DNA of 64,000 nucleotides from assembly GCA_965235115.1 (NCBI GenBank), contig OZ249439.1, positions 23,684,001-23,748,000 on the forward strand, read 5' to 3'. Under the pieces are notes generated by a model that did not search any database, had not been told where the DNA came from, and saw only the letters and a program-made list of their open reading frames with translations. The position numbers and the translations under genes are program-made. This document shows, one piece after another, positions 1-64,000 of the stretch; within the stretch, counting starts at the first letter, position 1, and every line of letters starts with the position of its first letter. Source of the stretch: Laetmonice hystrix. Taxonomy: Eukaryota.

Positions 1-835
1 GAGACGGTGTGGCTGGAGTGGGGGAAAATGGACTAAGGTGTTAAATATGGGCAAAGAGGGGAGGCGAGACATAACACAGTATATAGTTGATAATGAAATA
101 TATTGGTCACTTCACGGTCCCTGACCCGTTGTGGTTGGCGGCTTACCTGTTTCATGTGCACGTCATTTACAAATCAAGATAGCGGGTTTAGACAGAGGGA
201 GGGGGGTACATCTCTTGGGAGAGCGCCACTCCTTTGGGAGGCGAGCCAGCTAGCAACACACACCGCGGAACAGCAGGGTAGGTCTTCGGCGCAGAAGGTA
301 GCACTGGGTTGGAAGGCTCGGCATTGACCTATCAGTCGCCAGCCTCAGCCGGACCAGGTTGCCGAATGCACTTCCGCTGCTGGAAACTGAAGAATCTCTT
401 GTAGACCAGTGCCGCCAACTGCGCGCTTACTCCGCTCTCCCGACTGCTGCTCTACTGCTGCTCTACTGCTGCTCTACTGCTGCTCAGGCGGGTGGTGGTG
501 CTGGCTGCCGTCCCATCGGAGAGGGTGGATCACTCTCCCCGAATACAGGGCGTGCAGGCCCTTATAAAGGGGAGGGGGGCTGCAGCCTACAAGGCCGGCG
601 ACCAGTGAGGGGCAGCCCTCTCCACCCGGCCAGCGGGGCTGACCAATGGGCAAGCATCCCCCCAGGAGTGGCCTGAGATTGACGTCTCAGCTCCCCACTT
701 GGCCACGCCCACGCACGCACAGTCTGGACACTGGCGGTGGGAGGGAGGCCACCACGGTCACCGGCACATACACTAGAATAAGGCCTTACAATAAACTTAA
801 GGGAAAAATGCACACACAAACCCAAAATCGCCACA
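1..835 (-). repeat. 3' LTR (truncated by window edge)
   Basis: Matches 10479-11313 at offset 10478 with no difference seen by eye; the ORF-track translations of both copies are identical; ends ...CGCCACA next to the PPT. Confidence 0.97.
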
Positions 836-850
836 TCCCACCCTACCTTC
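836..850 (-). promoter_or_regulatory. Polypurine tract (PPT)
   Basis: Minus strand GAAGGTAGGGTGGGA immediately precedes the TGTGGCG start of the 3' LTR. Confidence 0.85.
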
Positions 851-939
851 GTAAAAACTCGTCCTCGAGTTTAAGGCAAGGAGGGAACCACATAAACGGG
901 AGTACAATCAAAGCTAAGGTCAACAAGAACGTTGACTGA

Positions 940-1038
940 CAAAAGTATACTTACAAAAGTACGCTTAAAAACACTCACAAAAGTATACTTACAAAAGTAC
1001 GCTTAAAAACACTCACAAAAGTATACTTACAAAAGTAC
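940..1038. repeat. 38-bp tandem repeat (~2.6 copies) in the retrotransposon 3' UTR
   Basis: caaaagtatacttacaaaagtacgcttaaaaacactca starts at 940 and 978, with a partial copy at 1016. Confidence 0.9.
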
Positions 1039-1078
1039 TGTAAAAAGAACTCCTTGGCCTAACACCTGCTTTAATAAC

Positions 1079-1482
1079 TGACCCAAGGAAAAGTAAACGA
1101 TGGGGAGAGGGGCTGATCTGCCTCTCCCTCTCCAGCGGTGGGGTCACACGACAAAACTCTACTTTAACACTGGCCCAGAAAATTAAAAATAACGACTAAG
1201 GGGCTAGTCTGCCTCAGTCTCCAGCGTTGGGGCCTGTAAAACAAAATACGTTAACACAATAATTACATCCTGTCAATCTAACACCGGCCCAGAAAATTAA
1301 AATAACGACTAAGGGGCTAGTCTGCCTCAGTCTCCAGCGTTGGGGCCTGTAAAACAAAATTAACACGAATATCAAGTCCTGACAGTCTGCTTTAAAGTTT
1401 AAACACTTGTGGCTCAGAAAAATACAAAATAGCTACTGGGGCAGGGTGCTAATCTACTCTGCCCCCTCCAGCGTTGGAGCCA
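1079..1482 (-). ncRNA. Four tandem copies of an unnamed structured (pseudoknot) RNA motif in the retrotransposon 3' UTR
   Basis: Copies at 1079-1146, 1172-1234, 1286-1347, 1410-1482. Three different P1 and three different P2 stem sequences all keep base pairing; invariant GCUGG can pair with loop YYAGC. Confidence 0.7.
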
Positions 1483-1502
1483 ATACACTTTATCTTTACA
1501 CT

Positions 1503-1892
1503 TTACATAGACGGGGTCGCCGGAGATTCTAAAGACACAAGAGCCGAGCGCAAGACGTCAATGGCCCTTTGCTGCCTGCTGCCGTTCCTGACCTGTCCCT
1601 CCAACTCGTGGATCCGACCCTGCCGGGCGTCGATGGCCTGTTGATGGGCCGTTCCTAGGTCTTGCAGGTGGAGCTCGTAAAGCTGCTCCCGCCTATTCCA
1701 ATACGCCCGTTGTCGCGTTGTCAGGAACTCCTGTAGATCTCTGGCGTAGCAGAGCCACTCCTCAATACTAGCCAGCTGCTGCTGCAGCTGGGTCAGATGC
1801 AGCCCGCGTCCCTCCCTGTCAGCCGGGACGGGCTGAGCGTCGAGTGCCGGTGTGACCAGACTCTCAGACGGGGGGGCGCGTGGGTGACCCAT
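1503..1892 (-). CDS. Accessory ORF of the retrotransposon (helical/coiled-coil, not env); possibly the C-terminal part of a longer interrupted ORF starting at 2322
   Basis: 129-aa ORF with heptad-like L/Q/E/R-rich segment (LTQLQQQLASIEEW...IHELEGQV), no hydrophobic TM segment, in a GC-rich island within otherwise AT-rich 3' sequence. Confidence 0.55.
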   Translation of the reverse strand: MGHPRAPPSESLVTPALDAQPVPADREGRGLHLTQLQQQLASIEEWLCYARDLQEFLTTRQRAYWNRREQLYELHLQDLGTAHQQAIDARQGRIHELEGQVRNGSRQQRAIDVLRSALVSLESPATPSM

Positions 1893-2550
1893 TCCTAAGT
1901 TGGGGAGTTGGTGCTGGGGTGGCCGCCGGACGCCCTACTGTGGACGCCGCTGGTGTCTGGCCCTGCGGTGGGGGGTTCTGGGGAGGACCCTCCCTGGTTG
2001 GAGGTCTGTCTGTAGATTCCCGATGATTCCTGCCTGACGGTCCCGATGGTGCCGGCCTAGAGTGCCGTGGTGACCCTCGGCGGCCCATCTCTCTCTCTGC
2101 CGACGGTGGCTGGCCTCACGGGGGTGCCCAGGCTGCCCTCCGGTGCGTGCTCCTCGGTGGCCGGGCCGAGTTCGGTCGGCCAGGTGGGGCCTGTCTCTGC
2201 TGGTCGGGGGTCGGCGCTGCCCTCCCTGGGGGCGTGTGACGTCGGGGTTCGGCTGGCCTCCCCTGGCCGCCGCTAGTTTCTCCGTCAAAATCGGTGCCCG
2301 CGTGAATCTCAATAGTGTCCATGACAGCAACTTAGAATGACTTGTTATATCGACCTAGTACAACTCTAGAATGAGCGTCAGTCTCTCCAGCCCTACATAA
2401 TTATACCCTCCAAACTAGGCAAGTAATAAATAGAAGCCTTGTTTAACTTTTATACCTTTTGTAATTTGACACTTTCTTTGCTAACTTGGGGGTTTCACAT
2501 CCTACCCGGTCGTCTCGGCGGGCAGGCAACATCATCCTCACCGCAACTAA

Positions 2551-2660
2551 CGGTTGTCCATAAAAGTATCAGGCTGCTGAGGGTTGTCCATAAAAGTATC
2601 CGACTGCTGATGGTTGTCCATAAAACCACCCGGTTTTGTGTAGTAGTCCCTAAAACAATT
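2551..2660. repeat. 30-bp tandem repeat (3 copies plus a degenerate 4th)
   Basis: ggttgtccataaaagtatc...ctgctga at a 30-bp period. Confidence 0.85.
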
Positions 2661-4589
2661 AGTGGGGGGGTGTCGGCGGCAGATCAACAGATCAAGGGGA
2701 CTTGCCGCAGTCCGTCCTGTGCGCTGGAGGACGACCCCCTGCCGGGGCCTGGACCACGGGGAGGGTGGCGGTGCCACCACGCTGGCCCCCTCATGGCACC
2801 TAACTGGGCATGACCAACAGACAAACACCCTTCCTCTAGTCTCCAATCAACTAGTTAGTAATACAAAACTACCTAACTACCCATCATATATAGATGGAAT
2901 CTGTGTCCCGCGGAGTTTCCTACCGACCATATTACGTCATACTACAAACTCCAATAATAACTGTTTTGAAACTATAGGCTTCCCTTAATGCTTCGCTCCA
3001 CATGGGGCTCTGTAATAGGACTCAAGTCATATGCAAAAACTGGTGGTCGAATACCTTCAACCTTCCATAAACACGATAAATATGTGAGAAATAATCACAC
3101 CTAAAAGACTAATTCAAACAACTGAAATACATAATGTGCTTGCCGCCATATCACTGTCCACCAAATACATGTACATGTGTATGTACTCAGTAACCCTACC
3201 TAACAGGGAAACTGTCACTGAAATAGGTCCCTTGACTTATTCTAACTGGTCCTGGTTAAAACAGGGATCACACCCACTGACATAGAATATAAAATATTTC
3301 CGTGATCAACTACAAGGACAAAAACTGGCTTAGTCCATAATATAAGAGCGACTATGAGTTCCATGACCCATCTTCACGTAGCTATATCCAAATAGTACAA
3401 TCAAAAATAATAATAAAAAAAACAAACCTGGAGTAACCGCTCAACTCTAGGAAACGTATATCAACGCACAACATCATCTTTCTGGCCAAGTAGCGGCCTA
3501 TATACCCCAGGACCTTTGTCCTGTATCCTCAACGAATATTCACTTTACACATTAAATTTACAAAGGCACTTGCCTATCCGTCTTCACCTATCATATCTTG
3601 TTTCTGCAGAAACCTGGCACCTCCTAACCGACACATAAGTACACCCATTAACACCATCAATAGCCAGCGATAATACACACACCACACACCAACCCTTGTT
3701 AGCTATCCAACTCTCCCCTCATAAAACATTTCCAAGGGATGCTCCTCATCAGAGCCGTCCTGCCGCTAGGATGTAACTCTCCCACACTAGATGTCTTTGA
3801 TGACCGGCGATGTGGTCAGCTCACTGACCGCTCTGTTCTACTGCACTTCACACCTCATCTAATCACTTTGCACTCTTGACCTACCCCGTTGATCAGACAA
3901 CAACTGCGAAAAATTGGAAACTTGCACTCCACACACTCTGTACTAGAATTCACAATAAATAGGTTACATTCACCTGCAACATGTACCTCAAACTGAAGGA
4001 AACAACTTTTGTAGACAAAACACCTGTGTCTACATTTTCACTCTTTAGACTGACTCAGTCCAAATATTCCTCTGATGTTTTTAACTGTATGTCAGTCCTC
4101 AAAGGTCCCAACCTCAACGGATGCCTTCCCTATCACTCAATAAAAAAGATACTGCACCCTCGTGCGACAAAATCAACCACAGCCACAGCTCACTGCTGCT
4201 TCCTTAGCTGTCCATAATGAGTGATAGAGGATCAACCTGACAGCTTGTCCCGATACCAAGAAAAGATAAAACCCTAAGTCTAGCCGCAACTCATTGCTGC
4301 ATCCGTGGCTACCACTGGCGCTTCTCATGGAACGTACGACACTGAATAAAATATATAAAAAAAATGCACCGAACCTATTGCAGACGAGACAACAAAAGTC
4401 TATACTTTGGGACTCACACACACATCAGGCAGACTCTCGACTGCTTACTAATCTCTTCAACTATTTCAACAACCTGGGCGTACATGTGTGAATACACTAG
4501 TTAACACCACTACTCCTTCCCTTTCTTTCATCTCTCGCAGTTATCATCCCTCCTGTTCAAACGTTACTTGGCGGTCTATTCGTTATACT

Positions 4590-7500
4590 TTAATCGTCAT
4601 TTTCAGAGCTTTCAGTTGTGGTTTCGCTGTCACCGTGGTGTGCTGTATCGTCTGGTGCGGCGGTGTTGGGGGCGGGTCCCGGTTCTACTGGCACCCAGGG
4701 GTCAGGGAGGTCATTCTGACAACAGACCTTCAACGAGTCGATGTGTACGATTTTTGTTTTGCCACCTGGCTTAAGCTGTATTTCTAGGTTTAATTGGGAA
4801 ATCTGTTTGACCACTAAGTAGGGGCCCGTCCATCCGGTACCAAGCTTGACCTTTGCTCGTGGGGGGTACCAATACCACACAAATTGCCCAACTTTCATCT
4901 GTCGTTCTCTAACGAGCTTATCATAGCCCCGCCGCTGCCTGAGAGACGCCTTGCCCAGTTCCTCCCGAGCCACCTGATGGGCTGTCTCCAGAGACTGACG
5001 GAGCCACTCGGTGTACATTGTGGGGCAGGCGGGGGTATCCTCCCTTGGTCGGCCCATCACCACGTCGAGGGGGACGGCCACCTCCCTACCCAGCATCAGT
5101 TTGTTGGGGGAGAGACGGGTGCTCTCGTGAGCAGTGGCTCTGTAAGCCAGCATGACGAATGGCAGCAAGTCATCCCAGTCGTCCCTATTTTCATTCACAT
5201 AGGCCTTTAACATCCCCTGAAGAGTTCGGTTGAATCTTTCAACCTGTGGGTTGCCCTGGGGATGGTAGGATGATGTCCGGGTTTTCTCTATTCCTAGAAG
5301 GGAACACATTTGTTGAAACAACTTGGATTCAAAATCCCTTCCCTGGTCCGAGTGAAGGATACGGGGCATCCCAAAACGACAAAAAAAATTTGTAACGAGT
5401 GCGTCAGCGACACTTTGTGCGGTTTGGTCTGGTAAAGCATATGCCTCCGTCCACTTGCTAAAATGACACGTAGCTACAAGGATAACCTTATTGCCGTTGG
5501 CTGTTTTGGGGAGTTCCCCCAGGATGTCAATAGAAACTCTCTCCATAGGGTAACCTGCAAAATCTTGTTTGAGGGGGGCGCGCCCCCTGGGGGGACCATC
5601 TTTTGTTCGGCAGCATACTTCGCACTTGGCACACCAACTGATGACATCATTTTTGTAACCTCCCCAATAAAACCTTTGCTTTATGCTGGCGAGGGACTTA
5701 TTTATACCCAGATGGCCACCAGTCTTGTTGTTATGTAGTTGTTTCATAACCATTGGCCTCATGTTCGTGGGGACCACTAGTTGTGCATACCCAGTGCCAC
5801 CCAAGGGTGCCAACCGGTACAAGATACCATTGATTAATTTCAGCCTCTCCCACTGTGACCACATATCCTTGACCTCTTGACCCCATGGCTTTACAACTTG
5901 ATAGGGGGGTTTCCCTTCGTCCATCCATTTGAGTATTTGTGATATACTCTTGTCTGCTGCCTGGCTAGTTTTAATGTCCTCTCCGCTCAGTCCCTGTAAC
6001 CAATTACCGTGGCCCAGCCACTCAGGTTCAGGGGAGGGTGGGGCGGGAACAGCGCCGCCATTGTCCACCTCATTGCTCCCACCACTGGCATGATCCGGTC
6101 GGCCCTCGACCACATCGTCTTCATTGCCACTGGCCTCATCTCCCTCATCTTTATTGCTACTGGCCTCATCTCCCTCATCTTCATTGCCGCTGGACTCACT
6201 TCCCTCCGACTCGCGTCCAGGGTCAACTGGCGCCCTTTGATCTCGCCGCCTGGCCTGGGCTCTGGTGGTGGCCGCCACCATGTGACTGCATGGAGGGGTG
6301 TCCACCGCGGGGGTGGAGCACTGTGGACAACCAACACGAAGGCAGGGCTTGGCCCTCCTCCCCCCAGGCCCCCTGCTTAGAGCGTCTGCATTCCCATGCC
6401 GTGGCCCTGGTCTATGCTCAATGGTAAAGTCGTAGGTTCCCAATACAGATAACCATCTTGCCAGCATCCCCTCTGGCTCCTTAAAGTTTCTGAGCCACCG
6501 CAGAGATGCGTGATCCGTGCGAACAGTGAACTTGCGCCCCCACAGAAAATGCCTGAACGTTTTAATGAACTTTACCACAGCCAGCAGTTCTCTATATGTT
6601 GTGCAATAGGCCCTCTGTGTCTTGCTTAACGATTTACTGTCGTAGCAAATTACTCGTTCTGATTCTCCCTGTCGCTGCGACAAAACTGCCCCAATCGCGA
6701 AACCACTGGCGTCAACATCCAAGATAAAGGGATCGGAGGGCGTGGGGTAGGAGAGTACTGGGGAATTGGTGAGGAGATCCTTTAATTGTTGGAACGCGGT
6801 TTGACATGACTCGTCCCAATGGAATTTACACCCTTTTTCTGTCAGTCTATGAAGTGGGGCTGCCACCGACGCGAAGTTGGGGATGAATTTCCTGTAATAG
6901 GAGGCGAGGCCGAGAAAACTTCGCACGTCTGAAACGGAACGAGGGGTTGACCAATCCTTTACAGCTGAAACCTTGTCTGGATCACAGCGTACCCCATCTG
7001 CCGACACGATATGTCCTAGGTACTTAACGCTCCGTTGAAACAATAGGCACTTGTCTGGCCGAAGCTTGAGGTCGGCCTGGCGGAGCCGGGTTAGTACAAG
7101 TTTCAGATTACTCTTGGTGGCCGCAAATGAGTTTCCAGGGACCAGGAGATCGTCCAGAAACGACTGGCATCTTTTCCAGTGGACCCCGTGCAGCATCAGC
7201 TCCACCAGGCGCTGAAAAGTTGCCGGCGCGTTCGCCAACCCAAATGGCATTACATTGAACTCATATAAACCTCTGTGTGTGGCGAATGCTGTCTTAGGCC
7301 GGTCAGATTCAGACATAGGACACTGCCAGAATCCAGCCGCCATATCCAACAAATTATACCAGGTGGCGCCCCCTAGTGTATCTAACGTTTCCGCAATATT
7401 AGGGAGGGGGTAACTATCCTTCCTTGTCTTGTCATTCAGCTGACGGTAATCAACGCAAAAACGGACCCCACCATTTTTCTTACGGACTAGCACCACAGGT

Positions 7501-8618
7501 GACGACCAAGGGCTGTTGCTTGGTCTGATTATCCCCTCGTCGAGCATCTTGTTAATTTCACCATCTACAACTTCCCTCATCGCAATGGGGACCCTCCTGG
7601 GGGGCTGTTTTATGGGCCTAGCATCGCCCGTGTCAATAGTGTGTTCCACCAAGTCCGTCTGCCCAAGCTTTCCATCAGGCCCCATAAACACATCTCTAAA
7701 CTCAAACAAAATCTTTGCCACCTCCCGCCTTTGATCTGATGTGACGTCACTGGGGAGGTTATCAAGTATCGGCTGGAGATGGGGAGGCAGGGTCCACCCC
7801 GGCCGCGGGGGGTCCTCCTCAAGGACGCCAGCCGCGATGTCCACCTCCCCACAGCAGGTGGCATGGGTGTCTGAAAGTGAGTCAGCGGCCAGCAGCTCAG
7901 CGGGGACGACGACCGCAAGGTGGCGACCAGCCTTTATGCAAATATCCTCCCCTCCCACGTTCAGCACGGGCAGGGGGAACTCCGCCGCCGAGGTGTCAAT
8001 TAAGGCTCTGCCGATTACCAGCTCGCCTAGTCCGACCTGACTCCTGGGCTCCACCATCCCTATTTGTTTTGGGAACATCGCTGCCCCCTTTTCTGCACTG
8101 GCCCAGAGAATGGCCTCCTGTCCTGGCTCAATGACAACATCCTCACTCGCGCACACGTGTGCACACGATCTCACATCCCCAGGACGCATGAACACTGCCT
8201 CGCCATTCAGCCTGATGATTTCCTTACTCAAATCGATCACACCATTTTGTTTTATCAGAAAATCCAAACCCAAGACACCCTGAAGACCAGTTATATCAGC
8301 CACCACCGTTTCCTGTTCATACTCTCTGCCCTGTATGCCGAATATCATACTCGTTTTTCCATACACGTCCAGACGATCCCCATTAACTGCCTGTAGTGTA
8401 GAACCGCTATGAACTATCTCTGCCAAACTACCTACTTTCTCAAAAACTGCTCTGTCAATAAGCGTTACAGATGAACCTGTGTCAACGAGCATCTCAACTG
8501 TGACACCACAAATATATACCACAACATACCTACAGCTTCCCTTTTCCAGTCCCCAGATCAACTCGATTTTATTTGACCTATGTTGCTCAGATACACTAGC
8601 TGGCTTGTTGGTCGTCAA
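4590..8618 (-). CDS. pol: Pol polyprotein (aspartic protease, dUTPase-like remnant, RT, RNase H, integrase); expressed by -1 frameshift from gag, true start at the slippery site ~8639
   Basis: 1342-aa open frame: LVDTGS protease; RT motifs (CVDYRQLN, MPFGLANAPATF, FLDD, YLGH); RNase H (DVDASGFAIGAVL, NADALSR); integrase HHCC and D,D,E region (HSDQG, VER). The track's 'M' is a TTG. Confidence 0.97.
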   Translation of the reverse strand: MTTNKPASVSEQHRSNKIELIWGLEKGSCRYVVVYICGVTVEMLVDTGSSVTLIDRAVFEKVGSLAEIVHSGSTLQAVNGDRLDVYGKTSMIFGIQGREYEQETVVADITGLQGVLGLDFLIKQNGVIDLSKEIIRLNGEAVFMRPGDVRSCAHVCASEDVVIEPGQEAILWASAEKGAAMFPKQIGMVEPRSQVGLGELVIGRALIDTSAAEFPLPVLNVGGEDICIKAGRHLAVVVPAELLAADSLSDTHATCCGEVDIAAGVLEEDPPRPGWTLPPHLQPILDNLPSDVTSDQRREVAKILFEFRDVFMGPDGKLGQTDLVEHTIDTGDARPIKQPPRRVPIAMREVVDGEINKMLDEGIIRPSNSPWSSPVVLVRKKNGGVRFCVDYRQLNDKTRKDSYPLPNIAETLDTLGGATWYNLLDMAAGFWQCPMSESDRPKTAFATHRGLYEFNVMPFGLANAPATFQRLVELMLHGVHWKRCQSFLDDLLVPGNSFAATKSNLKLVLTRLRQADLKLRPDKCLLFQRSVKYLGHIVSADGVRCDPDKVSAVKDWSTPRSVSDVRSFLGLASYYRKFIPNFASVAAPLHRLTEKGCKFHWDESCQTAFQQLKDLLTNSPVLSYPTPSDPFILDVDASGFAIGAVLSQRQGESERVICYDSKSLSKTQRAYCTTYRELLAVVKFIKTFRHFLWGRKFTVRTDHASLRWLRNFKEPEGMLARWLSVLGTYDFTIEHRPGPRHGNADALSRGPGGRRAKPCLRVGCPQCSTPAVDTPPCSHMVAATTRAQARRRDQRAPVDPGRESEGSESSGNEDEGDEASSNKDEGDEASGNEDDVVEGRPDHASGGSNEVDNGGAVPAPPSPEPEWLGHGNWLQGLSGEDIKTSQAADKSISQILKWMDEGKPPYQVVKPWGQEVKDMWSQWERLKLINGILYRLAPLGGTGYAQLVVPTNMRPMVMKQLHNNKTGGHLGINKSLASIKQRFYWGGYKNDVISWCAKCEVCCRTKDGPPRGRAPLKQDFAGYPMERVSIDILGELPKTANGNKVILVATCHFSKWTEAYALPDQTAQSVADALVTNFFCRFGMPRILHSDQGRDFESKLFQQMCSLLGIEKTRTSSYHPQGNPQVERFNRTLQGMLKAYVNENRDDWDDLLPFVMLAYRATAHESTRLSPNKLMLGREVAVPLDVVMGRPREDTPACPTMYTEWLRQSLETAHQVAREELGKASLRQRRGYDKLVRERQMKVGQFVWYWYPPRAKVKLGTGWTGPYLVVKQISQLNLEIQLKPGGKTKIVHIDSLKVCCQNDLPDPWVPVEPGPAPNTAAPDDTAHHGDSETTTESSENDD

Positions 8619-8639
8619 GCCAGCCTGCCTTAGTTTCCC
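8599..8639 (-). promoter_or_regulatory. -1 programmed ribosomal frameshift signal
   Basis: Slippery heptamer G GGA AAC (8639-8633) directly before the gag TAA; 8-nt spacer; perfect 9-bp stem GCTGGCTTG/CAAGCCAGC (8624-8599); pol lies in the -1 frame and is open through it. Confidence 0.88.
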
Positions 8640-10348
8640 GACTGCTCTGTGCCCGGTGGACCCGGTTGGTCCTGCCTTGCATCATTTCCCCCCTCTCTTC
8701 GGTTCGTTCTCTGCCAAACTGGATTTCTTCGCCTCATGTCTTCCTGCCTCAGCCTACAATCGGCTTGGAAATGCCCCTTCTTTTGACAGTAGAAACATAC
8801 ACTTTCTTCCCTCCCCGTACGGGTTCTGTTAGTCAGTTCTGCTCGCACTGCTTTTACTATCAATTCCTGCAGCTGGTTGGGACTGAGGGGTGCAGGGGCC
8901 GTCAGTTGGCCGTCAGCCGGCACGCGAGGAGGCATAGAGTTCCCGACAGGCTGTACTGCTGCCAGCCTTCCCCTCCTACTCTTAATAGCCTTGGCTATTG
9001 ACTGGTTCTCAATAGCCACCGTCACGGCCTCCTCCAGCGTGCGACATCGAGCCTTTCTGACGTCCTGCTGCACCTCCTCACTCCACAAACCCTGGCAGTA
9101 CCGTTCGACCAATTCATACTCATCTCTACCATATGTAGCTGGGAAAGCCTTTCTGTATAGGTCTTTGAGGGCCCGCCCAAACTCGTCTACAGCTTCACCC
9201 TTTATCTGGCAACGGTTATAGTAGTCCGTCCTGAAAGCAACTTGTCTGCCTTCAGGAGCGAACCTACTATTTAACATTTGTTTCAGTGACCCAAGGTGGC
9301 GTTTCTGGGATGGCTGGAGGTCCCGCATCACCGTGCTGGCCGGAGGTCGCAGAGCAGCCGCCAGCTGCACGGCAGCCTCGGCATCTGTCCAGCCATTCCA
9401 ACTAGCCACCTGGTCGAAGTGTTCCTCATAATCCTCCCATTCCCGGGCCTTCCCATCGAACTTGTCTAAGTTTAATGGGTCCCTTCTAATTGGTTTGGGG
9501 GTGACTGGGCGGGGGTCTCTGTGCCATCTCTCTATCTCACTATCTCTCCTGCCTCGGCGCACGCTGAATCTGGGGCAGTGGCCACCATCACCCTCATCAG
9601 CCGAGCTATCTGAGTGGCTTGGCCGTTGACTTGGCCATTGGGGGCGGGTGCGTAGAGACCCAGGGCTGTAGAGATCATAGTCTTTTCTGTGGGGGTGGGG
9701 GTTAATATGGGAATATGGTGTGGCCATATGGGAACGGGGGTGACCACGGTGGGGCTCCCTGTGGGGACGGGGGTCATCATAAACTTCTCTCGGTGTGAGA
9801 GCCTCCCGCTGTGGGTAGACCTCCTGTTGATGGTGTCCACCCTGCTGTGGGCTGCCCACCCACTGGCTTGGGCGGGGGGTGGGACGGGTGCGGCGATCTC
9901 CCGATGGGTGGGAGGGTGTCCTCACACAATGGGGCTCTGTCCTTGGCGGGCTGGCCAGTCTGATGGGGCTGTCTGCGTCCCTTCGATGTGGACTGCTGGG
10001 GGACTGGGCGTTCCTTCGATGTGAATTGCTGGGGGACTGGGCGTTCCTTTGATGTGGACTGCTGGGGGACTGGTCTGGCGTTGGGAGCACGTAGTCGGTG
10101 ACCACGTACTCATCTGGGGAGTCACAACTATGCACACAGAGTGCATCAACGTACTCAGCCTGGGAGTCACTATGTACACTTAGTGCAACCGACCCCCGGG
10201 AGTACGCTGCCCGGACATCGCTTCGTTGTCGGCTGCCCAAACTGGAGGTGGATGCATGTCTGCGTAGTAGGCCAGGCAGCGATCTGATAGAGTCAGACAG
10301 CCGCCTGAGCCTGTCCTTTGCCCGGTCCATCTCCGCTCTTGAACTCAC
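8630..10348 (-). CDS. gag: Gag protein (capsid + CCHC zinc knuckle)
   Basis: 572 aa; capsid-type region (LDKFDGKAREWEDYEEHFDQVASWNGW...), CFYCQKKGHFQADC knuckle, disordered S/P/R-rich N-terminus with 11-aa repeats (33-bp repeat at ~9980-10080). Confidence 0.95.
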   Translation of the reverse strand: MSSRAEMDRAKDRLRRLSDSIRSLPGLLRRHASTSSLGSRQRSDVRAAYSRGSVALSVHSDSQAEYVDALCVHSCDSPDEYVVTDYVLPTPDQSPSSPHQRNAQSPSNSHRRNAQSPSSPHRRDADSPIRLASPPRTEPHCVRTPSHPSGDRRTRPTPRPSQWVGSPQQGGHHQQEVYPQREALTPREVYDDPRPHREPHRGHPRSHMATPYSHINPHPHRKDYDLYSPGSLRTRPQWPSQRPSHSDSSADEGDGGHCPRFSVRRGRRDSEIERWHRDPRPVTPKPIRRDPLNLDKFDGKAREWEDYEEHFDQVASWNGWTDAEAAVQLAAALRPPASTVMRDLQPSQKRHLGSLKQMLNSRFAPEGRQVAFRTDYYNRCQIKGEAVDEFGRALKDLYRKAFPATYGRDEYELVERYCQGLWSEEVQQDVRKARCRTLEEAVTVAIENQSIAKAIKSRRGRLAAVQPVGNSMPPRVPADGQLTAPAPLSPNQLQELIVKAVRAELTNRTRTGREESVCFYCQKKGHFQADCRLRQEDMRRRNPVWQRTNRREGGNDARQDQPGPPGTEQSGN

Positions 10349-10366
10349 GCCAGCACACAGCTCCAG

Positions 10367-10384
10367 TCCTGGTCACGCGCACCA
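10367..10384 (-). promoter_or_regulatory. Primer-binding site, tRNA-His type, with a 1-nt insertion
   Basis: Minus strand TGGTGC(G)CGTGACCAGGA versus TGGTGCCGTGACCAGGA, the complement of an invertebrate tRNA-His 3' end as I recall it; lies 7 nt from the LTR end. Confidence 0.75.
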
Positions 10385-10391
10385 GAAATTC

Positions 10392-11313
10392 TGTAGCGAC
10401 CCTGACTGTGGGTGTTAGTTTTAGTACAGGGCCGGGGATAGTTTACTTCTCGTTGTGTTCATTTACCTCGAAAGGATTGAGACGGTGTGGCTGGAGTGGG
10501 GGAAAATGGACTAAGGTGTTAAATATGGGCAAAGAGGGGAGGCGAGACATAACACAGTATATAGTTGATAATGAAATATATTGGTCACTTCACGGTCCCT
10601 GACCCGTTGTGGTTGGCGGCTTACCTGTTTCATGTGCACGTCATTTACAAATCAAGATAGCGGGTTTAGACAGAGGGAGGGGGGTACATCTCTTGGGAGA
10701 GCGCCACTCCTTTGGGAGGCGAGCCAGCTAGCAACACACACCGCGGAACAGCAGGGTAGGTCTTCGGCGCAGAAGGTAGCACTGGGTTGGAAGGCTCGGC
10801 ATTGACCTATCAGTCGCCAGCCTCAGCCGGACCAGGTTGCCGAATGCACTTCCGCTGCTGGAAACTGAAGAATCTCTTGTAGACCAGTGCCGCCAACTGC
10901 GCGCTTACTCCGCTCTCCCGACTGCTGCTCTACTGCTGCTCTACTGCTGCTCTACTGCTGCTCAGGCGGGTGGTGGTGCTGGCTGCCGTCCCATCGGAGA
11001 GGGTGGATCACTCTCCCCGAATACAGGGCGTGCAGGCCCTTATAAAGGGGAGGGGGGCTGCAGCCTACAAGGCCGGCGACCAGTGAGGGGCAGCCCTCTC
11101 CACCCGGCCAGCGGGGCTGACCAATGGGCAAGCATCCCCCCAGGAGTGGCCTGAGATTGACGTCTCAGCTCCCCACTTGGCCACGCCCACGCACGCACAG
11201 TCTGGACACTGGCGGTGGGAGGGAGGCCACCACGGTCACCGGCACATACACTAGAATAAGGCCTTACAATAAACTTAAGGGAAAAATGCACACACAAACC
11301 CAAAATCGCCACA
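10392..11313 (-). repeat. 5' LTR (922 bp, complete)
   Basis: TG...CA ends with imperfect terminal inverted repeat TGTAGCGA/TGTGGCGA; contains an 11-bp ctgctgctcta repeat and a TATA-like element at ~11040. Confidence 0.96.
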
Positions 11314-11449
11314 GTACTAACCGACAAAAATAAAGCCTTCCTTGTTGATATTACACCCGTAACATCAACAATAGAAACAGCAAGGAGCACAACAACAGTA
11401 CCAAGGCTCCGAACTACATAAAAATATGTCCGCTTTCCATTCCATATGG

Positions 11450-12350
11450 TTCCATGACCTTTGCCAGCAATACTCTAACCAGCAAGTGGTTTCCCGGAAA
11501 ACAAACCATATCTAGAGTTCCATCACTCTTCAAACGGGGTCTTATTTCGGTTCTCAATTAGGACGGTGGCATGTCGGCAAACAGGTGGGTTGCCTGCTGC
11601 CAAGTGTTTGACACCAGCCTGCCGGATATTGCGTTTACTTTCAAGTGCAGCTCTTTAATGACCAGGAAAGACTTGGTGAAATGAGTATTTTGTTCACGTT
11701 GAGCACACAGAAGTATTCCGTTACGCGTACTTTTAATATCCACGGTTCGGTAAACCTGACCGTGCTGTAGGCAACTTTCAGGAGAAACAATAATGTACTA
11801 TCTACTCTTCTGTAATAGTTTACATTCAAACAAATCAACTGGTCACTCTACAAACGTTCCGTTTATTCAAATCCAAGGTATAAAATCATGGTAATATGGA
11901 GACAGGTTATTTGGTTACCCTCCTAAAGATGACATAAATCCAATCTGGAAGTTCCACCTATAATAGACACTCTACATTATGGCCAAACATCTGGTCATAA
12001 ATGGTACAAAGACCATGATAAAAAAACTTTATCAGCTCAGTCCCGTTGTGAACCGTCTGCAACAACATTGCCTGACAGAGCGTCGGTCATATGTTGTTTT
12101 ACCCGGTGCAAGATCGGTCATTCTAGATTGACTCACGACTTGTTATTGAAGGGAGTTCCGGCTCGAAAGTGCTTCGCATGTCGGTGCTGTTTGACGCTGT
12201 TTTACTACAGTTGGAAGAGCTCACTGCAATTAGGCAAAGGTTTCCTTTTACCCATGTCAGAGCTGGAATGTTTTTATACTTTTTGTCAAAGTGTAGACGT
12301 CGTACTCATACAGGATTTCCCAATGAAGTAAGCATGCGTTTAGCTTAATA
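11450..12350 (+). mobile_element. Decayed 3' fragment of an RNase H-containing LINE (I group, Nimb-like)
   Basis: Remnant motifs DGGMSANRWVACCQVFDTSLPD (resembles DGSK..VA.A.VF..RLP RNase H) and RCKIGHSRLTHDLLLKGVPARKCFACRCCLT (resembles the RLRIGHTRLTH..C..C zinc finger); broken by stops and frameshifts. Confidence 0.7.
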
Positions 12351-14329
12351 AGAACTTTTATACTTTATTCTACTGTTTCCATAGGGACTCGCGGGAGTGT
12401 ATAGGCGACGTTATATTCTGACCGGGCCTTCCCCGTGAAGATGGCATACTTGAGTATTTACCAACACGTCACAAAACATCACGCACTCACTCACTCAGCA
12501 CATTCATCCCACCCGTGTTATCATTACTATTACTTGGACCCTACCTACCAGTAATCAATTTCGAAAAGTAAATTATTCATTCAAAAGGTATATTTTTAAA
12601 AAATGCAAGGCCTTTTTTATGGAGCCCCGGAGGTGACATGCTGAAAATATTTTTTTCAGATATCAAATATTTTTGATATTGAATCGGGGGGCGATCGACG
12701 GGCGATCGGGAGTGCTTCGTGCCGAATGGGTCCCGACTGACTATGGCCTACTGGCTCCCGATCACGTCCCGAATTCGGGTAATAGGGACGTGATCGGTCC
12801 CGATTTTGTCCAGTGCGTCATATCAGCGTTGGGTGGTTTTGGTCAGTGTTGGTCGGTTTTGGTGTTTAGTCTTAACCGGTGCTCCCAGGCAGGAATGTCA
12901 ACAAGCTGGGGTAAAATGTGATCGTACTTTTCAACGTGCAAGCAAGAATGGCACGTTATGCTAGTCCAGTTTCGCTATCACCACATAATGAGATAGATCG
13001 TTGTAATATTTCTGTGCAGACCAGGTTATCTCTGGAAAATACGATGCAATATTTTCCCTTTAATAACTTAAGATAAGTCAAATGTATCAAAGAACCTTTC
13101 GCGTACGCTCGTTTCTCCGGTGGATGCTGTTTGGTGACGATTACCTGCAGGCACTTCCGGTTGATCACTGTATACATGTATGGAGTAATGACAATATAGT
13201 GAATATAGATAACCCTACCCCTAACAGGGTTTCATATTGACTGGCAACTCTGTAGTTGGTATCTGCCTAACGTGTTCGGCATTGAGTATTTACGCTGTTT
13301 CTCCACGCACAACTCTCGTGCCATGACGTCACCGTTGTGCAGACGACAGTGGATGAATGGATCAATAGTGCTAGGAATGCCTGATGGTGAGTCTTGCCTC
13401 TTTAATGTTCATTTACTGCCGAAAGGCCGTGCACTTTGGAAGGAGCACTACCTCGACATCATGCGACTTCCATGCATGAACCAGCACGCAATCTATCAAT
13501 AAATAGCATCTAGACGTAGACTGAACCTAGCCGCAGACTTTTTGTGAAAACTAAGCTCGTTATCATGAGAAGTCGTAAGTCCCTTTTAGTGTATGCATGG
13601 AAAGTTATCTATAGCACATACATTATTACAAAAGTCGTGATATAAAATTCGGATGAGGACAGTATCGTTTCTCCACCAGTTGATGCACATACCCGAGACT
13701 GGCTACCAGTCAGAAATAGTCCCGTGACACATCGCATGGGAAGTTCCCACCTGAATAATTTGTGCAATCGATGTGGGCAACAGTCGAGATAGCGAAGTTG
13801 TTCACATATAGCTCGGTTTCTTCCAGAAAGAGATTTCATAATTTCATATGTGCATCGGCTGTGTTGACGCAGGTATAGGACATTGTCAAGGTGTAAATAA
13901 ATGACTTCCTTGTCAACATTTTAAGGTGGTAGGAGGCCTACTTATCCTAGAAGGCGTCCCTGGGGGTGAGAAATACAAAAGAATCGAGGAGTGAGAGGAG
14001 GACCCTGATAGGCATGCATAGAATTTACTCTATATCCGCGAGCCCACGGATGACCTGTTTGGTCTGAATGGATTTATGCACTGCGTAAAATATATCCTGA
14101 GTTGCCTTTATCATCCGGAGAATATCAGTTTATAATACAATTATCATTATGATAGGATTATTATGATATATTGTTATGATATATTGGACTATGTTGCATG
14201 TGCCAAGACAGAATCATTTATAGTCGTATAATATTATAATCTCTCGTACAAAGCCGCTCTAAAGGCAATAAAGTGATATGCGATGCCTGATAATTCAGTA
14301 GTATGACTTGAAGCCGATTCACCTACGTA

Positions 14330-15200
14330 CGGCACGTACATAGATGTATGGCAGACCCGTGTGGCAGGTAAACACTGGCAACGGTTCAGCTGCCTGTGCA
14401 ACATTGGCACCCATCCTTCAACCAAAACATCTCATTTTGCAGCCTGAATGAGGTCAACAGTGGGCTTTTTCATAAACGACGTCAAAATCACATTAAGGTA
14501 ATGCTCTATGGGCTGGGGTCAGTGCCTGCAGGCATGGGTCGATTGTGATCATGCTTCCAGTAGGAGACCAGAGTGCACTAGGTAGCTACCCAGGGGGAAC
14601 ACATTAATATTCTATAAGGATACACCTGTTCAACCACTGCTCCATCTGTGCGTACCTGTGCTGGAAGCGGATCATGTTCAGTGGAAAGAAACTCAAGATG
14701 TCAAGAGAATGGTAATGTGGCGTCTGATTTCTGACGGGCCGTTGTTTGGGGACCCTCGCTGTCACAGGAGCCACCAGAGCATAGAGCTCCTCAGTAAATG
14801 CGGGAGGGCTGACCTACAGAAACAGTAAATGTGTAGGTCAGTCAGTGGGCGGCAACGGGGAGCGGCACATGTGTCAGGAAAGGCTGCAGACGATAATAGG
14901 AGGAAGAGACCAGGGAATGCTGGAGGTGTAGTCCTGTTCACCTGATCGTGAAAGGGTCAGCGGAATTCCGGAATGTGAAATGAGGAGGTGGAAGTCGTGA
15001 TCGAGGAACCCCGGTGAAGAAGGTAGCGACCGCTGCATGTGTAGGTACTGGTAGGCCCAACCGAACCTTTGAACATTGTAACATAGGAGACTCCTGTGGC
15101 GTTGGGAAGACTGTGTCAGTGACTGCATCAGGCAATAGCTGCCGGCAAAACCTGTAAGTTTGGGGACAAATTTTACGCAGCAAGAATTAGAACTCGATGT
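14330..15200 (-). mobile_element. Highly decayed non-LTR retrotransposon RT remnant
   Basis: Weak motif resemblance (WKH...GTDPS..SITL, similar to the WK.A...KPGKD...YRPI.L region); many stops; tentative. Confidence 0.35.
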
Positions 15201-15317
15201 GCTCTATGTGTTTTTGGCCTGCTGGAGTATGAAAAACTGAAGTTCTGACTGGGCTGGATCCAAACACCGAAACCAGTGGTAGATTGTGCATGGGTGACAT
15301 ACAATAGGCCCAGCATC

Positions 15318-16232
15318 ATGGAGATGAACTACGGCGCCACGACCAATAACAACACCAAGGATGGGGGGTCGACGGGCGAGTCGGGTGACACCCCCGGGCC
15401 CCGAGACCGACGTCAAACGACGGGTAGAGACCGTCCGCTGACTGAGGCCGGCTCCACCACCTCGGAGACCACTACTCCGGCCTCGACGGCAGACTCAGAT
15501 TATGAGAAAACCAGGAATCGCCTAGATACCCTCTGCGTGGTCGGATACTGTATCGGCCTGCTCACTTTTGTCAGTTTTTATCACATCAAAGGATTTCGGA
15601 GGTTTCCGTACCCGGCCATAGGAAACCTGCAAGATATTAACCCTAACATGGTTGTTCTCAACCTGTGGGAGGATGGTGCGATTTTAGTGCTTGTCACGTG
15701 GGGCGTCAGGTACATACGAAAGATGGGGATGATTCTCCTTGACCAGTGGTTCTTCAGGGCTCACCTGAGCGAGACGGCAGACAGCGGGGGGTTGTCCGGG
15801 AGGTTGGGCCGATCGCCGCCCTTTGAGAACACCCCGGGTACGGGGTCGGTAACATTCACCTGGTGGTACATTGTTCCGATCATCCTCTACCACGGCGGGT
15901 TCGGCGTGTGGATGGGACTGGCCACTAACTACAACCTACACTACCAGATATCAGACATTGAGTGGGTTATCGTAGGGCTGGTGGTGTTCGTGCTAGGTGA
16001 GTTGATGGTCGTGGGTCGGACAGTGTGGGCAGCGAGGCAGGCCAGGCACTCGACCGACCCCGTGTTTGTCGGCAGTGCCATCATACCCGTCGTCGAGATC
16101 GCTGAAGTTATATCCTGCGTTGGCTACGCATTCCTGACTTTGACTTTACCAGCGTGCATCATGGCCTTCGTCAGGTTTATAATCGCAATCTTAGCCGCAG
16201 TGGCAAAGAAAGTTCACGGAACTGCTTTTTGA
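15318..16232 (+). CDS. Intronless multi-pass membrane protein, divergent steroid 5-alpha-reductase/TECR-like (3-oxo-5-alpha-steroid 4-dehydrogenase family)
   Basis: 304 aa from the Kozak ATG gcatcATGG; several hydrophobic helices; family-like motifs TWGVRYIRK, LYHGGFGVWMG, VGLVVFVLGEL, EVISCVGYAFLT; S/T/G/D-rich disordered N-terminus. Confidence 0.75.
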   Translation: MEMNYGATTNNNTKDGGSTGESGDTPGPRDRRQTTGRDRPLTEAGSTTSETTTPASTADSDYEKTRNRLDTLCVVGYCIGLLTFVSFYHIKGFRRFPYPAIGNLQDINPNMVVLNLWEDGAILVLVTWGVRYIRKMGMILLDQWFFRAHLSETADSGGLSGRLGRSPPFENTPGTGSVTFTWWYIVPIILYHGGFGVWMGLATNYNLHYQISDIEWVIVGLVVFVLGELMVVGRTVWAARQARHSTDPVFVGSAIIPVVEIAEVISCVGYAFLTLTLPACIMAFVRFIIAILAAVAKKVHGTAF

Positions 16233-17028
16233 GAAAAAAAAGAGAGAAGTACTTCACAAACTATCAATCATGCACGCACGCATGTTTCATGTGTAGCCTA
16301 AATTCCAATGGAACTATGAATACACCTATAGTTTCGTATAGGTAAAACATTATCATTTCATCCTTATCATCCCGCCTTCAATAGGGGCCTACATTAGATA
16401 TAATGCATATTTTGATATCCTTTTTATGATATTTTTATTGACACCGAACTTTGCAGTAACTTTGGAAGCTTTTTGAAATATTCGTTATCTTACTGAGACC
16501 GTTATTTTATGTGATGCAGTGTTTATATAGAGGCCTACGTATTTGATCAAGGTGTAGTCGTTAGAATAGGCGTATCCTGAATGCATGACCATAGTATAGG
16601 CCTAGGCCCTATACGGTGGCCAAACGCTAAATCGTCCGCTAACATCCACCCCTAAATTGGTCATATATACATTTATAGGCCTCTGATATATTATAGACCT
16701 ATGTCTGTGGTGCATTGTACGTATTTCTAAGTAAAATAAAAACACGAAGTAAGGGAGCGTATTCATTCGTAGCCTCATAGGCCTATCAACTCCCACCGTC
16801 ACGTTTTGTTTTCTGGACAACCGTACACATAGCATAACGCGACAGAAATGCATTTACTTTCTCCATAACTCATAACAGATAGCACCGGGAATACACTTTG
16901 TGAATGTGATGGGGTGCACGACCAATCCACGCTGCCATGCCTATCGGACCGGAGCCTTCATATGCCCCTATTCCACACAGACCACGAATTTCACGAATCC
17001 CTACGAATTGATGAATTCTCGGATTCGG

Positions 17029-17316
17029 CAGATATCAGACATTGAGTGGGTTATCGTAGGGCTGGTGGTGTTCGTGCTAGGTGAGTTGATGGTCGTGAGT
17101 CGGACGGTGTGGGCAGCGAGGCAGGCCAGGCACTCGACCGATCCCGTGTTTGTCGGCAGTGCCATCATGCCCGTCGTCGAGATCGCTGAAGTTATATCCT
17201 GCGTTGGCTACGCATTCCTGACTTTGACTTTACCAGCGTGCATCATGGCCTTCGTCAGGTTTATAATCGCAATCTTAGCCGCAGTGGCAAAGAAAGTTCA
17301 CGGAACTGCTTTTTGA
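17029..17316 (+). pseudogene. Partial copy 1 (C-terminal ~95 aa) of the reductase-like gene
   Basis: Near-identical to the end of the 15318-16232 CDS from QISDIEW onward; joined to 66 bp of foreign sequence. Confidence 0.85.
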
Positions 17317-18455
17317 GAAAAAGAGAGAGAAGTACTTCACAAACTATCAATCATGCACGCATGCATGTTTCATGGGTAAATTCCAATGGAACTAGGCCTA
17401 TATGATACACCTATGTCTCGTTGATATAGGTAAAACATTATCATTTCATCCTTATCATCCCGCCTTCAATAGGGGCCTACATTAGATACAGGCCTAATGC
17501 ATATTTTGATATCCTTTTTATGATGTTTTTATTGACACTGAACTTTGCAGTAACTTTGGAAGCTTTTTGAAATATTCGTTATCTTACTGAGACCGTTATT
17601 TTATGTGATGCAGTGTTTAGGCCTACCCTATAGGCCTAGAGGCCTACGTATTTGATCAAGGTGTATAGTCGTTAGAGTAGGCGTAGGCCCTATCCTGAAT
17701 GCATGACCATAGTAGGCCTAGATCGATAGGCCTAGGCCGTATATATACGGTGGCCAAACGCTAAATCGTCCGATAACATCCACCCCTAAATTGGTCATAC
17801 ATTTATAGGCCTCTGATATATTGTAGACCTATGTCTGTGGTGCATTGTACGTATTTCTAAGTAAAATAAAAAAAACGAAGTAAGGGAGCGTATTCATTCG
17901 TAGGCCTATCAACTCCCACCTTCACGTTTTGTTTTCTGGACAACCGTACACATAGCATAACGCGACAGAATTGCATTTACTTTCTCCATATTTCATAACA
18001 GATAGCATCAGGAACACCCTTTGTGAATGTGATGTGGTGCACGACCAATACACGCTGCCATGCCCATCGGACTGGAGCCTTCTTAGACGCATAAGAAACA
18101 ATCAAAGATATAGGCCTAGATTAAAACATCTTATGTAGATTTTATTAAAACAAGTTGGATATGATTGGTAACATATGCTAGTCTTCCAGTACAAATAATT
18201 AGGTTAGTTGTAGATTTGACATTCTGTTGGTGAAAAAAAAGTTTCACGAGGTCGAATTTGTGAACTGGGATAAATTTCACAGATAACCCATATTCTCCGG
18301 ACCTCTTACTTTTAGATTGGAAAGGACTGTTATTATATTGGATATAAGTTACAATACCTCCTACATGGTGTTTCTTGTCTGCTCTAAACGTGCAACCTTT
18401 GCCCACGATAGGCAGCGCCATCTCGTGAGGAACATGCAAATTAACGTGGTAGCCT

Positions 18456-19027
18456 TGGGGATGATTCTCCTTGACCAGTGGTTCTTCAGGGCTCACCTGA
18501 GCGAGACGGCAGACAGCGGGGGGTTGTCCGGGAGGTTGGGCCCATCGCCGCCCTTTGAGAACACCCCGGGTACGGGGTCGGTCAAATTTACCTGGTGGTA
18601 CACTGTTCCGATCATCCTCTACCACGGCGGGTTCGGCGTGTGGATGGGACTGGCTACTAACTACAACCTACACTACCAGATATCAGACATTGAGTGGGTT
18701 ATCGTAGGGCTGGTGGTGTTCGTGCTAGGTGAGTTGATGGTCGTGGGCCGGACAGTGTGGGCAACGAGGCAGGCCAGGCACTCGACCGACCCCGTGTTTG
18801 TCGGCAGTGCCATCATACCCGTCGTCGAGATCGCTGAAGTTATATCCTGCGTTGGCTACGCATTCCTGACTTTGACTTTACCAGCGTGCATCATGGCCTT
18901 CGTCAGGTTTATAATCGCAATCTTAGCCGCAGTGGCAAAGAAAGTTCACGGAACTGCTTTTCGAGAAAAAAAGAGAGAAGTACTTCACAAACTATCAATC
19001 ATGCACGCACGCATGTTTCATGTGTAG
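18456..19027 (+). pseudogene. Partial/chimeric copy 2 of the reductase-like gene (stop lost, TGA->CGA)
   Basis: Homology starts at tggggATGATTCTC; frame open; CGA at 18962-18964 extends the ORF to 19027. Confidence 0.85.
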
Positions 19028-20064
19028 CCTAAATTCCAATGGAACTATGAATACACCTATAGTTTCGTATAGGTAAAACATTATCATTTCATCCTTATCA
19101 TCCCGCCTTCAATAGGGGCCTACATTAGATATAATGCATATTTTGATATCCTTTTTATGATATTTTTATTGACACCGAACTTTGCAGTAACTTTGGAAGC
19201 TTTTTGAAATATTCGTTATCTTACTGAGACCATTATTTTATGTGATGCAGTGTTTATATAGAGGCCTACGTATTTGATCAAGGTGTAGTCGTTAGAATAG
19301 GCGTATCCTGAATGCATGACCATAGTATAGGCCTAGGCCCTATACGGTGGCCAAACGCTAAATCGTCCGCTAACATCCACCCCTAAATTGGTCATATATA
19401 CATTTATAGGCCTCTGATATATTATAGACCTATGTCTGTGGTGCATTGTACGTATTTCTAAGTAAAATAAAAACACGAAGTAAGGGAGCGTATTCATTCG
19501 TAGCCTCATAGGCCTATCAACTCCCACCTTCACGTTTTGTTTTCTGGACAACCGTACACATAGCATAACGCGACAGAAATGCATTTACTTTCTCCATAAC
19601 TCATAACAGATAGCACCGGGAATACACTTTGTGAATGTGATGGGGTGCACGACCAATCCACGCTGCCATGCCCATCGGACCGGAGCCTTCATAGACGCAT
19701 AAGAAACAATCAAAGATATAGGCCTAGATTAAAACATCTTCTGTAGATTTTATTAAAACAATTTGGATATGATTGGTAACATATGCTAGTCTTCCAGTAC
19801 AAATAATTAGGTTAGTTGTAGATTTGACATTCTGTTGGTGAAAAAAAAGTTTCACGAGGTCGAATTTGTGAACTGGGATAAATTTGACAGATAACCCATA
19901 TTCTCCGGACCTCTTACTTTAAGTTTGGAAAGGAATGTTTATTATATTGGATATAAGTTACAATACCTCCTACATGGTGTTTCTTGTCTGCTCTAAACGT
20001 GCAACCTTTGGCCACGATAGGCAGCGCCATCTCGTGAGGAACATGCAAATTAACGTGGTAGCCT

Positions 20065-20573
20065 TGGGGATGATTCTCCTTGACCAGTGGTTCTTCAGGG
20101 CTCACCTGAGCGAGACGGCAGACAGCGGGGGGTTGTCCGGGAGGTTGGGCCGATCGCCGCCCTTTGAGAACACCCCGGGTACGGGGTCGGTCAAATTTAC
20201 CTGGTGGTACATTGTTCCGATCATCCTCTACCACGGCGGGTTCGGCGTGTGGATGGGACTGGCCACTAACTACAACCTACACTACCAGATATCAGACATT
20301 GAGTGGGTTATCGTAGGGCTGGTGGTGTTCGTGCTAGGTGAGTTGATGGTCGTGGGTCGGACGGTGTGGGCAGCGAGGCAGGCCAGGCACTCGACCGATC
20401 CCGTGTTTGTAGGCAGTGCCATCATGCCCGTCGTCGAGATCGCTGAAGTTATATCCTGCGTTGGCTACGCATTCCTGACTTTGACTTTACCAGCGTGCAT
20501 CATGGCCTTCGTCAGGTTTATAATCGCAATCTTAGCCGCAGTGGCAAAGAAAGTTCACGGAACTGCTTTTTGA
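20065..20573 (+). pseudogene. Partial/chimeric copy 3 of the reductase-like gene
   Basis: Same junction (gtagccttggggatg); open frame fused to an upstream repeat-derived N-terminus (track ORF 19935-20573). Confidence 0.85.
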
Positions 20574-21699
20574 GAAAAAAAAAGAGAGAAGTAATTCACA
20601 AACTATCAATCATGCACGCACGCATGTTTCATATGTAGCCTAAATTCCAATGGAACTATGAATAGGCTACACCTATAGTTTCGTATAGGTAAAACATTAT
20701 CATTTCATCCTTATCATCCCGCCTTCAATAGGGGCCTACATTAGATAGGCTATAGGCCTAGGCCTAATGCATATTTTGATATCCTTTTTATGATATTTTT
20801 TATTGACACTGAACTTTGCAGTAACTTATGAAGCTTTTTGAAATATTCGTTATCTTACTGAGACCGTTATTTTATGTGATGCAGTGTTTATATAGAGGCC
20901 TACGTATTTGATCAAGGTGTAGTCGTTAGAGTAGGCCTATAGGCGTATCCTGAATGCATGACCATAGTAGCTATAGGCCTATACGGTGGCCAAACGCTAA
21001 ATCGTCCGCTAACATCCACCCCTAAATTGGTCATATATACATTTATAGGCCTCTGATATATTATAGACCTATGTCTGTGGTGCATTGTACGTATTTCTAA
21101 GTAAAATAAAAACACGAAGTAAGGGAGCGTATTCTTCGTAGCCTCATAGGCCTATCAACTCCCACCTTCACGTTTTGTTTTCTGGACAACCGTACACATA
21201 GCATAACGCGACAGAATTGCATTTACTTTCTCCATAACTCATAACAGATAGCATCAGGAACACCCTTTGTGAATGTGATGTGGTGCACGACCAATCCACG
21301 CTGCCATGCCCATCGGACTGGAGCCTTCTTAGACGCATAAGAAACAATCAAAGATATAGGCCTAGATTAAAACATCTTATGTAGATTTTATTAAAACAAG
21401 TTGGATATGATTGGTAACATATGCTAGTCTTCCAGGACAAATAATTAGGTTAGTTGTAGATTTGACATTCTGTTGGTGAAAAAAAGTTTTACGAGGTCGA
21501 ATTTGTGAACTGGGATAAATTTCACAGATAACCCATATTCTCCGGACCTCTTTCTTTAAGATTGGAAAGGAATGTTTATTATATTGGATATAAGTTACAA
21601 TACCTCCTACATGATGTTTCTTGTCTGCTCTAAACGTGCAACCTTTGCCCACGATAGGCAGCGCCATCTCGTGAGGAACGCAAATTAACGTGGTGGCCT

Positions 21700-22214
21700 T
21701 GGGGATGATTCTCCTTGACCAGTGGTTCTTCAGGGCTCACCTGAGCGAGACGGCAGACAGCGGGGGGTTGTCTGGGAGGTTGGGCCGATCGCCGCCCTTT
21801 GAGAACACCCCGGGTACGGGGTCGGTCAAATTTACCTGGTGGTACATTGTTCCGATCATCCTCTACCACGGCGGGTTCGGCGTGTGGATAGGACTGGCTA
21901 CTAACTACAACCTACACTACCAGATATCAGACATTGAGTGGGTTATCGTAGGGCTGGTGGTGTTCGTGCTAGGTGAGTTGATGGTCGTGGGTCGGACGGT
22001 GTGGGCAGCGAGGCAGGCCAGGCACTCGACCGATCCCGTGTTTGTAGGCAGTGCCATCATGCCCGTCGTCGAGATCGCTGAAGTTATATCCTGCGTTGGC
22101 TACGCATTCCTGACTTTGACTTTACCAGCGTGCATCATGGCCTTCGTCAGGTTTATAGGCCTAATCGCAATCTTAGCCGCAGTGGCAAAGAAAGTTCACA
22201 GAACTGATTTTTGA
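21700..22214 (+). pseudogene. Partial/chimeric copy 4 of the reductase-like gene
   Basis: Same junction; in-frame 6-nt GGCCTA insertion at ~22158; a 2-bp deletion upstream uncouples the repeat-derived start. Confidence 0.85.
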
Positions 22215-23349
22215 GAAAAAAAGAGAGAAGTATTTCACAAACTATCAATCATGCACGCATGTTTCATGTGTAGCCTAAATTCCAATGGAACTATGAATAT
22301 ACCTATAGTTTCGTATAGGTAAAACATTATCATTTCATCCTTATCATCCCGCCTTTAATAGGGGCCTACATTAGATAGGCCTATAGGCCTAGGCCTAATG
22401 CATATTTTGATATCCTTTTTATGATAGATTCTATTTTTATTGACACTGAACTTTGCATATAGGCCTAACTTTGGAAGCTTTTTGAAATATTCGTTATCTT
22501 ACTGAGACCGTTATTTTATGTGATGCAGTGTTTATATAGAGGCCTACGTATTTGATCAAGGTGTAGTCGTTAGAGTAGGCCTATAGGCGTATCCTGAATG
22601 CATGACCATAGTAGGCCTATAGGCCTAGGTATACGGTGGCCAAACGCTACATCGTCCGCTAACATCCACCCCTAAATTGGTATACATTTATAGGCCTCTG
22701 ATATATTATAGACCTATGTCTGTGGTGCATTGTACGTATTTCTCAGTAAAATAAAAAATGAAGTAAGGGAGCTTATTCATTCGTAGCCTCATAGGCCTAT
22801 CAACTCCCACCTTCACGTGTTGTTTTCTGGACAACCGTACACATAGCATAACGCGACAGAAATACATTTACTTTCTCCATATCTCATAACAGATAGCACC
22901 GGGAATACACTTTGTGAATGTGATGGGGTGCACGACCAATCCACGCTGCCATGCCCATCGGACTGGAGCCTTCTTAGACACATGAGAAACAATCAAAGAT
23001 TATATAGATTAAAACGGGCTATAGATTTTATTAAAACAAGTTGGATATGATTGGTAACATGCTAGTCTTCCAGGACAAATAATTAGGTTAGTTGTAGGTT
23101 TGGCATTCTGTTGGTGAAAAAAGTTCTACGAGGTCGAATTTGTGAACTGGGATAAATTTCAAGATAACCCATATTCTCCGGACCCCCGACTTTAATATTG
23201 GAAAGGAATATTTATTATATTGGATATAGGCCTAAGTTACAATACCTCCTACAATGGCTACATGGTGTTTCTTGTCTGCTCTAAACGTGCAACCTTTGCC
23301 CACGATAGGCAGCGCCATCTCGTGAGAAACATGCAAATTAACGTGGTAA

Positions 23350-26300
23350 CCTTGGCCCCGTTTCACGAAGTCGGCGACATCGCCGGCCCATATGAGGGAA
23401 AATGTCGCCCGCCCCATGCTTTAATTAACGTTGCAAGCTGGAGAAAAAAAGTTGGTGAAAAAAAATTCACGAGGTCGAATTATTGTGAACTGGGGAAGTG
23501 TTCAAAACATTGATAACCCATATTCTCCGGACCTCTTGTATTAAAAATGGGAAGGAAAATTTATATATTGGATGTAAGTTACAATACCTCCGACATGGTG
23601 TTTCTTCTGTGCTCTAAACATGCAAACTTCGCCCACTGTCGGCAGTGCCATCTCGTGAGAAACGTGCACATTAACGTGGTTGCCAGTCGACTCCGTCAGG
23701 GGGCTGAGCGTAGTGGGATGAATATCCACTGTCTTAATAATACCACATGCCTACTTAATAGTACATGTATTACCATCGGCTCCTTATTCAAACAAAAACG
23801 ATTTGGGCAAACCCTCCCACCCCAACCACCACCAAGCGGCTGGACGGAGAACCACCTGTTGGTTGATTACGATTGTGATGCGGTGCACGATCAATCCAGT
23901 TGGCCCCTAACCCTGCCCTATGGGACTGGAGCCTTTTGAGGCACATGGGAATCAATCCAAGATTTAGAATAAAAATAATTCTTCCATAAATTTGATTTAG
24001 ACAAGTTGCATATGATTGGGAAATGCTAGTCTTCCAGAACAAATATTTAGGTAAGTTGTGGATTCGACATTCTGTTGTCTAAATTGGTCATATTACACTT
24101 ATACCTCTGATATAATTATAGACCTATGTCCGTGGTGCATTGTACGTATTTCTAAGTAAAATATAAAAAAAAACGAAGTAAGGGAGCGTATTCATTCGTA
24201 GGCATATATCAACTCCCACCTTCACGTTTTGTTTTCTGGACAACCATACACATAGCATAACGCGAGAGAAATTGCATTTACTTTCTCTATCATAATAAAT
24301 AGCATTGGGAACACCCTTCGACCGGAAAACATCAAAATCGGGATAATATGCATGCATAGATATATTTCTAATTATTTCTTGATATCACTAAATCATTGTT
24401 GATGTCCTTAAATATTTAATTATATCAACAAATAATTAGAGATAGAGGTCTATCAGAAAATGACTTGGAGATATCACTAAATGAATTAATGATATCAAAA
24501 ATAGAAGTGGAATTAGGCCTAATGATATCTGCAATTTAAAGCAGTTACTCCAGGTGGCGGACTAGATAAAATAAGCAGAAAAGCAGTGCAACAACACTTT
24601 TGGAACTGTCTTGATGGTGCAGGGATTTTATATTATTTTTGTTAATTGTTACAGGTCATTATGCCCCCTATCGGCTTAACTCTGCATGATTTGCATTCAG
24701 ACTGTGGAGTTCAGGTGTGGAGTTGACCCTGGACAGTAAATCTTTCTTTCTGGCCGAGCTAAATTTGCTCGGCCAGAGTGCTCACCCGGGTCAACATGGG
24801 CTAAGCGCGTTCTCATACAGCTCAGCACCACTGATCCGGGGATTACCTGGGGAAATCCTCAGTGTGAACCTGCCCTAAGGGGAGGTTCTCACTGAGGATT
24901 CCCAAACTGCCATCTAGCGGGACATTATAGGATCCCTGTGACTGTCGACCGATCTCTTATTCGTGTTTAGCGTCTCGAAGCAGGATTAATTTAAAAGCCG
25001 TCTCGAAAGTAGTGTTAATGGGGGAAATGGCTAGACTTCTAGGCCTATCCTATACTGCTAGACCTATAGGCCTATCCGAGACGAGATCTAGGCCATAGAT
25101 AGTCTCGTTCATACCTACAACGTTAGGCCTATATGATTAATTTTTATTAGCATGTTTTTTATAATGCGATGCGGTGTGGATAGAAGTTTAGATACACCTA
25201 AGGCCTAGTCCTACAGTCAATCCAAGACGCAGGCCTACCCTTCTTAGACACATCAATCATGATTGGTATCATGCTAGTCTTCCAGGACATTTGGTTAGTT
25301 TTAGATCTGACATGCTGTTGGTGAAAAAAATAATTTTGCGAGGTCGAATGCTGAACTGGGATATTTTACAGTTTTTTTGTTTTGTTTTTCAGTGATAACC
25401 CAAATTCTCCGGACCTCTTGTAGTTAGAACGGGAAGGAATATTTATATATTGGATGTAAGTTACAATACCTCCGACTTGGTGTTTCTTGTCTGCTCTAAA
25501 CGTGCACTTTGGCCACGATACTCAATGCCATCTCGTGAGAAACATGCAAATTAACATGGTAGCCCTGTGCACTGCACCTGTACTAATAAGCCTAGTATTA
25601 GTGTATTGCCAGTCGACTCCGTCAGGGGGCTGAACGTAGTGGACTGAATATCTACTTTAAAATCTGAGGTTTTCATCATTTTTTAAGTTTTAAGGGCATG
25701 TTTGGTGCCTGATTTTCGGCTTATATGTGGACACCAGAAAATTTTCGACGAACGACCCCAAATTTTGCCCAGAGATGCCTGAAAACACCGAGAACCTAAT
25801 GTGCTAGATCCGGAACTTAGATTTAGTAAGCTATAGCCTAGCTACATGGTCGCTAGATGTCTCCCCCTTCATAGCCTACTCTGCATCCATTTAGGCTTCT
25901 GGAAGCGTGTTGACGCATGCACAGTAATTAAGCTGGAGATTGCACATAAGACACATAGGAAACAATCAAAGATAGGCCTATAGATTAAAACATCTTCTGT
26001 AGATTTTATTAAAACAAGATGCTATGATTGGTAACATGCTAGTCTTCCAGGACAAATAATTAGGTTAGTTGTAGGTTTGATATGTTGGTGGAAAAAAAAC
26101 ATTCATGAGGTCGAATTTCTGAATTGGGATATTGTTCATTGATAACCCATATTCTCCGGACCTCTTACATTACAGACGGAAGGAAAATTTATATATTGGA
26201 TATAAGTTACAATACCTCCGACATGGTGTTTCTTGTCTGCTCTAAACGTGCAACCTTTGGTCACGGTAGGCAGCGCCATCTCGTGAGAAACATGCAAAGT

Positions 26301-28210
26301 AACATGGTAGCCTTGAGTAGTTTAGCTGTGTTGACTGGCCGGCCCGACCACTAAATGTGCGTAGTCATTTAGAGTTAGAGCCTATTTAACTGTCTAGCCT
26401 TTGTTAGTAAATACGTCATCGGAAGTTCAAGAGATTTAGGCAGCCTTATGAACAGAAAATGAAATACATTTTACCAAAGTCATAGGCCTATATCTGCACT
26501 CAATCAGCCACTTTTAATTTTGATACTTGGTCACCTGTAGGCCTATTTCGAGTTTTTTTTTCACCTACCCCGGTAGCTGTTCTATGTTTTTACGTGTACT
26601 GTTTGTCCTACTTTGTACTATTTTTAGTTAATTTGGCCTGCCGATCACCGCTATTATTTAGACGACTAGGCCCTATATTACTGTATTACCAGACGACTCT
26701 GCCAGGGGGCTGCACGTAGTGGAACTGTGAATATCTACTTCCTTAATAATACGACAGGTCTACTTTATATTATTACGGTCGGCTCCTTATTCAAATAAAA
26801 CACGATTTTGGCAAACGCTCCCCCAGCACCTAGCGGCGGGACGGGGAACCACTTGTTGGTTGATTATGACATTAGAGTCTAGTCATCATCGGGGTGGAGC
26901 CGTCTTAGACACACATAGGAAACAACCAAAGATATATAGATTAAAACATCTTCTGTAGATTTTATTAAAACAAGTTGGATATGATTGGTAACATGCTAGT
27001 CTTCCAGGACAAATAATTAGGTTAGTTGTAGGTTTGATATGTTGGTGAAAAAAAAAATTCACGAGGTCGAATTTGTGAAATGGGGGAAGTGATCATAGTT
27101 ATGATAACCCATATTCTCCGGACCTCTTAAATTATATGCGGGAAGCAATTTTTATATATTGGATGTAAGTTACAATACCTCCGACTTGGTGTTTCTTGTC
27201 TGCTCTTAAAGAGGGGGGGTCATAATTATGCCACTTTACTTGTAAGTTGGAATATATTTCACAAAAAACATCTTCTACGGATCCCCCAACATACACACCC
27301 TTACCAACCCCCCTGTGAGTGACGGGAGTGGGTAACATCATCCCCGTGCTGAAAACGCTCTGTTCGGCACCACTGAGTGCTCCACTGTGGTGGGTGACGT
27401 CACAAAATTGTAAACAGAGCCTGGAGCAGCAATAAGATAGGGTCATGGCATCTTCAGATTCAGATAACTCCTTTTCTAATGATGAATCCAGTTATGAGAT
27501 GGAAAATTTCTACGATTCTGGAAGTGGGATAGATGAGGAGGAGGATGTTGGAGCAGAACAAGAGGTTTTGGGGTGGATGTATGAGCCACAGAGATGGGCA
27601 TCTCCGAAGTGGTCAAGTGCTACACACATAGCCTAGAACCACCCCTTCTTGAGCTGTTATAAGTTCATCCACTTTCTCTTCAGGGTTTCCTCTTTTGGTA
27701 TAGAGAAAAGAGACACCCCATCTGGACATGACTGGCTACAATACTTCAGACAACTAGCTTCACCATTTTCTCTTGACAATCTTGTGGGCATGTAAGCCGG
27801 TGTCTTCACTGCGCTATCATAGTTGCTGATAGCGCGTGGCATGGCTTGGGTTGATCTGGGTCATCCCATTACCAGTTTGTGACTCATATAATGATATGCA
27901 GTGTTGATGGACCTAGATCGGGCCGTTTGGGAAAGGGGTGAGGAATGCCACTTAGAGTGTCCCTATAAAATATGTTTTCTTTGTACACCGGCACTTATAT
28001 TCAGGAATTGGGCTCGAAACTATTCTATTTCAATGATATTTAATGGAAACAACTTAAAATTATTATGACCCCCCTCTTTAACGTGCAACCTTTGGCAACG
28101 GTAGGCAGCGCCATCTCGTGAGAAATATGCACATTAACATTGTTCTCTTGCGCACTTCAGCATGCCTCTACTACCAGTCCACTCCGCCAGAGGGCTGAAT
28201 GTAGTGGGAC
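23350..28210. repeat. Older, diverged tandem array of the same non-coding module (~0.7-1 kb spacing)
   Basis: gataacccatattctccggacctc...tatattggat(a/g)taagttacaatacctcc...gtttcttgtctgctctaaac recurs near 23510, 25395, 26140, 27105; ccagtcgactccgtcagggggctg recurs near 23685, 25610, 26690, 28175. Confidence 0.85.
27210..28077. mobile_element. Internally deleted Kolobok-type DNA transposon (868 bp)
   Basis: TIRs AGAGGGGGGGTCATAAT / ATTATGACCCCCCTCT with TTAA on both sides, interrupting a repeat copy (ctgctc|...|cgtgcaacc). Retains two convergent ORF starts: acidic ...VLGWMYEP (27445+, KolX-like) and a THAP-like fragment CSQSCPDGVSLFSIPKEETLKRKW (~27780-27657, minus). Confidence 0.8.
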
Positions 28211-29791
28211 TATGTAGCGTCTACCATCATGCGATGGTAATTCCCACCTCTAGCTTTCCGTACCTATGATGCAATTATCCCCCCTCTAAAAGATATTTAC
28301 ATATTCTTCTATATATCTATGATATCTATATAATTATGAAAGGTTTAGTTATAATATCACACTTACCTGTGACCTAACACAGTGTTGGTTCCCTGCAATC
28401 GAAGGACACAAGTGGGTAGGAAAGCAGATATGGACAATATCATGAGGAGAGCAATTTTTTGCGTGGATCTAAATGGGTGTTGAGGTGGAGGGCAGAACTG
28501 CAGCAGGACTAAAATTAGAACACTGAGTTCCCTCTTTGATGTTGGAGTAAGTAATGGTGTGTTATTTCGCCTGTTCGATCTTGTTTTTATTATATCTAAC
28601 ATATTGTGCCATCAGACCTAGATCGATTCCAGTTCCATAGATCTGTTCACCAAATTTTTTTTATTGTAATATACAAGGCAAACACTATTTGTGGAGATAT
28701 CGGAGGAATAGGGGAGAGCTACATTTCTGAACACCCTGTATACACTCTCAAAACACCACCCAAGTACAATAGGGAATACTACCTAAAGTATACTTGTAAG
28801 AGTAGTCTGGAAGGAATCAAAGGAAATACCTTGAATGAAAAATCCAGTCTGTTTCCTTTACTTCCTTGCAATTTCTTTTAACTAATCGTATTGTCACTGC
28901 ATTGTTATCAAACGAGCACCTTGGTTGGAACAGCTAGAGCGTTGTACGTGTGCATGGAGTAGTGTTTTGAGATTCCAAGTGGTCAGTATTGTCAGTATTG
29001 CGAGGTAGAATCTAAAACAATTGCAGGCCTATATAATGCACTAGTTACGGTCTCCGTTGCAATACACAAGATAGGGGCTTTGGAAGCGTCAAACATAATC
29101 TCACCTGGAGTGGTTCTTCATCTTAATTTTGCTAGCAAGGGGTCACTGCGGGGTCAATGGTGATTATTTGTCAATGTCCTCGTTATCCTCTCCATGCCGT
29201 GAGAGTCGGTGGTAGGTGAATTCACATTGTGAAGGAAACCTTATACTAACACTACTTATCATTTAGAAAATGTGTAATATATTATGTAGGCTATACCTGT
29301 AGGCTATGCATTGTGATGAGTGAAATTTTAGAGACAGACTTTGTTAGTACATGTTACTTAAAACGGATCTATATAACGTCTATGTATAGCCACCCTCCTA
29401 GCCAGTGCCATTTTCTCCGTTGCTGGCGCTGCCATCCCGCCACAGTTCGCACTTGAATATGGCGCGACCACATAAAAAATCGCTGTACTAAGGCCTGAGA
29501 GTGTCGGCCAATCAGAAAGCTTCATAGACACGCATCGATATCTGATTGGTTCCTCAAGACAGGTCGAAGATGACGCTGTTCTGCAAAATCCTGGAGACAA
29601 GTTAGAGGGTTCAGAGCCACTTTAAGTAATCTTTTCCATTAAACATTCCACAGGCAGACAATGACATTATAGGTTACCTAATATAGGCGCTGCCCTTGAA
29701 CCATGCCCGGGGTTCAATGTTCTTCATGCCCCGATTATTTGAGGTCTTTGAAGGGTTTTATGAAGGTTAGGGTTTTAACAAGCCTGTCGTG

Positions 29792-30465
29792 TCATTCTCT
29801 GATCAAAGCATCAGAGATGGCTTGCACTTCAATTATGACGTTGCCGGATGTGTCTGACACATACATCCGGCAACTCGCGTCATTCACTGCATTGGAAAGC
29901 ACCGTGGAATAACGAATCTCTGACAAATTCGGATTTGGGGTGGTAGTTCGTTGGCTCGGTTGTTCCTGATTCTCAGGCTGTAGTTCTTGATCCTGACCCT
30001 CCCGGGTAATAGAAGCAGTATGCCGGTTTACCGCCTCACCATGATTTGGGGTGGAAGAATCACATCGTGAACTACCTTCTGCAGTCGGTTCCACTTGGCC
30101 ACCTGGCGGCTGCTCGGAGCATTGTTCACTGATCCGAGTCTCAGCTGAGATATTCCCTTGTTGTTGTGGAGGTCGTTGCCTCCGCGGACTCGCACTTCCT
30201 ACTGCGTGAACCGTTTGACTTCGGGCGTGCTCGACCCCCTCCAACGCCCTGTTGTTGGTACTATTGACAGCAATCTCCTCCTCAATAAATGTGGGGTTTC
30301 CGTTACCCGAGGTGTGAGCGCCGAATATCTCAGCGTAGGTGGGCGGATCCTTGGAGATCGTTTCGTAACTCGGCGGTAGGAAGGCGTACGGATGACCTGG
30401 GTCGAAAAATGGCGGCACGTCCATGTCGGGAAGGTCCAAGACGGACAATTCATTACCCGTGTTTC
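29792..30465 (-). CDS. Shisa-like 1 exon 4 (cytoplasmic tail with PY motifs)
   Basis: Acceptor ttcccatttcag, phase 1; PPSYETISKDPPTY; ends at stop 29792. Confidence 0.85.
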
Positions 30466-33400
30466 CTGAAATGGGAAATAAAAAGTGTGTGTATTTCTGG
30501 TACATTTCTACGGAAGCGCAGTACTGCTACACCAGAAGAAAAAAAATGACGTACTTGTGTGGCAGCACTGCGCTTCCGTAGGCCTACTTATCAAATTAAT
30601 TTAAATGATCAATCTTAGTTCTTTCTATTATATCAAATGTATGTCCTACAAAAACACTACCACCTTGTGTATTTGTACGCCCCATATTCACTAGACTTTA
30701 CAGACTGCATGTATTATTCGGAGTGTTTGCTTGCAAGTGTCTTGATATTTTCGATAGTCGCTGTCGCTATTGGTTGATTCAGTGAATCAGAAAGTAAAGT
30801 TTCCGATTGACACGCCATCTGGGGTGTTATTGGAGAACCAATAGTGGGCCTATGGGCGGCACCACCATAGTTGTTAAAGGAATCAAACGACTATGACCTC
30901 TATGATCATGAATAAGTAGGTGGGTAAACATTTGTGATTGTCTTCAGTAAGTGTCGGGTCTCACACGTTATACTGACCCAGAAAATAAGCGGTCGGTTTA
31001 TAATCTTGAATACAAATTGAATGATTATTACTAGTGATAAGATTTTATTCTGGGTGATTCGGCTGTACATTGTGTATTGTTAGAGCATCAATGACAGTCT
31101 TGTTTATTGTTTCGTGGATGGATATATTTCTTGATTCGCGAGCAAGGAAGTCCCCCCCCAGCATCTTTGTAAATGTTCTACGTCGATTTTTCGCGCTCAA
31201 CTATGTGTGACTAATTAAACGAAATTAAACAAAGCATGAGAAATAAAAAAAACATGGCAAGCAAACAAACAAATCTGGGCTCTACCATGGCGTCTGCGGC
31301 GGTGTCTCTCGGAGCGCATACCGTTATTGGCGTTGTGTGCGCAACATTGACAGCAACAGGCGGCGCTCACCATGACGAGTATCAGGACTGCTAACATTCC
31401 TACCATCAACTGCCATCTGAAACATAACCCAGTGTCAATCAGCATGATCAGGACTGCCAACATTCCTACCATCAACTGCCATCTGAAACATAACCCAGTG
31501 TCAATCGGTGTGATCAGGACTGCCAACATTCCTACCATCAACTCATTCACTGCCATCTGAAACATAACCCAGTGTCAATGAGCATGATCAGGACTGCCAA
31601 TATTCCTACCATCAACTGGTATCTGAAACATAACCCAGTGTCAATGAGCATGATCAGGACTGCCAACATTCCTACCATCAACTGGTATCTGAAACATAAC
31701 CCAGTGTGATGAGGACTGCCAACATTCCTACCATCAACTACCATCTGAAACATAACCCGGTGTCAATCAGCATGATCAGGACTGCCAACATTCCTACCAT
31801 CAACTGTCATCTGAAACATAACCCAGTGTGATGAGGACCGCCAACATTCCTACCATCAACTGCCATCTGAAACATAACCCAGTGTCAATCAGCATGATCA
31901 GGACTGCCAACATTCCTACCATCAACTACCATCTGAAACATAACCCAGTGTCAATCAGCATGATCAGGACTGCCAACATTCCTACCATCAACTGCCATCT
32001 GAAACATAACCCAGTGTCAATGAGCATGATCAGGACTGCCAACATTCCTACCATCAACTGCCATCTGAAACATAACCCAGTGTCAATCAGCATGATCAGG
32101 ACTGCCAACATTCCTACCATCAACTACCATCTGAAACATAACCCAGTGTCAATGAGCATGATCAGGACTGCCAATATTCCTACCATCAACTGCCATCTGA
32201 AACATAACCCAGTGTCAATGAGCATGATCAGGACTGCCAACATTCCTACCATCAACTGCCATCTGAAACATAACCCAGTGTCAATGAGCATGATCAGGAC
32301 TGCCAACATTCCTACCATCAACTGGTATCTGAAACATAACCCAGTGTCAATGAGCATGATCAGGACTGCCAACATTCCTACCATCAACTGGTATCTGAAA
32401 CATAACCCAGTGTGATGAGGACTGCCAACATTCCTACCATCAACTACCATCTGAAACATAACCCGGTGTCAATCAGCATAATCAGGACTGCCAACATTCC
32501 TACCATCAACTGCCATCTGAAACATAACCCAGTGTGATGAGGACCGCCAACATTCCTACCATCAACTGCCATCTGAAACATAACCCAGTGTCAATCAGCA
32601 TGATCAGGACTGCCAACATTCCTACCATCAACTACCATCTGAAACATAACCCAGTGTCAATCAGCATGATCAGGACTGCCAACATTCCTACCATCAACTG
32701 CCATCTGAAACATAACCCAGTGTCAATGAGCATGATCAGGACTGCCAACATTCCTACCATCAACTACCATCTGAAACATAACCCAGTGTCAATCAGCATG
32801 ATCAGGACTGCCAACATTCCTACCATCAACTACCATCTGAAACATAACCCAGTGTCAATGAGCATGATCAGGACTGCCAATATTCCTACCATCAACTGCC
32901 ATCTGAAACATAACCCAGTGTGATGAGGACCGCCAACATTCCTACTATCAACTGCCATCTGAAACATAACCCAGTGTCAATCAGCATGATCAGGACTGCC
33001 AACATTCCTACCATCAACTACCATCTGAAACATAACCCAGTGTCAATGAGCATGATCAGGACTGCCAACATTCCTACCATCAACTGCCATCTGAAACATA
33101 ACCCAGTGTCAATGAGCATGATCAGGACTGCCAACATTCCTACCATCAACTGCCATCTGAAACATAACCCAGTGTGATGAGGATTGCCAACATTCCTACC
33201 ATCAACTGCCATCTGAAACATAACCCAGTGTCAATGAGCATGATCAGGACTGCCAACATTCCTACCATCAACTGCCATCTGAAACATAACCCAGTGTCAA
33301 TCAGCATGATCAGGACTGCCAACATTCCTACCATCAACTGCCATCTGAAACATAACCCAGTGTCAATGAGCATGATCAGGACTGCCAACATTCCTACCAT

Positions 33401-36400
33401 CAACTACCATCTGAAACATAACCCAGTGTCAATGAGCATGATCAGGACTGCCAACATTCCTACCATCAACTGGTATCTGAAACATAACCCAGTGTCAATG
33501 AGCATGATCAGGACTGCCAACATTCCTACTATCAACTGCCATCTGAAACATAACCCAGTGTGATGAGGACTGCCAACATTCCTACCATCAACTGGTATCT
33601 GAAACATAACCCAGTGTCAATCAGCATGATCAGGACTGCCAACAATCCTACCATCAACTACCATCTGAAACATAACCCAGTGTCAATCAGCATGATCAGG
33701 ACTGCCAATATTCCTACCATCAACTACCATCTGAAACATAACCCGGTGTCAATCAGCATGATCAGGACTGCCAACATTCCTACCATCAACTGGTATCTCA
33801 AACATAACCCAGTGTCAATGAGCATGATCAGGACTGCCAACATTCCTACCATCAACTGGCATCTGAAACATAACCCAGTGTCAATGAGCATGATCAGGAC
33901 TGCCAATATTCCTACCATCAACTGCCATCTGAAACATAACCCAGTGTGATGAGGACCGCCAACATTCCTACTATCAACTGCCATCTGAAACATAACCCAG
34001 TGTCAATCAGCATGATCAGGACTGCCAACATTCCTACCATCAACTACCATCTGAAACATAACCCAGTGTCAATCAGCATGATCAGGACTGCCAACATTCC
34101 TACCATCAACTGCCATCTGAAACATAACCCAGTGTCAATGAGCATGATCAGGACTGCCAACATTCCTACCATCAACTACCATCTGAAACATAACCCAGTG
34201 TCAATCAGCAGGATCAGGACTGCCAACATTCCTACCATCAACTGGTATCTGAAACATAACCCAGTGTCAATCAGCAGGATCAGGACTGCCAACATTCCTA
34301 CCATCAACTGGTATCTGAAACATAACCCAGTGTCAATCAGCATGGTCATGATCAGGATAACCTCTACTACACAGTCAAACACATGTGGAGGCAGCCGCAT
34401 GTTATGCCTTGATATATACTTTTAGAATTTATACTTTCGTTATTAAGAACCACTATTCAAGGTTAATTTCAGCGCTTTTGAAGGGAGTATATGAGAACGT
34501 TATATATGAGGACGACTCACGGAATATAAAAACAGTTTGTCCAATTGAAACGTTTTAAATTCACTGCGAAAGACCAGATATGTGAACATTTTAAGCACCT
34601 CCTACCAAAAACAGTTTGAAATTGCAAAAAAATAACACAGTTGTAGAATTATTTGAATTGTCTATTTTTACTCTAATACGCCACTCCTACTTACTGATAC
34701 ATAGCTAGTTTCGTATCCCGACATGTAGTCGTGTCGTTCGGGTATTTCGCTGAGATTTCTGAAGCCGTGTCATTACAGCAATATCTGTTGTGCTCAGTGC
34801 CGCAGCAGAACAAACCGTCATCGCAATCAAACGGTCCCTCTAGGTAATCACTCGAATCGCAGTAACCCGAACAACGTATCGAAGATGCTATAAGCAAATA
34901 TATATAGGCATTAAGGCACATATAGAACATATTTTGTTGGATACGGTTGTACAGAGTATATGCCATAATGTATACTTAGAATTTATTATGATCTGATATA
35001 AATTGGCAACTTGAGACGGATGGACAATGGGGTGGGGGGGGGTGGGGGGGGGGTTACCAGACTAATTTTTTCATGTTTTCACATTACATTGTGAACGGTA
35101 TAATATTAATAAGTATATATATCAAGGGGGGGTGGGGGGGTGGGGGGGGGGGTTACCAGACTAATTTTTTCATGTTTTCACATTACATTGTGAACGGTAT
35201 AATATTAATGCTAGATTATAGGTTAGAAACATAACATAACAGTAGTAGGCCTATAGTAAAAAAAGACGAATCAGGATGAATCAGCTAAACTGGATCTGAA
35301 CGTTAACAAGGTCCACATTTAGCTGACTTTATCTCAGCTGATTCAATATCTTGGTATTAGAGAGACCGGTACAATGTGCAAGGAGTGTCGTCAATACATG
35401 TATTGTGGAATCGTAATCATGTTCTGTAACCTCAGAACTAGAGTAGTCCAAGGTCACAATGTTCATCCCTGCCACGCAGAACTTCTTGTAGTATAATGTG
35501 AATATATATCAGGGGCCGGTTTTTTGTTTACTTTTCGACCGTGAGCAAGGGTGAGCAGAAGCTCATGCTCACCGTTTTGCTCACTGTTTTCGTTTTTTGG
35601 GGTGTTTTTCCGTGAGCTTGCTCACCATGAGCACGCCTCATGGAAAAAACAACCCAAAAATACACAAAAACGGTGAGAATGAGCTCATGCTCACCCTTGC
35701 TCACGGTGGAAAAGTAAACAAAAAAAACCGGGCCCAGAAGCTCATGCTCACCGTTTTGCTCACTGTTTTCGTTTTTGGGGGTGTTATTCCGGGAGCTTGC
35801 TCGGTATGAACACGTCTCATGGAAAAAAGCAACAAAAAAAAAGAACGAAAACGGTGAGGATGAGCTCATGCTCACCCTTGCTCAGCTCAGCTCACCCTTG
35901 CTCACGGTGGAAAAGTAAACAAAAAAGCCGGGCCCAGGAGAGAAACTACGCAATCTCGTAGATTCACACTGTAGGTCATGGGTTTAGGACCATTTTACAG
36001 TTTAAGAGTCATGACGTTATTATACCTTAAGTCGCGGGAGTTCAAGTTTTTACATGTTGCCAGATAAACCTTTCGTCATCTAATAGTTATTCTATTTCTC
36101 GAACAGGAGAAAGTATTCTGAAATACCATTACGTTTTTTCTATTAATTTGGTCGTTGAGGATAAATGCTCAATGTCAAGAAGGTGAATATGCTATGGTCA
36201 ACTCCATAGGAAGCAGTACGTCAAGGAGCATCATATCAAGTCTTTATGACGTCTTAAAGACATCAAACAGGGTATCACTTGACCAGCCCCTAAGATTTTT
36301 AAAGGTATCGTAATCCCATCTGACTACCTCAATAATGTCTTTCTTACTCACCTGGGTGAGTGAGGGTTACAAACAGGAGCGAAGTGAGTGTCGTATAAAA

Positions 36401-36403
36401 CAT
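29792..36403 (-). CDS. Shisa-like single-pass membrane protein, paralog 1 (4 exons, 347 aa)
   Basis: Exons 36403-36352, 34887-34701, 31416-31286, 30465-29792; all GT-AG with matching phases 1/2/1; total 1044 nt. ACCACCATG Kozak, signal peptide, CSGYC..C..FCCG..YCC..C ectodomain, TM, CCCQCC cluster, PPSY and PPTY motifs. Confidence 0.85.
31286..31416 (-). CDS. Shisa-like 1 exon 3 (TM + Cys cluster)
   Basis: Acceptor ttatgtttcag, donor G|GTAGAG; encodes WQLMVGMLAVLILVMVSAACCCQCC. Confidence 0.8.
31376..34345. repeat. 66-bp minisatellite (~45 units, with 56-bp variants) built from the intron 2/exon 3 junction of Shisa-like 1
   Basis: Unit atgatcaggactgccaacattcctaccatcaactgccatctgaaacataacccagtgtcaatcagc; on the minus strand it reads ...ttatgtttcag|ATGGCAGTTGATGGTAGG.... 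Confidence 0.97.
34701..34887 (-). CDS. Shisa-like 1 exon 2 (Cys-rich ectodomain)
   Basis: Acceptor tttgcttatag, donor AT|GTATCA; encodes CSGYCDSSDYLEGPFDCDDGLFCCGTEHNRYCC. Confidence 0.85.
35029..35208. repeat. ~100-bp direct tandem duplication beginning in G-runs
   Basis: G-run + ttaccagactaattttttcatgttttcacattacattgtgaacggtataatattaat occurs twice. Confidence 0.85.
35512..35935. mobile_element. MITE with ~45-bp TIRs and partial tandem duplication of its right part
   Basis: Left ggggccggttttttgtttacttttcgaccgtgagcaagggtgagc; inverted copies end at ~35736 and 35935; internal gctcatgctc/gagcatgagc repeats; no clear TSD. Confidence 0.7.
36352..36403 (-). CDS. Shisa-like 1 exon 1 (signal peptide MFYTTLTSLLFVTLTHP)
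   Basis: ACCACCATG; donor CAG|GTGAGT, phase 1. Confidence 0.8.
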
Positions 36404-37971
36404 GGTGGTTTCCAGTAGAACACGAAGGTCACCCCAATACATTCTCTACTCGGAGAACGTGCACGTATTGGCACACGAATTCCAGCAGAATTCACAGCCA
36501 GAGTGTTTATAATATGGAACAGATTGTGGCAATGGGTATAGAAGTAGGTGGCATTAAGACGACGTCATGTGGCGACCTATATATGACATAGATAACAGCC
36601 ATTGATTAAAAGACGCCCACTCATGCACGTTTACACACACCCATACCAGTTCGCGTCTTCTTTATATGAAAGTAGGAATTTCGTTAGCTTTATGAAAAAA
36701 ACCAAAAACCCGGATTACTGGAAAATGCGTTCCAAGTCTGATCAAAATTATATTAACAGTCCGGATTAACTGCAATGCAATTTGTAATTTATGCCACACC
36801 TGCGCAGTATCCCTGCGAGTGACAGTTCTGAGTGTTGTCTCTCCGTGCGTGCGATAACTAGGGGAAGGTCCAACATGAGAAACCAGATTGTAAACCAGTT
36901 GAAATGAAAAATGATAAGGATTCAAGTGAATATACAGGGAGGTTACAAAATGAATAATATAGGTTATCGTTTGATGATCTTATACACAACTGTCCGCCTT
37001 TGTGTCACAGTGTAATGTTTGTGTACATACCCAATATGAATACAATATAGGCCTTCCCATGGTAATGCGTAAGCGACACTAATCTAAAAGGGGAATGCAT
37101 ACAACCATTATAGGTAATGCGTTTTTTTCCCAATTATCCTGCCACGTCACTTTTACCACTCCGAGACTCCTAAGACAGTTCAAACCCGGGTTGAAAAGCC
37201 CGTACCACTGTAATTCTATAGAGAGATCAAATCGGTTATTTGTTGGTTTTGCCTATAACAGACCCCGGTGGTTTGGATAGGGAGAAAATGTGTTCAAAAT
37301 ATATTGGTTGTAGTTCACGTTCAACTTCAACCAGATCCTTATAGTTTGCACATGTTTGGCGAATCCACTACATTTTGGCGAACGCACTATAAAGTGAGAC
37401 AAACGAAATCATGCATTTATCATTTAAACATGCCTTCGATATAGATTGATAAAATGTAGCTTAACACATTTGTATGTCAAACATCTTTTATCATAATTTT
37501 TGTACACGCTATACCACCTGACTTCTTATCTATACACTGGAAAACACCATTTAACGTCAGCCATTGACACCGTCTCAAATCGGCCTATAGGCCTACTGCC
37601 CTAAGTTCTCCAACAATCATACAATGTTTATACCTCTATAAGGAATCTAGATCATTCACAGTATAAACTTCCCACGTAATCATGAGAGTTATGAACATAC
37701 CCTATAGGCAAAAGAAAGAGGGATGGGGCGGGGTGCAAGTCCCTTTCTATACTGAATTTAAAAGATGGAAATTATATGAGTGTTAATCAACGTCATCTGA
37801 CATTTTCAGAATCGCGCAAACTCTCGTGGATGACGGACTTTAGCTGACAGGAAGTGTAACTTTGTGTCCGAACATATTCACTTTAAGAATTAACTGTTGG
37901 GATACAGGGTGGTAATCATTAGAGTTTTAGGATGTTTAGAAAATGTAGCCCCCTATAAATGCATATTTTGT

Positions 37972-38468
37972 TTATTGAACCACTGGGAAAGCATTTGTGT
38001 TTGGAACTTGTTCAGCTGTGAGATGTGAGTGAGTCCAGGGCGCTGCAGGTTGTTGTTCTAAACGGAATGTATACAGAGGCGGCGGTTCGGTCTCATCCAC
38101 ACAAACATGCGCAAAGGTGGCCTCCGATGACGTCCCCGGTGTGGAGGCAGCATCTGTCGCCACGCCCTCTACTGGAGAGTCAGAGTGGGGTTTAGGTCTA
38201 CCCCTCCTGGCGGCGGAGGCAGGAACTAAGCCCGATTCTGACGGTACAGTCTCCGAGGTGGATGCCGAGGGACCCGAGGCGGACTCCTCGGTATCGAATG
38301 CTGGGTTGTCTCTCCCGGGGTTGAAGATCTCCTCGTATTTGGGGGGATCCTTAGGGAGCGAGTCGTAGGATGGTGGCTCGAACGCGTGCGGTACTGTGGG
38401 ATCGAAATCTGAGGTCGGGCAGTTGTGTTCTGGGATACTGCCACAGACAGTCTCCAGACCATGGCTCT
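37972..38468 (-). CDS. Shisa-like 2 exon 5 (cytoplasmic tail with PY motifs)
   Basis: Acceptor ttttatttcag, phase 1; PPSYDSLPKDPPKY, similar to the paralog 1 tail. Confidence 0.85.
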
Positions 38469-41400
38469 CTGAAATAAAAGAGGACACGCTGTATAAGTAG
38501 GAACGAATCGTTTAAGTAAATTGTATGTGTAATGGGAGGCTCATGGTAAATAGCTAACACAATAATTCTTGACCCGCTTTCAATGCCTTATCAAGACAAG
38601 GTCAAAGAACTCAGTAGGTAAAATTGGGAGGTGTCTTTCTTTTATTATACAGACTAGGCCTGCTATAGTACATTCATGAAATTCAATGAGATAAAACCAT
38701 GTATTTGGCAGGTAGGTAACTGGTATATTTCAAGGTGAGAAGGAAATAATGATGGCTATATTAATCAGAGCATCGTTACAGCTAGGGCAGACCGAAGTTT
38801 TGAGGCCACAGTACACCGGCCTACACAAAACGTCATAAAAAAGTTTTAGTCAGACAATACGGTTATCAAATATCTCTGCTCGCTGCCTTAAAGGGACCCC
38901 CTGTAATTACCCCCCGTTCTTACCCCGCCCCCCGGTCATTACCCCTTCCCGCTCACCGTTGCCCGAAGTCCTGGTCCCTCTCAGTCTCCGCGTTGGTTCG
39001 TTACTATGACATAAACCGACAGCACAGTAGTAAACACAAGCACTGAACATCATCAGGATCATGATGGTCCCCAGCAGTCCGATAACGATACGCCAGCTAC
39101 AACAACAAAATGATAGTAGTAAACACACGCACTGAACATCAGCAAGATCATGATGGTCCCCAGCAGTCCGATAACGATACGCCAGCTACAACAACAAAAT
39201 GATAGTAGTAAACACACGCACTGAACACCATCAGGATCATGATGGTCCCCAGCAGTCCGATAACGATACGCCAGCTACAACAACAAAATGATAGTAGTAA
39301 ACACACGCACTGAACATCATCATGGTCCCCAGCAGTCCGATAACGATACGCCAGCTACAACAACAAAATGATAGTAGTAAACACACGCACTGAACACCAT
39401 CAGGATCATGATGGTCCCCAGCAGTCCGATAACGATACGCCAGCTACAACAACAAAATGATAGTAGTAAACACAAGCACTGAACATCATCAGGATCATGA
39501 TGGTCCCCAGCAGTCCGATAACGATACGCCAGCTATATACAACAACAAAATGATAGTAGTAAACACACGCACTGAACATCATCAGGATCATGATGGTCCC
39601 CAGCAGTCCGATAACGATACGCCAGCTACAACAACAAAATGATAGTAGTAAACACACGCACTGAACATCATGAAGATCATGATGGTCCCCAGCAGTCCGA
39701 TAACGATACGCCAGCTACAACAACAAAATCTTAGTATATTAATATTAGTAGGCCTACACAAATATATACTTGAAACAAGAAAAACTTTTTTTTTAAATAC
39801 TGATTTCTCATGTTAAAAAGATAATTCCGCTTAACATAAAATCCTTTAATTGAGAAATAATTTTCTTTGGCGAAATAATGTTTCATAATAAGTGAGTTTG
39901 TGAAAATCGGTATCTTACTGGTACAACCACCAGGCTGAGGATGGACAATTTTCAACATCCTTCAAGTAACCGACATCTTTAGCAGGGTCAGCGCAGCAAT
40001 ATCGAATGTTTTGTCCACCGCAACAAAACACCTACAACACATGCAAGCACACGTAACGATATCTCCAGTCAAAACACTATGGCGCAACGCAAAGTTACAT
40101 TATGCCCTCATAATGTAACTTTAAAGGTTTCAATCAATTTCAGTCGAATTTTCAAAGCGTCAATTCTTAGTTCACAGATGAATTTCTTGGTCCATATATT
40201 TCGAATGCATAGTTCTAAGAGTTGTCGATGTCAGCTGAGCGCATGTGTTGAAATGAACTGTACAAATGAATTAAATGCCGTTTCGATATCTTAACATTTT
40301 ACGTGAATGAAAAAATCATGCGATAAATATTGACCAATCAGGAAGTTTAACTGAGTTAACGTAAACCGTATACATTTCTGAGAGAATTCTCTTGGACTAT
40401 ATGACTTAAATAAGCTCTCGACCGCACCTCCCGCCTATATTTACAGTATTAAATATAAAGGTCTCGGCTGCACCTTCTGCCTATATTTACAGTATTAAAT
40501 AAGCTCTAGACTGCACCTCCTGCCTATATTTACAGTATTAAATAAGCTCTCGGCTGCACCTTCTGCCTATATTTACAGTATTAAATAAGCTCTAGACTGC
40601 ACCTCCTGCCTATATTTACAGCATTTGACCCTTTCGTTCGAGATACACTCTTCACTATAATAATTATAATCACCGGTTGGCCGATAACGAGGCTCTCACA
40701 AAGCGTCCGGCCTTTGTAGCCCCCGAAGATGTCGCAGTACGCACTACAATAAACGATGTCTCGGCGGCTTGTTGCTAGAGAAGTCGGAGTGGTAAATATG
40801 GACGGACGAGAAGTTGTCTGCGCAGAGACAGGAACACCTAGAAAATAATGTAGAAAACAGAACAACAGGGTTATAGTACATGTAATCGTAAAACATATTT
40901 CCGCGGAAAAGAGAATAACTGTTTCATCGGCCGATGGCGCGTAACACCACTATGAGCGAAGATAATAATGACGAAAAGGCATAATTATGAGGTCGCCCAT
41001 ATTAGGCAGACTGTTTGGGGGGGGGGGGGGGAGAAATTCACCTAATCCTTCCTTTTACTTCTTTTATGCAAACATAAAATGTTACATTTTAGTATTGTAG
41101 TATTTGAAAATATTTGGTGATATTTACCGAGTGCTGGACGTCTATATACTTACTTTACGTCAACATTGCCTTACTTTACGTATTATAGAGGCGTCAGTCA
41201 GCATTGTCATAATACAATCTTACTTTACGTATTATAGAGGCGTCAGTCAGCATTGTCATATACAATCTTGCTTTACGTATTATAGAGGCGTCAGTCAGCA
41301 TTGTCATATACAATCTTACTTTACGTATTATAGAGGCGTCAGTCAACATGGTCATATACAATCTTACTTTACGTATTATAGAGGCGTCAGTCAATATTGT

Positions 41401-42945
41401 CATATATACAATCTTACTTTACGTATAATAGAGGCGTCAGTCAGCATTGTCATACAATCTTACTTTACGTATTATAGGGGCGTCAGTCAGCATTGTCATA
41501 ATGCAATCTAGAGGCGTCAGTCAACATTGTCATATACACTCTCACTTTACGTATTATAGAGGCGTCAGTCAACATTGTCATATACAATATTATTTTACGT
41601 ATTATAGAGGCGTCAGTCAGCATTGTCATATACAATCTTACTTTACGTATTATAGAGGCGTCAGTCAACGTTGTCATACACAATCTTACTTTACGTATCA
41701 TAGAGGCGTCAGTCAACATTGTCATCCTACTTTACGTATAATAGAGGCGTCTGTCAACTTTGTCATCTTACTTTACGTATTATAGAGGCGTCAGTCAACA
41801 TTGTCATATACAATCTTATTTTACGTATCATAGAGGCGTCGGCCAACATTGTCATATACAATCTTATTTTACGTATCATAGAGGCGTCAGTCAGCATTGT
41901 CATATACAATCTTATTTTACGTATTATAGAGGCGTCAGTCAACATTGTCATATACAATTTTACTTTATGTATTATAGAGGCGACAGTCGACCTTGTCATA
42001 TACAATCTTACTTTACGTATTACAGAGGTGTCAGTCAGCATTGTCATATACACTCTCACTTTACGTATTATAGAGGCGTCAGTCAACATTGTCATATACA
42101 ATATTATTTTACGTATTATAGAGGCGTCAGTCAACATTATCATATACAATTTTACTTTATGTATTATAGAGGCGACAGTCAACCTTGACATATACAATCT
42201 TACTTTACGTATTACAGAGGCGTCAGTCAGCATTGTCATATACAATCTTACTTTACGTATTACAGAGGCGTCAGTCAGCATTGTCATATACAATCTTACT
42301 TTACGTATTATAGAGGCGTCAGTCAACGTTGTCATACACAATCTTACTTTACGTATTATAGAGTCAGTCATTGCCATATACAATCGATTACAGACGATCA
42401 CAAGCCTCGTCACTGCCGGGTAAGTGTTCTTATCGATATATAGATTACATGATATCAATAGCGACTTATTTGCACTTCTCCGCACAGTGCATTTAGTATG
42501 TGATGGTAAATCCTTGTATCTCTAAGCCAACCATAATAATATTATGATAATTGCCATCGGACACCCATGTTATTCTCCCCTCAGACATTTTGCAAACTGC
42601 GGATATTATATTCATAGTGACACAATTTCCTCCTAAGTATTTGGCTAAGCAGTTCTCTAAAGAGTAAAATGATTAAGTATTTTACTGATCGATAGTTTAG
42701 TTCCAGACGTTTTAATTGAGAGAGAGAGCCGAGCATTTCTGGAACACACGACCCTTCATCGAAATGTGACGTTTTATCAACTGATAGCCCTAGGCCTATA
42801 TATGATCACGGCGCGAAGCTGATCGGGTGTATAGTTCACGTTCACACATTATTATTAGGTAATTTAGGTAAACACGAGGTAGTTAGTACCCACCTGGTGA
42901 AAAGGAGAAGTATCCTAAGAAACAAAGAAGTAGCCAAACAAACAT
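37972..42945 (-). CDS. Shisa-like single-pass membrane protein, paralog 2 (5 exons, 321 aa)
   Basis: Exons 42945-42894, 40837-40674, 40031-39919, 39096-38957, 38468-37972; GT-AG with phases 1/0/2/1; total 966 nt. Signal peptide, CSAYC..C..FCCG..YCC..C, TM, PPSY/PPKY/PPLY motifs. The donor at 40673 (GTGATT) is weak. Confidence 0.82.
38957..39096 (-). CDS. Shisa-like 2 exon 4 (TM)
   Basis: Acceptor ttttgttgttgtag; WRIVIGLLGTIMILMMFSACVYYCAVGLC; donor G|GTGAGC. Confidence 0.8.
39026..39729. repeat. 89-bp minisatellite (8 units) built from the intron 3/exon 4 junction of Shisa-like 2
   Basis: Exon-start positions at 39096, 39185, 39274, 39354, 39443, 39532, 39625, 39714. Confidence 0.96.
39919..40031 (-). 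CDS. Shisa-like 2 exon 3
   Basis: Acceptor gtgttgtag; VFCCGGQNIRYCCADPAKDVGYLKDVENCPSSAWWLY; donor CA|GTAAGA. Not in the ORF track. Confidence 0.82.
40406..40621. repeat. 43-bp tandem repeat (5 copies, alternating variants) in Shisa-like 2 intron 2
   Basis: ttaaataagctctagactgcacctcctgcctatatttacagta. Confidence 0.92.
40674..40837 (-). CDS. Shisa-like 2 exon 2
   Basis: Acceptor attttctag; T/S-rich stretch then YCSAYCDIFGGYKGRTLCES. Confidence 0.75.
41149..42390. repeat. 48-bp minisatellite (~26 copies) in Shisa-like 2 intron 1
   Basis: tacaatcttactttacgtattatagaggcgtcagtcagcattgtcata. Confidence 0.96.
42894..42945 (-). CDS. Shisa-like 2 exon 1 (signal peptide MFVWLLLCFLGYFSFSP)
   Basis: gagccATG; 52 nt ending CCAG|GTGGGT, same length and phase as paralog 1 exon 1. 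Confidence 0.75.
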
Positions 42946-45900
42946 GGCTCCGAGGGAGCGAGCATGGACTGTCTCAATTAATGGGCTGGTAGGCGTAGGT
43001 TTCTGAAATTTCGGGCAGACTTCCTGAATAGTAGGCTGATAGGGATAAAGTCCAGTTTACTCATAAGATAACAAATGATTATCCAATCGCTAACCTGCTT
43101 AGTAGCACACTTAATCAGTTTCTGAAAGATATGGCAAGAGTTCTCTATGACTCAATGAGGTCGCAAGGATTTCACATGATTTTTTATGTAACGGATCCAG
43201 GGAGGAAGGTTATGTTTATTTGTGTTTTTCAAAGTTTTAATTCAAATCTTTACCCCCATTGTTGCTGTTTTGCTCAATTGAGTACTTGGTTATGGTACAT
43301 TGTGTATTTTTTGTGGGAATTTATTATGTATGTATGGTTAGCTATACAATAATGTCATAATTATGTCTAACAGGTGCGTAGAATAAAAAAAATAGGGCTA
43401 TGAATAAAAGGGACTGAACTGTTTTATTTATGTTTAAGTTCATCTCAAAATGTCTATTTCGTTAACTATGAGTTGTTGGGGGGTCAAAAGTTTGAATTGA
43501 TTCCAGACCCAGTAGGATAAGGTTGTGAATAAGAACCTTCAATTCACCGGAGGTTTGGGGTGTTTTTAATAGGGCCTAGAGGTATTTACAAGCTTTCACA
43601 ACAGATGGCGGCACCGTCAGCAGGTCCTTACCACATAAGTTGTAAACCTGTTGTTATCATTTCTTAATAACTCGGACTCGCGACTTGACATTGAGCTAAC
43701 CGTAAAAGTAATGCCAGGTCTGTCATTATATCAAGCCCTTGCCAGGTTTCTCGACAGAAGCACGAGGTTGCCTCTTTTCTTGCTCACTTAATCTTCTGAT
43801 CGCTAGGACTTTGGAAAATGGTTGATCCCGCCCGAACTGATTTAGCCTATAATGTTCTATTCTAACTTTGTTGAGTGAGGTAGTGCCAATTGAACCATAG
43901 ACCACCCATTTAATTACTCACTCATACAATATAGTTATTTCGGGAACTATTTGTAATTAAGAGCATCGGGTATACACAGTAGTTCGGATGTTGCCCAGCA
44001 GGCCATAATGTGACATTGTGCAACTTTTGACGGTAAACGCTTCCCAACAGGAGGCGCTACCAGTCTAATCGAGGTAGGCCTATTCCCTCCATTCTAAAGC
44101 ATGCATTCTAATTGTATTGTCAGTGTGCAATTGCCTGGTAGGAATATTGCATGTGGATATGTTATAATGTATATAGGTTTAAGGCTGATAATTATGGGTG
44201 CGAAGTTTTGTCTATAGGCCTAGGTCCCTTAATAGTTTAGTGAAGTGTCAATTTATTTGGCTAATATTTGTGTGTCAGAATCCCCTAACTAGGCTTGGTT
44301 TAGGATGTAGGCCTACATATGGCATAGGCCCCATTTTGACACTTCATTGGATAATGATCTATAGTGTCAAGGTATTTCTTCATGTAGGCCTAGGCCTATA
44401 GGCGGTTTAGGAGGCTTCTAATTAGTACATCGGCCATAGGCTGCCCTCAAAGTTCCCTGGTGTGTGTCACGCGTGCATTGAACGCAGAACTCCACGCGTC
44501 CATGATAAGTTTAGCAGACAAACTGAATGCAGACATTGATACTGAATGACGTCTGGTTTATATTAGGTCTACAGTGCCAATACTTCAGTCGTAACCCGGT
44601 GACGAGTGGTCTGTGTTCGGGGGCGGTAGCACGGGTAATACGAGAACGGTTTCACCCAGACAATTTAACACAACTTTACGTCTTTCCGCCGCCATCTCGA
44701 CTTCCGCTTGTGGTACGCACCCCTGCCAACGTCAACCGAGAGAAGGATGTCTGTTAGTTGTGGTCGTTCGCCTGGAAGATGACTGTCAGTATCCATCAGG
44801 TAAATGGTACTTGAAACGGGACAGGGTCGTGGTCAGGTGCAAGGGAGGGGTCTTTCCAATTAATTAGAAACATGTGCATTGCAAAACTTCGTCTTTTATC
44901 TTGTCACGTGTCATGATTATAAATGAGTATTTCCTACTTGGTCTACAATCTAAGATCTCTTGAGTCCATGGTTATAAAAACACCGCTGAGGCTGTATACA
45001 GATCTGCTCGTTTTCAAGACCGAACCCGGGACCTTACTGAAATAAGTCTAGGCAGTGGGTGATCAACAGACATTGTTCCATGCCTGGAGTAGAACCTAGA
45101 TCTATGATACAGAGTTGTTCCGTGCTCCTCCGGTTGTTAGCGACACGCGCTCTCTCTGGCGGAGAATACCTGACGCAGACCAGCGACACCTATATGGCGA
45201 TCACACGACCATCGGCCTAAATTAGTAGCTGTGAGACCAATCTGCCACATGGCCATGTGGAAAATGGTCAGCCAGCTAGGACAAACCGGAACCACATTAT
45301 GAATAAAGTAAGTGAAACCTTTTGCAATATATGTTTTGAAATCGAAACACAGGTAGGCTATCTTGACAATGTTTGCTGAATCCATGCTTTCTCCGCAAGA
45401 GGCCGCTTCAAGGAAGATATCGTAAGTGGTGCCATCTGTAGTCGAAAATAGTTGTTGACAAACGTGTTGAGTCAACAGAGGCACACACAGGGCGCGGGCG
45501 TCAAGCGGCACGCAGGCGTCAAGTGGCACGCGGGCATCCGAACGCGGCTTTTATATCACATGACTCTAAACGGAAACGAGCGACACACTTTTCTACGTTT
45601 TTGTAACAGTTTTTTTTCCAACTGCAACTAAGCAACACAAATCAATGTGCCAACCCCGATACATCAATAATTATATATTGACAATTGCTTAATATTAATT
45701 TCTCTTGCATTCTACCTTGCCTTAATCCTTTACATGCTTCCACTACTCTTTACTTATGGTTAATTATATGGAAACACTTCCAAAATACTTATAACAAAAT
45801 GTTCCGTCCCTGAGGTGATGATTTTAATATTATTGGGGCTGTGGTGGTCACATGGCACACAAAGAAATTGAAACACATGTGGCTCAAAAACCTGCTGTGT

Positions 45901-46900
45901 GATCTCTTTTACATGTCACTTGTGTTAATCAGTTTCTCTGGTTACTTCTGCCTTTATATAATAGATGTAACGGAGCTGATGTTTGAATAAAAGCTACTAA
46001 TCTGTTTTTCCATTTTTGTTTAAAGGGTGTGGAAGGGAATCTCCCTCTAGTCTAGCGTTGACCTAAATACCGCATGTACACCCGGAAGTCACGTGATCAC
46101 GCGTCATCCTCGCCCGACCGCGGCCAACTCAAATATCCTGTGGGCCGCTCGCTAATTCTGAGCTACGTATTTGCGAGAGATTTGGCATATTTTCCTTACT
46201 AAATACTGGTCGCTGGGCCATAACAGTCTCACATGATGTTACTGGGAGTCCAAGGTATGCGAATCATATGTTTCTAAGACTGCCATAAATCGAAAAAATT
46301 AAATTTTACGGCTCCCTTTAAAATGTAGCCTGTCTCTGTCTTCCCGATAGCTTTATGATTGTGTTATTATAGAAGGTCTAAAGTGCACCACCGAACCTCC
46401 CGCGGCCAGGCATGTGCTTATCATCCATTTATTGGAAGAACAACTGATATTTGAAAGTGACTTCTTCTTTTTCAAAAGGCAGTCACTCAGTGTAAAAAGT
46501 AAGACCCAAATAAAAGAATAGATGGATGTCTGAGAAAACGTGCATGTGAAGACATTTTTCACGGTGTGTTCACTAAGTAACGCTTAAAGTCTGAAAATCT
46601 TGTGCGAGAGACAGAAAGACAGGAAAAAAACTATTTCAGGCATTACGGCAATGTTAGTGGCCAGGAAGACTCCACAGACTCCTTTTTAAAGGTTCTTAAT
46701 GTTCAGACGCTTTATCCGTGCACCAACACCTCTTAGTCAGCATGTAACCTTATCCTGATGAAGACAAGTTTTAACATTTCAATACCACTACAACTTATTC
46801 CCGTTTCTCCGTCCACTGACACATCAGTTTTGACTGTCATGACGCAGAGGTATAGAATCTATTGAAGTCAGGAACAGATTTTGTGTTGTGTGCCGAGCAT

Positions 46901-48706
46901 AATCGTTAAATATCGGGTATTTACTTGGGCCAGTCATCGCCCCCGTTATAATCGTTATATATTAGGCCACTTAAAATTAATAAATTGTTTTACATGACTC
47001 CAACTTCTGAAATGTTGGTGAGTAGGGCATTTTATATTTTATATTTTTCCTCGACAAGAAGAAGGACAGCATAGATCACCAATACTGGAAAAATACTTTT
47101 AATTTCTCAATATCTCAACATTTTGTACAGCCCTTCTATACCTTGAGGGTCACTTTAACTGTAACACCCTGACAGAACTGTGGGAGACTAGGTTTAACAA
47201 GAAATTTTAAAGCTAGAATACTGAACATTAAAAAAGCCAACAATTGAAGTTTCAAAAGATATGCACATAGAGTCCTCAATACCAAATATGTACCCACTGA
47301 AGGAATTGAAGGATAGAAGGATACACCACCGATAGATGGCGCGCGGCGTGCGCTTGCACTGACGATCTCTAACGGTTTTGGGGATGAAAAAAACGGACTT
47401 TTTGAAAGTTATAAAATATTAAAAAAATCGAGGCGGCGCCAAAAAATTGAGGCGGCCGGCCATGTAAAACAATTTATTAATTTTAAGTGGCCTTATATCG
47501 GGTATTTACTTGGGCCAGTCATCGCCCCCGTTATAATCGTTATATATCGGGTATTTACTTGGGCCAGTCATCGCTCCCGTTATAATCGTTATATATTATA
47601 TCGGGTATTTACTTGGGCCAGTCATCGCCCCCGTTATAATCGTTATATATCGGGTATTTACTTGGGCCAGTCGTCGCTCCCGTTATAATCGTTATATATC
47701 GGGTATTTACTTGGGCCAGTCATCGCCCCCGTTATAATCGTTATATATCGGGTATTTACTTGGGCCAGTCATCGCCCCCGTTATAATCGTTAAATATCGG
47801 GTATTTACTTGGGCCAATCATCGCCCCCGTTATAATCGTTATGTATCGGGTATTTACTTGTGCCAGTCATCGCCCCCGTTATAATCGTTATATATCGGGT
47901 ATTTACTTGGGCCAGTCATCGCCCCCGTTATAATCGTTATATATCGGGTATTTACTTGGGCCAGTCATCGCCCCCGTTATAATCGTTAAATATCGGGTAT
48001 TTACTTGGGCCAATCATCGCCCCCGTTATAATCGTTATATATCGGGTATTTACTTGGGCCAGTCATCGCCCCCGTTATAATCGTTATATATCGGGTATTT
48101 ACTTGGGCCAATCATCGCCCCCGTTATAATCGTTATATATCGGGTATTTACTTGAGCCAGTCATCGCCCCCGTTATAATCGTTATATATCGGGTATTTAC
48201 TTGGGCCAGTCATCGCCCCGTTATAATCGTTATATATCGGGTATTTACTTGGGCCAGTCATCGCCCCCGTTATAATCGTTATATATCGGGTATTTACTTG
48301 GGCCAGTCATCGCCCCGTTATAATCGTTATATATCGGGTATTTACTTGGGCCAGTCATCGCCCCGTTATAATCGTTATATATCGGGTATTTACTTGGGCC
48401 AGTCATCGCCCCCGTTATAATCGTTATATATCGGGTATTTACTTGAGCCAGTCATCGCCCCGTTATAATCGTTATATATCGGGTATTTACTTGAGCCAGT
48501 CATCGCCCCGTTATAATCGTTATATATCGGGTATTTACTTGGGCCAGTCATCGCCCCGTTATAATCGTTATATATCGGGTATTTACTTGGGCCATCATCG
48601 CCCCCGTTATAATCGTTATATATCGGGTATTTACTTGGGCCAGTCATCGCCCCCGTTATAATCGTTATATATCTGGTATTTACTTGAGCCAGTCATCGCC
48701 CCCGTT
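46901..48706. repeat. 48/49-bp minisatellite (~26 copies), interrupted by a MITE after the first unit
   Basis: tatatcgggtatttacttgggccagtcatcgcccccgttataatcgtta. Confidence 0.96.
46965..47492. mobile_element. PIF/Harbinger-type MITE (528 bp)
   Basis: Perfect 32-bp TIR ggccacttaaaattaataaattgttttacatg with TTA on both sides; the empty-site variant gttatatattatatcggg is present in the array at ~47588. Confidence 0.9.
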
Positions 48707-50679
48707 TTCGCCACCATCCGCCCCCCCCCCTCCCACTCATTCCGAGGACCAATAATAATTCGATTGTAGATTTTCGGAATACGTCCTCAGACTATCGGCT
48801 CTGAAGGCCACTACTTTTTCACTAATCGTACACCCCCCCCGTAATTATGCTTTCATTAAATATGCACTCACCGCCAATTTAATCAAATGTCTGTTTTTTC
48901 TCCCTGAGTGAGATGATTCTGTTAATTGCCATTCCATTTTCTCTAGGGATCGGAGGATAGGACGAGTGGAAGATTTGCCTGAGAAATGATTAGTTGTAAT
49001 GATTTTACCTGCTATCGTCACTGATCAGAATATGGGGAAATTCGCCCTGATTTAAATACCAGGTTTTCTGAATTCATAAACAGGTAATAGGTATATTAAA
49101 TATATAAAATGTCTTGTACTTTTTTATAATCTTTTTTTTGGTAGTGAACTCGACAATATGAAATCACGTGTGCAAATGGATATGCGACGGCTTTCCATAG
49201 CTCTTAAGTTCCAGTGGACTAATGAGTTAATTGTCGGCACAGAAATTCTCAGCGTATTAATGAGAGAGACTACCTCATTGTAAATAGTGAATGCTGTGTT
49301 CTAGCTAATTGGTACCGGTTTTTAAATTCACCGAAACAAAAGAGAAAAAAAAATAAAAAAGGCACCTAGAAGCTGTAATGTATATCAAAACTGCCGATCC
49401 AGACGTATATACGCATACGTTAACTTTATGGTGTTCATTATGCATGGAAAAAAACTGAGCCACCTTTTTTTCAATCTGCGTCAGTCTTAAGAAAAACCCT
49501 ATCCCTATTATACTGGCCATACCTGGCTGATCATCTAAGATGAGTGGTGAGGGGTTGTACTAGGAGCTCCATGATCGAAGGATCCATGATCTAAGAACGA
49601 ACCGTTAGACGGGGTTTCCCGGCCAGGTCCGGAGCTCGGGCAATACCAGACCATCTCTATTCACGTCGGGATTTAGGAGCAGATTTAGGTAAGCCAGCCG
49701 GCACAGACCAGGCTGAGGTTGAAGGAAGGGTGGGTGGGGGTGGGGGTGTTGGTGGTGGACGGGGCGTGCCAAGGTGCCCTTTCCGTACTTGTGCATTTCT
49801 ATTTGTATTCTAAACCAAAGTTTTGAAAGGCTGCGATTCTTCATTTCTTACAGTAGGCCTGTATTACCACCCTTGGTGACGTTTTTATATTGTATTTGAA
49901 TAAGTAATAATGATAGGCCTCGGTTACACTGTTTTTTGCAAGTTGTGCATAGATCACCTATCTGGATGATTTGGTTTTATGTATACGCTACACGAATAGG
50001 TAGCTTGGCGTAGGCTAATTTTTATTTAACTATTGAACAGTTTACATCTGAGCATAAATGGATGGAAAAAGACGGTTAATAACGTTACAAGCAACATTTC
50101 CGTGTTTGCTTGTTCTGTTTCAATGTAGGATATGTAAGCCTACTTACCAGGTACACGTCAAAGAATGAATATACATCAGATGTCATTTTCCCGTTACATT
50201 GTGTCTGATAATAGCGATGCTATGACCACACAAAAGGGTATACAACGAGCACACGCAGTCTTCGTTACCAAAGTGATCCCCTGCTCGTAATTTCAGGAGT
50301 TAGTAGAAAAAACTTTTGCAAACGCATTATTTGTTGTCACCACGTATCCTGTACAGTTAGCGAAAGTTATCATTCAATAGAATACTATGAACAGGGTGAA
50401 TTGTGATGCGCCACGAACTTTCTTGGATTTCTAAACCAGAAAGAGCGTATCGATTTCTGAGGGGAATGTTTACCCCGAACAATACGTGACAGATTTTGAT
50501 TATTTACGTTATTCCATAATATCTATCAAGGATCTTTGTATACACTATCGAAATACGCAGCCATAGTATGTAATTCAGGAAACAGATGCGCAGTATTGCA
50601 CATCTTATACCTTAATTTACATGTAAAAAAACGGTAGTATAGGTAAAACGCATTTCGTCCGCTGTTCATAATGCGGTAC

Positions 50680-50680
<1 letters not shown>

Positions 50681-50716
<36 letters not shown>
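50681..50716. repeat. (AGC)12 microsatellite
   Basis: Direct reading. Confidence 0.95.
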
Positions 50717-50899
50717 TGCTGCTATCAGATGGTTTCACTCATTCTGCGTATCTAAAGGGCCTTGCCCATGAATGCGATTTTTGTTGTGCGACTCTTATGC
50801 GTCTTTTGTCACATTTATTTCGATTTTGCATTAAATGATGAAACCCTTTTGCAGAATAAGGTGTGAATCACAAACAAAATGTTATGGGTACTATAGGTC

Positions 50900-52422
50900 A
50901 AGCGATAATCGCTTTAGTGGATATGGACAAGCGACTGGGATCGTTTGACCATCGTTTGGTAGAGCAGTATCGGTTTATTGTCGTACCACTGTTTGGAAAC
51001 TAAAAACCAGGGTCTGGTCCACTAAGGCGATTTCCCTTGCGACAGCCATGCGATTTTTGATTTAATTGTGGAATGTCACTCTGAAATCTTTTCTGGTTGG
51101 CCTTTCCTGTTTCAGGAGATGAGTTCCATCCTTTAATCTCAAAATCAGAGTAAAAGCCGATTTTTCACACGACTTGAAAATCGGCTTAGTACACATGATG
51201 CTTTAAGAATTTCAAGTGCTGTCAGACAAGTTTGATATTATCGCCCCACTAGCCTATGGACACACGCAACATCGACTGGCTAAGCGACAGTTCAGTCATA
51301 TCCACTAAGGCGATAGCGAGACGATAATCGCCTTAGTGGATATGACCCTCGCTGAACAGGAAAGGCCAACCAGAAAAGATTTCAGAGTGACATTCCACCA
51401 TTAAATCATGGCTGTCACAAGGGAAATCGTCTTAGTGGACCAGATCCTGGTTTTTAGTTTCCAAACTGAGTCTTAAAGTGGCATCGTTAGTATCTTCGAG
51501 AATAAAACACTTACCTGTCCCCTATAGTCACCTATTGACATATATATGAAGAAACACTGTTACTGTTACTATTACTAGGACTCGGACCGAAGCTAAAACA
51601 TGATAATTAGCACGAGTTTGAATTTGCCTTCGCTCTCCGGAAGGGGCGCTGTAAATGACGTCGAACAACATCCCATAAATATTCCTAGGTCTTCAGGTAT
51701 CGCTCCACCATATTTGATCATCACCATTATACGCTTGCTTTGTAAATATGCCTCCGAGGGCTTTTAAGCGACGAAAGTCGATGTATGCAGCAGAATCAGC
51801 TAAAAAGCTGAGAAAGGAGTTGGACAGAAGACGTGACAGTGCTCGTGTCATTGAAATAGATCGGTGGATGGCCTTGAAACCCCACGCTCCAAGAAAAGAT
51901 TTCAGAGTGACATTCCACCATTAAATAAAAAATCGCATGGCTGTCGCAAGGGAAATCGTCTTAGTGGACCAGATCCTGGTTTTTAGTTTCCAAACTGAGT
52001 CTTAAAGTGGCATCGTTAGTATCTTCGAAAATAAAACACTTACCTGTCCCCTATAGTCACCTATTGACATATATATGAAGAAACACTGTTACTGTTACTA
52101 TTACTAGGACTTGGACCGAAGCTAAAACATGATAATTAGCACGAGTTTGAATTTGCCTCCGCTCTCCGGAAGGGGCGCTGTAAATAACGTCGAACAACAT
52201 CCCATAAATATTCCTAGGTCTTCAGGTATCGCTCCACCATATTTGATCATCACCATTATACGCTTGCTTTGTAAATATGCCTCCGAGGGGTTTTAAGTGA
52301 CGAAAGTCGATGTATGCAGCAGAATCAGCTAAAAAGCTGAGAAAGGAGTTGGGCAGAAGACGTGACAGTGCTCGTGTCATTGAAATAGATCGGTGGATGG
52401 CCTTGAAACCCCACGCTCCAAG
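50900..52422. repeat. Composite repeat: ~120-bp inverted repeat (50991-51111 / 51355-51466), 20-bp perfect hairpin (51295-51346), and ~520-bp direct duplication (51372-51893 / 51892-52422)
   Basis: Sequence matches read directly; motif ATCG(C/T)C(T/C)TAGTGGA recurs in both orientations, typical of DNA-transposon subterminal repeats. Confidence 0.85.
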
Positions 52423-53140
52423 CGTCACCTTAGACTGTGAGAGGCGCGCAGCACTGAAACTCAGTGTGGGAATTCCCCTGTTAGTATACGGTTATCGAAA
52501 ATGGCCAAGCGGTTCGAAGGCAGAGCGTTAGATTGCAACGGAGCCAGCTGAGCATTCTCACATTACATTTGGTTGGTCTCACTTCAATTTATTTGAGTTT
52601 TACATGTGACGCTGATTTATATGGCAGGGTGTCGATATTACAGGTTTTAAAAACAGTGGAACTTTAAGATTTAAATCTTAAGACTGAACTATTTTCTCAG
52701 AGCTTCTGATTAGTTCTTCAAATGAAGCCAGCCAGTGAGAGACCATAACACAAGTCAGTCTTAAAATTCCAGTCTTAAGATTGGCAAAATGACAAACTAA
52801 AAACCGGCGATTGTCTTTTCGACGGCTAGGCGATTTTGACATCACGCTATTGTTTTACTGTGATTTTAAAATTAAAGAATAGAACACAAGAAGCAGGGAA
52901 GGATAGCCATTACAAATAGCAGAGTGAGTCCTCATTTAAATAAAACGTCAGGATGGAGGTTTGGGATGTCGCTCATTAATCCGTGCTCTTTTACCATTCT
53001 CAATTTAAAACGAGTCAGTATTCTGCATGTTTTACAATCCGACCATATTTTATGGGCAATAAATCATATTAAATCATAAATGAGGGTTGACTGGTATAAA
53101 CCCAGTACAACTGGGTCGGCCTAACCCAACTTTTGTCCAG

Positions 53141-53208
53141 CCTTCAGGCGCCTTCAGACGCCTTCAGGCGCCTTCAGGCGCCTTCAGACGCCTTCAGGCG
53201 CCTTCAGG
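53141..53208. repeat. 10-bp tandem repeat x7 (ccttcag(g/a)cg; ABA pattern)
   Basis: Direct reading. Confidence 0.93.
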
Positions 53209-53887
53209 TGTTGTATTTGAGAATATCGGGAGAACTAGAACTAGAATAGCCGGGCTCCGAGTCGGTCTCCCCATGGACGGAAGAGCTTTTCTCTGGACCA
53301 GGATATACGAAACCGAAGTGTATCCTACACCTGAACATCCGGCAAGGCATAGGTGTCTACTTGTAAGGATACAACAAACTAAGTCCAACCGGCGGGAGGT
53401 AAGATAGGATTACATTCAGACAATCCTACGACATCTCGAAGGCCTCCCTCCCTGGGTGTTTACGAGATGCAAGCGTTTTCCAATCCCTGAATGCCGGGGC
53501 CCCGGTATGACCAAGCGAATACAGAAATCATGATTTATTTGGTAATCATGAAATTATTGGCCATAATTTGTCGGGTTTTTTTTCAGGAGGACGTATAAAT
53601 ACACGTCCCGGTCCGCACGCGTGATGGTCGAGGCCCCGGATCATGCATATTGATTGACGATGAACTCTGAATTAGGTGATTTAAAAGAACGTAGCGACCT
53701 CTTCAGAATACAGTTGGAAGCAAAATGGGGTTTACGGGGGGGGGGGGGGGACTACCCTGGATTTCCCTGAGCATCCCATGTTTTCAAAATTGATAAAAAA
53801 TGAAATAAATAAATTAAAACAAAGATGACATGCAGTAGATTTTAAATGGGATTTAAAGGTACATGTGTACATAAATACAACCTATGT

Positions 53888-54162
53888 CAGGGCCGGATCC
53901 AGGATTCTTAGAAAGGGGGGGGGCGTAGCCCCTGGAGAAGATTGCGAGCGCCGAAGGCGCAAAGCCCCAGGGGGGTCTGGGGGACCTCCCCCCGAAAAAT
54001 TTGAAAATTCATGTTTGTCAGATGCATTTTCCCGGCATCTGAGAAAAGAACTGTTCCTTTTTTTCAGGGGGCAAAGTACTGGTAAAATTCCAGTCTAAAA
54101 AATCATTACTCTGCCAAAAATAGGGGGGCGTACGCCCCCCACGCCCCCTGGATCCGGCCCTG
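53888..54162. mobile_element. MITE with 16-bp TIR CAGGGCCGGATCCAGG (hAT-like ends)
   Basis: Perfect inverted termini; tatgt flanks both sides (5 bp, not the 8 bp expected for hAT, so the superfamily is uncertain). Confidence 0.78.
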
Positions 54163-55444
54163 TATGTACATCAAAAATAAGCCAGTTCCTACCTCTCACT
54201 ACCGTCGTGTGTCTAAGATGTGTTTGAGATCCTCCGCAATGCCAAACGGGTCAAAGGAAACACTTGTCTACCGGTTTTTCATTTGAAAATGACAATCGAT
54301 AAATAACAATCATCCCTTCAACTCCAATTTAACATGTGAAATTGAGACAGGAATTCCGTCACGTGACCCTGAGACAATATCATTACGGGGAACACCCCAT
54401 CAACCGTTCGGGATTCCCTCGGCCATATGATGTGTATAGCGAGGCAACAACGTGACACATGTAATTGTTTATGCTACAGAATCTCTCGGTTTGACGGATT
54501 AAGACCAAACAAGTAGATACTTGTATCATGATACTATCGTAGTATTGCCCACTGACTTTATAAGGAGCACTCTATTTCAGTTGCTGCCATGCCTGGTGCA
54601 GACCAAACACCGCAAGCACTGCCATGATGGCCATAGTCCCGGTCAGTGTACCCACCATGCAATGCTCAAAATGGCGCTGAATTCACCCGAAGTTTCTTTC
54701 GAGCAGAAATGACCGGGGGATTCTGGATGCCCCGTTATCCACCATCGACCGTCAGATCGGCCGCTGTGGTTCGTAGACTAGGCCTAGATTCACAAACTGC
54801 CTCGTTGACGCAATAAACTCCCATCATGCACTAGGCAGTTAGGAGGAGAGTAAACAAAACAAGTTCACTCGTCGTGAATGGAATTCCGTTAGACCTTCTG
54901 AAGTTGTCTCTATCACGGGCAAATAGAGACTTACTGAGGTAAAATAGTGTCAAGGATGAAAAGATCCATGCATGCAGTCAGGAGCATCCCTAAACTTCCG
55001 GGACAAATAGAAAATTAGGTTGCCTTAAGATGTTAATACAATTTTAGTTCCCGGATAGATCTATTCCTTTTTAAAACGGTTGGCAAGTCTGTTGCTATTA
55101 TTCACGACTGAAGGATTACAACTGTCATAGCACACCTGTTTAGATGGCAGAACTTGAATACCTTAGAAGACTTACAAGAGACGAATCTCCATAAATCATA
55201 TTTTTTGGGAAGTATTGCTCTGTTTGCAAGCCTCGAGGTTACATTTGCAGAGGAATAGGATAACCTTTCTAAAGAATAACCCACACGCTATAGCCTGGGC
55301 AACCTTAGAACAGAGTCAGTAGGACCGTCGGTCAGTGTAAAGGTGAACGAGACAACGGTCGCTTTCTGTGGCTGTCCATAGGTGGCGCTGCTCATAGTCC
55401 AGTTTCAGCTCTTGGTACCAATTCTCTCGGTGTCAGCAGTGTTA

Positions 55445-55655
55445 AGGCTGGATTCCACTTAACCGATTTACATCCGATTGGCCATCCGATTGACGATAAA
55501 ATGTATCTGATATTTGCGGCCAACGAAAAATATACATCTGATCTTTACAAAGTAAATGTCCTTTAATGATTTGATGACACAAATTACAATAATTTCAGAA
55601 GTTAAGAAAATCGGATGGCCGATCGGATGTAAATCGGCTTTGTGGAATTCAGCCT
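55445..55655. mobile_element. PIF/Harbinger-type MITE (211 bp)
   Basis: ~47-bp imperfect TIR aggctg(g/a)attccac...ccgatttacatccgat(t/c)ggccatccgatt; TTA on both sides. Confidence 0.85.
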
Positions 55656-58000
55656 TTAGCTGTTCCCTCAAGTCAGCCTGAGTCAGCTGCATTCAGTACG
55701 TATCTGTAATAGCAATCGGGACCCCGCCGTTTATATAAATACCAATCGGAGGGACTCCAACGAGGACAACGCCGCCGCCAGGAAAACAAGCGTTTGTCTT
55801 GGCATTGCGGCAGGGAAGGCATACGAAATATAGGCAGCCGGGTGTGCAGCCTGCAGGTTAGGGTTTGCACCGCTCCCCATGGCGGGCCTTTTCCTACCCT
55901 GATCCCGTGAGATATGATCTTTCCGACCGGTAGGGGGCGCCCGTGTAGCGACCCGCAGGGGGAGCCTGTGCCCTAGGGTTCGCAGCAGCTGACAACTTCT
56001 GTGATCAAACCACGAGCCGCCCTTTCATCCTGCCATCAGGAAAGGGCGAAGTTAATGATCCTGCTCTTTAACACTGCTCAAGAGGATTTAGAGGGAGGTT
56101 TTAATTATATCGTGGCAAGACGCCGTAGTTGGGCCCTCCTATACCCAAGCCAAGCGCCGATCATTTTGGGTAGTTGATATCATGATGATGGAGATGTCAT
56201 AGCAACTATTGCGTCTTAAAAAAAGGTGAGGGGTTATTGCCAACTGCTAACAAGTCCTTGTGCTCTATGTGACCGTCTGCGCATTGCTTAGACCACCGGG
56301 AACGCCCATCGCAAGTCGGCAGATTTACTGAATAGTTGACATCAATTCATCACGGTCGTATACTGGCAGACGATAATGACAGGGCATTATCGTTTGACAC
56401 GTTACCATAGACTGTGATAGACATCGCCTAAAGACAGTCCGCCATGCATAGCCAAACGATCCCCGTCCCAGTTAACTCCCCCAACAACTTCGTTTTGTAC
56501 CGAGTTGCCTGAATTCTAAAGGATTATATAAATCACAGGCGACGGGCGTGCTCGACTTAAAATGGGTAATCCGTCTGACACATTCATCGCTGTCTCCCTG
56601 CGAGCAAAACCAATTCAGCTGGGCCGGGGAATGCTGACGTCCCTATCATCAGTTTGGAGCATTTTAGAGATATCAAGTACTCGATCTCGGATGTCGAGAG
56701 TTATGTGCACTTGATTTCAGTCATCCAACAGCTGGAAGCAGCCAATCATATGAGATAATTTTCCAATCATGTCGGGTCTGTATCAAAATGTAAAAAAGGG
56801 GTGGGTGGGTGGGGGGGGGGGGTCGTTAAAGAAACAGGAAGAGTGGTGAAGGCCTACATCACTGCGCGGCAACTGTCATGGTTGTGTCAGTAAAGTCGGT
56901 GTGTATCCGGATGGGGTTGTCCTGCAGCAAGCAGCTGCTGACCCAACTCCTTTGTCAGGCGAGATCTGTGGCGGCCTGGTCACCAAACCAACCCTTGATT
57001 TATCACTGCGCCATGAAGGGCCAAAGGCAGAAAAACAATTCCAAGTTTCCTGACATAAGCCAGGGGCGGCCTGATCTGATGGCCGTCCTCCTCCCGTCCT
57101 GTCGTGGAACCCCCACCAGTCGTGGTCGTTAAGAATTAGTTCGATTGTGGCAGCCACGCATCCCTCCCGCGACGTGACGACATCAACGTTTCGTACGTCG
57201 GCCCTCCATCAAATTGCGCACCACGTGATTATGCCTATCCGGCGAGATGTACCATGATAAACCAGGGGACCAGGCACGCGGCTGTAAGGTCACTCGAAAA
57301 TGTTATATCTTCAAGAGAAGGCCACAGTCGTTTCTCAATGGTAGCTTTAGCTGGGATTTGAACTAATTCTTTGGTGTCCAGTGTGGAGGTGGGGGGGGGG
57401 GGGGGGGTGAATACTTGTTCATTTGTATATTTATTGTTATCTAAAGTTCGGTGTACATATTCCTTTTGAAAAGCAACTCATCTTCTCCAATGAGTGAGTA
57501 AACTGGTGGTTTTACACATTCTCAATAGTACTAAGGGTGACAAGGCAATGTTTCTAAGTGAAAATAATTAGTCTGTGTGGATCCTATAATTACCTAGCGT
57601 CCTAGCGGTTGATGTTTCGGATGGCCTGTGAACGAAATCTGCCAGCATGGAGGCAGTCCCCTGCTCTTCCTGAAAATAAATGGCTTGCGTTCTTTTAAAT
57701 CACACAGACACGGCTGCACACCTAAAAACACTTGATTACCCATTTGCGGAGTAGGGAGGGCAAATCTTTAATAAATTCGCCACATCACCTCTTTTCCTCA
57801 GTCTTCCTCGCTTATGACCAGGAAGGAGACTCGGGGTACTTGGGGTTATTATAGCCTAGGAGGAATCAGGGTAAAGGGTAGGGCACACCAACCTTCTCAG
57901 GCTCTGCAAATCCTAAAAGAAAGTCATATATAAGATGCTTTAATCCTAAAAACACTAGGAGCATAACTCTGCCGGATGTTAACCCTTAACGCCCCGTTTA

Positions 58001-58192
58001 GGCAAGACTTAATTAATATTTTGGTTTACGCGCATTTTTGGACAGAGAACAAGGTCGGTAGGGAGGAAAAAAGGGAAATTGACTTTTTCTAATCAACGTC
58101 TTATTTACATTGATAATCTAAGGTCAGTAGGTGGTAAAAATAATATGTATGAATGGGAAGAGCGTAAGCTGAACTATTAAAAAAGTCTGGCC
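58001..58192. mobile_element. PIF/Harbinger-type MITE (192 bp, diverged)
   Basis: GGCAAGACTTAATTAATATTTTGGTTTACGC vs reverse complement of the right end GGCCAGACTTTTTTAATAGTTCAGCTTACGC; TTA on both sides. Confidence 0.72.
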
Positions 58193-60399
58193 TTAAGTAT
58201 CTCCATAGTCAACTTAGCGTATTTGCCGCCTAAAAAGGTTTTAATTGTGTAAAGTTAGTTGTTTGGTGCAACGGACTGGCATAAAACATCTCAAACTTGA
58301 GTAATACTTAGGCCCACCTGCAATCGTCTCGGTATTTTTCAAACGGTCCAACAAAATCTTGTGGATCGCACACGGAAGAGAATTATCTACAGCAGTGGCA
58401 TCCACACCCCCTCCCTCCGAAATAAAGGAAACAACACGGGGATAGATTGATTCTACGTGTAGGCGTACATAAGAAACCCCCCGGGGGGCGGATTTTGTCA
58501 AGGGGATGTACCAAGTGTAGGGGGGGGGGGGGGTGAATCCAATGTGAAGCAGCTACAAACGTGTTTTATGGTGCACCTTTGCATTCTAGACGGGGAAAAC
58601 GATTAAGAAGAAGAAATGAAATACTGTGAAGGAGAGGAGCGCCGCCCCTGCACCCCCTTGATCCGCCATTGCTCCATAGAATACAATTAAGGATTATAGT
58701 TGGATTATAGTCTTCTAGTTTCGAGTGACATTTGAAGACATTTCTTTGTAGTGCGCTTCTTTGCTCAGTTATATGTAAGATTAGGGTGTATTAAAAAAGG
58801 TAAGCTATCATTTATAAGACGTCTCGAGGTAATGAGTCGGCGGCGAAACATGAAAGGTGCACTTTTAATGGTTGGTTTATGTAGTACATTTATAAGACAA
58901 ACGAGGATGATAAAGAGGAAAAAAATTAAAGAAATCTCCGGCGTCATCATCCTTATCTTGCCCTCTCAAATCTCGCTTTAAGACATAATATTTTTTCAAG
59001 TAACCTTTTGGTGGCACTTCATTCTGTCATGTTCAACTTTACCATAAATGCACCTGGCATAGAAGTAATATTATGAATGTTTATGAGAGCAATTATCACC
59101 TCCAAGGCATACTTTGAAGCAGCATGTAATGTGAGTTCTTATCATATTGTGGTGTCACGTACGGTTTTCAAGTTTTCTAGGCTGGCATAGTAGGGCCAAT
59201 TCAATAAACTTGCCGAAGCAAATGTACATTAGAAAAACACCAACTTTTCTCAAAACGACCTTTCAGAAACACATAGCTTCAAATGACGTTCCAGGATGTG
59301 TTTTGCCGTTGCCGTTTGAAGCTATGTGTGTGTTTTTGACATTCCGTTCACTACAATCACGTCCTGAAATGAAGACCGTTCACCGGTCGAATAAAATATA
59401 AATGTACTTGAAGAAAAACTTCGAAGTGCGGCATCAGACGTGTAAAACTGCATTTATGCAGGCAGAACTCGGACAAGTTATTGTTGTTAAGTGGGTGACA
59501 CATTTATTAACTTGAATTTACATAAGTGATGGTATATAGTAGAATATTGGAGGTAAGTAGGGCAGTGAGCCCACGCTGCACTGCCCATAAGGTAGCTAAG
59601 TAAGTAAGGTTATAGGAGGAGATGTGTCACCGACCCTCTCCTTAACCCTGCCCAGCACATAAGCCCTAGCAAAATACGGCTAAATAATCGTAGATGAATA
59701 TTCTCCACAAAAGACGATGACGGAGGAGTCTGGGTGGAGGTGGGATGTTCGTTCACTTCGTGTCGACAGATGTTGAGGACTCAACCTTAACCGTTTGCTT
59801 GTATTTATACCCTCCGCCTCGCCTCGTCATTTCCTTTCCTCCAATTCCTGTACCAACTGCGCATGGTTTTATGGATAGGAACCAATATGGTGGTCATAGA
59901 GAGTTCCTGGTGTAAACATAGAACCCCTTACGTGGATTCAGTCATGGATTTGATAACGAAATGAAGTAAGTTGACTTAATGCTTGCCCTACTACAACCAT
60001 CCTCGTTTAGCTTCAGAAATGATCCCGACGTTGTCGTCGTCGAGCTCGTATTTTTAAGTGCAAGTTATGTTCGCTGAAATGGATCCATTTGATAACGGTC
60101 ACACGTATAATTATATTATGACTGTCTGCTAGCCGGATAGCGAGCCGGCCAATGATATAACTTTGAATCCCCCCCCCCATGTATACAACGTATGCTTACC
60201 CAACCTTTTCGTCTGTTCGCAGGGATACTTGCATGTCTGTAACAACAACAGCATCATTCTTACACACCTGATTTCACTTGACGCTTATTGGAATTCGTTT
60301 AAATCACATTAACATCCTGTTTGTGAACCGATGCGTTGTTGACTGGAACAAGTCTCCATTCAAGGATGATCCATGCTGCCACACCTATGGAAATCTTCT

Positions 60400-62100
60400 A
60401 CCCACTGATTAGTAATGCGAAATGAATATATTGTCAGTAATGACAAAGAAAATTTCCCATTCAGCCTTCTAATCCGGTCTTAGGTGCCTAATTCGTCTCG
60501 ACGGGGTCTGATGTATTGGTTAATCATGCGCTAGATCTAATTGGAGATGGTGTGTGAAAATATGGATTAATGACGATTCGGAAGGACTGCCCCAAAAGGA
60601 ATGAGGTTTAGGTATCTGTTAGGTATCGACCAAATCGGCACTTTAATCTTTGGCGAGGCTGCCTCTCATAAATTACACGCTTCCAGTGACGGCTGCAACA
60701 CGGAAGAAGAGGTACGAATTAAAACTGAAGGAATCTTTGATTGATAGCTCCATTACAATGTCCTTTAATCTAATTTAATTCTTCACAACCGTTTGCTATT
60801 ATTTTCTACGGGGACTCTGAAGCTGAAGAGTGAAAGTCAAGTTTTAAAACAGGACGCTATGGACATGAAGGAGACCGTATTGTGATGAACATGAAACTTG
60901 AAAACTTGTATCGTAAAAGAATTAATGAAAGCAGCTATGCATGATCCTTTCTTTCCAGAAGCTTATGAATGTGTAAATTGATTATATTCACTGTGCACAA
61001 CTCTTTTGTTTAAAGTTGCATTATTATAGTCAGTGTGTCAGTGACTTAATTTCGGCTTGGAATAGTCAGGACCTTCATTTTTGAAAGCAATAGTTTTTGA
61101 TACAGAAGACTGATTATATGAGAGGATAGTCTTTAAAACGTTAATATACACTCTGGAAGCTTATCAGAAAGTGGCGTTAGTAAAGCTGCAAGCTATTCAA
61201 CTCTTCAATTCTTTTTCAGAATAACAGATATTATTATCTGTGTTGACTGAACAGTATAGGAGACAAAGGTCTAGTGTCTGGAGTCGGCACCTGCATGCAA
61301 ACAATTAATGGATGGTTTATAGCATGAACAGGAGGAGCGTGGCTAACATCAAGTGCTCGATCGCTTTGAGAATATTGGCATTCGACCTAATCTAATCTTA
61401 TAAACTTCTCCCTGGAGTTTATCAGCGCATGTTATCCAATTCATGTGGATGTTCTCTTCGCATTGCCCGGATAGAAAGGGATGTCTTTTCAGCAGTCTAG
61501 GGCATAGGGAATTTTAAAATTAATAGGTCCAGAACATTGTCCGAGCAGGACTTGTGCAAAAAGTTCATTTTTCTTGAAGGTACCTCTCACGGTCTCTCTT
61601 GTGGGTTGGATTTACGATGAAGGGGCTGTATGTGCTCAAGATGGTATTCTCGTTAACGCTTCAATATATGACACCGTCTGGGATATTGGTCGTTGATATC
61701 TTTCCTGGCGTGAGCAAGTACTAGTGTGCCCCTCAGTCATGATCGCCCACCAGCTACAACGTCTAAAGATAGACACGCACATTATGCCGTCCAGCTGCCG
61801 CGAGCTCTAACCTCTTTAGCCGGGAGTTCCGTTTAGATCTCATTGACGATTCTCCCGAGACGTTAGCCTTCCTTTCTAACCTGACGATTGCCTCATTTGG
61901 TCCTGCAGTGTTTGGGATATAGCCTTTACGATGTGTATAAGCGTAATAAGGTTCAATTGCTATAATTATTGAATGATAGGTGAGAGGACGCTAGAAGGTT
62001 GTTTCTGATATCTTTCTCGTAAAATCAGAATCAGAAAGGTGGTTTAACATTAGGAAGGACTCATTGCGAGTCATCTTTTTGGCCTCAGTTTCTTTTCTTT
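60400..62100 (-). mobile_element. Possible very decayed BEL/Pao LTR-retrotransposon remnant
   Basis: KRLELAAA at ~61790-61815 resembles the Pao PRLEL.AA motif, followed by an NP-containing segment at a plausible distance; no intact frame. Confidence 0.3.
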
Positions 62101-64000
62101 CAGTTTCTCGGTGACATTGACCTTTGAGGATAACTACATATAGATGCAGTACAAGCCAACACGATGACAACTAACCGTGGCCGGTATGAAACTGACCAAT
62201 GATCTATGATCTGGTTGTCAAGCAGGGACTACTTTATACTTCTCCTAACGGAAACAGCTTGCATATTTTGTACCAAACAGAGTAGAGGTCGAAGCTGGTA
62301 TAGAGGGCCACAGACAGTGCTGACTGAACATGGAAATGAGGCTTCCTCATCTCATGACATTAGCACCACATTGCCTTGTCTCAAGAATAATTCATAAGTA
62401 TACATGGAAACACCTGTGTGTATGTGAACATCTATAGAGGTGAGGTTAACTTTTTCATTCTCCATTTCACCCAATCACTTCAGCAGGGAGGGCTGACCGC
62501 TCAGACTATCGTAGCTTGTAATGCCACAATTAAGTGTCGTCAGAGGTTTTTGTTAGTCCGCAATAAAATGCGCTCAAACAATATTTGTTTGGAATATTTG
62601 CAAGGAATATTAGCAAGGAATATTATTTGCGCGCAAACAAACAATAATTCATTGTGCGTAAATAATATTTTTTATGCACATTTTATTGCGAGCAAAGCCT
62701 CTGACAACATTAAGTCATGGCGTATACAAGCCAGGGTACTCAGCCGATTGCCTAACACACACAGACTGCTCCACCGAAAGTCACGTTGCTGTCTCCTACT
62801 ACTAGCTACAGTGAGAACGGGGATCTTCTTCAATGAGGTCGGCACATTGTTGTAAAAACGGCAACCTTTAAGACCACAACATATCTTTCGCCCGTTAACG
62901 CCTATATTTAATAAAACGATTATTTCCAAATTCCATGCATGTAACATAATGCCAAAGAAGGCGTTAGCCTCGCCATTGGTTGATTCAGTACCGATTCTCG
63001 CGGATCTAGCGTTGGGTACGTTATTTCCTCGTCAGGAAAAACAGAAGAGAATACAATCCGACTGGTGCGTTAGATTATGTCGGCTTTGCTTGTGAGGCAG
63101 AGCACATTATCTGACCATTCCTGTGACATCATCGATCATCACTCTACGTGATGGATGCATGATTGTCTTTCAACACCGTTTAAAAACTACTTCCTCATGT
63201 GGCGACTGAATGCAGGGCCACACGTACGGTACGTGCGCATCATAATGCCAACTTCACAACACGTTTTGAGCTGGGAAATACCCTGGGTGATTGTGAATTT
63301 TAAGGATAGAACTATTTTCAAAATCAGGGATGGATAGGTGATACATTGCAGAGTGGGGGTTATCCTTTAAAATGATCAAGGCAGGGAAATGACTAGGAAA
63401 ATTGCCACAGTGTGTAAATCCCTTAAGACCGATATTTTACCGTGTTTTTAGGAGGCAAGAGCAGGTGCCGCGACTATTAGCAGACGTATACGCGGAAGTA
63501 TGTAATTCTAGACAAGCCTCTATAATGTTGACAGCGACTGCCACTTTTTTGAAAGGCCGTCTGTCAAAGCGTCCCCGCCCTCGGTATTTCAGTCAGACAA
63601 ACGCGCCATACCCTTTTTGTAGAAATTTTATTTCTACTATTCAACAACAAAGTTTTCCCCCAGTTTACAGATTGACGTTTGGGGAACAGGTCGGCCTCCC
63701 GATGCCTCGGGCATGGTCAACAATATGTCAACAAGTCCTCTACAAGCATGAATTGAAAGTGGGAGACAGTCTTTCAAGATTAACCTTCACTCCGTGGCCA
63801 CCGGAAGTGGCATAACGTAGTGAAATCGTTGTCCAGAAGGCGGATCTCCCTTCCAGTTAGATTTCTACTCCCGTGGCTACTGGAAGGGTAACGTCAGACT
63901 CCTGTAGCAGTTGGGCCCGACGGCCCCTGGAGACCAAAGGACGCCTTCCAAGAACAGGAGGCGCTAGGGGTGGCGGCGGGTAACAACTTGATTAAACGGT

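What the first reader, a model, noticed from the sequence alone, without database searches (positions are those of the whole stretch)
1079..1482. Four tandem copies of an unnamed pseudoknotted RNA, with compensatory changes, in the retrotransposon 3' UTR
On the element's sense (minus) strand every copy reads P1 - CA(A/C)C - GCUGG - A(G) - P2 - (C)AGA-YYAGC-(C) - P2' - U-rich 16-22 nt linker - P1'. P1 occurs as UGGCUC/GAGCCA, GGCCC/GGGCC (two copies) and UGACCC/GGGUCA. P2 occurs as GGGGCAGAGU/ACCCUGCCCC, GACUGAGG/CCUUAGUC and GGGAGAGG/CCUCUCCC. The stems change sequence but stay paired. The invariant GCUGG pairs with loop UUAGC, CUAGC or UCAGC; the two variable positions are always pyrimidines (G-C or G-U), which also identifies the strand. 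The first copy starts ~20 nt after the accessory-ORF stop. I do not see hammerhead (CUGANGA/GAAA), HDV-like or twister cores. Inference: a selected tertiary RNA fold. Candidate roles are an exoribonuclease-resistant element yielding a subgenomic 3' RNA (flavivirus 3' UTRs carry duplicated xrRNAs), a new self-cleaving ribozyme, a poly(A) triple-helix stabiliser, or a packaging/dimerisation signal.
Basis: partly seen in the sequence, partly recalled or inferred. Interest (0 to 1): 0.88.

Follow-up and report, generated by a model that had tools for sequence, protein, structure and literature searches.

The report
Repeated structured RNA module, retrotransposon 3' UTR
A young, intact-looking Ty3/Gypsy retrotransposon carries, just before its 3' LTR, four tandem copies (three independent versions) of a 62-73-nt RNA module. 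Its two stems change sequence but stay paired, so it is a real and unnamed structured element, but the proposed pseudoknot and every proposed function remain untested.

Summary
The sequence observation holds. Four copies sit on the minus strand at 1482..1410, 1347..1286, 1234..1172 and 1146..1079, starting 20 nt after an ORF stop. They lie in the 3' UTR of a Ty3/Gypsy-type LTR retrotransposon whose LTRs are 100% identical. Copies 2 and 3 are a recent 113-nt duplication, so only three versions are independent.

Both nested helices are supported. Seven of 13 comparable base pairs covary, with one A.C mismatch. The stems have diverged as much as the spacers, while two unpaired segments are the best-conserved parts.

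The pseudoknot is only a 5-nt complementarity between conserved segments. It has no two-sided change and a 3-5% chance expectation, and its connectors of 0-1 and 1-3 nt look sterically strained. The helices do not identify the strand, and the sense-strand fold is no more stable than shuffles.

No Rfam family matches.

My best guess (0.4) is a multimerised protein-binding, post-transcriptional element of the genomic RNA, working like a CTE or RRE. Nuclease-resistant, ribozyme and triple-helix readings fail their testable defining features. A non-functional hypervariable 3' UTR repeat remains a serious rival.

The parts
1079..1482 (-). Whole array: four tandem modules with homologous spacers. 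Start-to-start spacing is 135, 113 and 88 nt.
1410..1482 (-). Copy 1 (73 nt): P1 of 6 bp, P2 of 10 bp with one A.C mismatch, 8-nt loop, 22-nt U-rich linker.
1286..1347 (-). Copy 2 (62 nt): P1 of 5 bp, P2 of 8 bp with one G.U, 10-nt loop, 16-nt linker.
1172..1234 (-). Copy 3 (63 nt): a near-identical recent duplicate of copy 2 (113-nt unit, 97% identity).
1079..1146 (-). Copy 4 (68 nt): P1 of 6 bp, P2 of 8 bp with no mismatch, 10-nt loop, 18-nt linker.
1503..2330 (-). Accessory reading frame upstream of the array: two ORFs (131 and 129 aa) in the same frame, separated by one in-frame stop. No Pfam domain and no detectable homologue, so its status as a gene is doubtful.
935..1038 (-). Second tandem repeat in the 3' UTR: 38-nt unit, 2.7 copies.
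836..850 (-). Purine-rich tract directly upstream of the 3' LTR (candidate polypurine tract).
   Evidence: read from the sequence
1..835 (-). 3' LTR, cut by the start of the window. It is 100% identical to 10479-11313.
4590..8618 (-). pol ORF (1342 aa, uninterrupted): protease, RT, RNase H, integrase.
8630..10348 (-). gag ORF (572 aa, uninterrupted) with a CCHC zinc knuckle.
10479..11313 (-). The part of the 5' LTR that can be matched to the 3' LTR. The LTR starts at 11313. Its inner end (about 10391) and a TGG-initiated candidate primer-binding site just after it are inferred only.

Best explanation
The array is a set of paralogous copies (three independent versions plus one recent duplicate) of a small RNA module in the 3' UTR of the genomic RNA of a young Ty3/Gypsy-type LTR retrotransposon. 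Each module has an outer helix P1 (5-6 bp) that encloses a conserved single-stranded segment (CAMC-GCUGG-AG), a hairpin P2 (8-10 bp) with a conserved loop (AGAYYAGC), and a U-rich 16-22-nt strand. What is shown: the two helices are kept by compensatory change while the unpaired segments are kept in sequence. What is inferred: the helices present the two conserved segments as a repeated binding site, and the array acts after transcription as a multimerised platform for a protein. That protein could be a host export or stability factor, or a product of the element itself. It would help the unspliced genomic RNA leave the nucleus or survive, in the way the CTE, RRE and related elements work between the last ORF and the 3' LTR of retroviruses. 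The GCUGG/YYAGC pairing may form, within a module, between modules or between two RNAs, but it is not demonstrated.
For: The element looks intact and young: LTRs are 100% identical over 835 nt and the gag and pol ORFs are uninterrupted. The array lies between the last ORF and the polypurine tract. P1 and P2 appear in the minimum-free-energy fold of every copy. With P2 aligned from the loop, 5 of 8 pairs covary, one of them with three different Watson-Crick pairs, and 2 of 5 P1 pairs covary. Each 5' arm pairs best with its own 3' arm: 7, 8 and 8 pairs against 5-6 with the other copies' arms. A simple neutral simulation gives P of 0.002-0.013 for P2 and 0.03-0.11 for P1 per comparison. Sliding the pairing partners drops paired cells from 90% to 31-53%. 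Conservation is uneven in the way a structured binding site predicts: 5' core 75-91%, loop 70-80%, stems 45-70%, linker 50-68%, spacers 53-61%. Literature: retroelements, including the Ty3/Gypsy element Cer1, need a device to export unspliced genomic RNA, either a structure that binds NXF1 directly or a structured region on which an element-encoded protein multimerises (PMC10309623).
Against: There is no functional or expression data. No homologue could be read, so all covariation comes from three paralogues within one element. The sense-strand fold of the whole array is no more stable than shuffles (z = -0.14), and single modules give z of -0.4 to -1.6, while the antisense strand gives z = -2.8. 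The accessory ORF has no homologue or domain, so a Rev-like partner is not supported. Two more distant Gypsy families (58-61% RT identity) lack the module. The compensatory changes sit in adjacent blocks, which template switching can produce without selection at each step (PMC8794818).
Confidence: 0.4

Rival explanations
1. This is a non-functional hypervariable 3' UTR tandem repeat. LTR retrotransposons often build and reshuffle short tandem repeats between the last ORF and the polypurine tract during replication. The hairpins were made, and their arms kept complementary, by template switching rather than by selection.
For: The location and the variable unit length (135, 113, 88 nt) match the hypervariable 3' UTR repeats described for plant Tat/Ogre elements (PMC7004042). 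A second, unrelated 38-nt repeat lies next to the array. Copies 2/3 are a very recent duplication. The compensatory changes are in adjacent blocks of 3 pairs, a signature of template switching (PMC8794818). The sense-strand fold is not more stable than shuffles.
Against: The unpaired core and loop are clearly better conserved than the spacers and stems, which neutral decay does not predict. Two different helices are kept in all three independent versions, with a single mismatch. The element that carries the array is intact and recently active.
Confidence: 0.25
2. It is a dimerisation, packaging or higher-order folding signal. The loop YYAGC pairs with GCUGG of another module or of a second genomic RNA, rather than within its own module.
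For: The 5-nt complementarity is present in every copy, and the two variable loop positions stay pyrimidines. Pairing within one module leaves connectors of only 0-1 and 1-3 nt, which is strained, whereas pairing in trans is not (inference from geometry).
Against: No pair changes on both sides. The chance expectation is 3-5%. The isolated duplex is weak, -2.9 to -5.8 kcal/mol. Known retroelement dimerisation and packaging signals lie in the 5' leader (general knowledge).
Confidence: 0.1
3. It is an exoribonuclease-resistant element that yields a 3' subgenomic RNA, as duplicated xrRNAs do in flavivirus 3' UTRs.
For: It is a tandem array of compact, self-enclosed modules in a 3' UTR with a possible pseudoknot. 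This is an analogy only.
Against: No Rfam xrRNA model matches, even at E of 10 or less. There is no three-way junction. The possible pseudoknot partner lies 5' of the hairpin and inside P1, so nothing in the secondary structure threads the 5' end through a ring (inference). The fold is not unusually stable.
Confidence: 0.08
4. It is a DNA-level cis-regulatory repeat (enhancer- or insulator-like protein binding sites), and the conserved core and loop are binding sites in duplex DNA.
For: Two short segments are sequence-conserved and repeated four times. The helices give no strand preference.
Against: A duplex-DNA site gives no reason for the flanking arms to stay complementary while changing sequence.
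Confidence: 0.08
5. It is a new self-cleaving ribozyme, or a clamp for the poly(A) tail like the ENE triple helix.
For: It is a compact conserved core flanked by variable helices, in tandem units of about 90-135 nt. One strand of the internal loop is U-rich.
Against: No ribozyme or ENE family in Rfam matches. Only one side of the P1-P2 internal loop is U-rich, and the other side is CAMCGCUGGAG. No A-rich tract follows the array, and the poly(A) site lies beyond the 3' LTR start, at least 240 nt away.
Confidence: 0.06

Closest known systems
Retroviral and retroelement post-transcriptional elements between the last ORF and the 3' LTR (CTE of simple retroviruses, Rev/RRE-type systems, CERV-dependent export in Cer1)
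   Same: The position in the genomic RNA is the same. It is a structured RNA with conserved unpaired segments presented by variable helices. The recognition unit is repeated. The element shares the same problem of exporting and keeping unspliced RNA (PMC10309623).
   Different: No sequence or model-level similarity could be tested or was found. The architecture (outer helix, inner hairpin, U-rich strand) is not that of a long stem with symmetric internal loops. No partner protein is identified, and the adjacent ORF has no homologue.
Hypervariable 3' UTR tandem repeats of plant Tat/Ogre LTR retrotransposons (Macas et al. 2009, cited in PMC7004042)
   Same: These are also tandem repeats of variable unit length between the coding region and the polypurine tract of a Ty3/Gypsy-type element, and several unrelated arrays lie side by side.
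   Different: Here the units carry two helices kept by compensatory change, plus conserved unpaired segments. The host is probably an invertebrate animal, since the best named pol relatives are from bivalves.
Duplicated exoribonuclease-resistant RNAs of flavivirus 3' UTRs
   Same: Tandem, independently folding modules in a 3' UTR, with a possible loop-to-strand pseudoknot.
   Different: There is no three-way junction, no Rfam match, a different pseudoknot topology, and no evidence of a subgenomic RNA.
ENE-type triple-helix stabilisers found in some viruses and transposons
   Same: A U-rich strand inside a helix-flanked internal loop.
   Different: The U-richness is on one side only, there is no A-rich tract nearby, and no Rfam match.

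Membership tests
Flavivirus-type xrRNA | Match to the curated covariance models | tested here: not met
   No Rfam hit at gathering score in the window. No hit at E of 10 or less in 800-1600 on either strand.
Flavivirus-type xrRNA | Three-way junction with the 5' end held in a ring closed by pseudoknots | tested here: not met
   Only two nested helices exist per module, so there is no junction. Ring threading itself cannot be tested from sequence.
Flavivirus-type xrRNA | Stalls a 5'-3' exonuclease and yields a 3' subgenomic RNA | not testable with these tools
   No expression or biochemical data are available.
Plant-virus-type xrRNA | Apical loop of a hairpin pairs with sequence 3' of the hairpin (feature as I know it from the literature) | tested here: not met
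   The only complementary partner of the loop lies 5' of the hairpin.
Known self-cleaving ribozymes (hammerhead, HDV-like, twister, twister-sister, pistol, hatchet, hairpin, VS) | Match to the family covariance model or catalytic core | tested here: not met
   No Rfam match.
ENE-type triple helix | U-rich tracts on both strands of an internal loop, plus an A-rich tract or tail to clamp | tested here: not met
   The 3' side is U-rich and the 5' side is CAMCGCUGGAG(A). No A-rich tract follows the array.
H-type pseudoknot | Two crossing helices, both supported by complementarity in all copies | tested here: met
   GCUGG/YYAGC pairs in 100% of cells.
H-type pseudoknot | Covariation in the crossing helix | tested here: not met
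   Of 5 pairs, 3 never vary and 2 vary on one side only (G-C/G-U). None changes on both sides. Chance complementarity is 3-5%.
H-type pseudoknot | Connecting loops long enough to cross the grooves | tested here: inconclusive
   The connectors are 1-3 nt (to an 8-10-bp P2) and 0-1 nt (across a 5-bp helix). By the usual loop-length rules this is strained. There was no 3D modelling.
CTE/RRE-type export element | Binds an export receptor or an element-encoded adaptor and promotes export of unspliced RNA | not testable with these tools
   Only the position and the modular structured architecture are shared. This is a functional analogy, not membership.
Hypervariable 3' UTR tandem repeats of LTR retrotransposons | Tandem units of variable length between the last ORF and the polypurine tract | tested here: met
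   Units of 135, 113 and 88 nt at 1079-1482, plus a 38-nt repeat at 935-1038, upstream of the purine tract at 836-850.
Ty3/Gypsy-type LTR retrotransposon (the carrier) | LTRs flanking gag and a pol ordered protease-RT-RNase H-integrase | tested here: met

The most novel reading that the evidence does not exclude
The module is a new class of compact pseudoknotted RNA fold of invertebrate Ty3/Gypsy elements. Its conserved GCUGG/YYAGC contact would build a mechanical or catalytic device (nuclease-blocking or self-cleaving) that shapes a 3' subgenomic RNA. That would be the first such element in a retrotransposon.
Probability: 0.1. Interest if true: 0.8.

Novelty: new variant of a known kind. Interest (0 to 1): 0.45.

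Why it matters
Cis-acting RNA structures are well studied in vertebrate retroviruses but hardly at all in the very abundant Ty3/Gypsy elements of invertebrates. A repeated module whose stems covary while two unpaired segments stay fixed is a concrete candidate for a new RNA family. It could also show how such elements get their unspliced genomic RNA exported, stabilised or recognised. It also serves as a caution: covariation among paralogous repeats inside one element can come from template switching, so the claim needs homologues before it is trusted.

Tried and rejected
- **Rfam:** searched at gathering score over the whole window and at E of 10 or less over 800-1600. Nothing relevant was found; the only hit was a 12-nt chance match to a lncRNA model.
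- **tRNA scan:** no tRNA or tRNA-like gene in the window.
- **More copies in the window:** the covariance model R1 found only the four copies. BLAST of the 3' UTR and of the whole element against the rest of the window found nothing.
- **Motif pattern scans of public collections:** a loose pattern in viral contigs gave at least 119 single chance hits. A strict pattern gave 24 hits in metagenome contigs and 16 in prokaryotic genomes. None has a P2 of 6 bp or more, so they are chance matches and serve as a negative control.
- **Relatives through proteins:** the pol search gave one close cluster (77% identity) and many at 62% or less. All members of the close cluster, and the best gag relatives (48% and 74% identity), lie in ENA assembly ERZ26222911, whose DNA the tool could not deliver.
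- **More distant Gypsy families:** two families were fetched (L160-L165). They lack the module by covariance model and by BLAST.
- **pol pattern scan of viral contigs:** nothing found.
- **Accessory ORF:** no exact record, no homologue with the 129-aa or the 144-aa query, and no Pfam domain.
- **RNAalifold on the MAFFT alignment:** misaligned P2 of copies 2/3 and was not informative, so I counted pairs by coordinates instead.
- **Long-range complements:** I searched the element for complements of the conserved core and loop and found none of note.
- **Ideas considered but not tested,** for lack of a reference sequence that a tool had given me: complementarity to the primer tRNA (a bipartite primer-binding site, as in Ty3), and a match to an insulator-protein DNA motif.

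Full report
**Check of the observation**

Read on the minus strand, the region holds four modules at 1482..1410, 1347..1286, 1234..1172 and 1146..1079. Each reads, in order:
- P1 5' arm
- CA(A/C)C
- GCUGG
- A, AG or AGA
- P2 5' arm
- loop containing AGAYYAGC
- P2 3' arm
- U-rich strand of 16-22 nt
- P1 3' arm

The stop of a 129-aa ORF is at 1503-1505, 20 nt before copy 1.

The array is not chance. The shared 11-mer occurs 4 times against 0.11 expected. A covariance model built from the four copies (R1) scores them 80-96 bits, while the best other match in the 64-kb window, both strands, scores 14 bits.

Three corrections apply:
- Copies 2 and 3 belong to a 113-nt tandem duplication that is 97% identical, so there are three independent versions.
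- P2 of copy 1 contains an A.C mismatch.
- The strand call from G.U pairs is not sound for the helices. Copy 1's A.C becomes G.U on the plus strand, and the G.U of copies 2/3 becomes A.C there.

**Context**

Window 1-835 is 100% identical to 10479-11313. Between these repeats, on the minus strand, lie:
- an uninterrupted gag ORF (8630-10348, with a CCHC knuckle);
- an uninterrupted pol ORF (4590-8618) with protease, RT, RNase H and integrase domains in that order.

This is a Ty3/Gypsy-type LTR retrotransposon. The 5' LTR starts at 11313 and the 3' LTR at 835, preceded by a purine-rich tract at 836-850. The 3' LTR is cut by the window start. A TGG-initiated candidate primer-binding site follows the inferred inner end of the 5' LTR (inference).

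Identical LTRs and open gag and pol indicate a recent insertion. The best named pol relatives come from bivalves and other invertebrates, and the host itself is not in the protein collection.

About 2.3 kb downstream of pol there is an accessory reading frame at 1503-2330. It consists of two ORFs in one frame separated by one in-frame stop. It has no Pfam domain and no detectable homologue. The array follows it. After the array come a second, unrelated 38-nt tandem repeat (935-1038), the purine tract and the LTR.

**Are the helices real?**

P1 and P2 appear in the minimum-free-energy fold of each module. The MAFFT alignment (A1) misplaces part of P2 in copies 2/3. Even so, it gives:
- 90.5% of cells paired, against 31-53% when the partners are slid by 1-3 columns;
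- 4 pairs with changes on both sides, against 0-1 in the slid controls.

I then counted by coordinates, with P2 anchored at the loop-proximal G-C pair:
- 5 of 8 P2 pairs covary. One position carries C-G, U-A and A-U in the three versions.
- 2 of 5 P1 pairs covary.
- The only failure is the A.C in copy 1.
- Each 5' arm pairs best with its own 3' arm: 7, 8 and 8 pairs, against 5-6 with the arms of other copies.

A simple neutral simulation applied the observed number of differences to each arm independently. It keeps as many pairs with P = 0.002-0.013 for P2 and 0.03-0.11 for P1. This is a rough model, not a phylogenetic test.

Conservation by segment fits a structured element:

| Segment | Identity between versions |
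|---|---|
| Unpaired 5' core | 75-91% |
| Loop | 70-80% |
| Stems | 45-70% |
| U-rich linker | 50-68% |
| Spacers | 53-61% |

The stems have diverged as much as the spacers but stay complementary.

Two cautions apply:
- The compensatory changes lie in adjacent blocks of three pairs. Template switching can write such blocks in one event (PMC8794818).
- Thermodynamics gives no support on the sense strand. Single modules have z of -0.4 to -1.6 and the whole array z = -0.14, while the antisense strand reaches z = -2.8.

**Is the pseudoknot real?**

GCUGG can pair with YYAGC in every copy (100% of cells), but the evidence is weak:
- Three pairs never vary and two vary only between G-C and G-U. No pair changes on both sides.
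- The two variable positions differ by transitions only, which is what mutation bias alone would favour (inference).
- Shuffled cores and loops of the same composition show a 5-bp complementarity in 3-5% of trials. Because the copies are homologous, this counts as one observation, not three.
- The isolated duplex is worth only -2.9 to -5.8 kcal/mol.
- The UGG of GCUGG can instead pair with the CCA just upstream. This gives 3 bp in all copies and 5 bp in copy 1.

Geometry is a further problem. The crossing helix would be tied to P2 by 1-3 nt on one side and 0-1 nt on the other. By the usual loop-length rules for H-type pseudoknots, this cannot coexist with a full 8-10-bp P2 without strain (inference, not modelled). 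Pairing between modules or between two RNAs would avoid this.

The pseudoknot is therefore possible but not supported beyond complementarity.

**Search for relatives**

No Rfam family matches, either at gathering score or at E of 10 or less. There is no tRNA-like gene.

A strict motif pattern found 24 places in metagenome contigs and 16 in prokaryotic genomes. A loose one found at least 119 in viral contigs. All were single hits. None of the pattern hits I scored has the P2 helix, so they are chance matches and a useful negative control.

Results through proteins:
- The only close family has 77% pol identity, and gag fragments up to 74%. It lies entirely in ENA assembly ERZ26222911, whose DNA could not be delivered.
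- Two families at 58-61% RT identity were fetched. They lack the module.

The covariation test across homologues, which would be decisive, could not be run.

**What it most likely is and does**

Shown: a tandem array of a two-helix RNA module with conserved unpaired segments, carried by a young, intact-looking element in the position where retroelements keep post-transcriptional control elements.

Inferred: the helices present the conserved segments as a repeated recognition site. The array then works as a multimerised platform for a protein that promotes export or survival of the unspliced genomic RNA. It would work like the CTE (direct binding of the export receptor) or like RRE-type elements (multimerisation of an element-encoded adaptor). 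An accessory protein required for export of the unspliced genomic RNA is known for the Ty3/Gypsy element Cer1 (PMC10309623).

I give this 0.4. It is a functional analogy, not membership of any family.

The rivals:

| Rival | Confidence | Main reason |
|---|---|---|
| Non-functional hypervariable 3' UTR repeat, hairpins kept by template switching | 0.25 | Fits the position, variable unit length and block-wise changes (PMC7004042; PMC8794818). Does not explain why the unpaired segments are the best conserved. |
| Pairing in trans, for dimerisation or packaging | 0.1 | Complementarity in every copy, and pairing in trans avoids the steric strain. |
| Exoribonuclease-resistant element | 0.08 | Analogy only; fails testable defining features. 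|
| DNA-level regulatory repeat | 0.08 | Explains the conserved segments but not the complementary arms. |
| New ribozyme or poly(A) clamp | 0.06 | Fails testable defining features. |

The xrRNA, known-ribozyme and ENE readings each fail defining features that could be tested: no model match, no three-way junction, and U-richness on one side only with no A tract.

**Novelty and score**

The module matches nothing curated, and I found no paper describing such an element in retrotransposons. It is best filed as a new variant of a known kind: structured or repeated cis elements in retroelement 3' UTRs.

Interest is moderate at 0.45. The secondary structure is credible and unnamed. However, the evidence rests on three paralogues in one element, the tertiary claim is weak, and the function is unknown.

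In one search I searched with a textbook 5' splice-site hexamer typed from general knowledge. In my private reasoning I also recalled a few short textbook motifs: tRNA ends, an insulator-protein core and ribozyme cores. None carries a virus's name, and none entered any other call. Only the 'noticed in passing' item on splice-like signals rests on one of them. I stopped when I noticed and have deleted nothing.

Noticed in passing
window 935-1038 (minus strand), also 1348-1352, 1235-1239 and 1039-1043: The 38-nt tandem repeat next to the array carries five GTRAGT hexamers on the sense strand (5' splice-site-like). The spacers before copies 2 and 3 and after copy 4 end in a U-rich tract followed by ACAG (3' splice-site-like). 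The window-wide count of the hexamer is not above chance (56 against 59.6 expected). The cluster is a by-product of the repeat.
   Followed up: partly
window ~15600-23100: A tandem array of about five units of about 1.6 kb (macrosatellite-like), 86-100% identical between units. The ORFs inside have no Pfam domain.
   Followed up: partly
window 1893-4589 (minus strand): About 2.7 kb between the pol stop and the 129-aa ORF has no long sense ORF apart from the 131-aa ORF in frame with it. GC falls to 0.39-0.46 at 2800-4400 and rises to 0.63-0.65 at 1600-2400. Its origin is unknown: degenerate gene, captured sequence or long leader.
   Followed up: no
window 1060-1505: The antisense (plus) strand of the array folds more stably than shuffles (z = -2.8; copy 1 alone z = -3.6), while the sense strand does not (z = -0.14). 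A role for the complementary strand, as antisense RNA or minus-strand cDNA, is not excluded.
   Followed up: partly
window 443-485 and 10921-10963: An 11-nt unit (ACTGCTGCTCT) repeated 3.9 times inside each LTR.
   Followed up: no
ENA assembly ERZ26222911 (no locus held): This assembly holds many copies of the closest related family (pol 77% identical, gag of 528 aa, downstream ORFs of 69, 86 and 249 aa) on contigs up to 1.2 Mb. It is probably the genome of a related animal.
   Followed up: partly

Follow-up and report, generated by a model that had tools for sequence, protein, structure and literature searches.

Excision of Tc1/mariner transposons leaves a duplicated TA around a filler of terminal bases, and the break is closed by end-joining repair (PMC6943129). 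Passer, a member of the pogo family, leaves scars of 0 to 4 bp (PMC9976928). In rice, a genome-wide survey of DNA-transposon excision is reported to have found scars through the comparison of related sequences (PMC4423477). In the stretch of the Laetmonice hystrix genome analyzed here (64,000 nucleotides, the window), self-BLAST and MAFFT resolved five tandem units of ~1.6 kb each that span positions 16167 to 23760, and these units were used as a mutual ancestral and derived reference for the polarity of indels.

16167-17250, plus strand: unit a, which carries a deletion
17251-18898, plus strand: unit b
18899-20507, plus strand: unit c
20508-22142, plus strand: unit d
22143-23760, plus strand: unit e

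The units differ pairwise by 0.9 to 6.0%, with a tree length of 0.098. At least 15 independent indels among them are of the type TA to TA+GGCC+TA, which bears out the proposal of repeated independent origin made in an earlier note on this DNA; TA+GGC+TA and TA+GGCCC+TA are less common outcomes. The six examples which that note quoted, at 22156, 23227, 17393, 22460, 20663 and in a stacked run at 20746-20766, all lie where it had placed them. The insertions, called scars below, include the following.

22156-22163: TAGGCCTA, unit e only, in frame within an ORF
23227-23234: TAGGCCTA, in unit e alone, empty at seven paralogous sites
17393-17400: TAGGCCTA plus an extra TA, unit b only in the unit alignment
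22460-22467: TAGGCCTA, unit e only in the unit alignment
20663-20669: TAGGCTA, a 5-bp variant, unit d only in the unit alignment
17684-17692: TAGGCCCTA, a 7-bp variant with a 2+3 filler, unit b only
20746-20766: three stacked scars, unit d, the first minus one C
22376-22397: the identical three-scar stack, intact, unit e
17618-17638: scar pair with TACCCTA in between, unit b only
17713-17740: scar nest, unit b
20932-20939 (unit d) and 22576-22583 (unit e): TAGGCCTA, missing in units a, b and c

Homologous scar nests are found at 16597, 19328, 20974 and 22612-22627, and their composition is unlike in each unit. The paralogous sites were empty for the events at 22156 (4/4), 20663 (3/3), 22460 (4/4) and 23227 (7/7, four diverged outgroup copies among them). 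Because these sites lack the insert, the quoted events are insertions, not deletions, as the earlier note had polarized them. The insertion at 22156 keeps the frame of a 174-aa ORF, the product of which gains Gly-Leu; an exact-protein look-up with the array ORF gave no match. Within the tandem array, scar gain per TA is about as frequent as substitution per base. The array is a scar hot spot, probably left behind as an element that is now missing from the reference hopped locally.

The window contains 46 copies of TAGGCCTA, compared to ~0.9 expected from base composition, and the 627-Mb genome contains 168,757. The reversed word, which contains CpG, occurs 3,469 times genome-wide, 49-fold below TAGGCCTA. 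In 18 random 10-kb samples, 56 copies were observed versus 2.5 to 4.6 under Markov models, an excess of 12- to 22-fold. GGCC ranks first among the 256 TA-NNNN-TA words, with 82 distinct contexts versus 3.9 expected. Furthermore, copies of TAGGCCTA decayed by one mismatch number 161 versus 82 expected, and stacked scars number 3,141 genome-wide, ~2 to 4% of all scars.

The composition of the filler was assessed as a spectrum of TA-G(n)-C(m)-TA words. It peaks sharply at GG+CC (102 for n=m=2), with side cells of 22 (1,2), 19 (2,1), 8 (2,3), 2 (3,2) and 0 (3,3) and control cells of 4 to 7; TA-GG-TA was tested for enrichment and showed none. Fillers of 5 nt bear on the third base: GGGCC or GGCCC was found 15 times versus twice for those bearing A or T. 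TAGGGCCCTA was found 1,201 times versus 175 for its control. Weaker classes alike in form are TACATGTA and TAGATCTA, and the next most enriched palindromes after GGCC are CATG (26 versus 6.3) and GATC (16 versus 3.0). All three scar classes share the target context T-R-TA-Y-A. A or G makes up 73% at position -1 against a background of 54%, T reaches 46% at position -2 against 33%, and an AT-rich palindromic preference surrounds the target TA.

As in Tc1/mariner footprints, TA is doubled around a short filler at one ancestral TA. The filler corresponds to the termini of resident TA-duplicating elements, GG/CC in a family that starts GGGTC and CA/TG in a CAGTG-ended MITE. The latter inserts at TA and is represented by 369 ends, and the 3-nt scar TACAGTA was tested for enrichment and showed none; together, these observations fit a 2+2 rule. 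The GG+CC peak, the sister classes and the T-R-TA-Y-A context are the excision-scar signature of the Tc1/mariner superfamily. We therefore regard it as likely that TAGGCCTA is the excision scar of TA-inserting transposons of this superfamily with GG...CC ends. On insertion of such an element, the target TA would be doubled. During excision, the transposase would cut the non-transferred strand two bases within each end, which would leave each flank with TA plus a GG 3' overhang. If both overhangs were kept during end joining, the presumed repair route, the product would be TA-GG-CC-TA, and the site would have grown by 6 bp.

A young family of pogo-type elements is the candidate source. Its inverted repeat is 24 nt long and starts GGGTC, TA is duplicated in 8/8 copies, and it is the sole TA|GG..CC|TA inverted-repeat element in the 244 kb examined. 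The family has 29 exact ends, and eight end matches are 99 to 100% identical; no copy lies within the window. Near-identical copies suggest that it moved recently. One copy of ~6 kb carries a transposase gene.

L019:1221-7172: pogo-type copy of ~6 kb with transposase gene, TA duplication and terminal inverted repeats

This copy has colinear exons for HTH_psq, HTH_Tnp_Tc5, DDE_1 and PHD. HTH_psq scored over the cut-off, while HTH_Tnp_Tc5 and two pieces of DDE_1 fell under it, yet are colinear. Among relatives of the last catalytic exon, DDE_1 was found in 10/10 (E values of 1e-13 to 1e-30) and HTH_psq in 7/10. A sequence search of the HTH exon against the PDB gave no useful match.

The association of this family with scars was assessed against the CAGTG-ended TA-inserting family (369 ends) as the control. 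TAGGCCTA directly adjoins 5/29 pogo-type ends but 0/369 control ends (Fisher P = 1.5e-6), and the pogo-type flanks contain 15 scars versus 2.5 to 3.1 expected, ~5- to 6-fold more (resampling P ~0.001). Four of the six occurrences of TAGGGCCTA also sit in these flanks. Scar stacking (~2 to 4%) is less frequent than element-end adjacency (17%), and the two biases do not simply match. A second repeat, which starts GGGTTAGTG, is commoner than the pogo-type family and likewise adjoins scars. The tie between scars and the candidate family is a statistical one, and the small number of copies (~15 to 30 versus ~170,000 scars) counts against this family as the source. Two further candidates were rejected: GGGTACCC as a 4+4 scar of the candidate, since it lacks TA flanks and is part of local repeats, and L016:2225, which matches the second candidate word weakly and is not an element.

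The TA duplication, the insertion polarity, the GG+CC spectrum and the target context are direct observations, as is a resident, TA-duplicating GGG...CCC pogo-type family with copies amid and beside scars. We infer that most scars were made by this family or by non-autonomous kin sharing its termini. The earlier note had proposed footprints of a TA-targeting transposon with GGC...GCC ends. The footprint part agrees with the TA duplication, the match of filler to termini, the target context, the CATG and GATC classes and the GG-ended resident element. The termini differ in detail: the candidate has GGG...CCC, not GGC...GCC, and the dominant scar retains two bases per end. A more far-reaching reading is tentative, and we hold it to be possible rather than probable: that a still-active pogo-type transposon and its GGG-ended non-autonomous kin are, through very frequent excision, a leading indel source in this annelid (~170,000 six-base insertions, per TA locally as frequent as point substitutions per base, with in-frame two-codon gains in coding DNA), and that they return preferentially to the TA sites of their own scars, each visit creating the next landing pad.

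Scars could instead derive from an element with GGCC...GGCC ends that is cut four bases in, so that palindromic overhangs anneal and are ligated without polymerase. This would account for scar uniformity better than a 2+2 join does, exact GGCC is extremely dominant among fillers, and the window holds GGCC-ended MITEs.

46965-47492: MITE with GGCC...GGCC ends and TTA duplication
55445-55655: MITE bounded by AGGC...GCCT, TTA duplicated

Both MITEs, named in the earlier note as possible sources, are real; a partner repeat for the third, at 58001, was looked for and not found. Since the window MITEs duplicate TTA, they were rejected as the scar source. They are Harbinger-like and unrelated to the scars, which upholds the caveat, already raised with them, that scars duplicate TA. 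A PIF/Harbinger footprint was likewise rejected, because scars double TA only and not the 3-bp TTA/TAA. Further points make the GGCC-overhang reading unlikely: TTAGGCCTTA is at background (0 to 1 in 180 kb), a TA|GGCC element was not found in the 244 kb examined, the CATG class accompanies CAGTG-ended, not CATG-ended, elements, TAGGCCGGCCTA occurs 48 times versus 20 for its control, and the third base is G or C to judge by the 3+3 word and by fillers of 5 nt.

Sequence-specific micro-insertion independent of any transposon is less probable still. A telomerase-like or repair polymerase, for example, would add templated G to TA-ended breaks that are then joined. No element has been caught departing, the telomere unit TTAGGG includes TAGG, and scars are often followed by the telomere-like word GGGTTAGTG. 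However, telomerase-type addition predicts a peak at three G, and it was rejected because the observed peak is at two. Micro-insertion also leaves without explanation the CATG and GATC classes, the Tc1/mariner-type target context and the concentration of scars near the pogo-type but not the CAGTG-ended family. An assembly or polishing artefact, or precise deletion of an ancestral motif instead of insertion, is scarcely credible on internal evidence, given 168,757 copies in a biological target context, unit subsets that share events in agreement with the unit tree, the excess of decayed copies (161 versus 82 expected) and one filled site against up to seven empty paralogous ones.

If the excision-scar reading holds, each visited site bears a recognizable, datable mark from one transposon family, and the scars are a genome-wide log of cut-and-paste activity that is invisible to copy counts (~30 copies versus ~170,000 scars). 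Hits in coding DNA would add exactly two codons each, and much of the small-indel divergence of paralogues and haplotypes in this species would not be ordinary slippage, which matters for annotation. Builders of transposon tools could be interested in such a pogo-type transposase, which would combine very high excision activity with a scar that is clean and uniform.

The phenomenon did not turn up in full-text literature searches with the scar words. In contrast to the rice survey, here one scar word tops the TA-flanked 8-mer enrichment of the genome. PIF/Harbinger (Tourist-like) MITEs have GGCC-type termini, like the window MITE at 46965-47492, but they duplicate TTA, whereas the scars duplicate TA only, including at non-TTA/TAA sites such as CTAT. 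Well-known pogo/Tigger elements start with CAG. Like pogo/Tigger elements, the candidate duplicates TA, has short terminal inverted repeats and encodes a transposase of HTH_psq, HTH_Tnp_Tc5 and DDE_1, but its termini start with GGG, and its gene is split by introns and has a PHD finger at its end. Tc1/mariner footprints (TACAGTA/TACTGTA of Sleeping Beauty; Tc1/Tc3) share the TA duplication, the terminal-base filler and the AT-rich palindromic target seen here. In contrast to those footprints, both 2-nt stubs are nearly always kept here, which gives one dominant 8-bp palindrome, and ~170,000 scars have accumulated. The process is of a known kind, at an unusual scale.

Five tandem units, each about 1.6 kb long (a, 16167-17250; b, 17251-18898; c, 18899-20507; d, 20508-22142; e, 22143-23760), occupy positions 16167-23760 and share 94-99% identity when aligned. 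The main differences between them are short indels of one form: TA in some units and TA plus GGCC plus TA, here called a scar, in others. The six micro-insertions quoted in the earlier note are all correct in the window sequence, and the scars confined to one or two units are as follows.

22156, TAGGCCTA, private to unit e
22460, TAGGCCTA, private to unit e
23227, TAGGCCTA, private to unit e
17393, TAGGCCTA, private to unit b
17618-17638, two scars separated by TACCCTA, private to unit b
17684, TAGGCCCTA, private to unit b
20663, TAGGCTA, private to unit d
20746-20766 (unit d) and 22376-22397 (unit e), triple scar stack common to both
20932 (unit d) and 22576 (unit e), single further scar common to both

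At 23227, three sister units and four diverged paralogues lack the insert, and at 22156 four units lack it; the 22156 event is an in-frame gain of Gly-Leu within an open reading frame. The polarity of the array events, judged from these alignments, is clear and is that of insertion, as had been proposed. At least 15 independent scar events fall in the ~800 bp common to all five units, where each unit has 79 TA sites and the tree length amounts to 0.098 substitutions per site, so that within the array scar gain per TA is about twice substitution per base. At a TATATA spot (18111, 19719, and 21357 in the array; 25973 in a diverged paralogue), GGCC sits between different adjoining TA pairs, which indicates separate hits on a single hot spot.

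The window contains 46 copies of TAGGCCTA, compared to about 1 expected from base composition, and the 627-Mb genome contains 168,757, compared to 3,469 for the reversed word. Because the reversed word contains CpG, a Markov expectation is the fairer baseline; in 18 random 10-kb samples, 56 copies were observed against 2.5 to 4.6 expected. The k-mer enrichment suggested as a check is therefore present in the window, the genome count, and the Markov-tested samples. GGCC ranks first of the 256 TA-NNNN-TA words (82 distinct contexts versus 3.9 expected), closely followed by the palindromes GATC (16 versus 3.0) and CATG (26 versus 6.3). About 1% of genomic TA dinucleotides lie inside a scar. One-mismatch relatives of the scar word are also in excess (161 versus 82 expected), and scars of many ages therefore exist. 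Each unit of an ~865-bp satellite (contig stretch G000:C1:19565-90405, and the sampled stretch L013) carries one TAGGCCTA, so part of the genome-wide count represents amplified single events. TAGGCC in a microsatellite-like array of TAGGCCGGTCGG units (L003:3520-3970) was ruled out as a scar, as it belongs to the simple repeat.

The filler is highly constrained. In the TA-G(n)-C(m)-TA series, the n = m = 2 cell contains 102 occurrences, neighboring cells 2 to 22, and controls 4 to 7. Enrichment is absent for TA-GG-TA and just 1.7-fold for TA-GGC-TA, which means that both two-base stubs are nearly always retained. Five-base fillers are GGGCC or GGCCC in 15 cases versus A/T in the middle in 2; TAGGGCCCTA occurs 1,201 times (control, 175), and TAGGCCGGCCTA, at 48 (control, 20), is close to background. 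Scar flanks have T at -2 and A/G at -1, mirrored on the opposite side, and the weaker classes TACATGTA (filler CATG) and TAGATCTA (filler GATC) share this context. A 249-bp TA-duplicating MITE starting CAGTG has 369 ends in the genome; TACATGTA is enriched, whereas the three-base scar TACAGTA is not, which fits a two-plus-two rule in Laetmonice hystrix. TAGATCTA (45097, 55056, and 60532 in the window; L021:1298 in another stretch) behaves as a third scar class; we identified no TA element with the matching GA...TC ends. A MITE copy in L021 carries TAGATCTAGATCTA, compared to a single unit in sister copies.

The earlier note had offered as one hypothesis a TA-targeting DNA transposon with GGC...GCC ends, pointing to MITEs with such ends in the window, with the caveat that these duplicate TTA and the footprints only TA; the caveat was borne out, and the MITEs, although genuine, are rejected as the source because they duplicate TTA while scars occur at non-TTA, non-TAA sites. 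Immediately after the Harbinger-like MITE at 46965, which has a TTA duplication, comes a 49-bp satellite of ~25 units (47494-48706).

When 244 kb (the window and the random samples) was scanned for TA-flanked inverted repeats that begin with GG, a single element emerged, at L004:480-1651. Its family has a 24-nt terminal repeat starting GGGTC, TA and nothing longer on both sides in all eight copies compared, and 29 exact ends in the genome; matches to one end also number 29 and span 81-100% identity, with eight at 99-100%. A coding copy was located.

L019:1221-7172, minus-strand exons, intron-split coding copy of 5.95 kb

Searched singly and unjoined, its exons match HTH_psq, HTH_Tnp_Tc5, two successive segments of DDE_1, and a PHD finger. 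With the last catalytic exon as query, HMMER retrieved 768 relatives from across the library; among the long ones tested, DDE_1 was found in 10 of 10 (E values of 1e-13 to 1e-30) and HTH_psq in 7 of 10. On these domains, the family is of pogo type and belongs to the Tc1/mariner superfamily. The transposase gene seems to end in the PHD finger (L019:1970-2194, minus strand), a weak match (E value of 4e-4; 20.7 bits, below the Pfam cut-off of 24); a terminal PHD finger is unusual in a transposase.

Candidate ends lie immediately after TAGGCCTA in 5 of 29 cases and after TAGATCTA in 1 of 29, while none of the 369 CAGTG ends abuts TAGGCCTA (Fisher's test, P = 1.5e-6, or 2e-5 if two sites ~114 kb apart on contig G000:C30 are taken as one duplicated event). 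The 580-bp flanks of eight copies contain 15 scars versus 2.5 to 3.1 expected, a number reached by equal windows resampled from the random samples in ~0.1% of trials, and 4 of the 6 occurrences of the three-G variant TAGGGCCTA in the examined DNA fall within candidate flanks. Copies differ among themselves by private TAGGCCTA and GATCTA insertions, from which the scar process appears to be ongoing. Stacked scars number 3,141 genome-wide, a few-fold above random re-hitting yet below the 17% adjacency of element ends; regional hot spots might account for this mismatch.

Among the first 100 listed sites of a scar plus GG plus non-C (G000:C1:669282-10693257), 16 have GGGTTAGTG(T/A)TAGTTT immediately after TAGGCCTA. 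With its shared GGGT start, this putative high-copy, TA-GGGT-ended repeat may represent a non-autonomous partner that is more abundant than the pogo-type family. Three of its starts fall inside ~70 bp at C1:7768960-7769031. The window contains no copies of this repeat or of the pogo-type family.

Together, these results confirm the TA plus GGCC plus TA insertions; their interpretation as scars of transposon excision has good support but falls short of proof, and the pogo-type family is a concrete candidate source. About 30 copies and about 170,000 scars seem unbalanced. Such numbers would be expected under cut-and-paste transposition, because scars, being neutral indels, would pile up as fast as excision occurs, whereas copies would not. 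The kind of process is already known; its scale, uniformity, and local rate are out of the ordinary.

Follow-up and report, generated by a model that had tools for sequence, protein, structure and literature searches.

The window, by which we mean the whole 64,000-nucleotide stretch of DNA analyzed, encodes two neighboring Shisa_N genes arranged in tandem, both on the minus strand (Table 1). Gene 1 matches the Pfam Shisa_N family (PF13908) with an E-value of 1.1e-10 (41.9 bits). In gene 2, the Shisa_N domain is interrupted by an intron, and the cysB exon matches PF13908 with an E-value of 4.7e-5 (23.8 bits; cut-off 22). These matches, together with an identity of 36–38% in the Cys-rich part and 38–45% in the PY tail, bear out the proposal of the initial annotation that the two genes are Shisa-like paralogs. 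The TM exon of each encodes, by inspection only, one hydrophobic stretch of 20–23 residues after the Cys-rich domain, and the cytoplasmic tails are Pro-rich with PPxY motifs. The same domain order is found in the full-length cDNA-type homologs P0010, P0018, P0021, and P0022. In both genes, the exon upstream of the TM exon ends in TA(C/T)CA|GT, that is, with two bases of a codon, and is thus phase 2.

The gene models were supported by several further observations. The first coding exon of gene 1 has a genome match at C4:23718733-23718876; its start codon is probably at 34930, the alternative being an acceptor near 34887. For the TM exon of gene 1, we favor the longer of two in-phase versions because its ERHRxRR stretch is conserved in the ortholog at a syntenic locus of another species (hereafter L056), which also keeps a homolog of the gene 2 cysA exon (at 7440-7505). 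An ortholog of the gene 2 C-terminal exon, P0004, is 54% identical to it, and a word-indexed search for homologs of the gene 1 tail returned none. The sequences P0006, P0008, P0020, P0010, P0018, and P0022, which lie on contigs of ~1 kb or of cDNA type, served gene-model validation only.

Table 1 Features of the Shisa-like locus (positions within the window).
Feature	Position	Strand	Description
Gene 1 (Shisa-like 1) first coding exon	34695..34930	-	Putative signal peptide and Cys-rich Shisa_N domain; from ORF and sequence, Pfam
Gene 1 first coding exon end	donor GT 34694-34693	-	...TATCA, phase 2
Gene 1 array 1 decoys	31417..34375	-	45 copies of acceptor and TM-exon start, besides the true one
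Gene 1 true TM exon	31286..31416	-	WQLMVGMLAVLILVMVSAACCCQCC... and a basic stretch; final copy of array 1
Gene 1 TM exon donor GT	31285-31284	-	Alternative in-phase donor at 31321
Gene 1 C-terminal exon	29792..30465	-	PY motifs PPSY, PPTY and stop codon
Gene 2 (Shisa-like 2) exon 1	42894..42945	-	ATG and predicted signal peptide (MFVWLLLCFLGYFSFSP), donor GTGGGT; by sequence inspection
48-bp x25 minisatellite, gene 2 intron 1	41170..42363	-	Spans no junction (control)
Gene 2 cysA exon	40674..40837	-	First half of Cys-rich domain (...YCSAYCD...)
43-bp x5 minisatellite, gene 2 intron 2	40406..40625	-	~50 nt past the cysA donor; spans no junction (control)
Gene 2 cysB exon	39919..40031	-	VFCCGG..YCC..WWLY, end ...TACCA|GT, phase 2; Pfam
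Gene 2 array 2 decoys	39097..39736	-	7 copies of 89 nt (one 80-nt, one 93-nt variant), besides the true one
Gene 2 true TM exon	38957..39096	-	WRIVIGLLGTIMILMMFSACVYYC...RRLRGTRTSGN; donor GTGAGC
Gene 2 C-terminal exon	37972..38468	-	PY motifs PPSY, PPKY, PPLY and stop codon

Each gene carries a minisatellite across the acceptor of its TM exon. Tandem Repeats Finder delimited array 1 at 31381-34348 (period 66, 46.1 copies, 90% matches, score 4765) and array 2 at 39026-39736 (period 89, 8.0 copies, 93% matches, score 1253), with higher-order periods of 386 bp (x7.7) and 258 bp (x2.7), respectively. In both arrays, the unit consists of the 3' end of the intron together with the TM exon's 5' part, repeated head to tail, such that each copy contains a pyrimidine tract and an AG as well as the opening codons of the TM helix (W-x-x-x-x-G-x-L...). 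Since the units carry these elements and the upstream exons are phase 2, the arrays occupy the homologous phase-2 acceptor, as initially reported. The final copy of each array continues into the remaining TM exon with its donor, and the PY-motif exon follows in phase, leaving the gene intact. In gene 1, the units hold only 36 nt of a 131-nt exon, and in gene 2, only 71 nt of a 140-nt exon, and the exon's donor is absent from them; this partial content and the missing donor rule out that they are mutually exclusive or alternative TM exons. Such a structure places the arrays in the described class of “mirage” minisatellites, which the initial annotation did not recognize. Two other candidates for a junction array or TM exon, the 49-bp array at 47494-48706 and the 72-bp array in L002, were checked and are not, and neither is the weak match L054.

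The individual units vary. The decoys of array 1 measure 66 nt (n=36), 56 nt (n=8), or 74 nt (n=1), and the 56-nt variant is an exact deletion of the unit-junction region. Every unit has a branch-point-like CTGAT or TTGAC, and part of its “intronic” half resembles a continuation of the exon. The 66-nt units differ pairwise by 3.7% on average; an in-frame stop occurs in 15 of the 45 units, and the frame is shifted in nine. The last two decoys are in frame and open, so that insertions of 22 or 44 residues are possible. The array 2 unit comprises ~18 nt of intron and 71 nt of TM exon, and the frame entered at any of its decoys terminates in ...YYYHFVVVAGVSLSDCWGPS-stop. The motif TACTA is found immediately upstream of array 2's first unit, within the intron, and recurs where the unit ends in the exon, constituting a microhomology.

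The arrays on both TM-exon acceptors are real. Long tandem arrays do assemble with errors, and the copy numbers given here are those of the assembled sequence, so one might suppose that the assembler collapsed or expanded repeats that look different in the genome itself. However, the edges of array 2 (39011-39055 and 39700) are where independent short-read contigs of the same sample end, these coming from the three runs found for the organism, all of them DNA, and the array k-mer unitigs reach 4–11 times the flank depth. The short-read contigs break at array 2, with no spanning record or joint, and show a heterozygosity of ~1% in the flanks. The same architecture was, moreover, found at many unrelated loci and in the assembly of another species. 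We thus give an assembly artifact a negligible probability.

We compared the exon part of each unit consensus with the exons of both genes. The consensus agrees with its own exon at 35/36 nt (array 1) and 70/71 nt (array 2), versus 19/36 and 35/71 nt, roughly 50%, with the exon of the other gene, in line with the earlier suggestion that each array derives from its own gene. The related suggestion that the 66- and 89-bp units have no sequence in common held in part: they have no common repeat sequence, but both cover homologous codons. At the L056 locus, both orthologs are present in the same order and orientation, with single-copy TM acceptors and introns of ~445 and 520 nt. Because the acceptors are single-copy in both orthologs, the sequences support a separate origin of the two arrays, after the split from the species with single-copy acceptors, and thus also the earlier proposal that they postdate the gene duplication.

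The alternative is that a single ancestral array predated the duplication of genes 1 and 2, and that each copy has since evolved in concert with its own exon while changing its unit length. Arrays can indeed be homogenized with the adjoining exon, internal deletion can shorten units, as in the 56-nt variant of array 1, and the exon-like part of the “intronic” half of unit 1 would fit such a history. Yet the L056 acceptors are clean and single, although the gene duplication is older than the species split, and arrays were absent in three repeat-poor relatives (L059, L064). The edges of both arrays, furthermore, lack a tail of degenerate units, and units that differ by 3.7% stand against paralog introns that cannot be aligned. 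This reading is already disfavored, and we regard it as very improbable. The g3/g4-type orthologs (L049, L050) were also without arrays. One assembly among the relatives found, GCA_000328365.1, is presumably that of an annelid.

A survey of other family members was positive. Two further paralogs on another chromosome, g3 (C13:17.02 Mb) and g4 (C13:26.07 Mb), carry TM-acceptor arrays of 73 bp x9 and 32 bp x17, respectively, and both L056 orthologs bear donor-side arrays on the TM exon, one of 73 bp x10 and one of 44/55 bp with five donor copies. Overall, six of the seven family genes in the two repeat-rich genomes have an array on one or the other side of this exon. Junction-spanning arrays were found at 6/14 TM-exon junctions, versus 1/25 for the remaining junctions in these genes (Fisher p=0.005) and 5/146 for myosin exon ends (p=5e-5), the counted hypothesis having been broadened post hoc from “TM acceptor” to “either TM-exon junction” and the baseline being a single gene family, myosin. 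Without the two window genes, the counts were 4/10 versus 1/17 other junctions (p=0.047) and versus the same 5/146 myosin ends (p=0.0009). Restricted to the acceptor side, the replication was 2/5 (P ~0.03 at a rate of 5.5%). No TM exon was found within 10 kb or by peptide searches for g6 (C13:11.72 Mb) and g7 (C5:11.78 Mb), two other paralogs, and all counts exclude them. In g5 (L008), a further paralog, two alternative TM exons of compatible phase lie ~1.1 kb apart. Taken at these frequencies, arrays appear to arise preferentially at the TM exon of the Shisa-like family or to be better tolerated there.

The initial annotation had allowed for coincidence. On such a reading, junction-spanning minisatellites would be frequent enough genome-wide that no exon-specific cause is needed. 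Minisatellites make up ~10% of the 314 kb that we sampled and 20–44% of the Shisa loci, and mirages occur at 3–5% of myosin exon ends. At 3–5% per junction, a paralog pair would share a homologous match with a probability of 0.5–1.2%, and some such pairs are therefore expected genome-wide. In addition, no TM-exon mirage was present in a second Shisa-like subfamily, which comprises five to six independent genes (C19 and C29). Against this stand the significance of the replication set by itself, the background rate at the other junctions of the same genes (1/25), and the independent reappearance of the “both paralogs, same junction” pattern in the L056 species. With the survey positive in both paralogs and L056, plain coincidence is unlikely, although we still assign it some weight. 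The proposed general mechanism that targets expressed splice junctions is not needed either: the five mirages among the 73 myosin exon pieces (146 ends; four acceptor and one donor) amount to ~2.5–4 times the uniform-duplication expectation, which is not significant.

Several possible determinants of the bias were considered, and none explained it. A hairpin or CTG-like structure of the TM exon as a trigger of slippage found no support in DNA folding of 11 TM exons, for which z-scores against shuffles ranged from -0.35 to +1.46, and exons with and without arrays did not differ. On the sense strand, the four TM-acceptor units contain 65–71% G+T; as a general driver, however, G+T richness was not supported, as the median skew of 53 minisatellite units from the 314 kb was 0.558, versus 0.558 for random segments. 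Neither is there a single breakpoint within the exon, given that the exon-internal ends scatter (+14, +36 to +51, +48, and +71; -46 and -6 from the donor).

We propose, with moderate confidence, that the arrays are mirage minisatellites of separate origins and tolerated by-products, to which the TM exon appears to be more prone or more tolerant. Each would have begun when a short stretch was duplicated in tandem, probably because replication slipped at a microhomology of a few bases. This stretch would have reached from the intron into the TM exon, so that the 3' splice site was doubled along with the first 36 nt of the exon in gene 1 and the first 71 nt in gene 2. Unequal exchange may then have expanded the arrays, at first by single units and later by the 386-bp and 258-bp blocks. 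Because the duplication runs head to tail, the last copy would stay continuous with the remaining exon sequence and the donor, which keeps the gene intact while the other copies become perfect decoy acceptors within the intron. Judging from mirages whose splicing has been tested, the spliceosome is expected to join the downstream donor with the exon-adjacent acceptor through exon definition, which would leave the decoys silent or let them leak into frameshifted transcripts with a premature stop. In a genome highly prone to tandem duplication of 30–100 bp, such arrays are most likely by-products rather than adaptations.

A selected function would explain the bias differently: the decoys could act as a splicing rheostat that diverts some of the transcripts to tail-less isoforms or to premature-stop isoforms subject to nonsense-mediated decay, tuning the dose of the PY-motif adaptor or making TM-exon variants. 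One exon is recurrently affected among the paralogs and again in a second species; a gene 2 transcript spliced at a decoy would yield a protein with the Cys domain and TM helix but without PY motifs; the final gene 1 decoys keep the frame; and g5 has its two phase-compatible TM exons. Nearest pseudo-sites are, furthermore, used in human IFI6 and CBS (PMC1557585). Nevertheless, unit lengths, boundaries, and the exon side vary between genes with no common reading-frame outcome, and stops, deletions, and frameshifts build up as in neutral DNA (3.7% pairwise difference). Relatives with repeat-poor genomes are array-free, and the mirages tested do not disturb splicing (PMC3087553, PMC3902484). The earlier suggestion of selection for TM-exon splice variants is not supported: only the 66-bp unit is in frame among units of 66, 89, 73, and 32 bp, and array 1 itself has stops in 15/45 units and frameshifts in nine. 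We thus consider a selected rheostat quite improbable. The same low probability is given to a wider form of the idea, in which the TM exon is a heritable hot spot whose splice sites are repeatedly amplified (in four paralogs and two orthologs elsewhere), the decoys setting dose through tail-less or decay-targeted isoforms. Tolerated arrays that arose independently, with a bias toward the TM exon, are the most likely explanation.

While mirages as a class are already known, their recurrence at the TM exon is a new result. The arrays are ordinary for this genome, and they provide clean examples of very large size, with 46 identical 3' splice sites following one another, outside the lineage in which the class was named. 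They also constitute direct comparative evidence for independent, recent births of arrays at one exon in old paralogs, an exon affected far more often than its neighbors, on either side, in two species. A mutational bias would point to some local feature, of sequence or of chromatin, that determines where minisatellites are born. If the bias instead reflects tolerance, these loci would offer a natural experiment on how the spliceosome chooses among dozens of identical sites, in which the acceptor-side arrays pit exon definition against scanning. Selection, unlikely as it is, would mean a new way of tuning gene dose.

Comparable structures are known from other systems. Tandem exon duplication, which gives rise to mutually exclusive exons, likewise duplicates exon sequence with its own splice sites (g5 may be compared), but the window units are limited to the exon's 5' part, have no matching donor, and are not complete alternative exons. 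In humans, boundary-spanning VNTRs are found in F7 IVS7 (37 bp), IFI6, CBS IVS13, LMNB2, and PDGF intron 4, where the first monomer crosses the exon-intron junction and identical pseudo-splice sites follow the true one (PMC1557585). The L056 ortholog of gene 1 (6 nt of exon plus the donor) resembles F7 (4 nt of exon and 33 nt of intron) in geometry. The human tracts are donor-side and confined to single genes, whereas the window arrays are acceptor-side; exon definition must be invoked here because 5'-to-3' scanning would favor the first, wrong acceptor copy. Known mirages splice at the authentic site or at most at the two nearest pseudo-sites (PMC3087553, PMC3902484, PMC1557585), and the silence of the decoys in our arrays is assumed. 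A close parallel is with the amphioxus mirages of Adh3, troponin C, the globins BflGb6 and BflGb9, and PGBD5 (PMC3087553; PMC3902484). There too, the unit of tens to ~150 bp crosses the intron-exon boundary and reiterates the splice site, the authentic copy is exon-adjacent, the array evolves in concert, and both acceptor and donor sides are possible; the two globin paralogs are indeed both affected at exon 2, BflGb6 at the acceptor and BflGb9 at the donor (PMC3087553; PMC3902484). The Shisa-like arrays differ in belonging to another animal lineage, in a far higher copy number (46), and in the recurrence at one exon in four paralogs and two second-species orthologs.

The window carries two neighbouring minus-strand Shisa-like genes, old paralogs with a protein identity of 36–45%. 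Each holds a minisatellite over the acceptor of its transmembrane (TM) exon, array 1 in gene 1 and array 2 in gene 2; gene 2 comprises five coding exons (signal peptide, cysA, cysB, TM and PY-motif). In both genes the exon preceding the array ends in ..CA before GT, leaving two codon bases over, and every unit of either array combines a pyrimidine tract with an AG and the initial codons of the TM helix. This places both arrays on the homologous phase-2 acceptor, as the initial annotation had claimed. Array 1 provides 45 decoy acceptors (36 units of 66 nt, eight of 56 nt and one of 74 nt; mean pairwise difference 3.7%) and array 2 provides seven, and in both genes the final copy leads on into the remaining part of the exon with its donor. 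In three short-read runs of a single sample the contigs break off at the borders of array 2, and the array's k-mers have 4–11 times the flank depth, so this array is real.

Positions of features, in the window unless another sequence is named (G000, the window's genome; array values from Tandem Repeats Finder for arrays 1 and 2)
Feature	Position	Strand	Details
Direct repeats	1-835 and 10479-11313		100% identical
Long ORFs	4590-10348	minus	1342 and 572 aa, between the direct repeats
Macrosatellite (large tandem or segmental repeat)	15700-27200		units ~1.3-3.1 kb, 80-95% identity
Gene 1 PY-motif exon	30465-29792	minus
Gene 1 TM exon	31416-31286	minus
Array 1	31381-34348		in minus-strand gene 1; 66-bp unit, 46.1 copies, 90% matches
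Gene 1 Cys-rich exon	end at 34695	minus	Pfam Shisa_N E=1.1e-10
Gene 2 PY-motif exon	38468-37972	minus
Gene 2 TM exon	39096-38957	minus
Array 2	39026-39736		in minus-strand gene 2; 89-bp unit, 8.0 copies, 93% matches
Gene 2 cysB exon	40031-39919	minus	Shisa_N 23.8 bits, cut-off 22
Gene 2 cysA exon	40837-40674	minus
Gene 2 signal-peptide exon	42945-42894	minus
Duplication in gene 2 exon 1	42906-42944		imperfect 20-bp x2, within signal-peptide coding sequence
g3 TM-acceptor array	C13:17.02 Mb		73 bp
g4 TM-acceptor array	C13:26.07 Mb		32 bp x17
g4 'mid'-exon donor array	L006:6101-7671 (G000:C13:26.08 Mb)		84 bp x18.8 (~19)
g5 features	L008:895-1017, 2092-2207, 3000-3560 (G000:C13:21.45 Mb)
Amplified Shisa-like subfamily	L039, L044, L046 (G000:C19:0.86-1.07 Mb)
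L056 donor-side arrays	ENA ERZ26168297 contig_348: 8691-9420, 13897-14109
Gene model P0014	L064:3750-3960 (GCA_000328365.1)

Elsewhere in the window, the repeats and ORFs of 1-11313 suggest an LTR retroelement that inserted recently.

In its exonic portion, the consensus unit of array 1 agrees with gene 1 at 35/36 nt and that of array 2 with gene 2 at 70/71 nt, against 19/36 and 35/71 for the other gene. Taken alone, the own-gene match is also compatible with one ancestral array held similar to each exon by concerted evolution. When the gene 2 tail served as query in a profile-free search, it recovered a protein of 54% identity (P0004), encoded on L056, a contig from another species that carries orthologues of both genes in unchanged order and orientation; the gene duplication is thus older than the species split. 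The introns preceding the two TM exons there (about 520 and 445 nt) each end in a single acceptor, and hence both acceptor arrays arose separately, after the split. This confirms the separate origin proposed in the initial annotation, on firmer ground than before, and makes a single ancestral array very improbable. Two more distant relatives, L059 (GCA_022478865.1) and L064 (GCA_000328365.1), likewise have a single TM acceptor, in L064 behind an intron of just 55 nt. The public model of the L064 gene, P0014, lacks a TM helix because it splices to a CAG within the TM exon; it is probably an annotation error, since the complete TM exon is present behind that intron.

The 627-Mb genome contains six strong Pfam Shisa_N loci, and surveying other family members uncovered TM-acceptor arrays in the paralogs g3 and g4 and none in g5. 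The g3 array has eight decoys plus the true site, its unit joining 25 nt of intron to 48 nt of TM exon; a chi-like motif, GCTGGTGG, occurs in every unit. Besides its TM-acceptor array, g4 has an array on the donor of the next ('mid') exon, whose unit repeats the exon end (..YAVNYTVCPHSNYMR) and GTAAGT. It is the only mirage (a minisatellite whose unit spans an intron–exon boundary) seen in the family outside a TM exon. The Shisa_N exons of g3 (L001, L009) and g4 (L006) are ~90% identical in DNA and their TM exons 46% identical in protein, which suggests gene conversion of the ectodomain exons or strongly unequal constraint. In g5, a second phase-compatible TM exon lies 1.1 kb downstream; both share a [WY]CxCxRxD motif and may form a mutually exclusive pair. 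About 1 kb beyond the second, the acceptor of that exon recurs in a 128-bp array with a decayed pseudo-exon at its end. TM exons of g6 and g7 were searched for and not located, and g3/g4 orthologues from two further species (L049, L050) each have one acceptor and no array. The L056 orthologues mirror the window genes: there the arrays lie on the donor side of the same TM exon, one of 73 bp x10 (46 nt exon plus 27 nt intron), the other of 44/55 bp, repeating the last six exon nucleotides and the donor five times. No TM-exon mirage was seen in a second Shisa-like subfamily. A recently amplified Shisa-like subfamily (VFYCPMPFE..CCG..YCC) has a 40-bp array (11–37 copies) adjoining and resembling the acceptor of its Cys exon, perhaps an old acceptor mirage, and a 39-bp array downstream.

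How far chance accounts for this pattern depends on the background rate. Among 73 myosin motor-domain exon pieces (130 kb), a single gene family scored by eye, arrays span four acceptor ends and one donor end (3.4% per end; 5.5% of acceptors). The acceptor arrays (59 bp x5.6, 104 bp x2, 103 bp x2.4 and 50 bp x3.5+) lie on L019, L025, L026 and L017 (C20, C12, C18), as does the donor array (34 bp x13.9), with two genes having two each. A uniform-duplication model predicts ~1% per junction, against which the general excess is small and not significant. At 3–5% per junction, a homologous match in a paralog pair has a probability of 0.5–1.2%, so isolated pairs are expected genome-wide. However, with the hypothesis broadened post hoc from the acceptor to either junction once the L056 donor arrays were seen, arrays occur at 6 of the 14 TM-exon junctions (seven family genes, two repeat-rich genomes), versus 1/25 other junctions of the same genes (Fisher p=0.005) and 5/146 myosin exon ends (p=5e-5). 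Leaving out the window genes gives 4/10 versus 1/17 (p=0.047) and 5/146 (p=0.0009). Such repetition is not expected by chance, and we consider pure coincidence unlikely.

The suggestion of selection for TM-exon splice variation fared worse. Acceptor-side units of 66, 89, 73 and 32 bp have their exon boundary at +36, +71, +48 and +14 from the acceptor, and donor-side units of 73 and about 50 bp at -46 and -6 from the donor. Since unit length, boundary and even exon side vary, with no shared coding outcome, and since the units degenerate as neutral DNA would and arrays are missing from repeat-poor relatives, a selected splicing role is unsupported and, in our judgement, improbable. We modestly favour tolerated, independently arising mirages combined with a real exon-specific bias. 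The remaining neutral options for that bias are better tolerance of decoys around the exon or a local mutational bias. Nothing unusual was found in TM-exon DNA structure; the TM-acceptor units are G+T-rich, whereas minisatellite units of this genome generally are not. A shared breakpoint was rejected as the cause, the breakpoints not coinciding.

Such tolerated arrays would have started from a slippage-type tandem duplication with one end intronic and the other exonic, creating a second acceptor. Unequal exchange would then have enlarged the array, later by blocks of 386 bp (array 1) and 258 bp (array 2), the higher-order periods given by Tandem Repeats Finder. In array 2, TACTA directly precedes the first unit and recurs where the unit ends in the exon. 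Decoy and true site are the same from -30 to +24 nt (gene 1) or from -18 to +56 nt (gene 2); the true site can seemingly be distinguished only by its downstream context, the exon remainder and donor, which, going by the mirages whose splicing has been tested, fits exon definition. If decoys were used, any in gene 2 would lead to a stop 41 residues on, keeping the TM helix and losing the PY tail, and the two nearest in gene 1 would give an in-frame insertion of 22 or 44 residues. Of the 45 units of array 1, those lying farther upstream include 15 with a stop and nine with a frame shift. The arrays offer a clean natural experiment on 3' splice-site choice, as well as a curious recurrent hot spot.

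Mirages are a named class of tandem repeats over the intron–exon boundary, described in amphioxus (Adh3, troponin C, globins and PGBD5), with normal splicing shown there by RT-PCR (PMC3087553; PMC3902484). Human counterparts are the VNTRs of F7 IVS7, IFI6, CBS, LMNB2 and PDGF, in which splicing relies on the authentic site, or on no more than the two nearest pseudo-sites (PMC1557585). Arrays 1 and 2 have all the structural hallmarks of mirages; on sequence grounds they are members of this known class, frequent in the window's genome, rather than a new kind of system.
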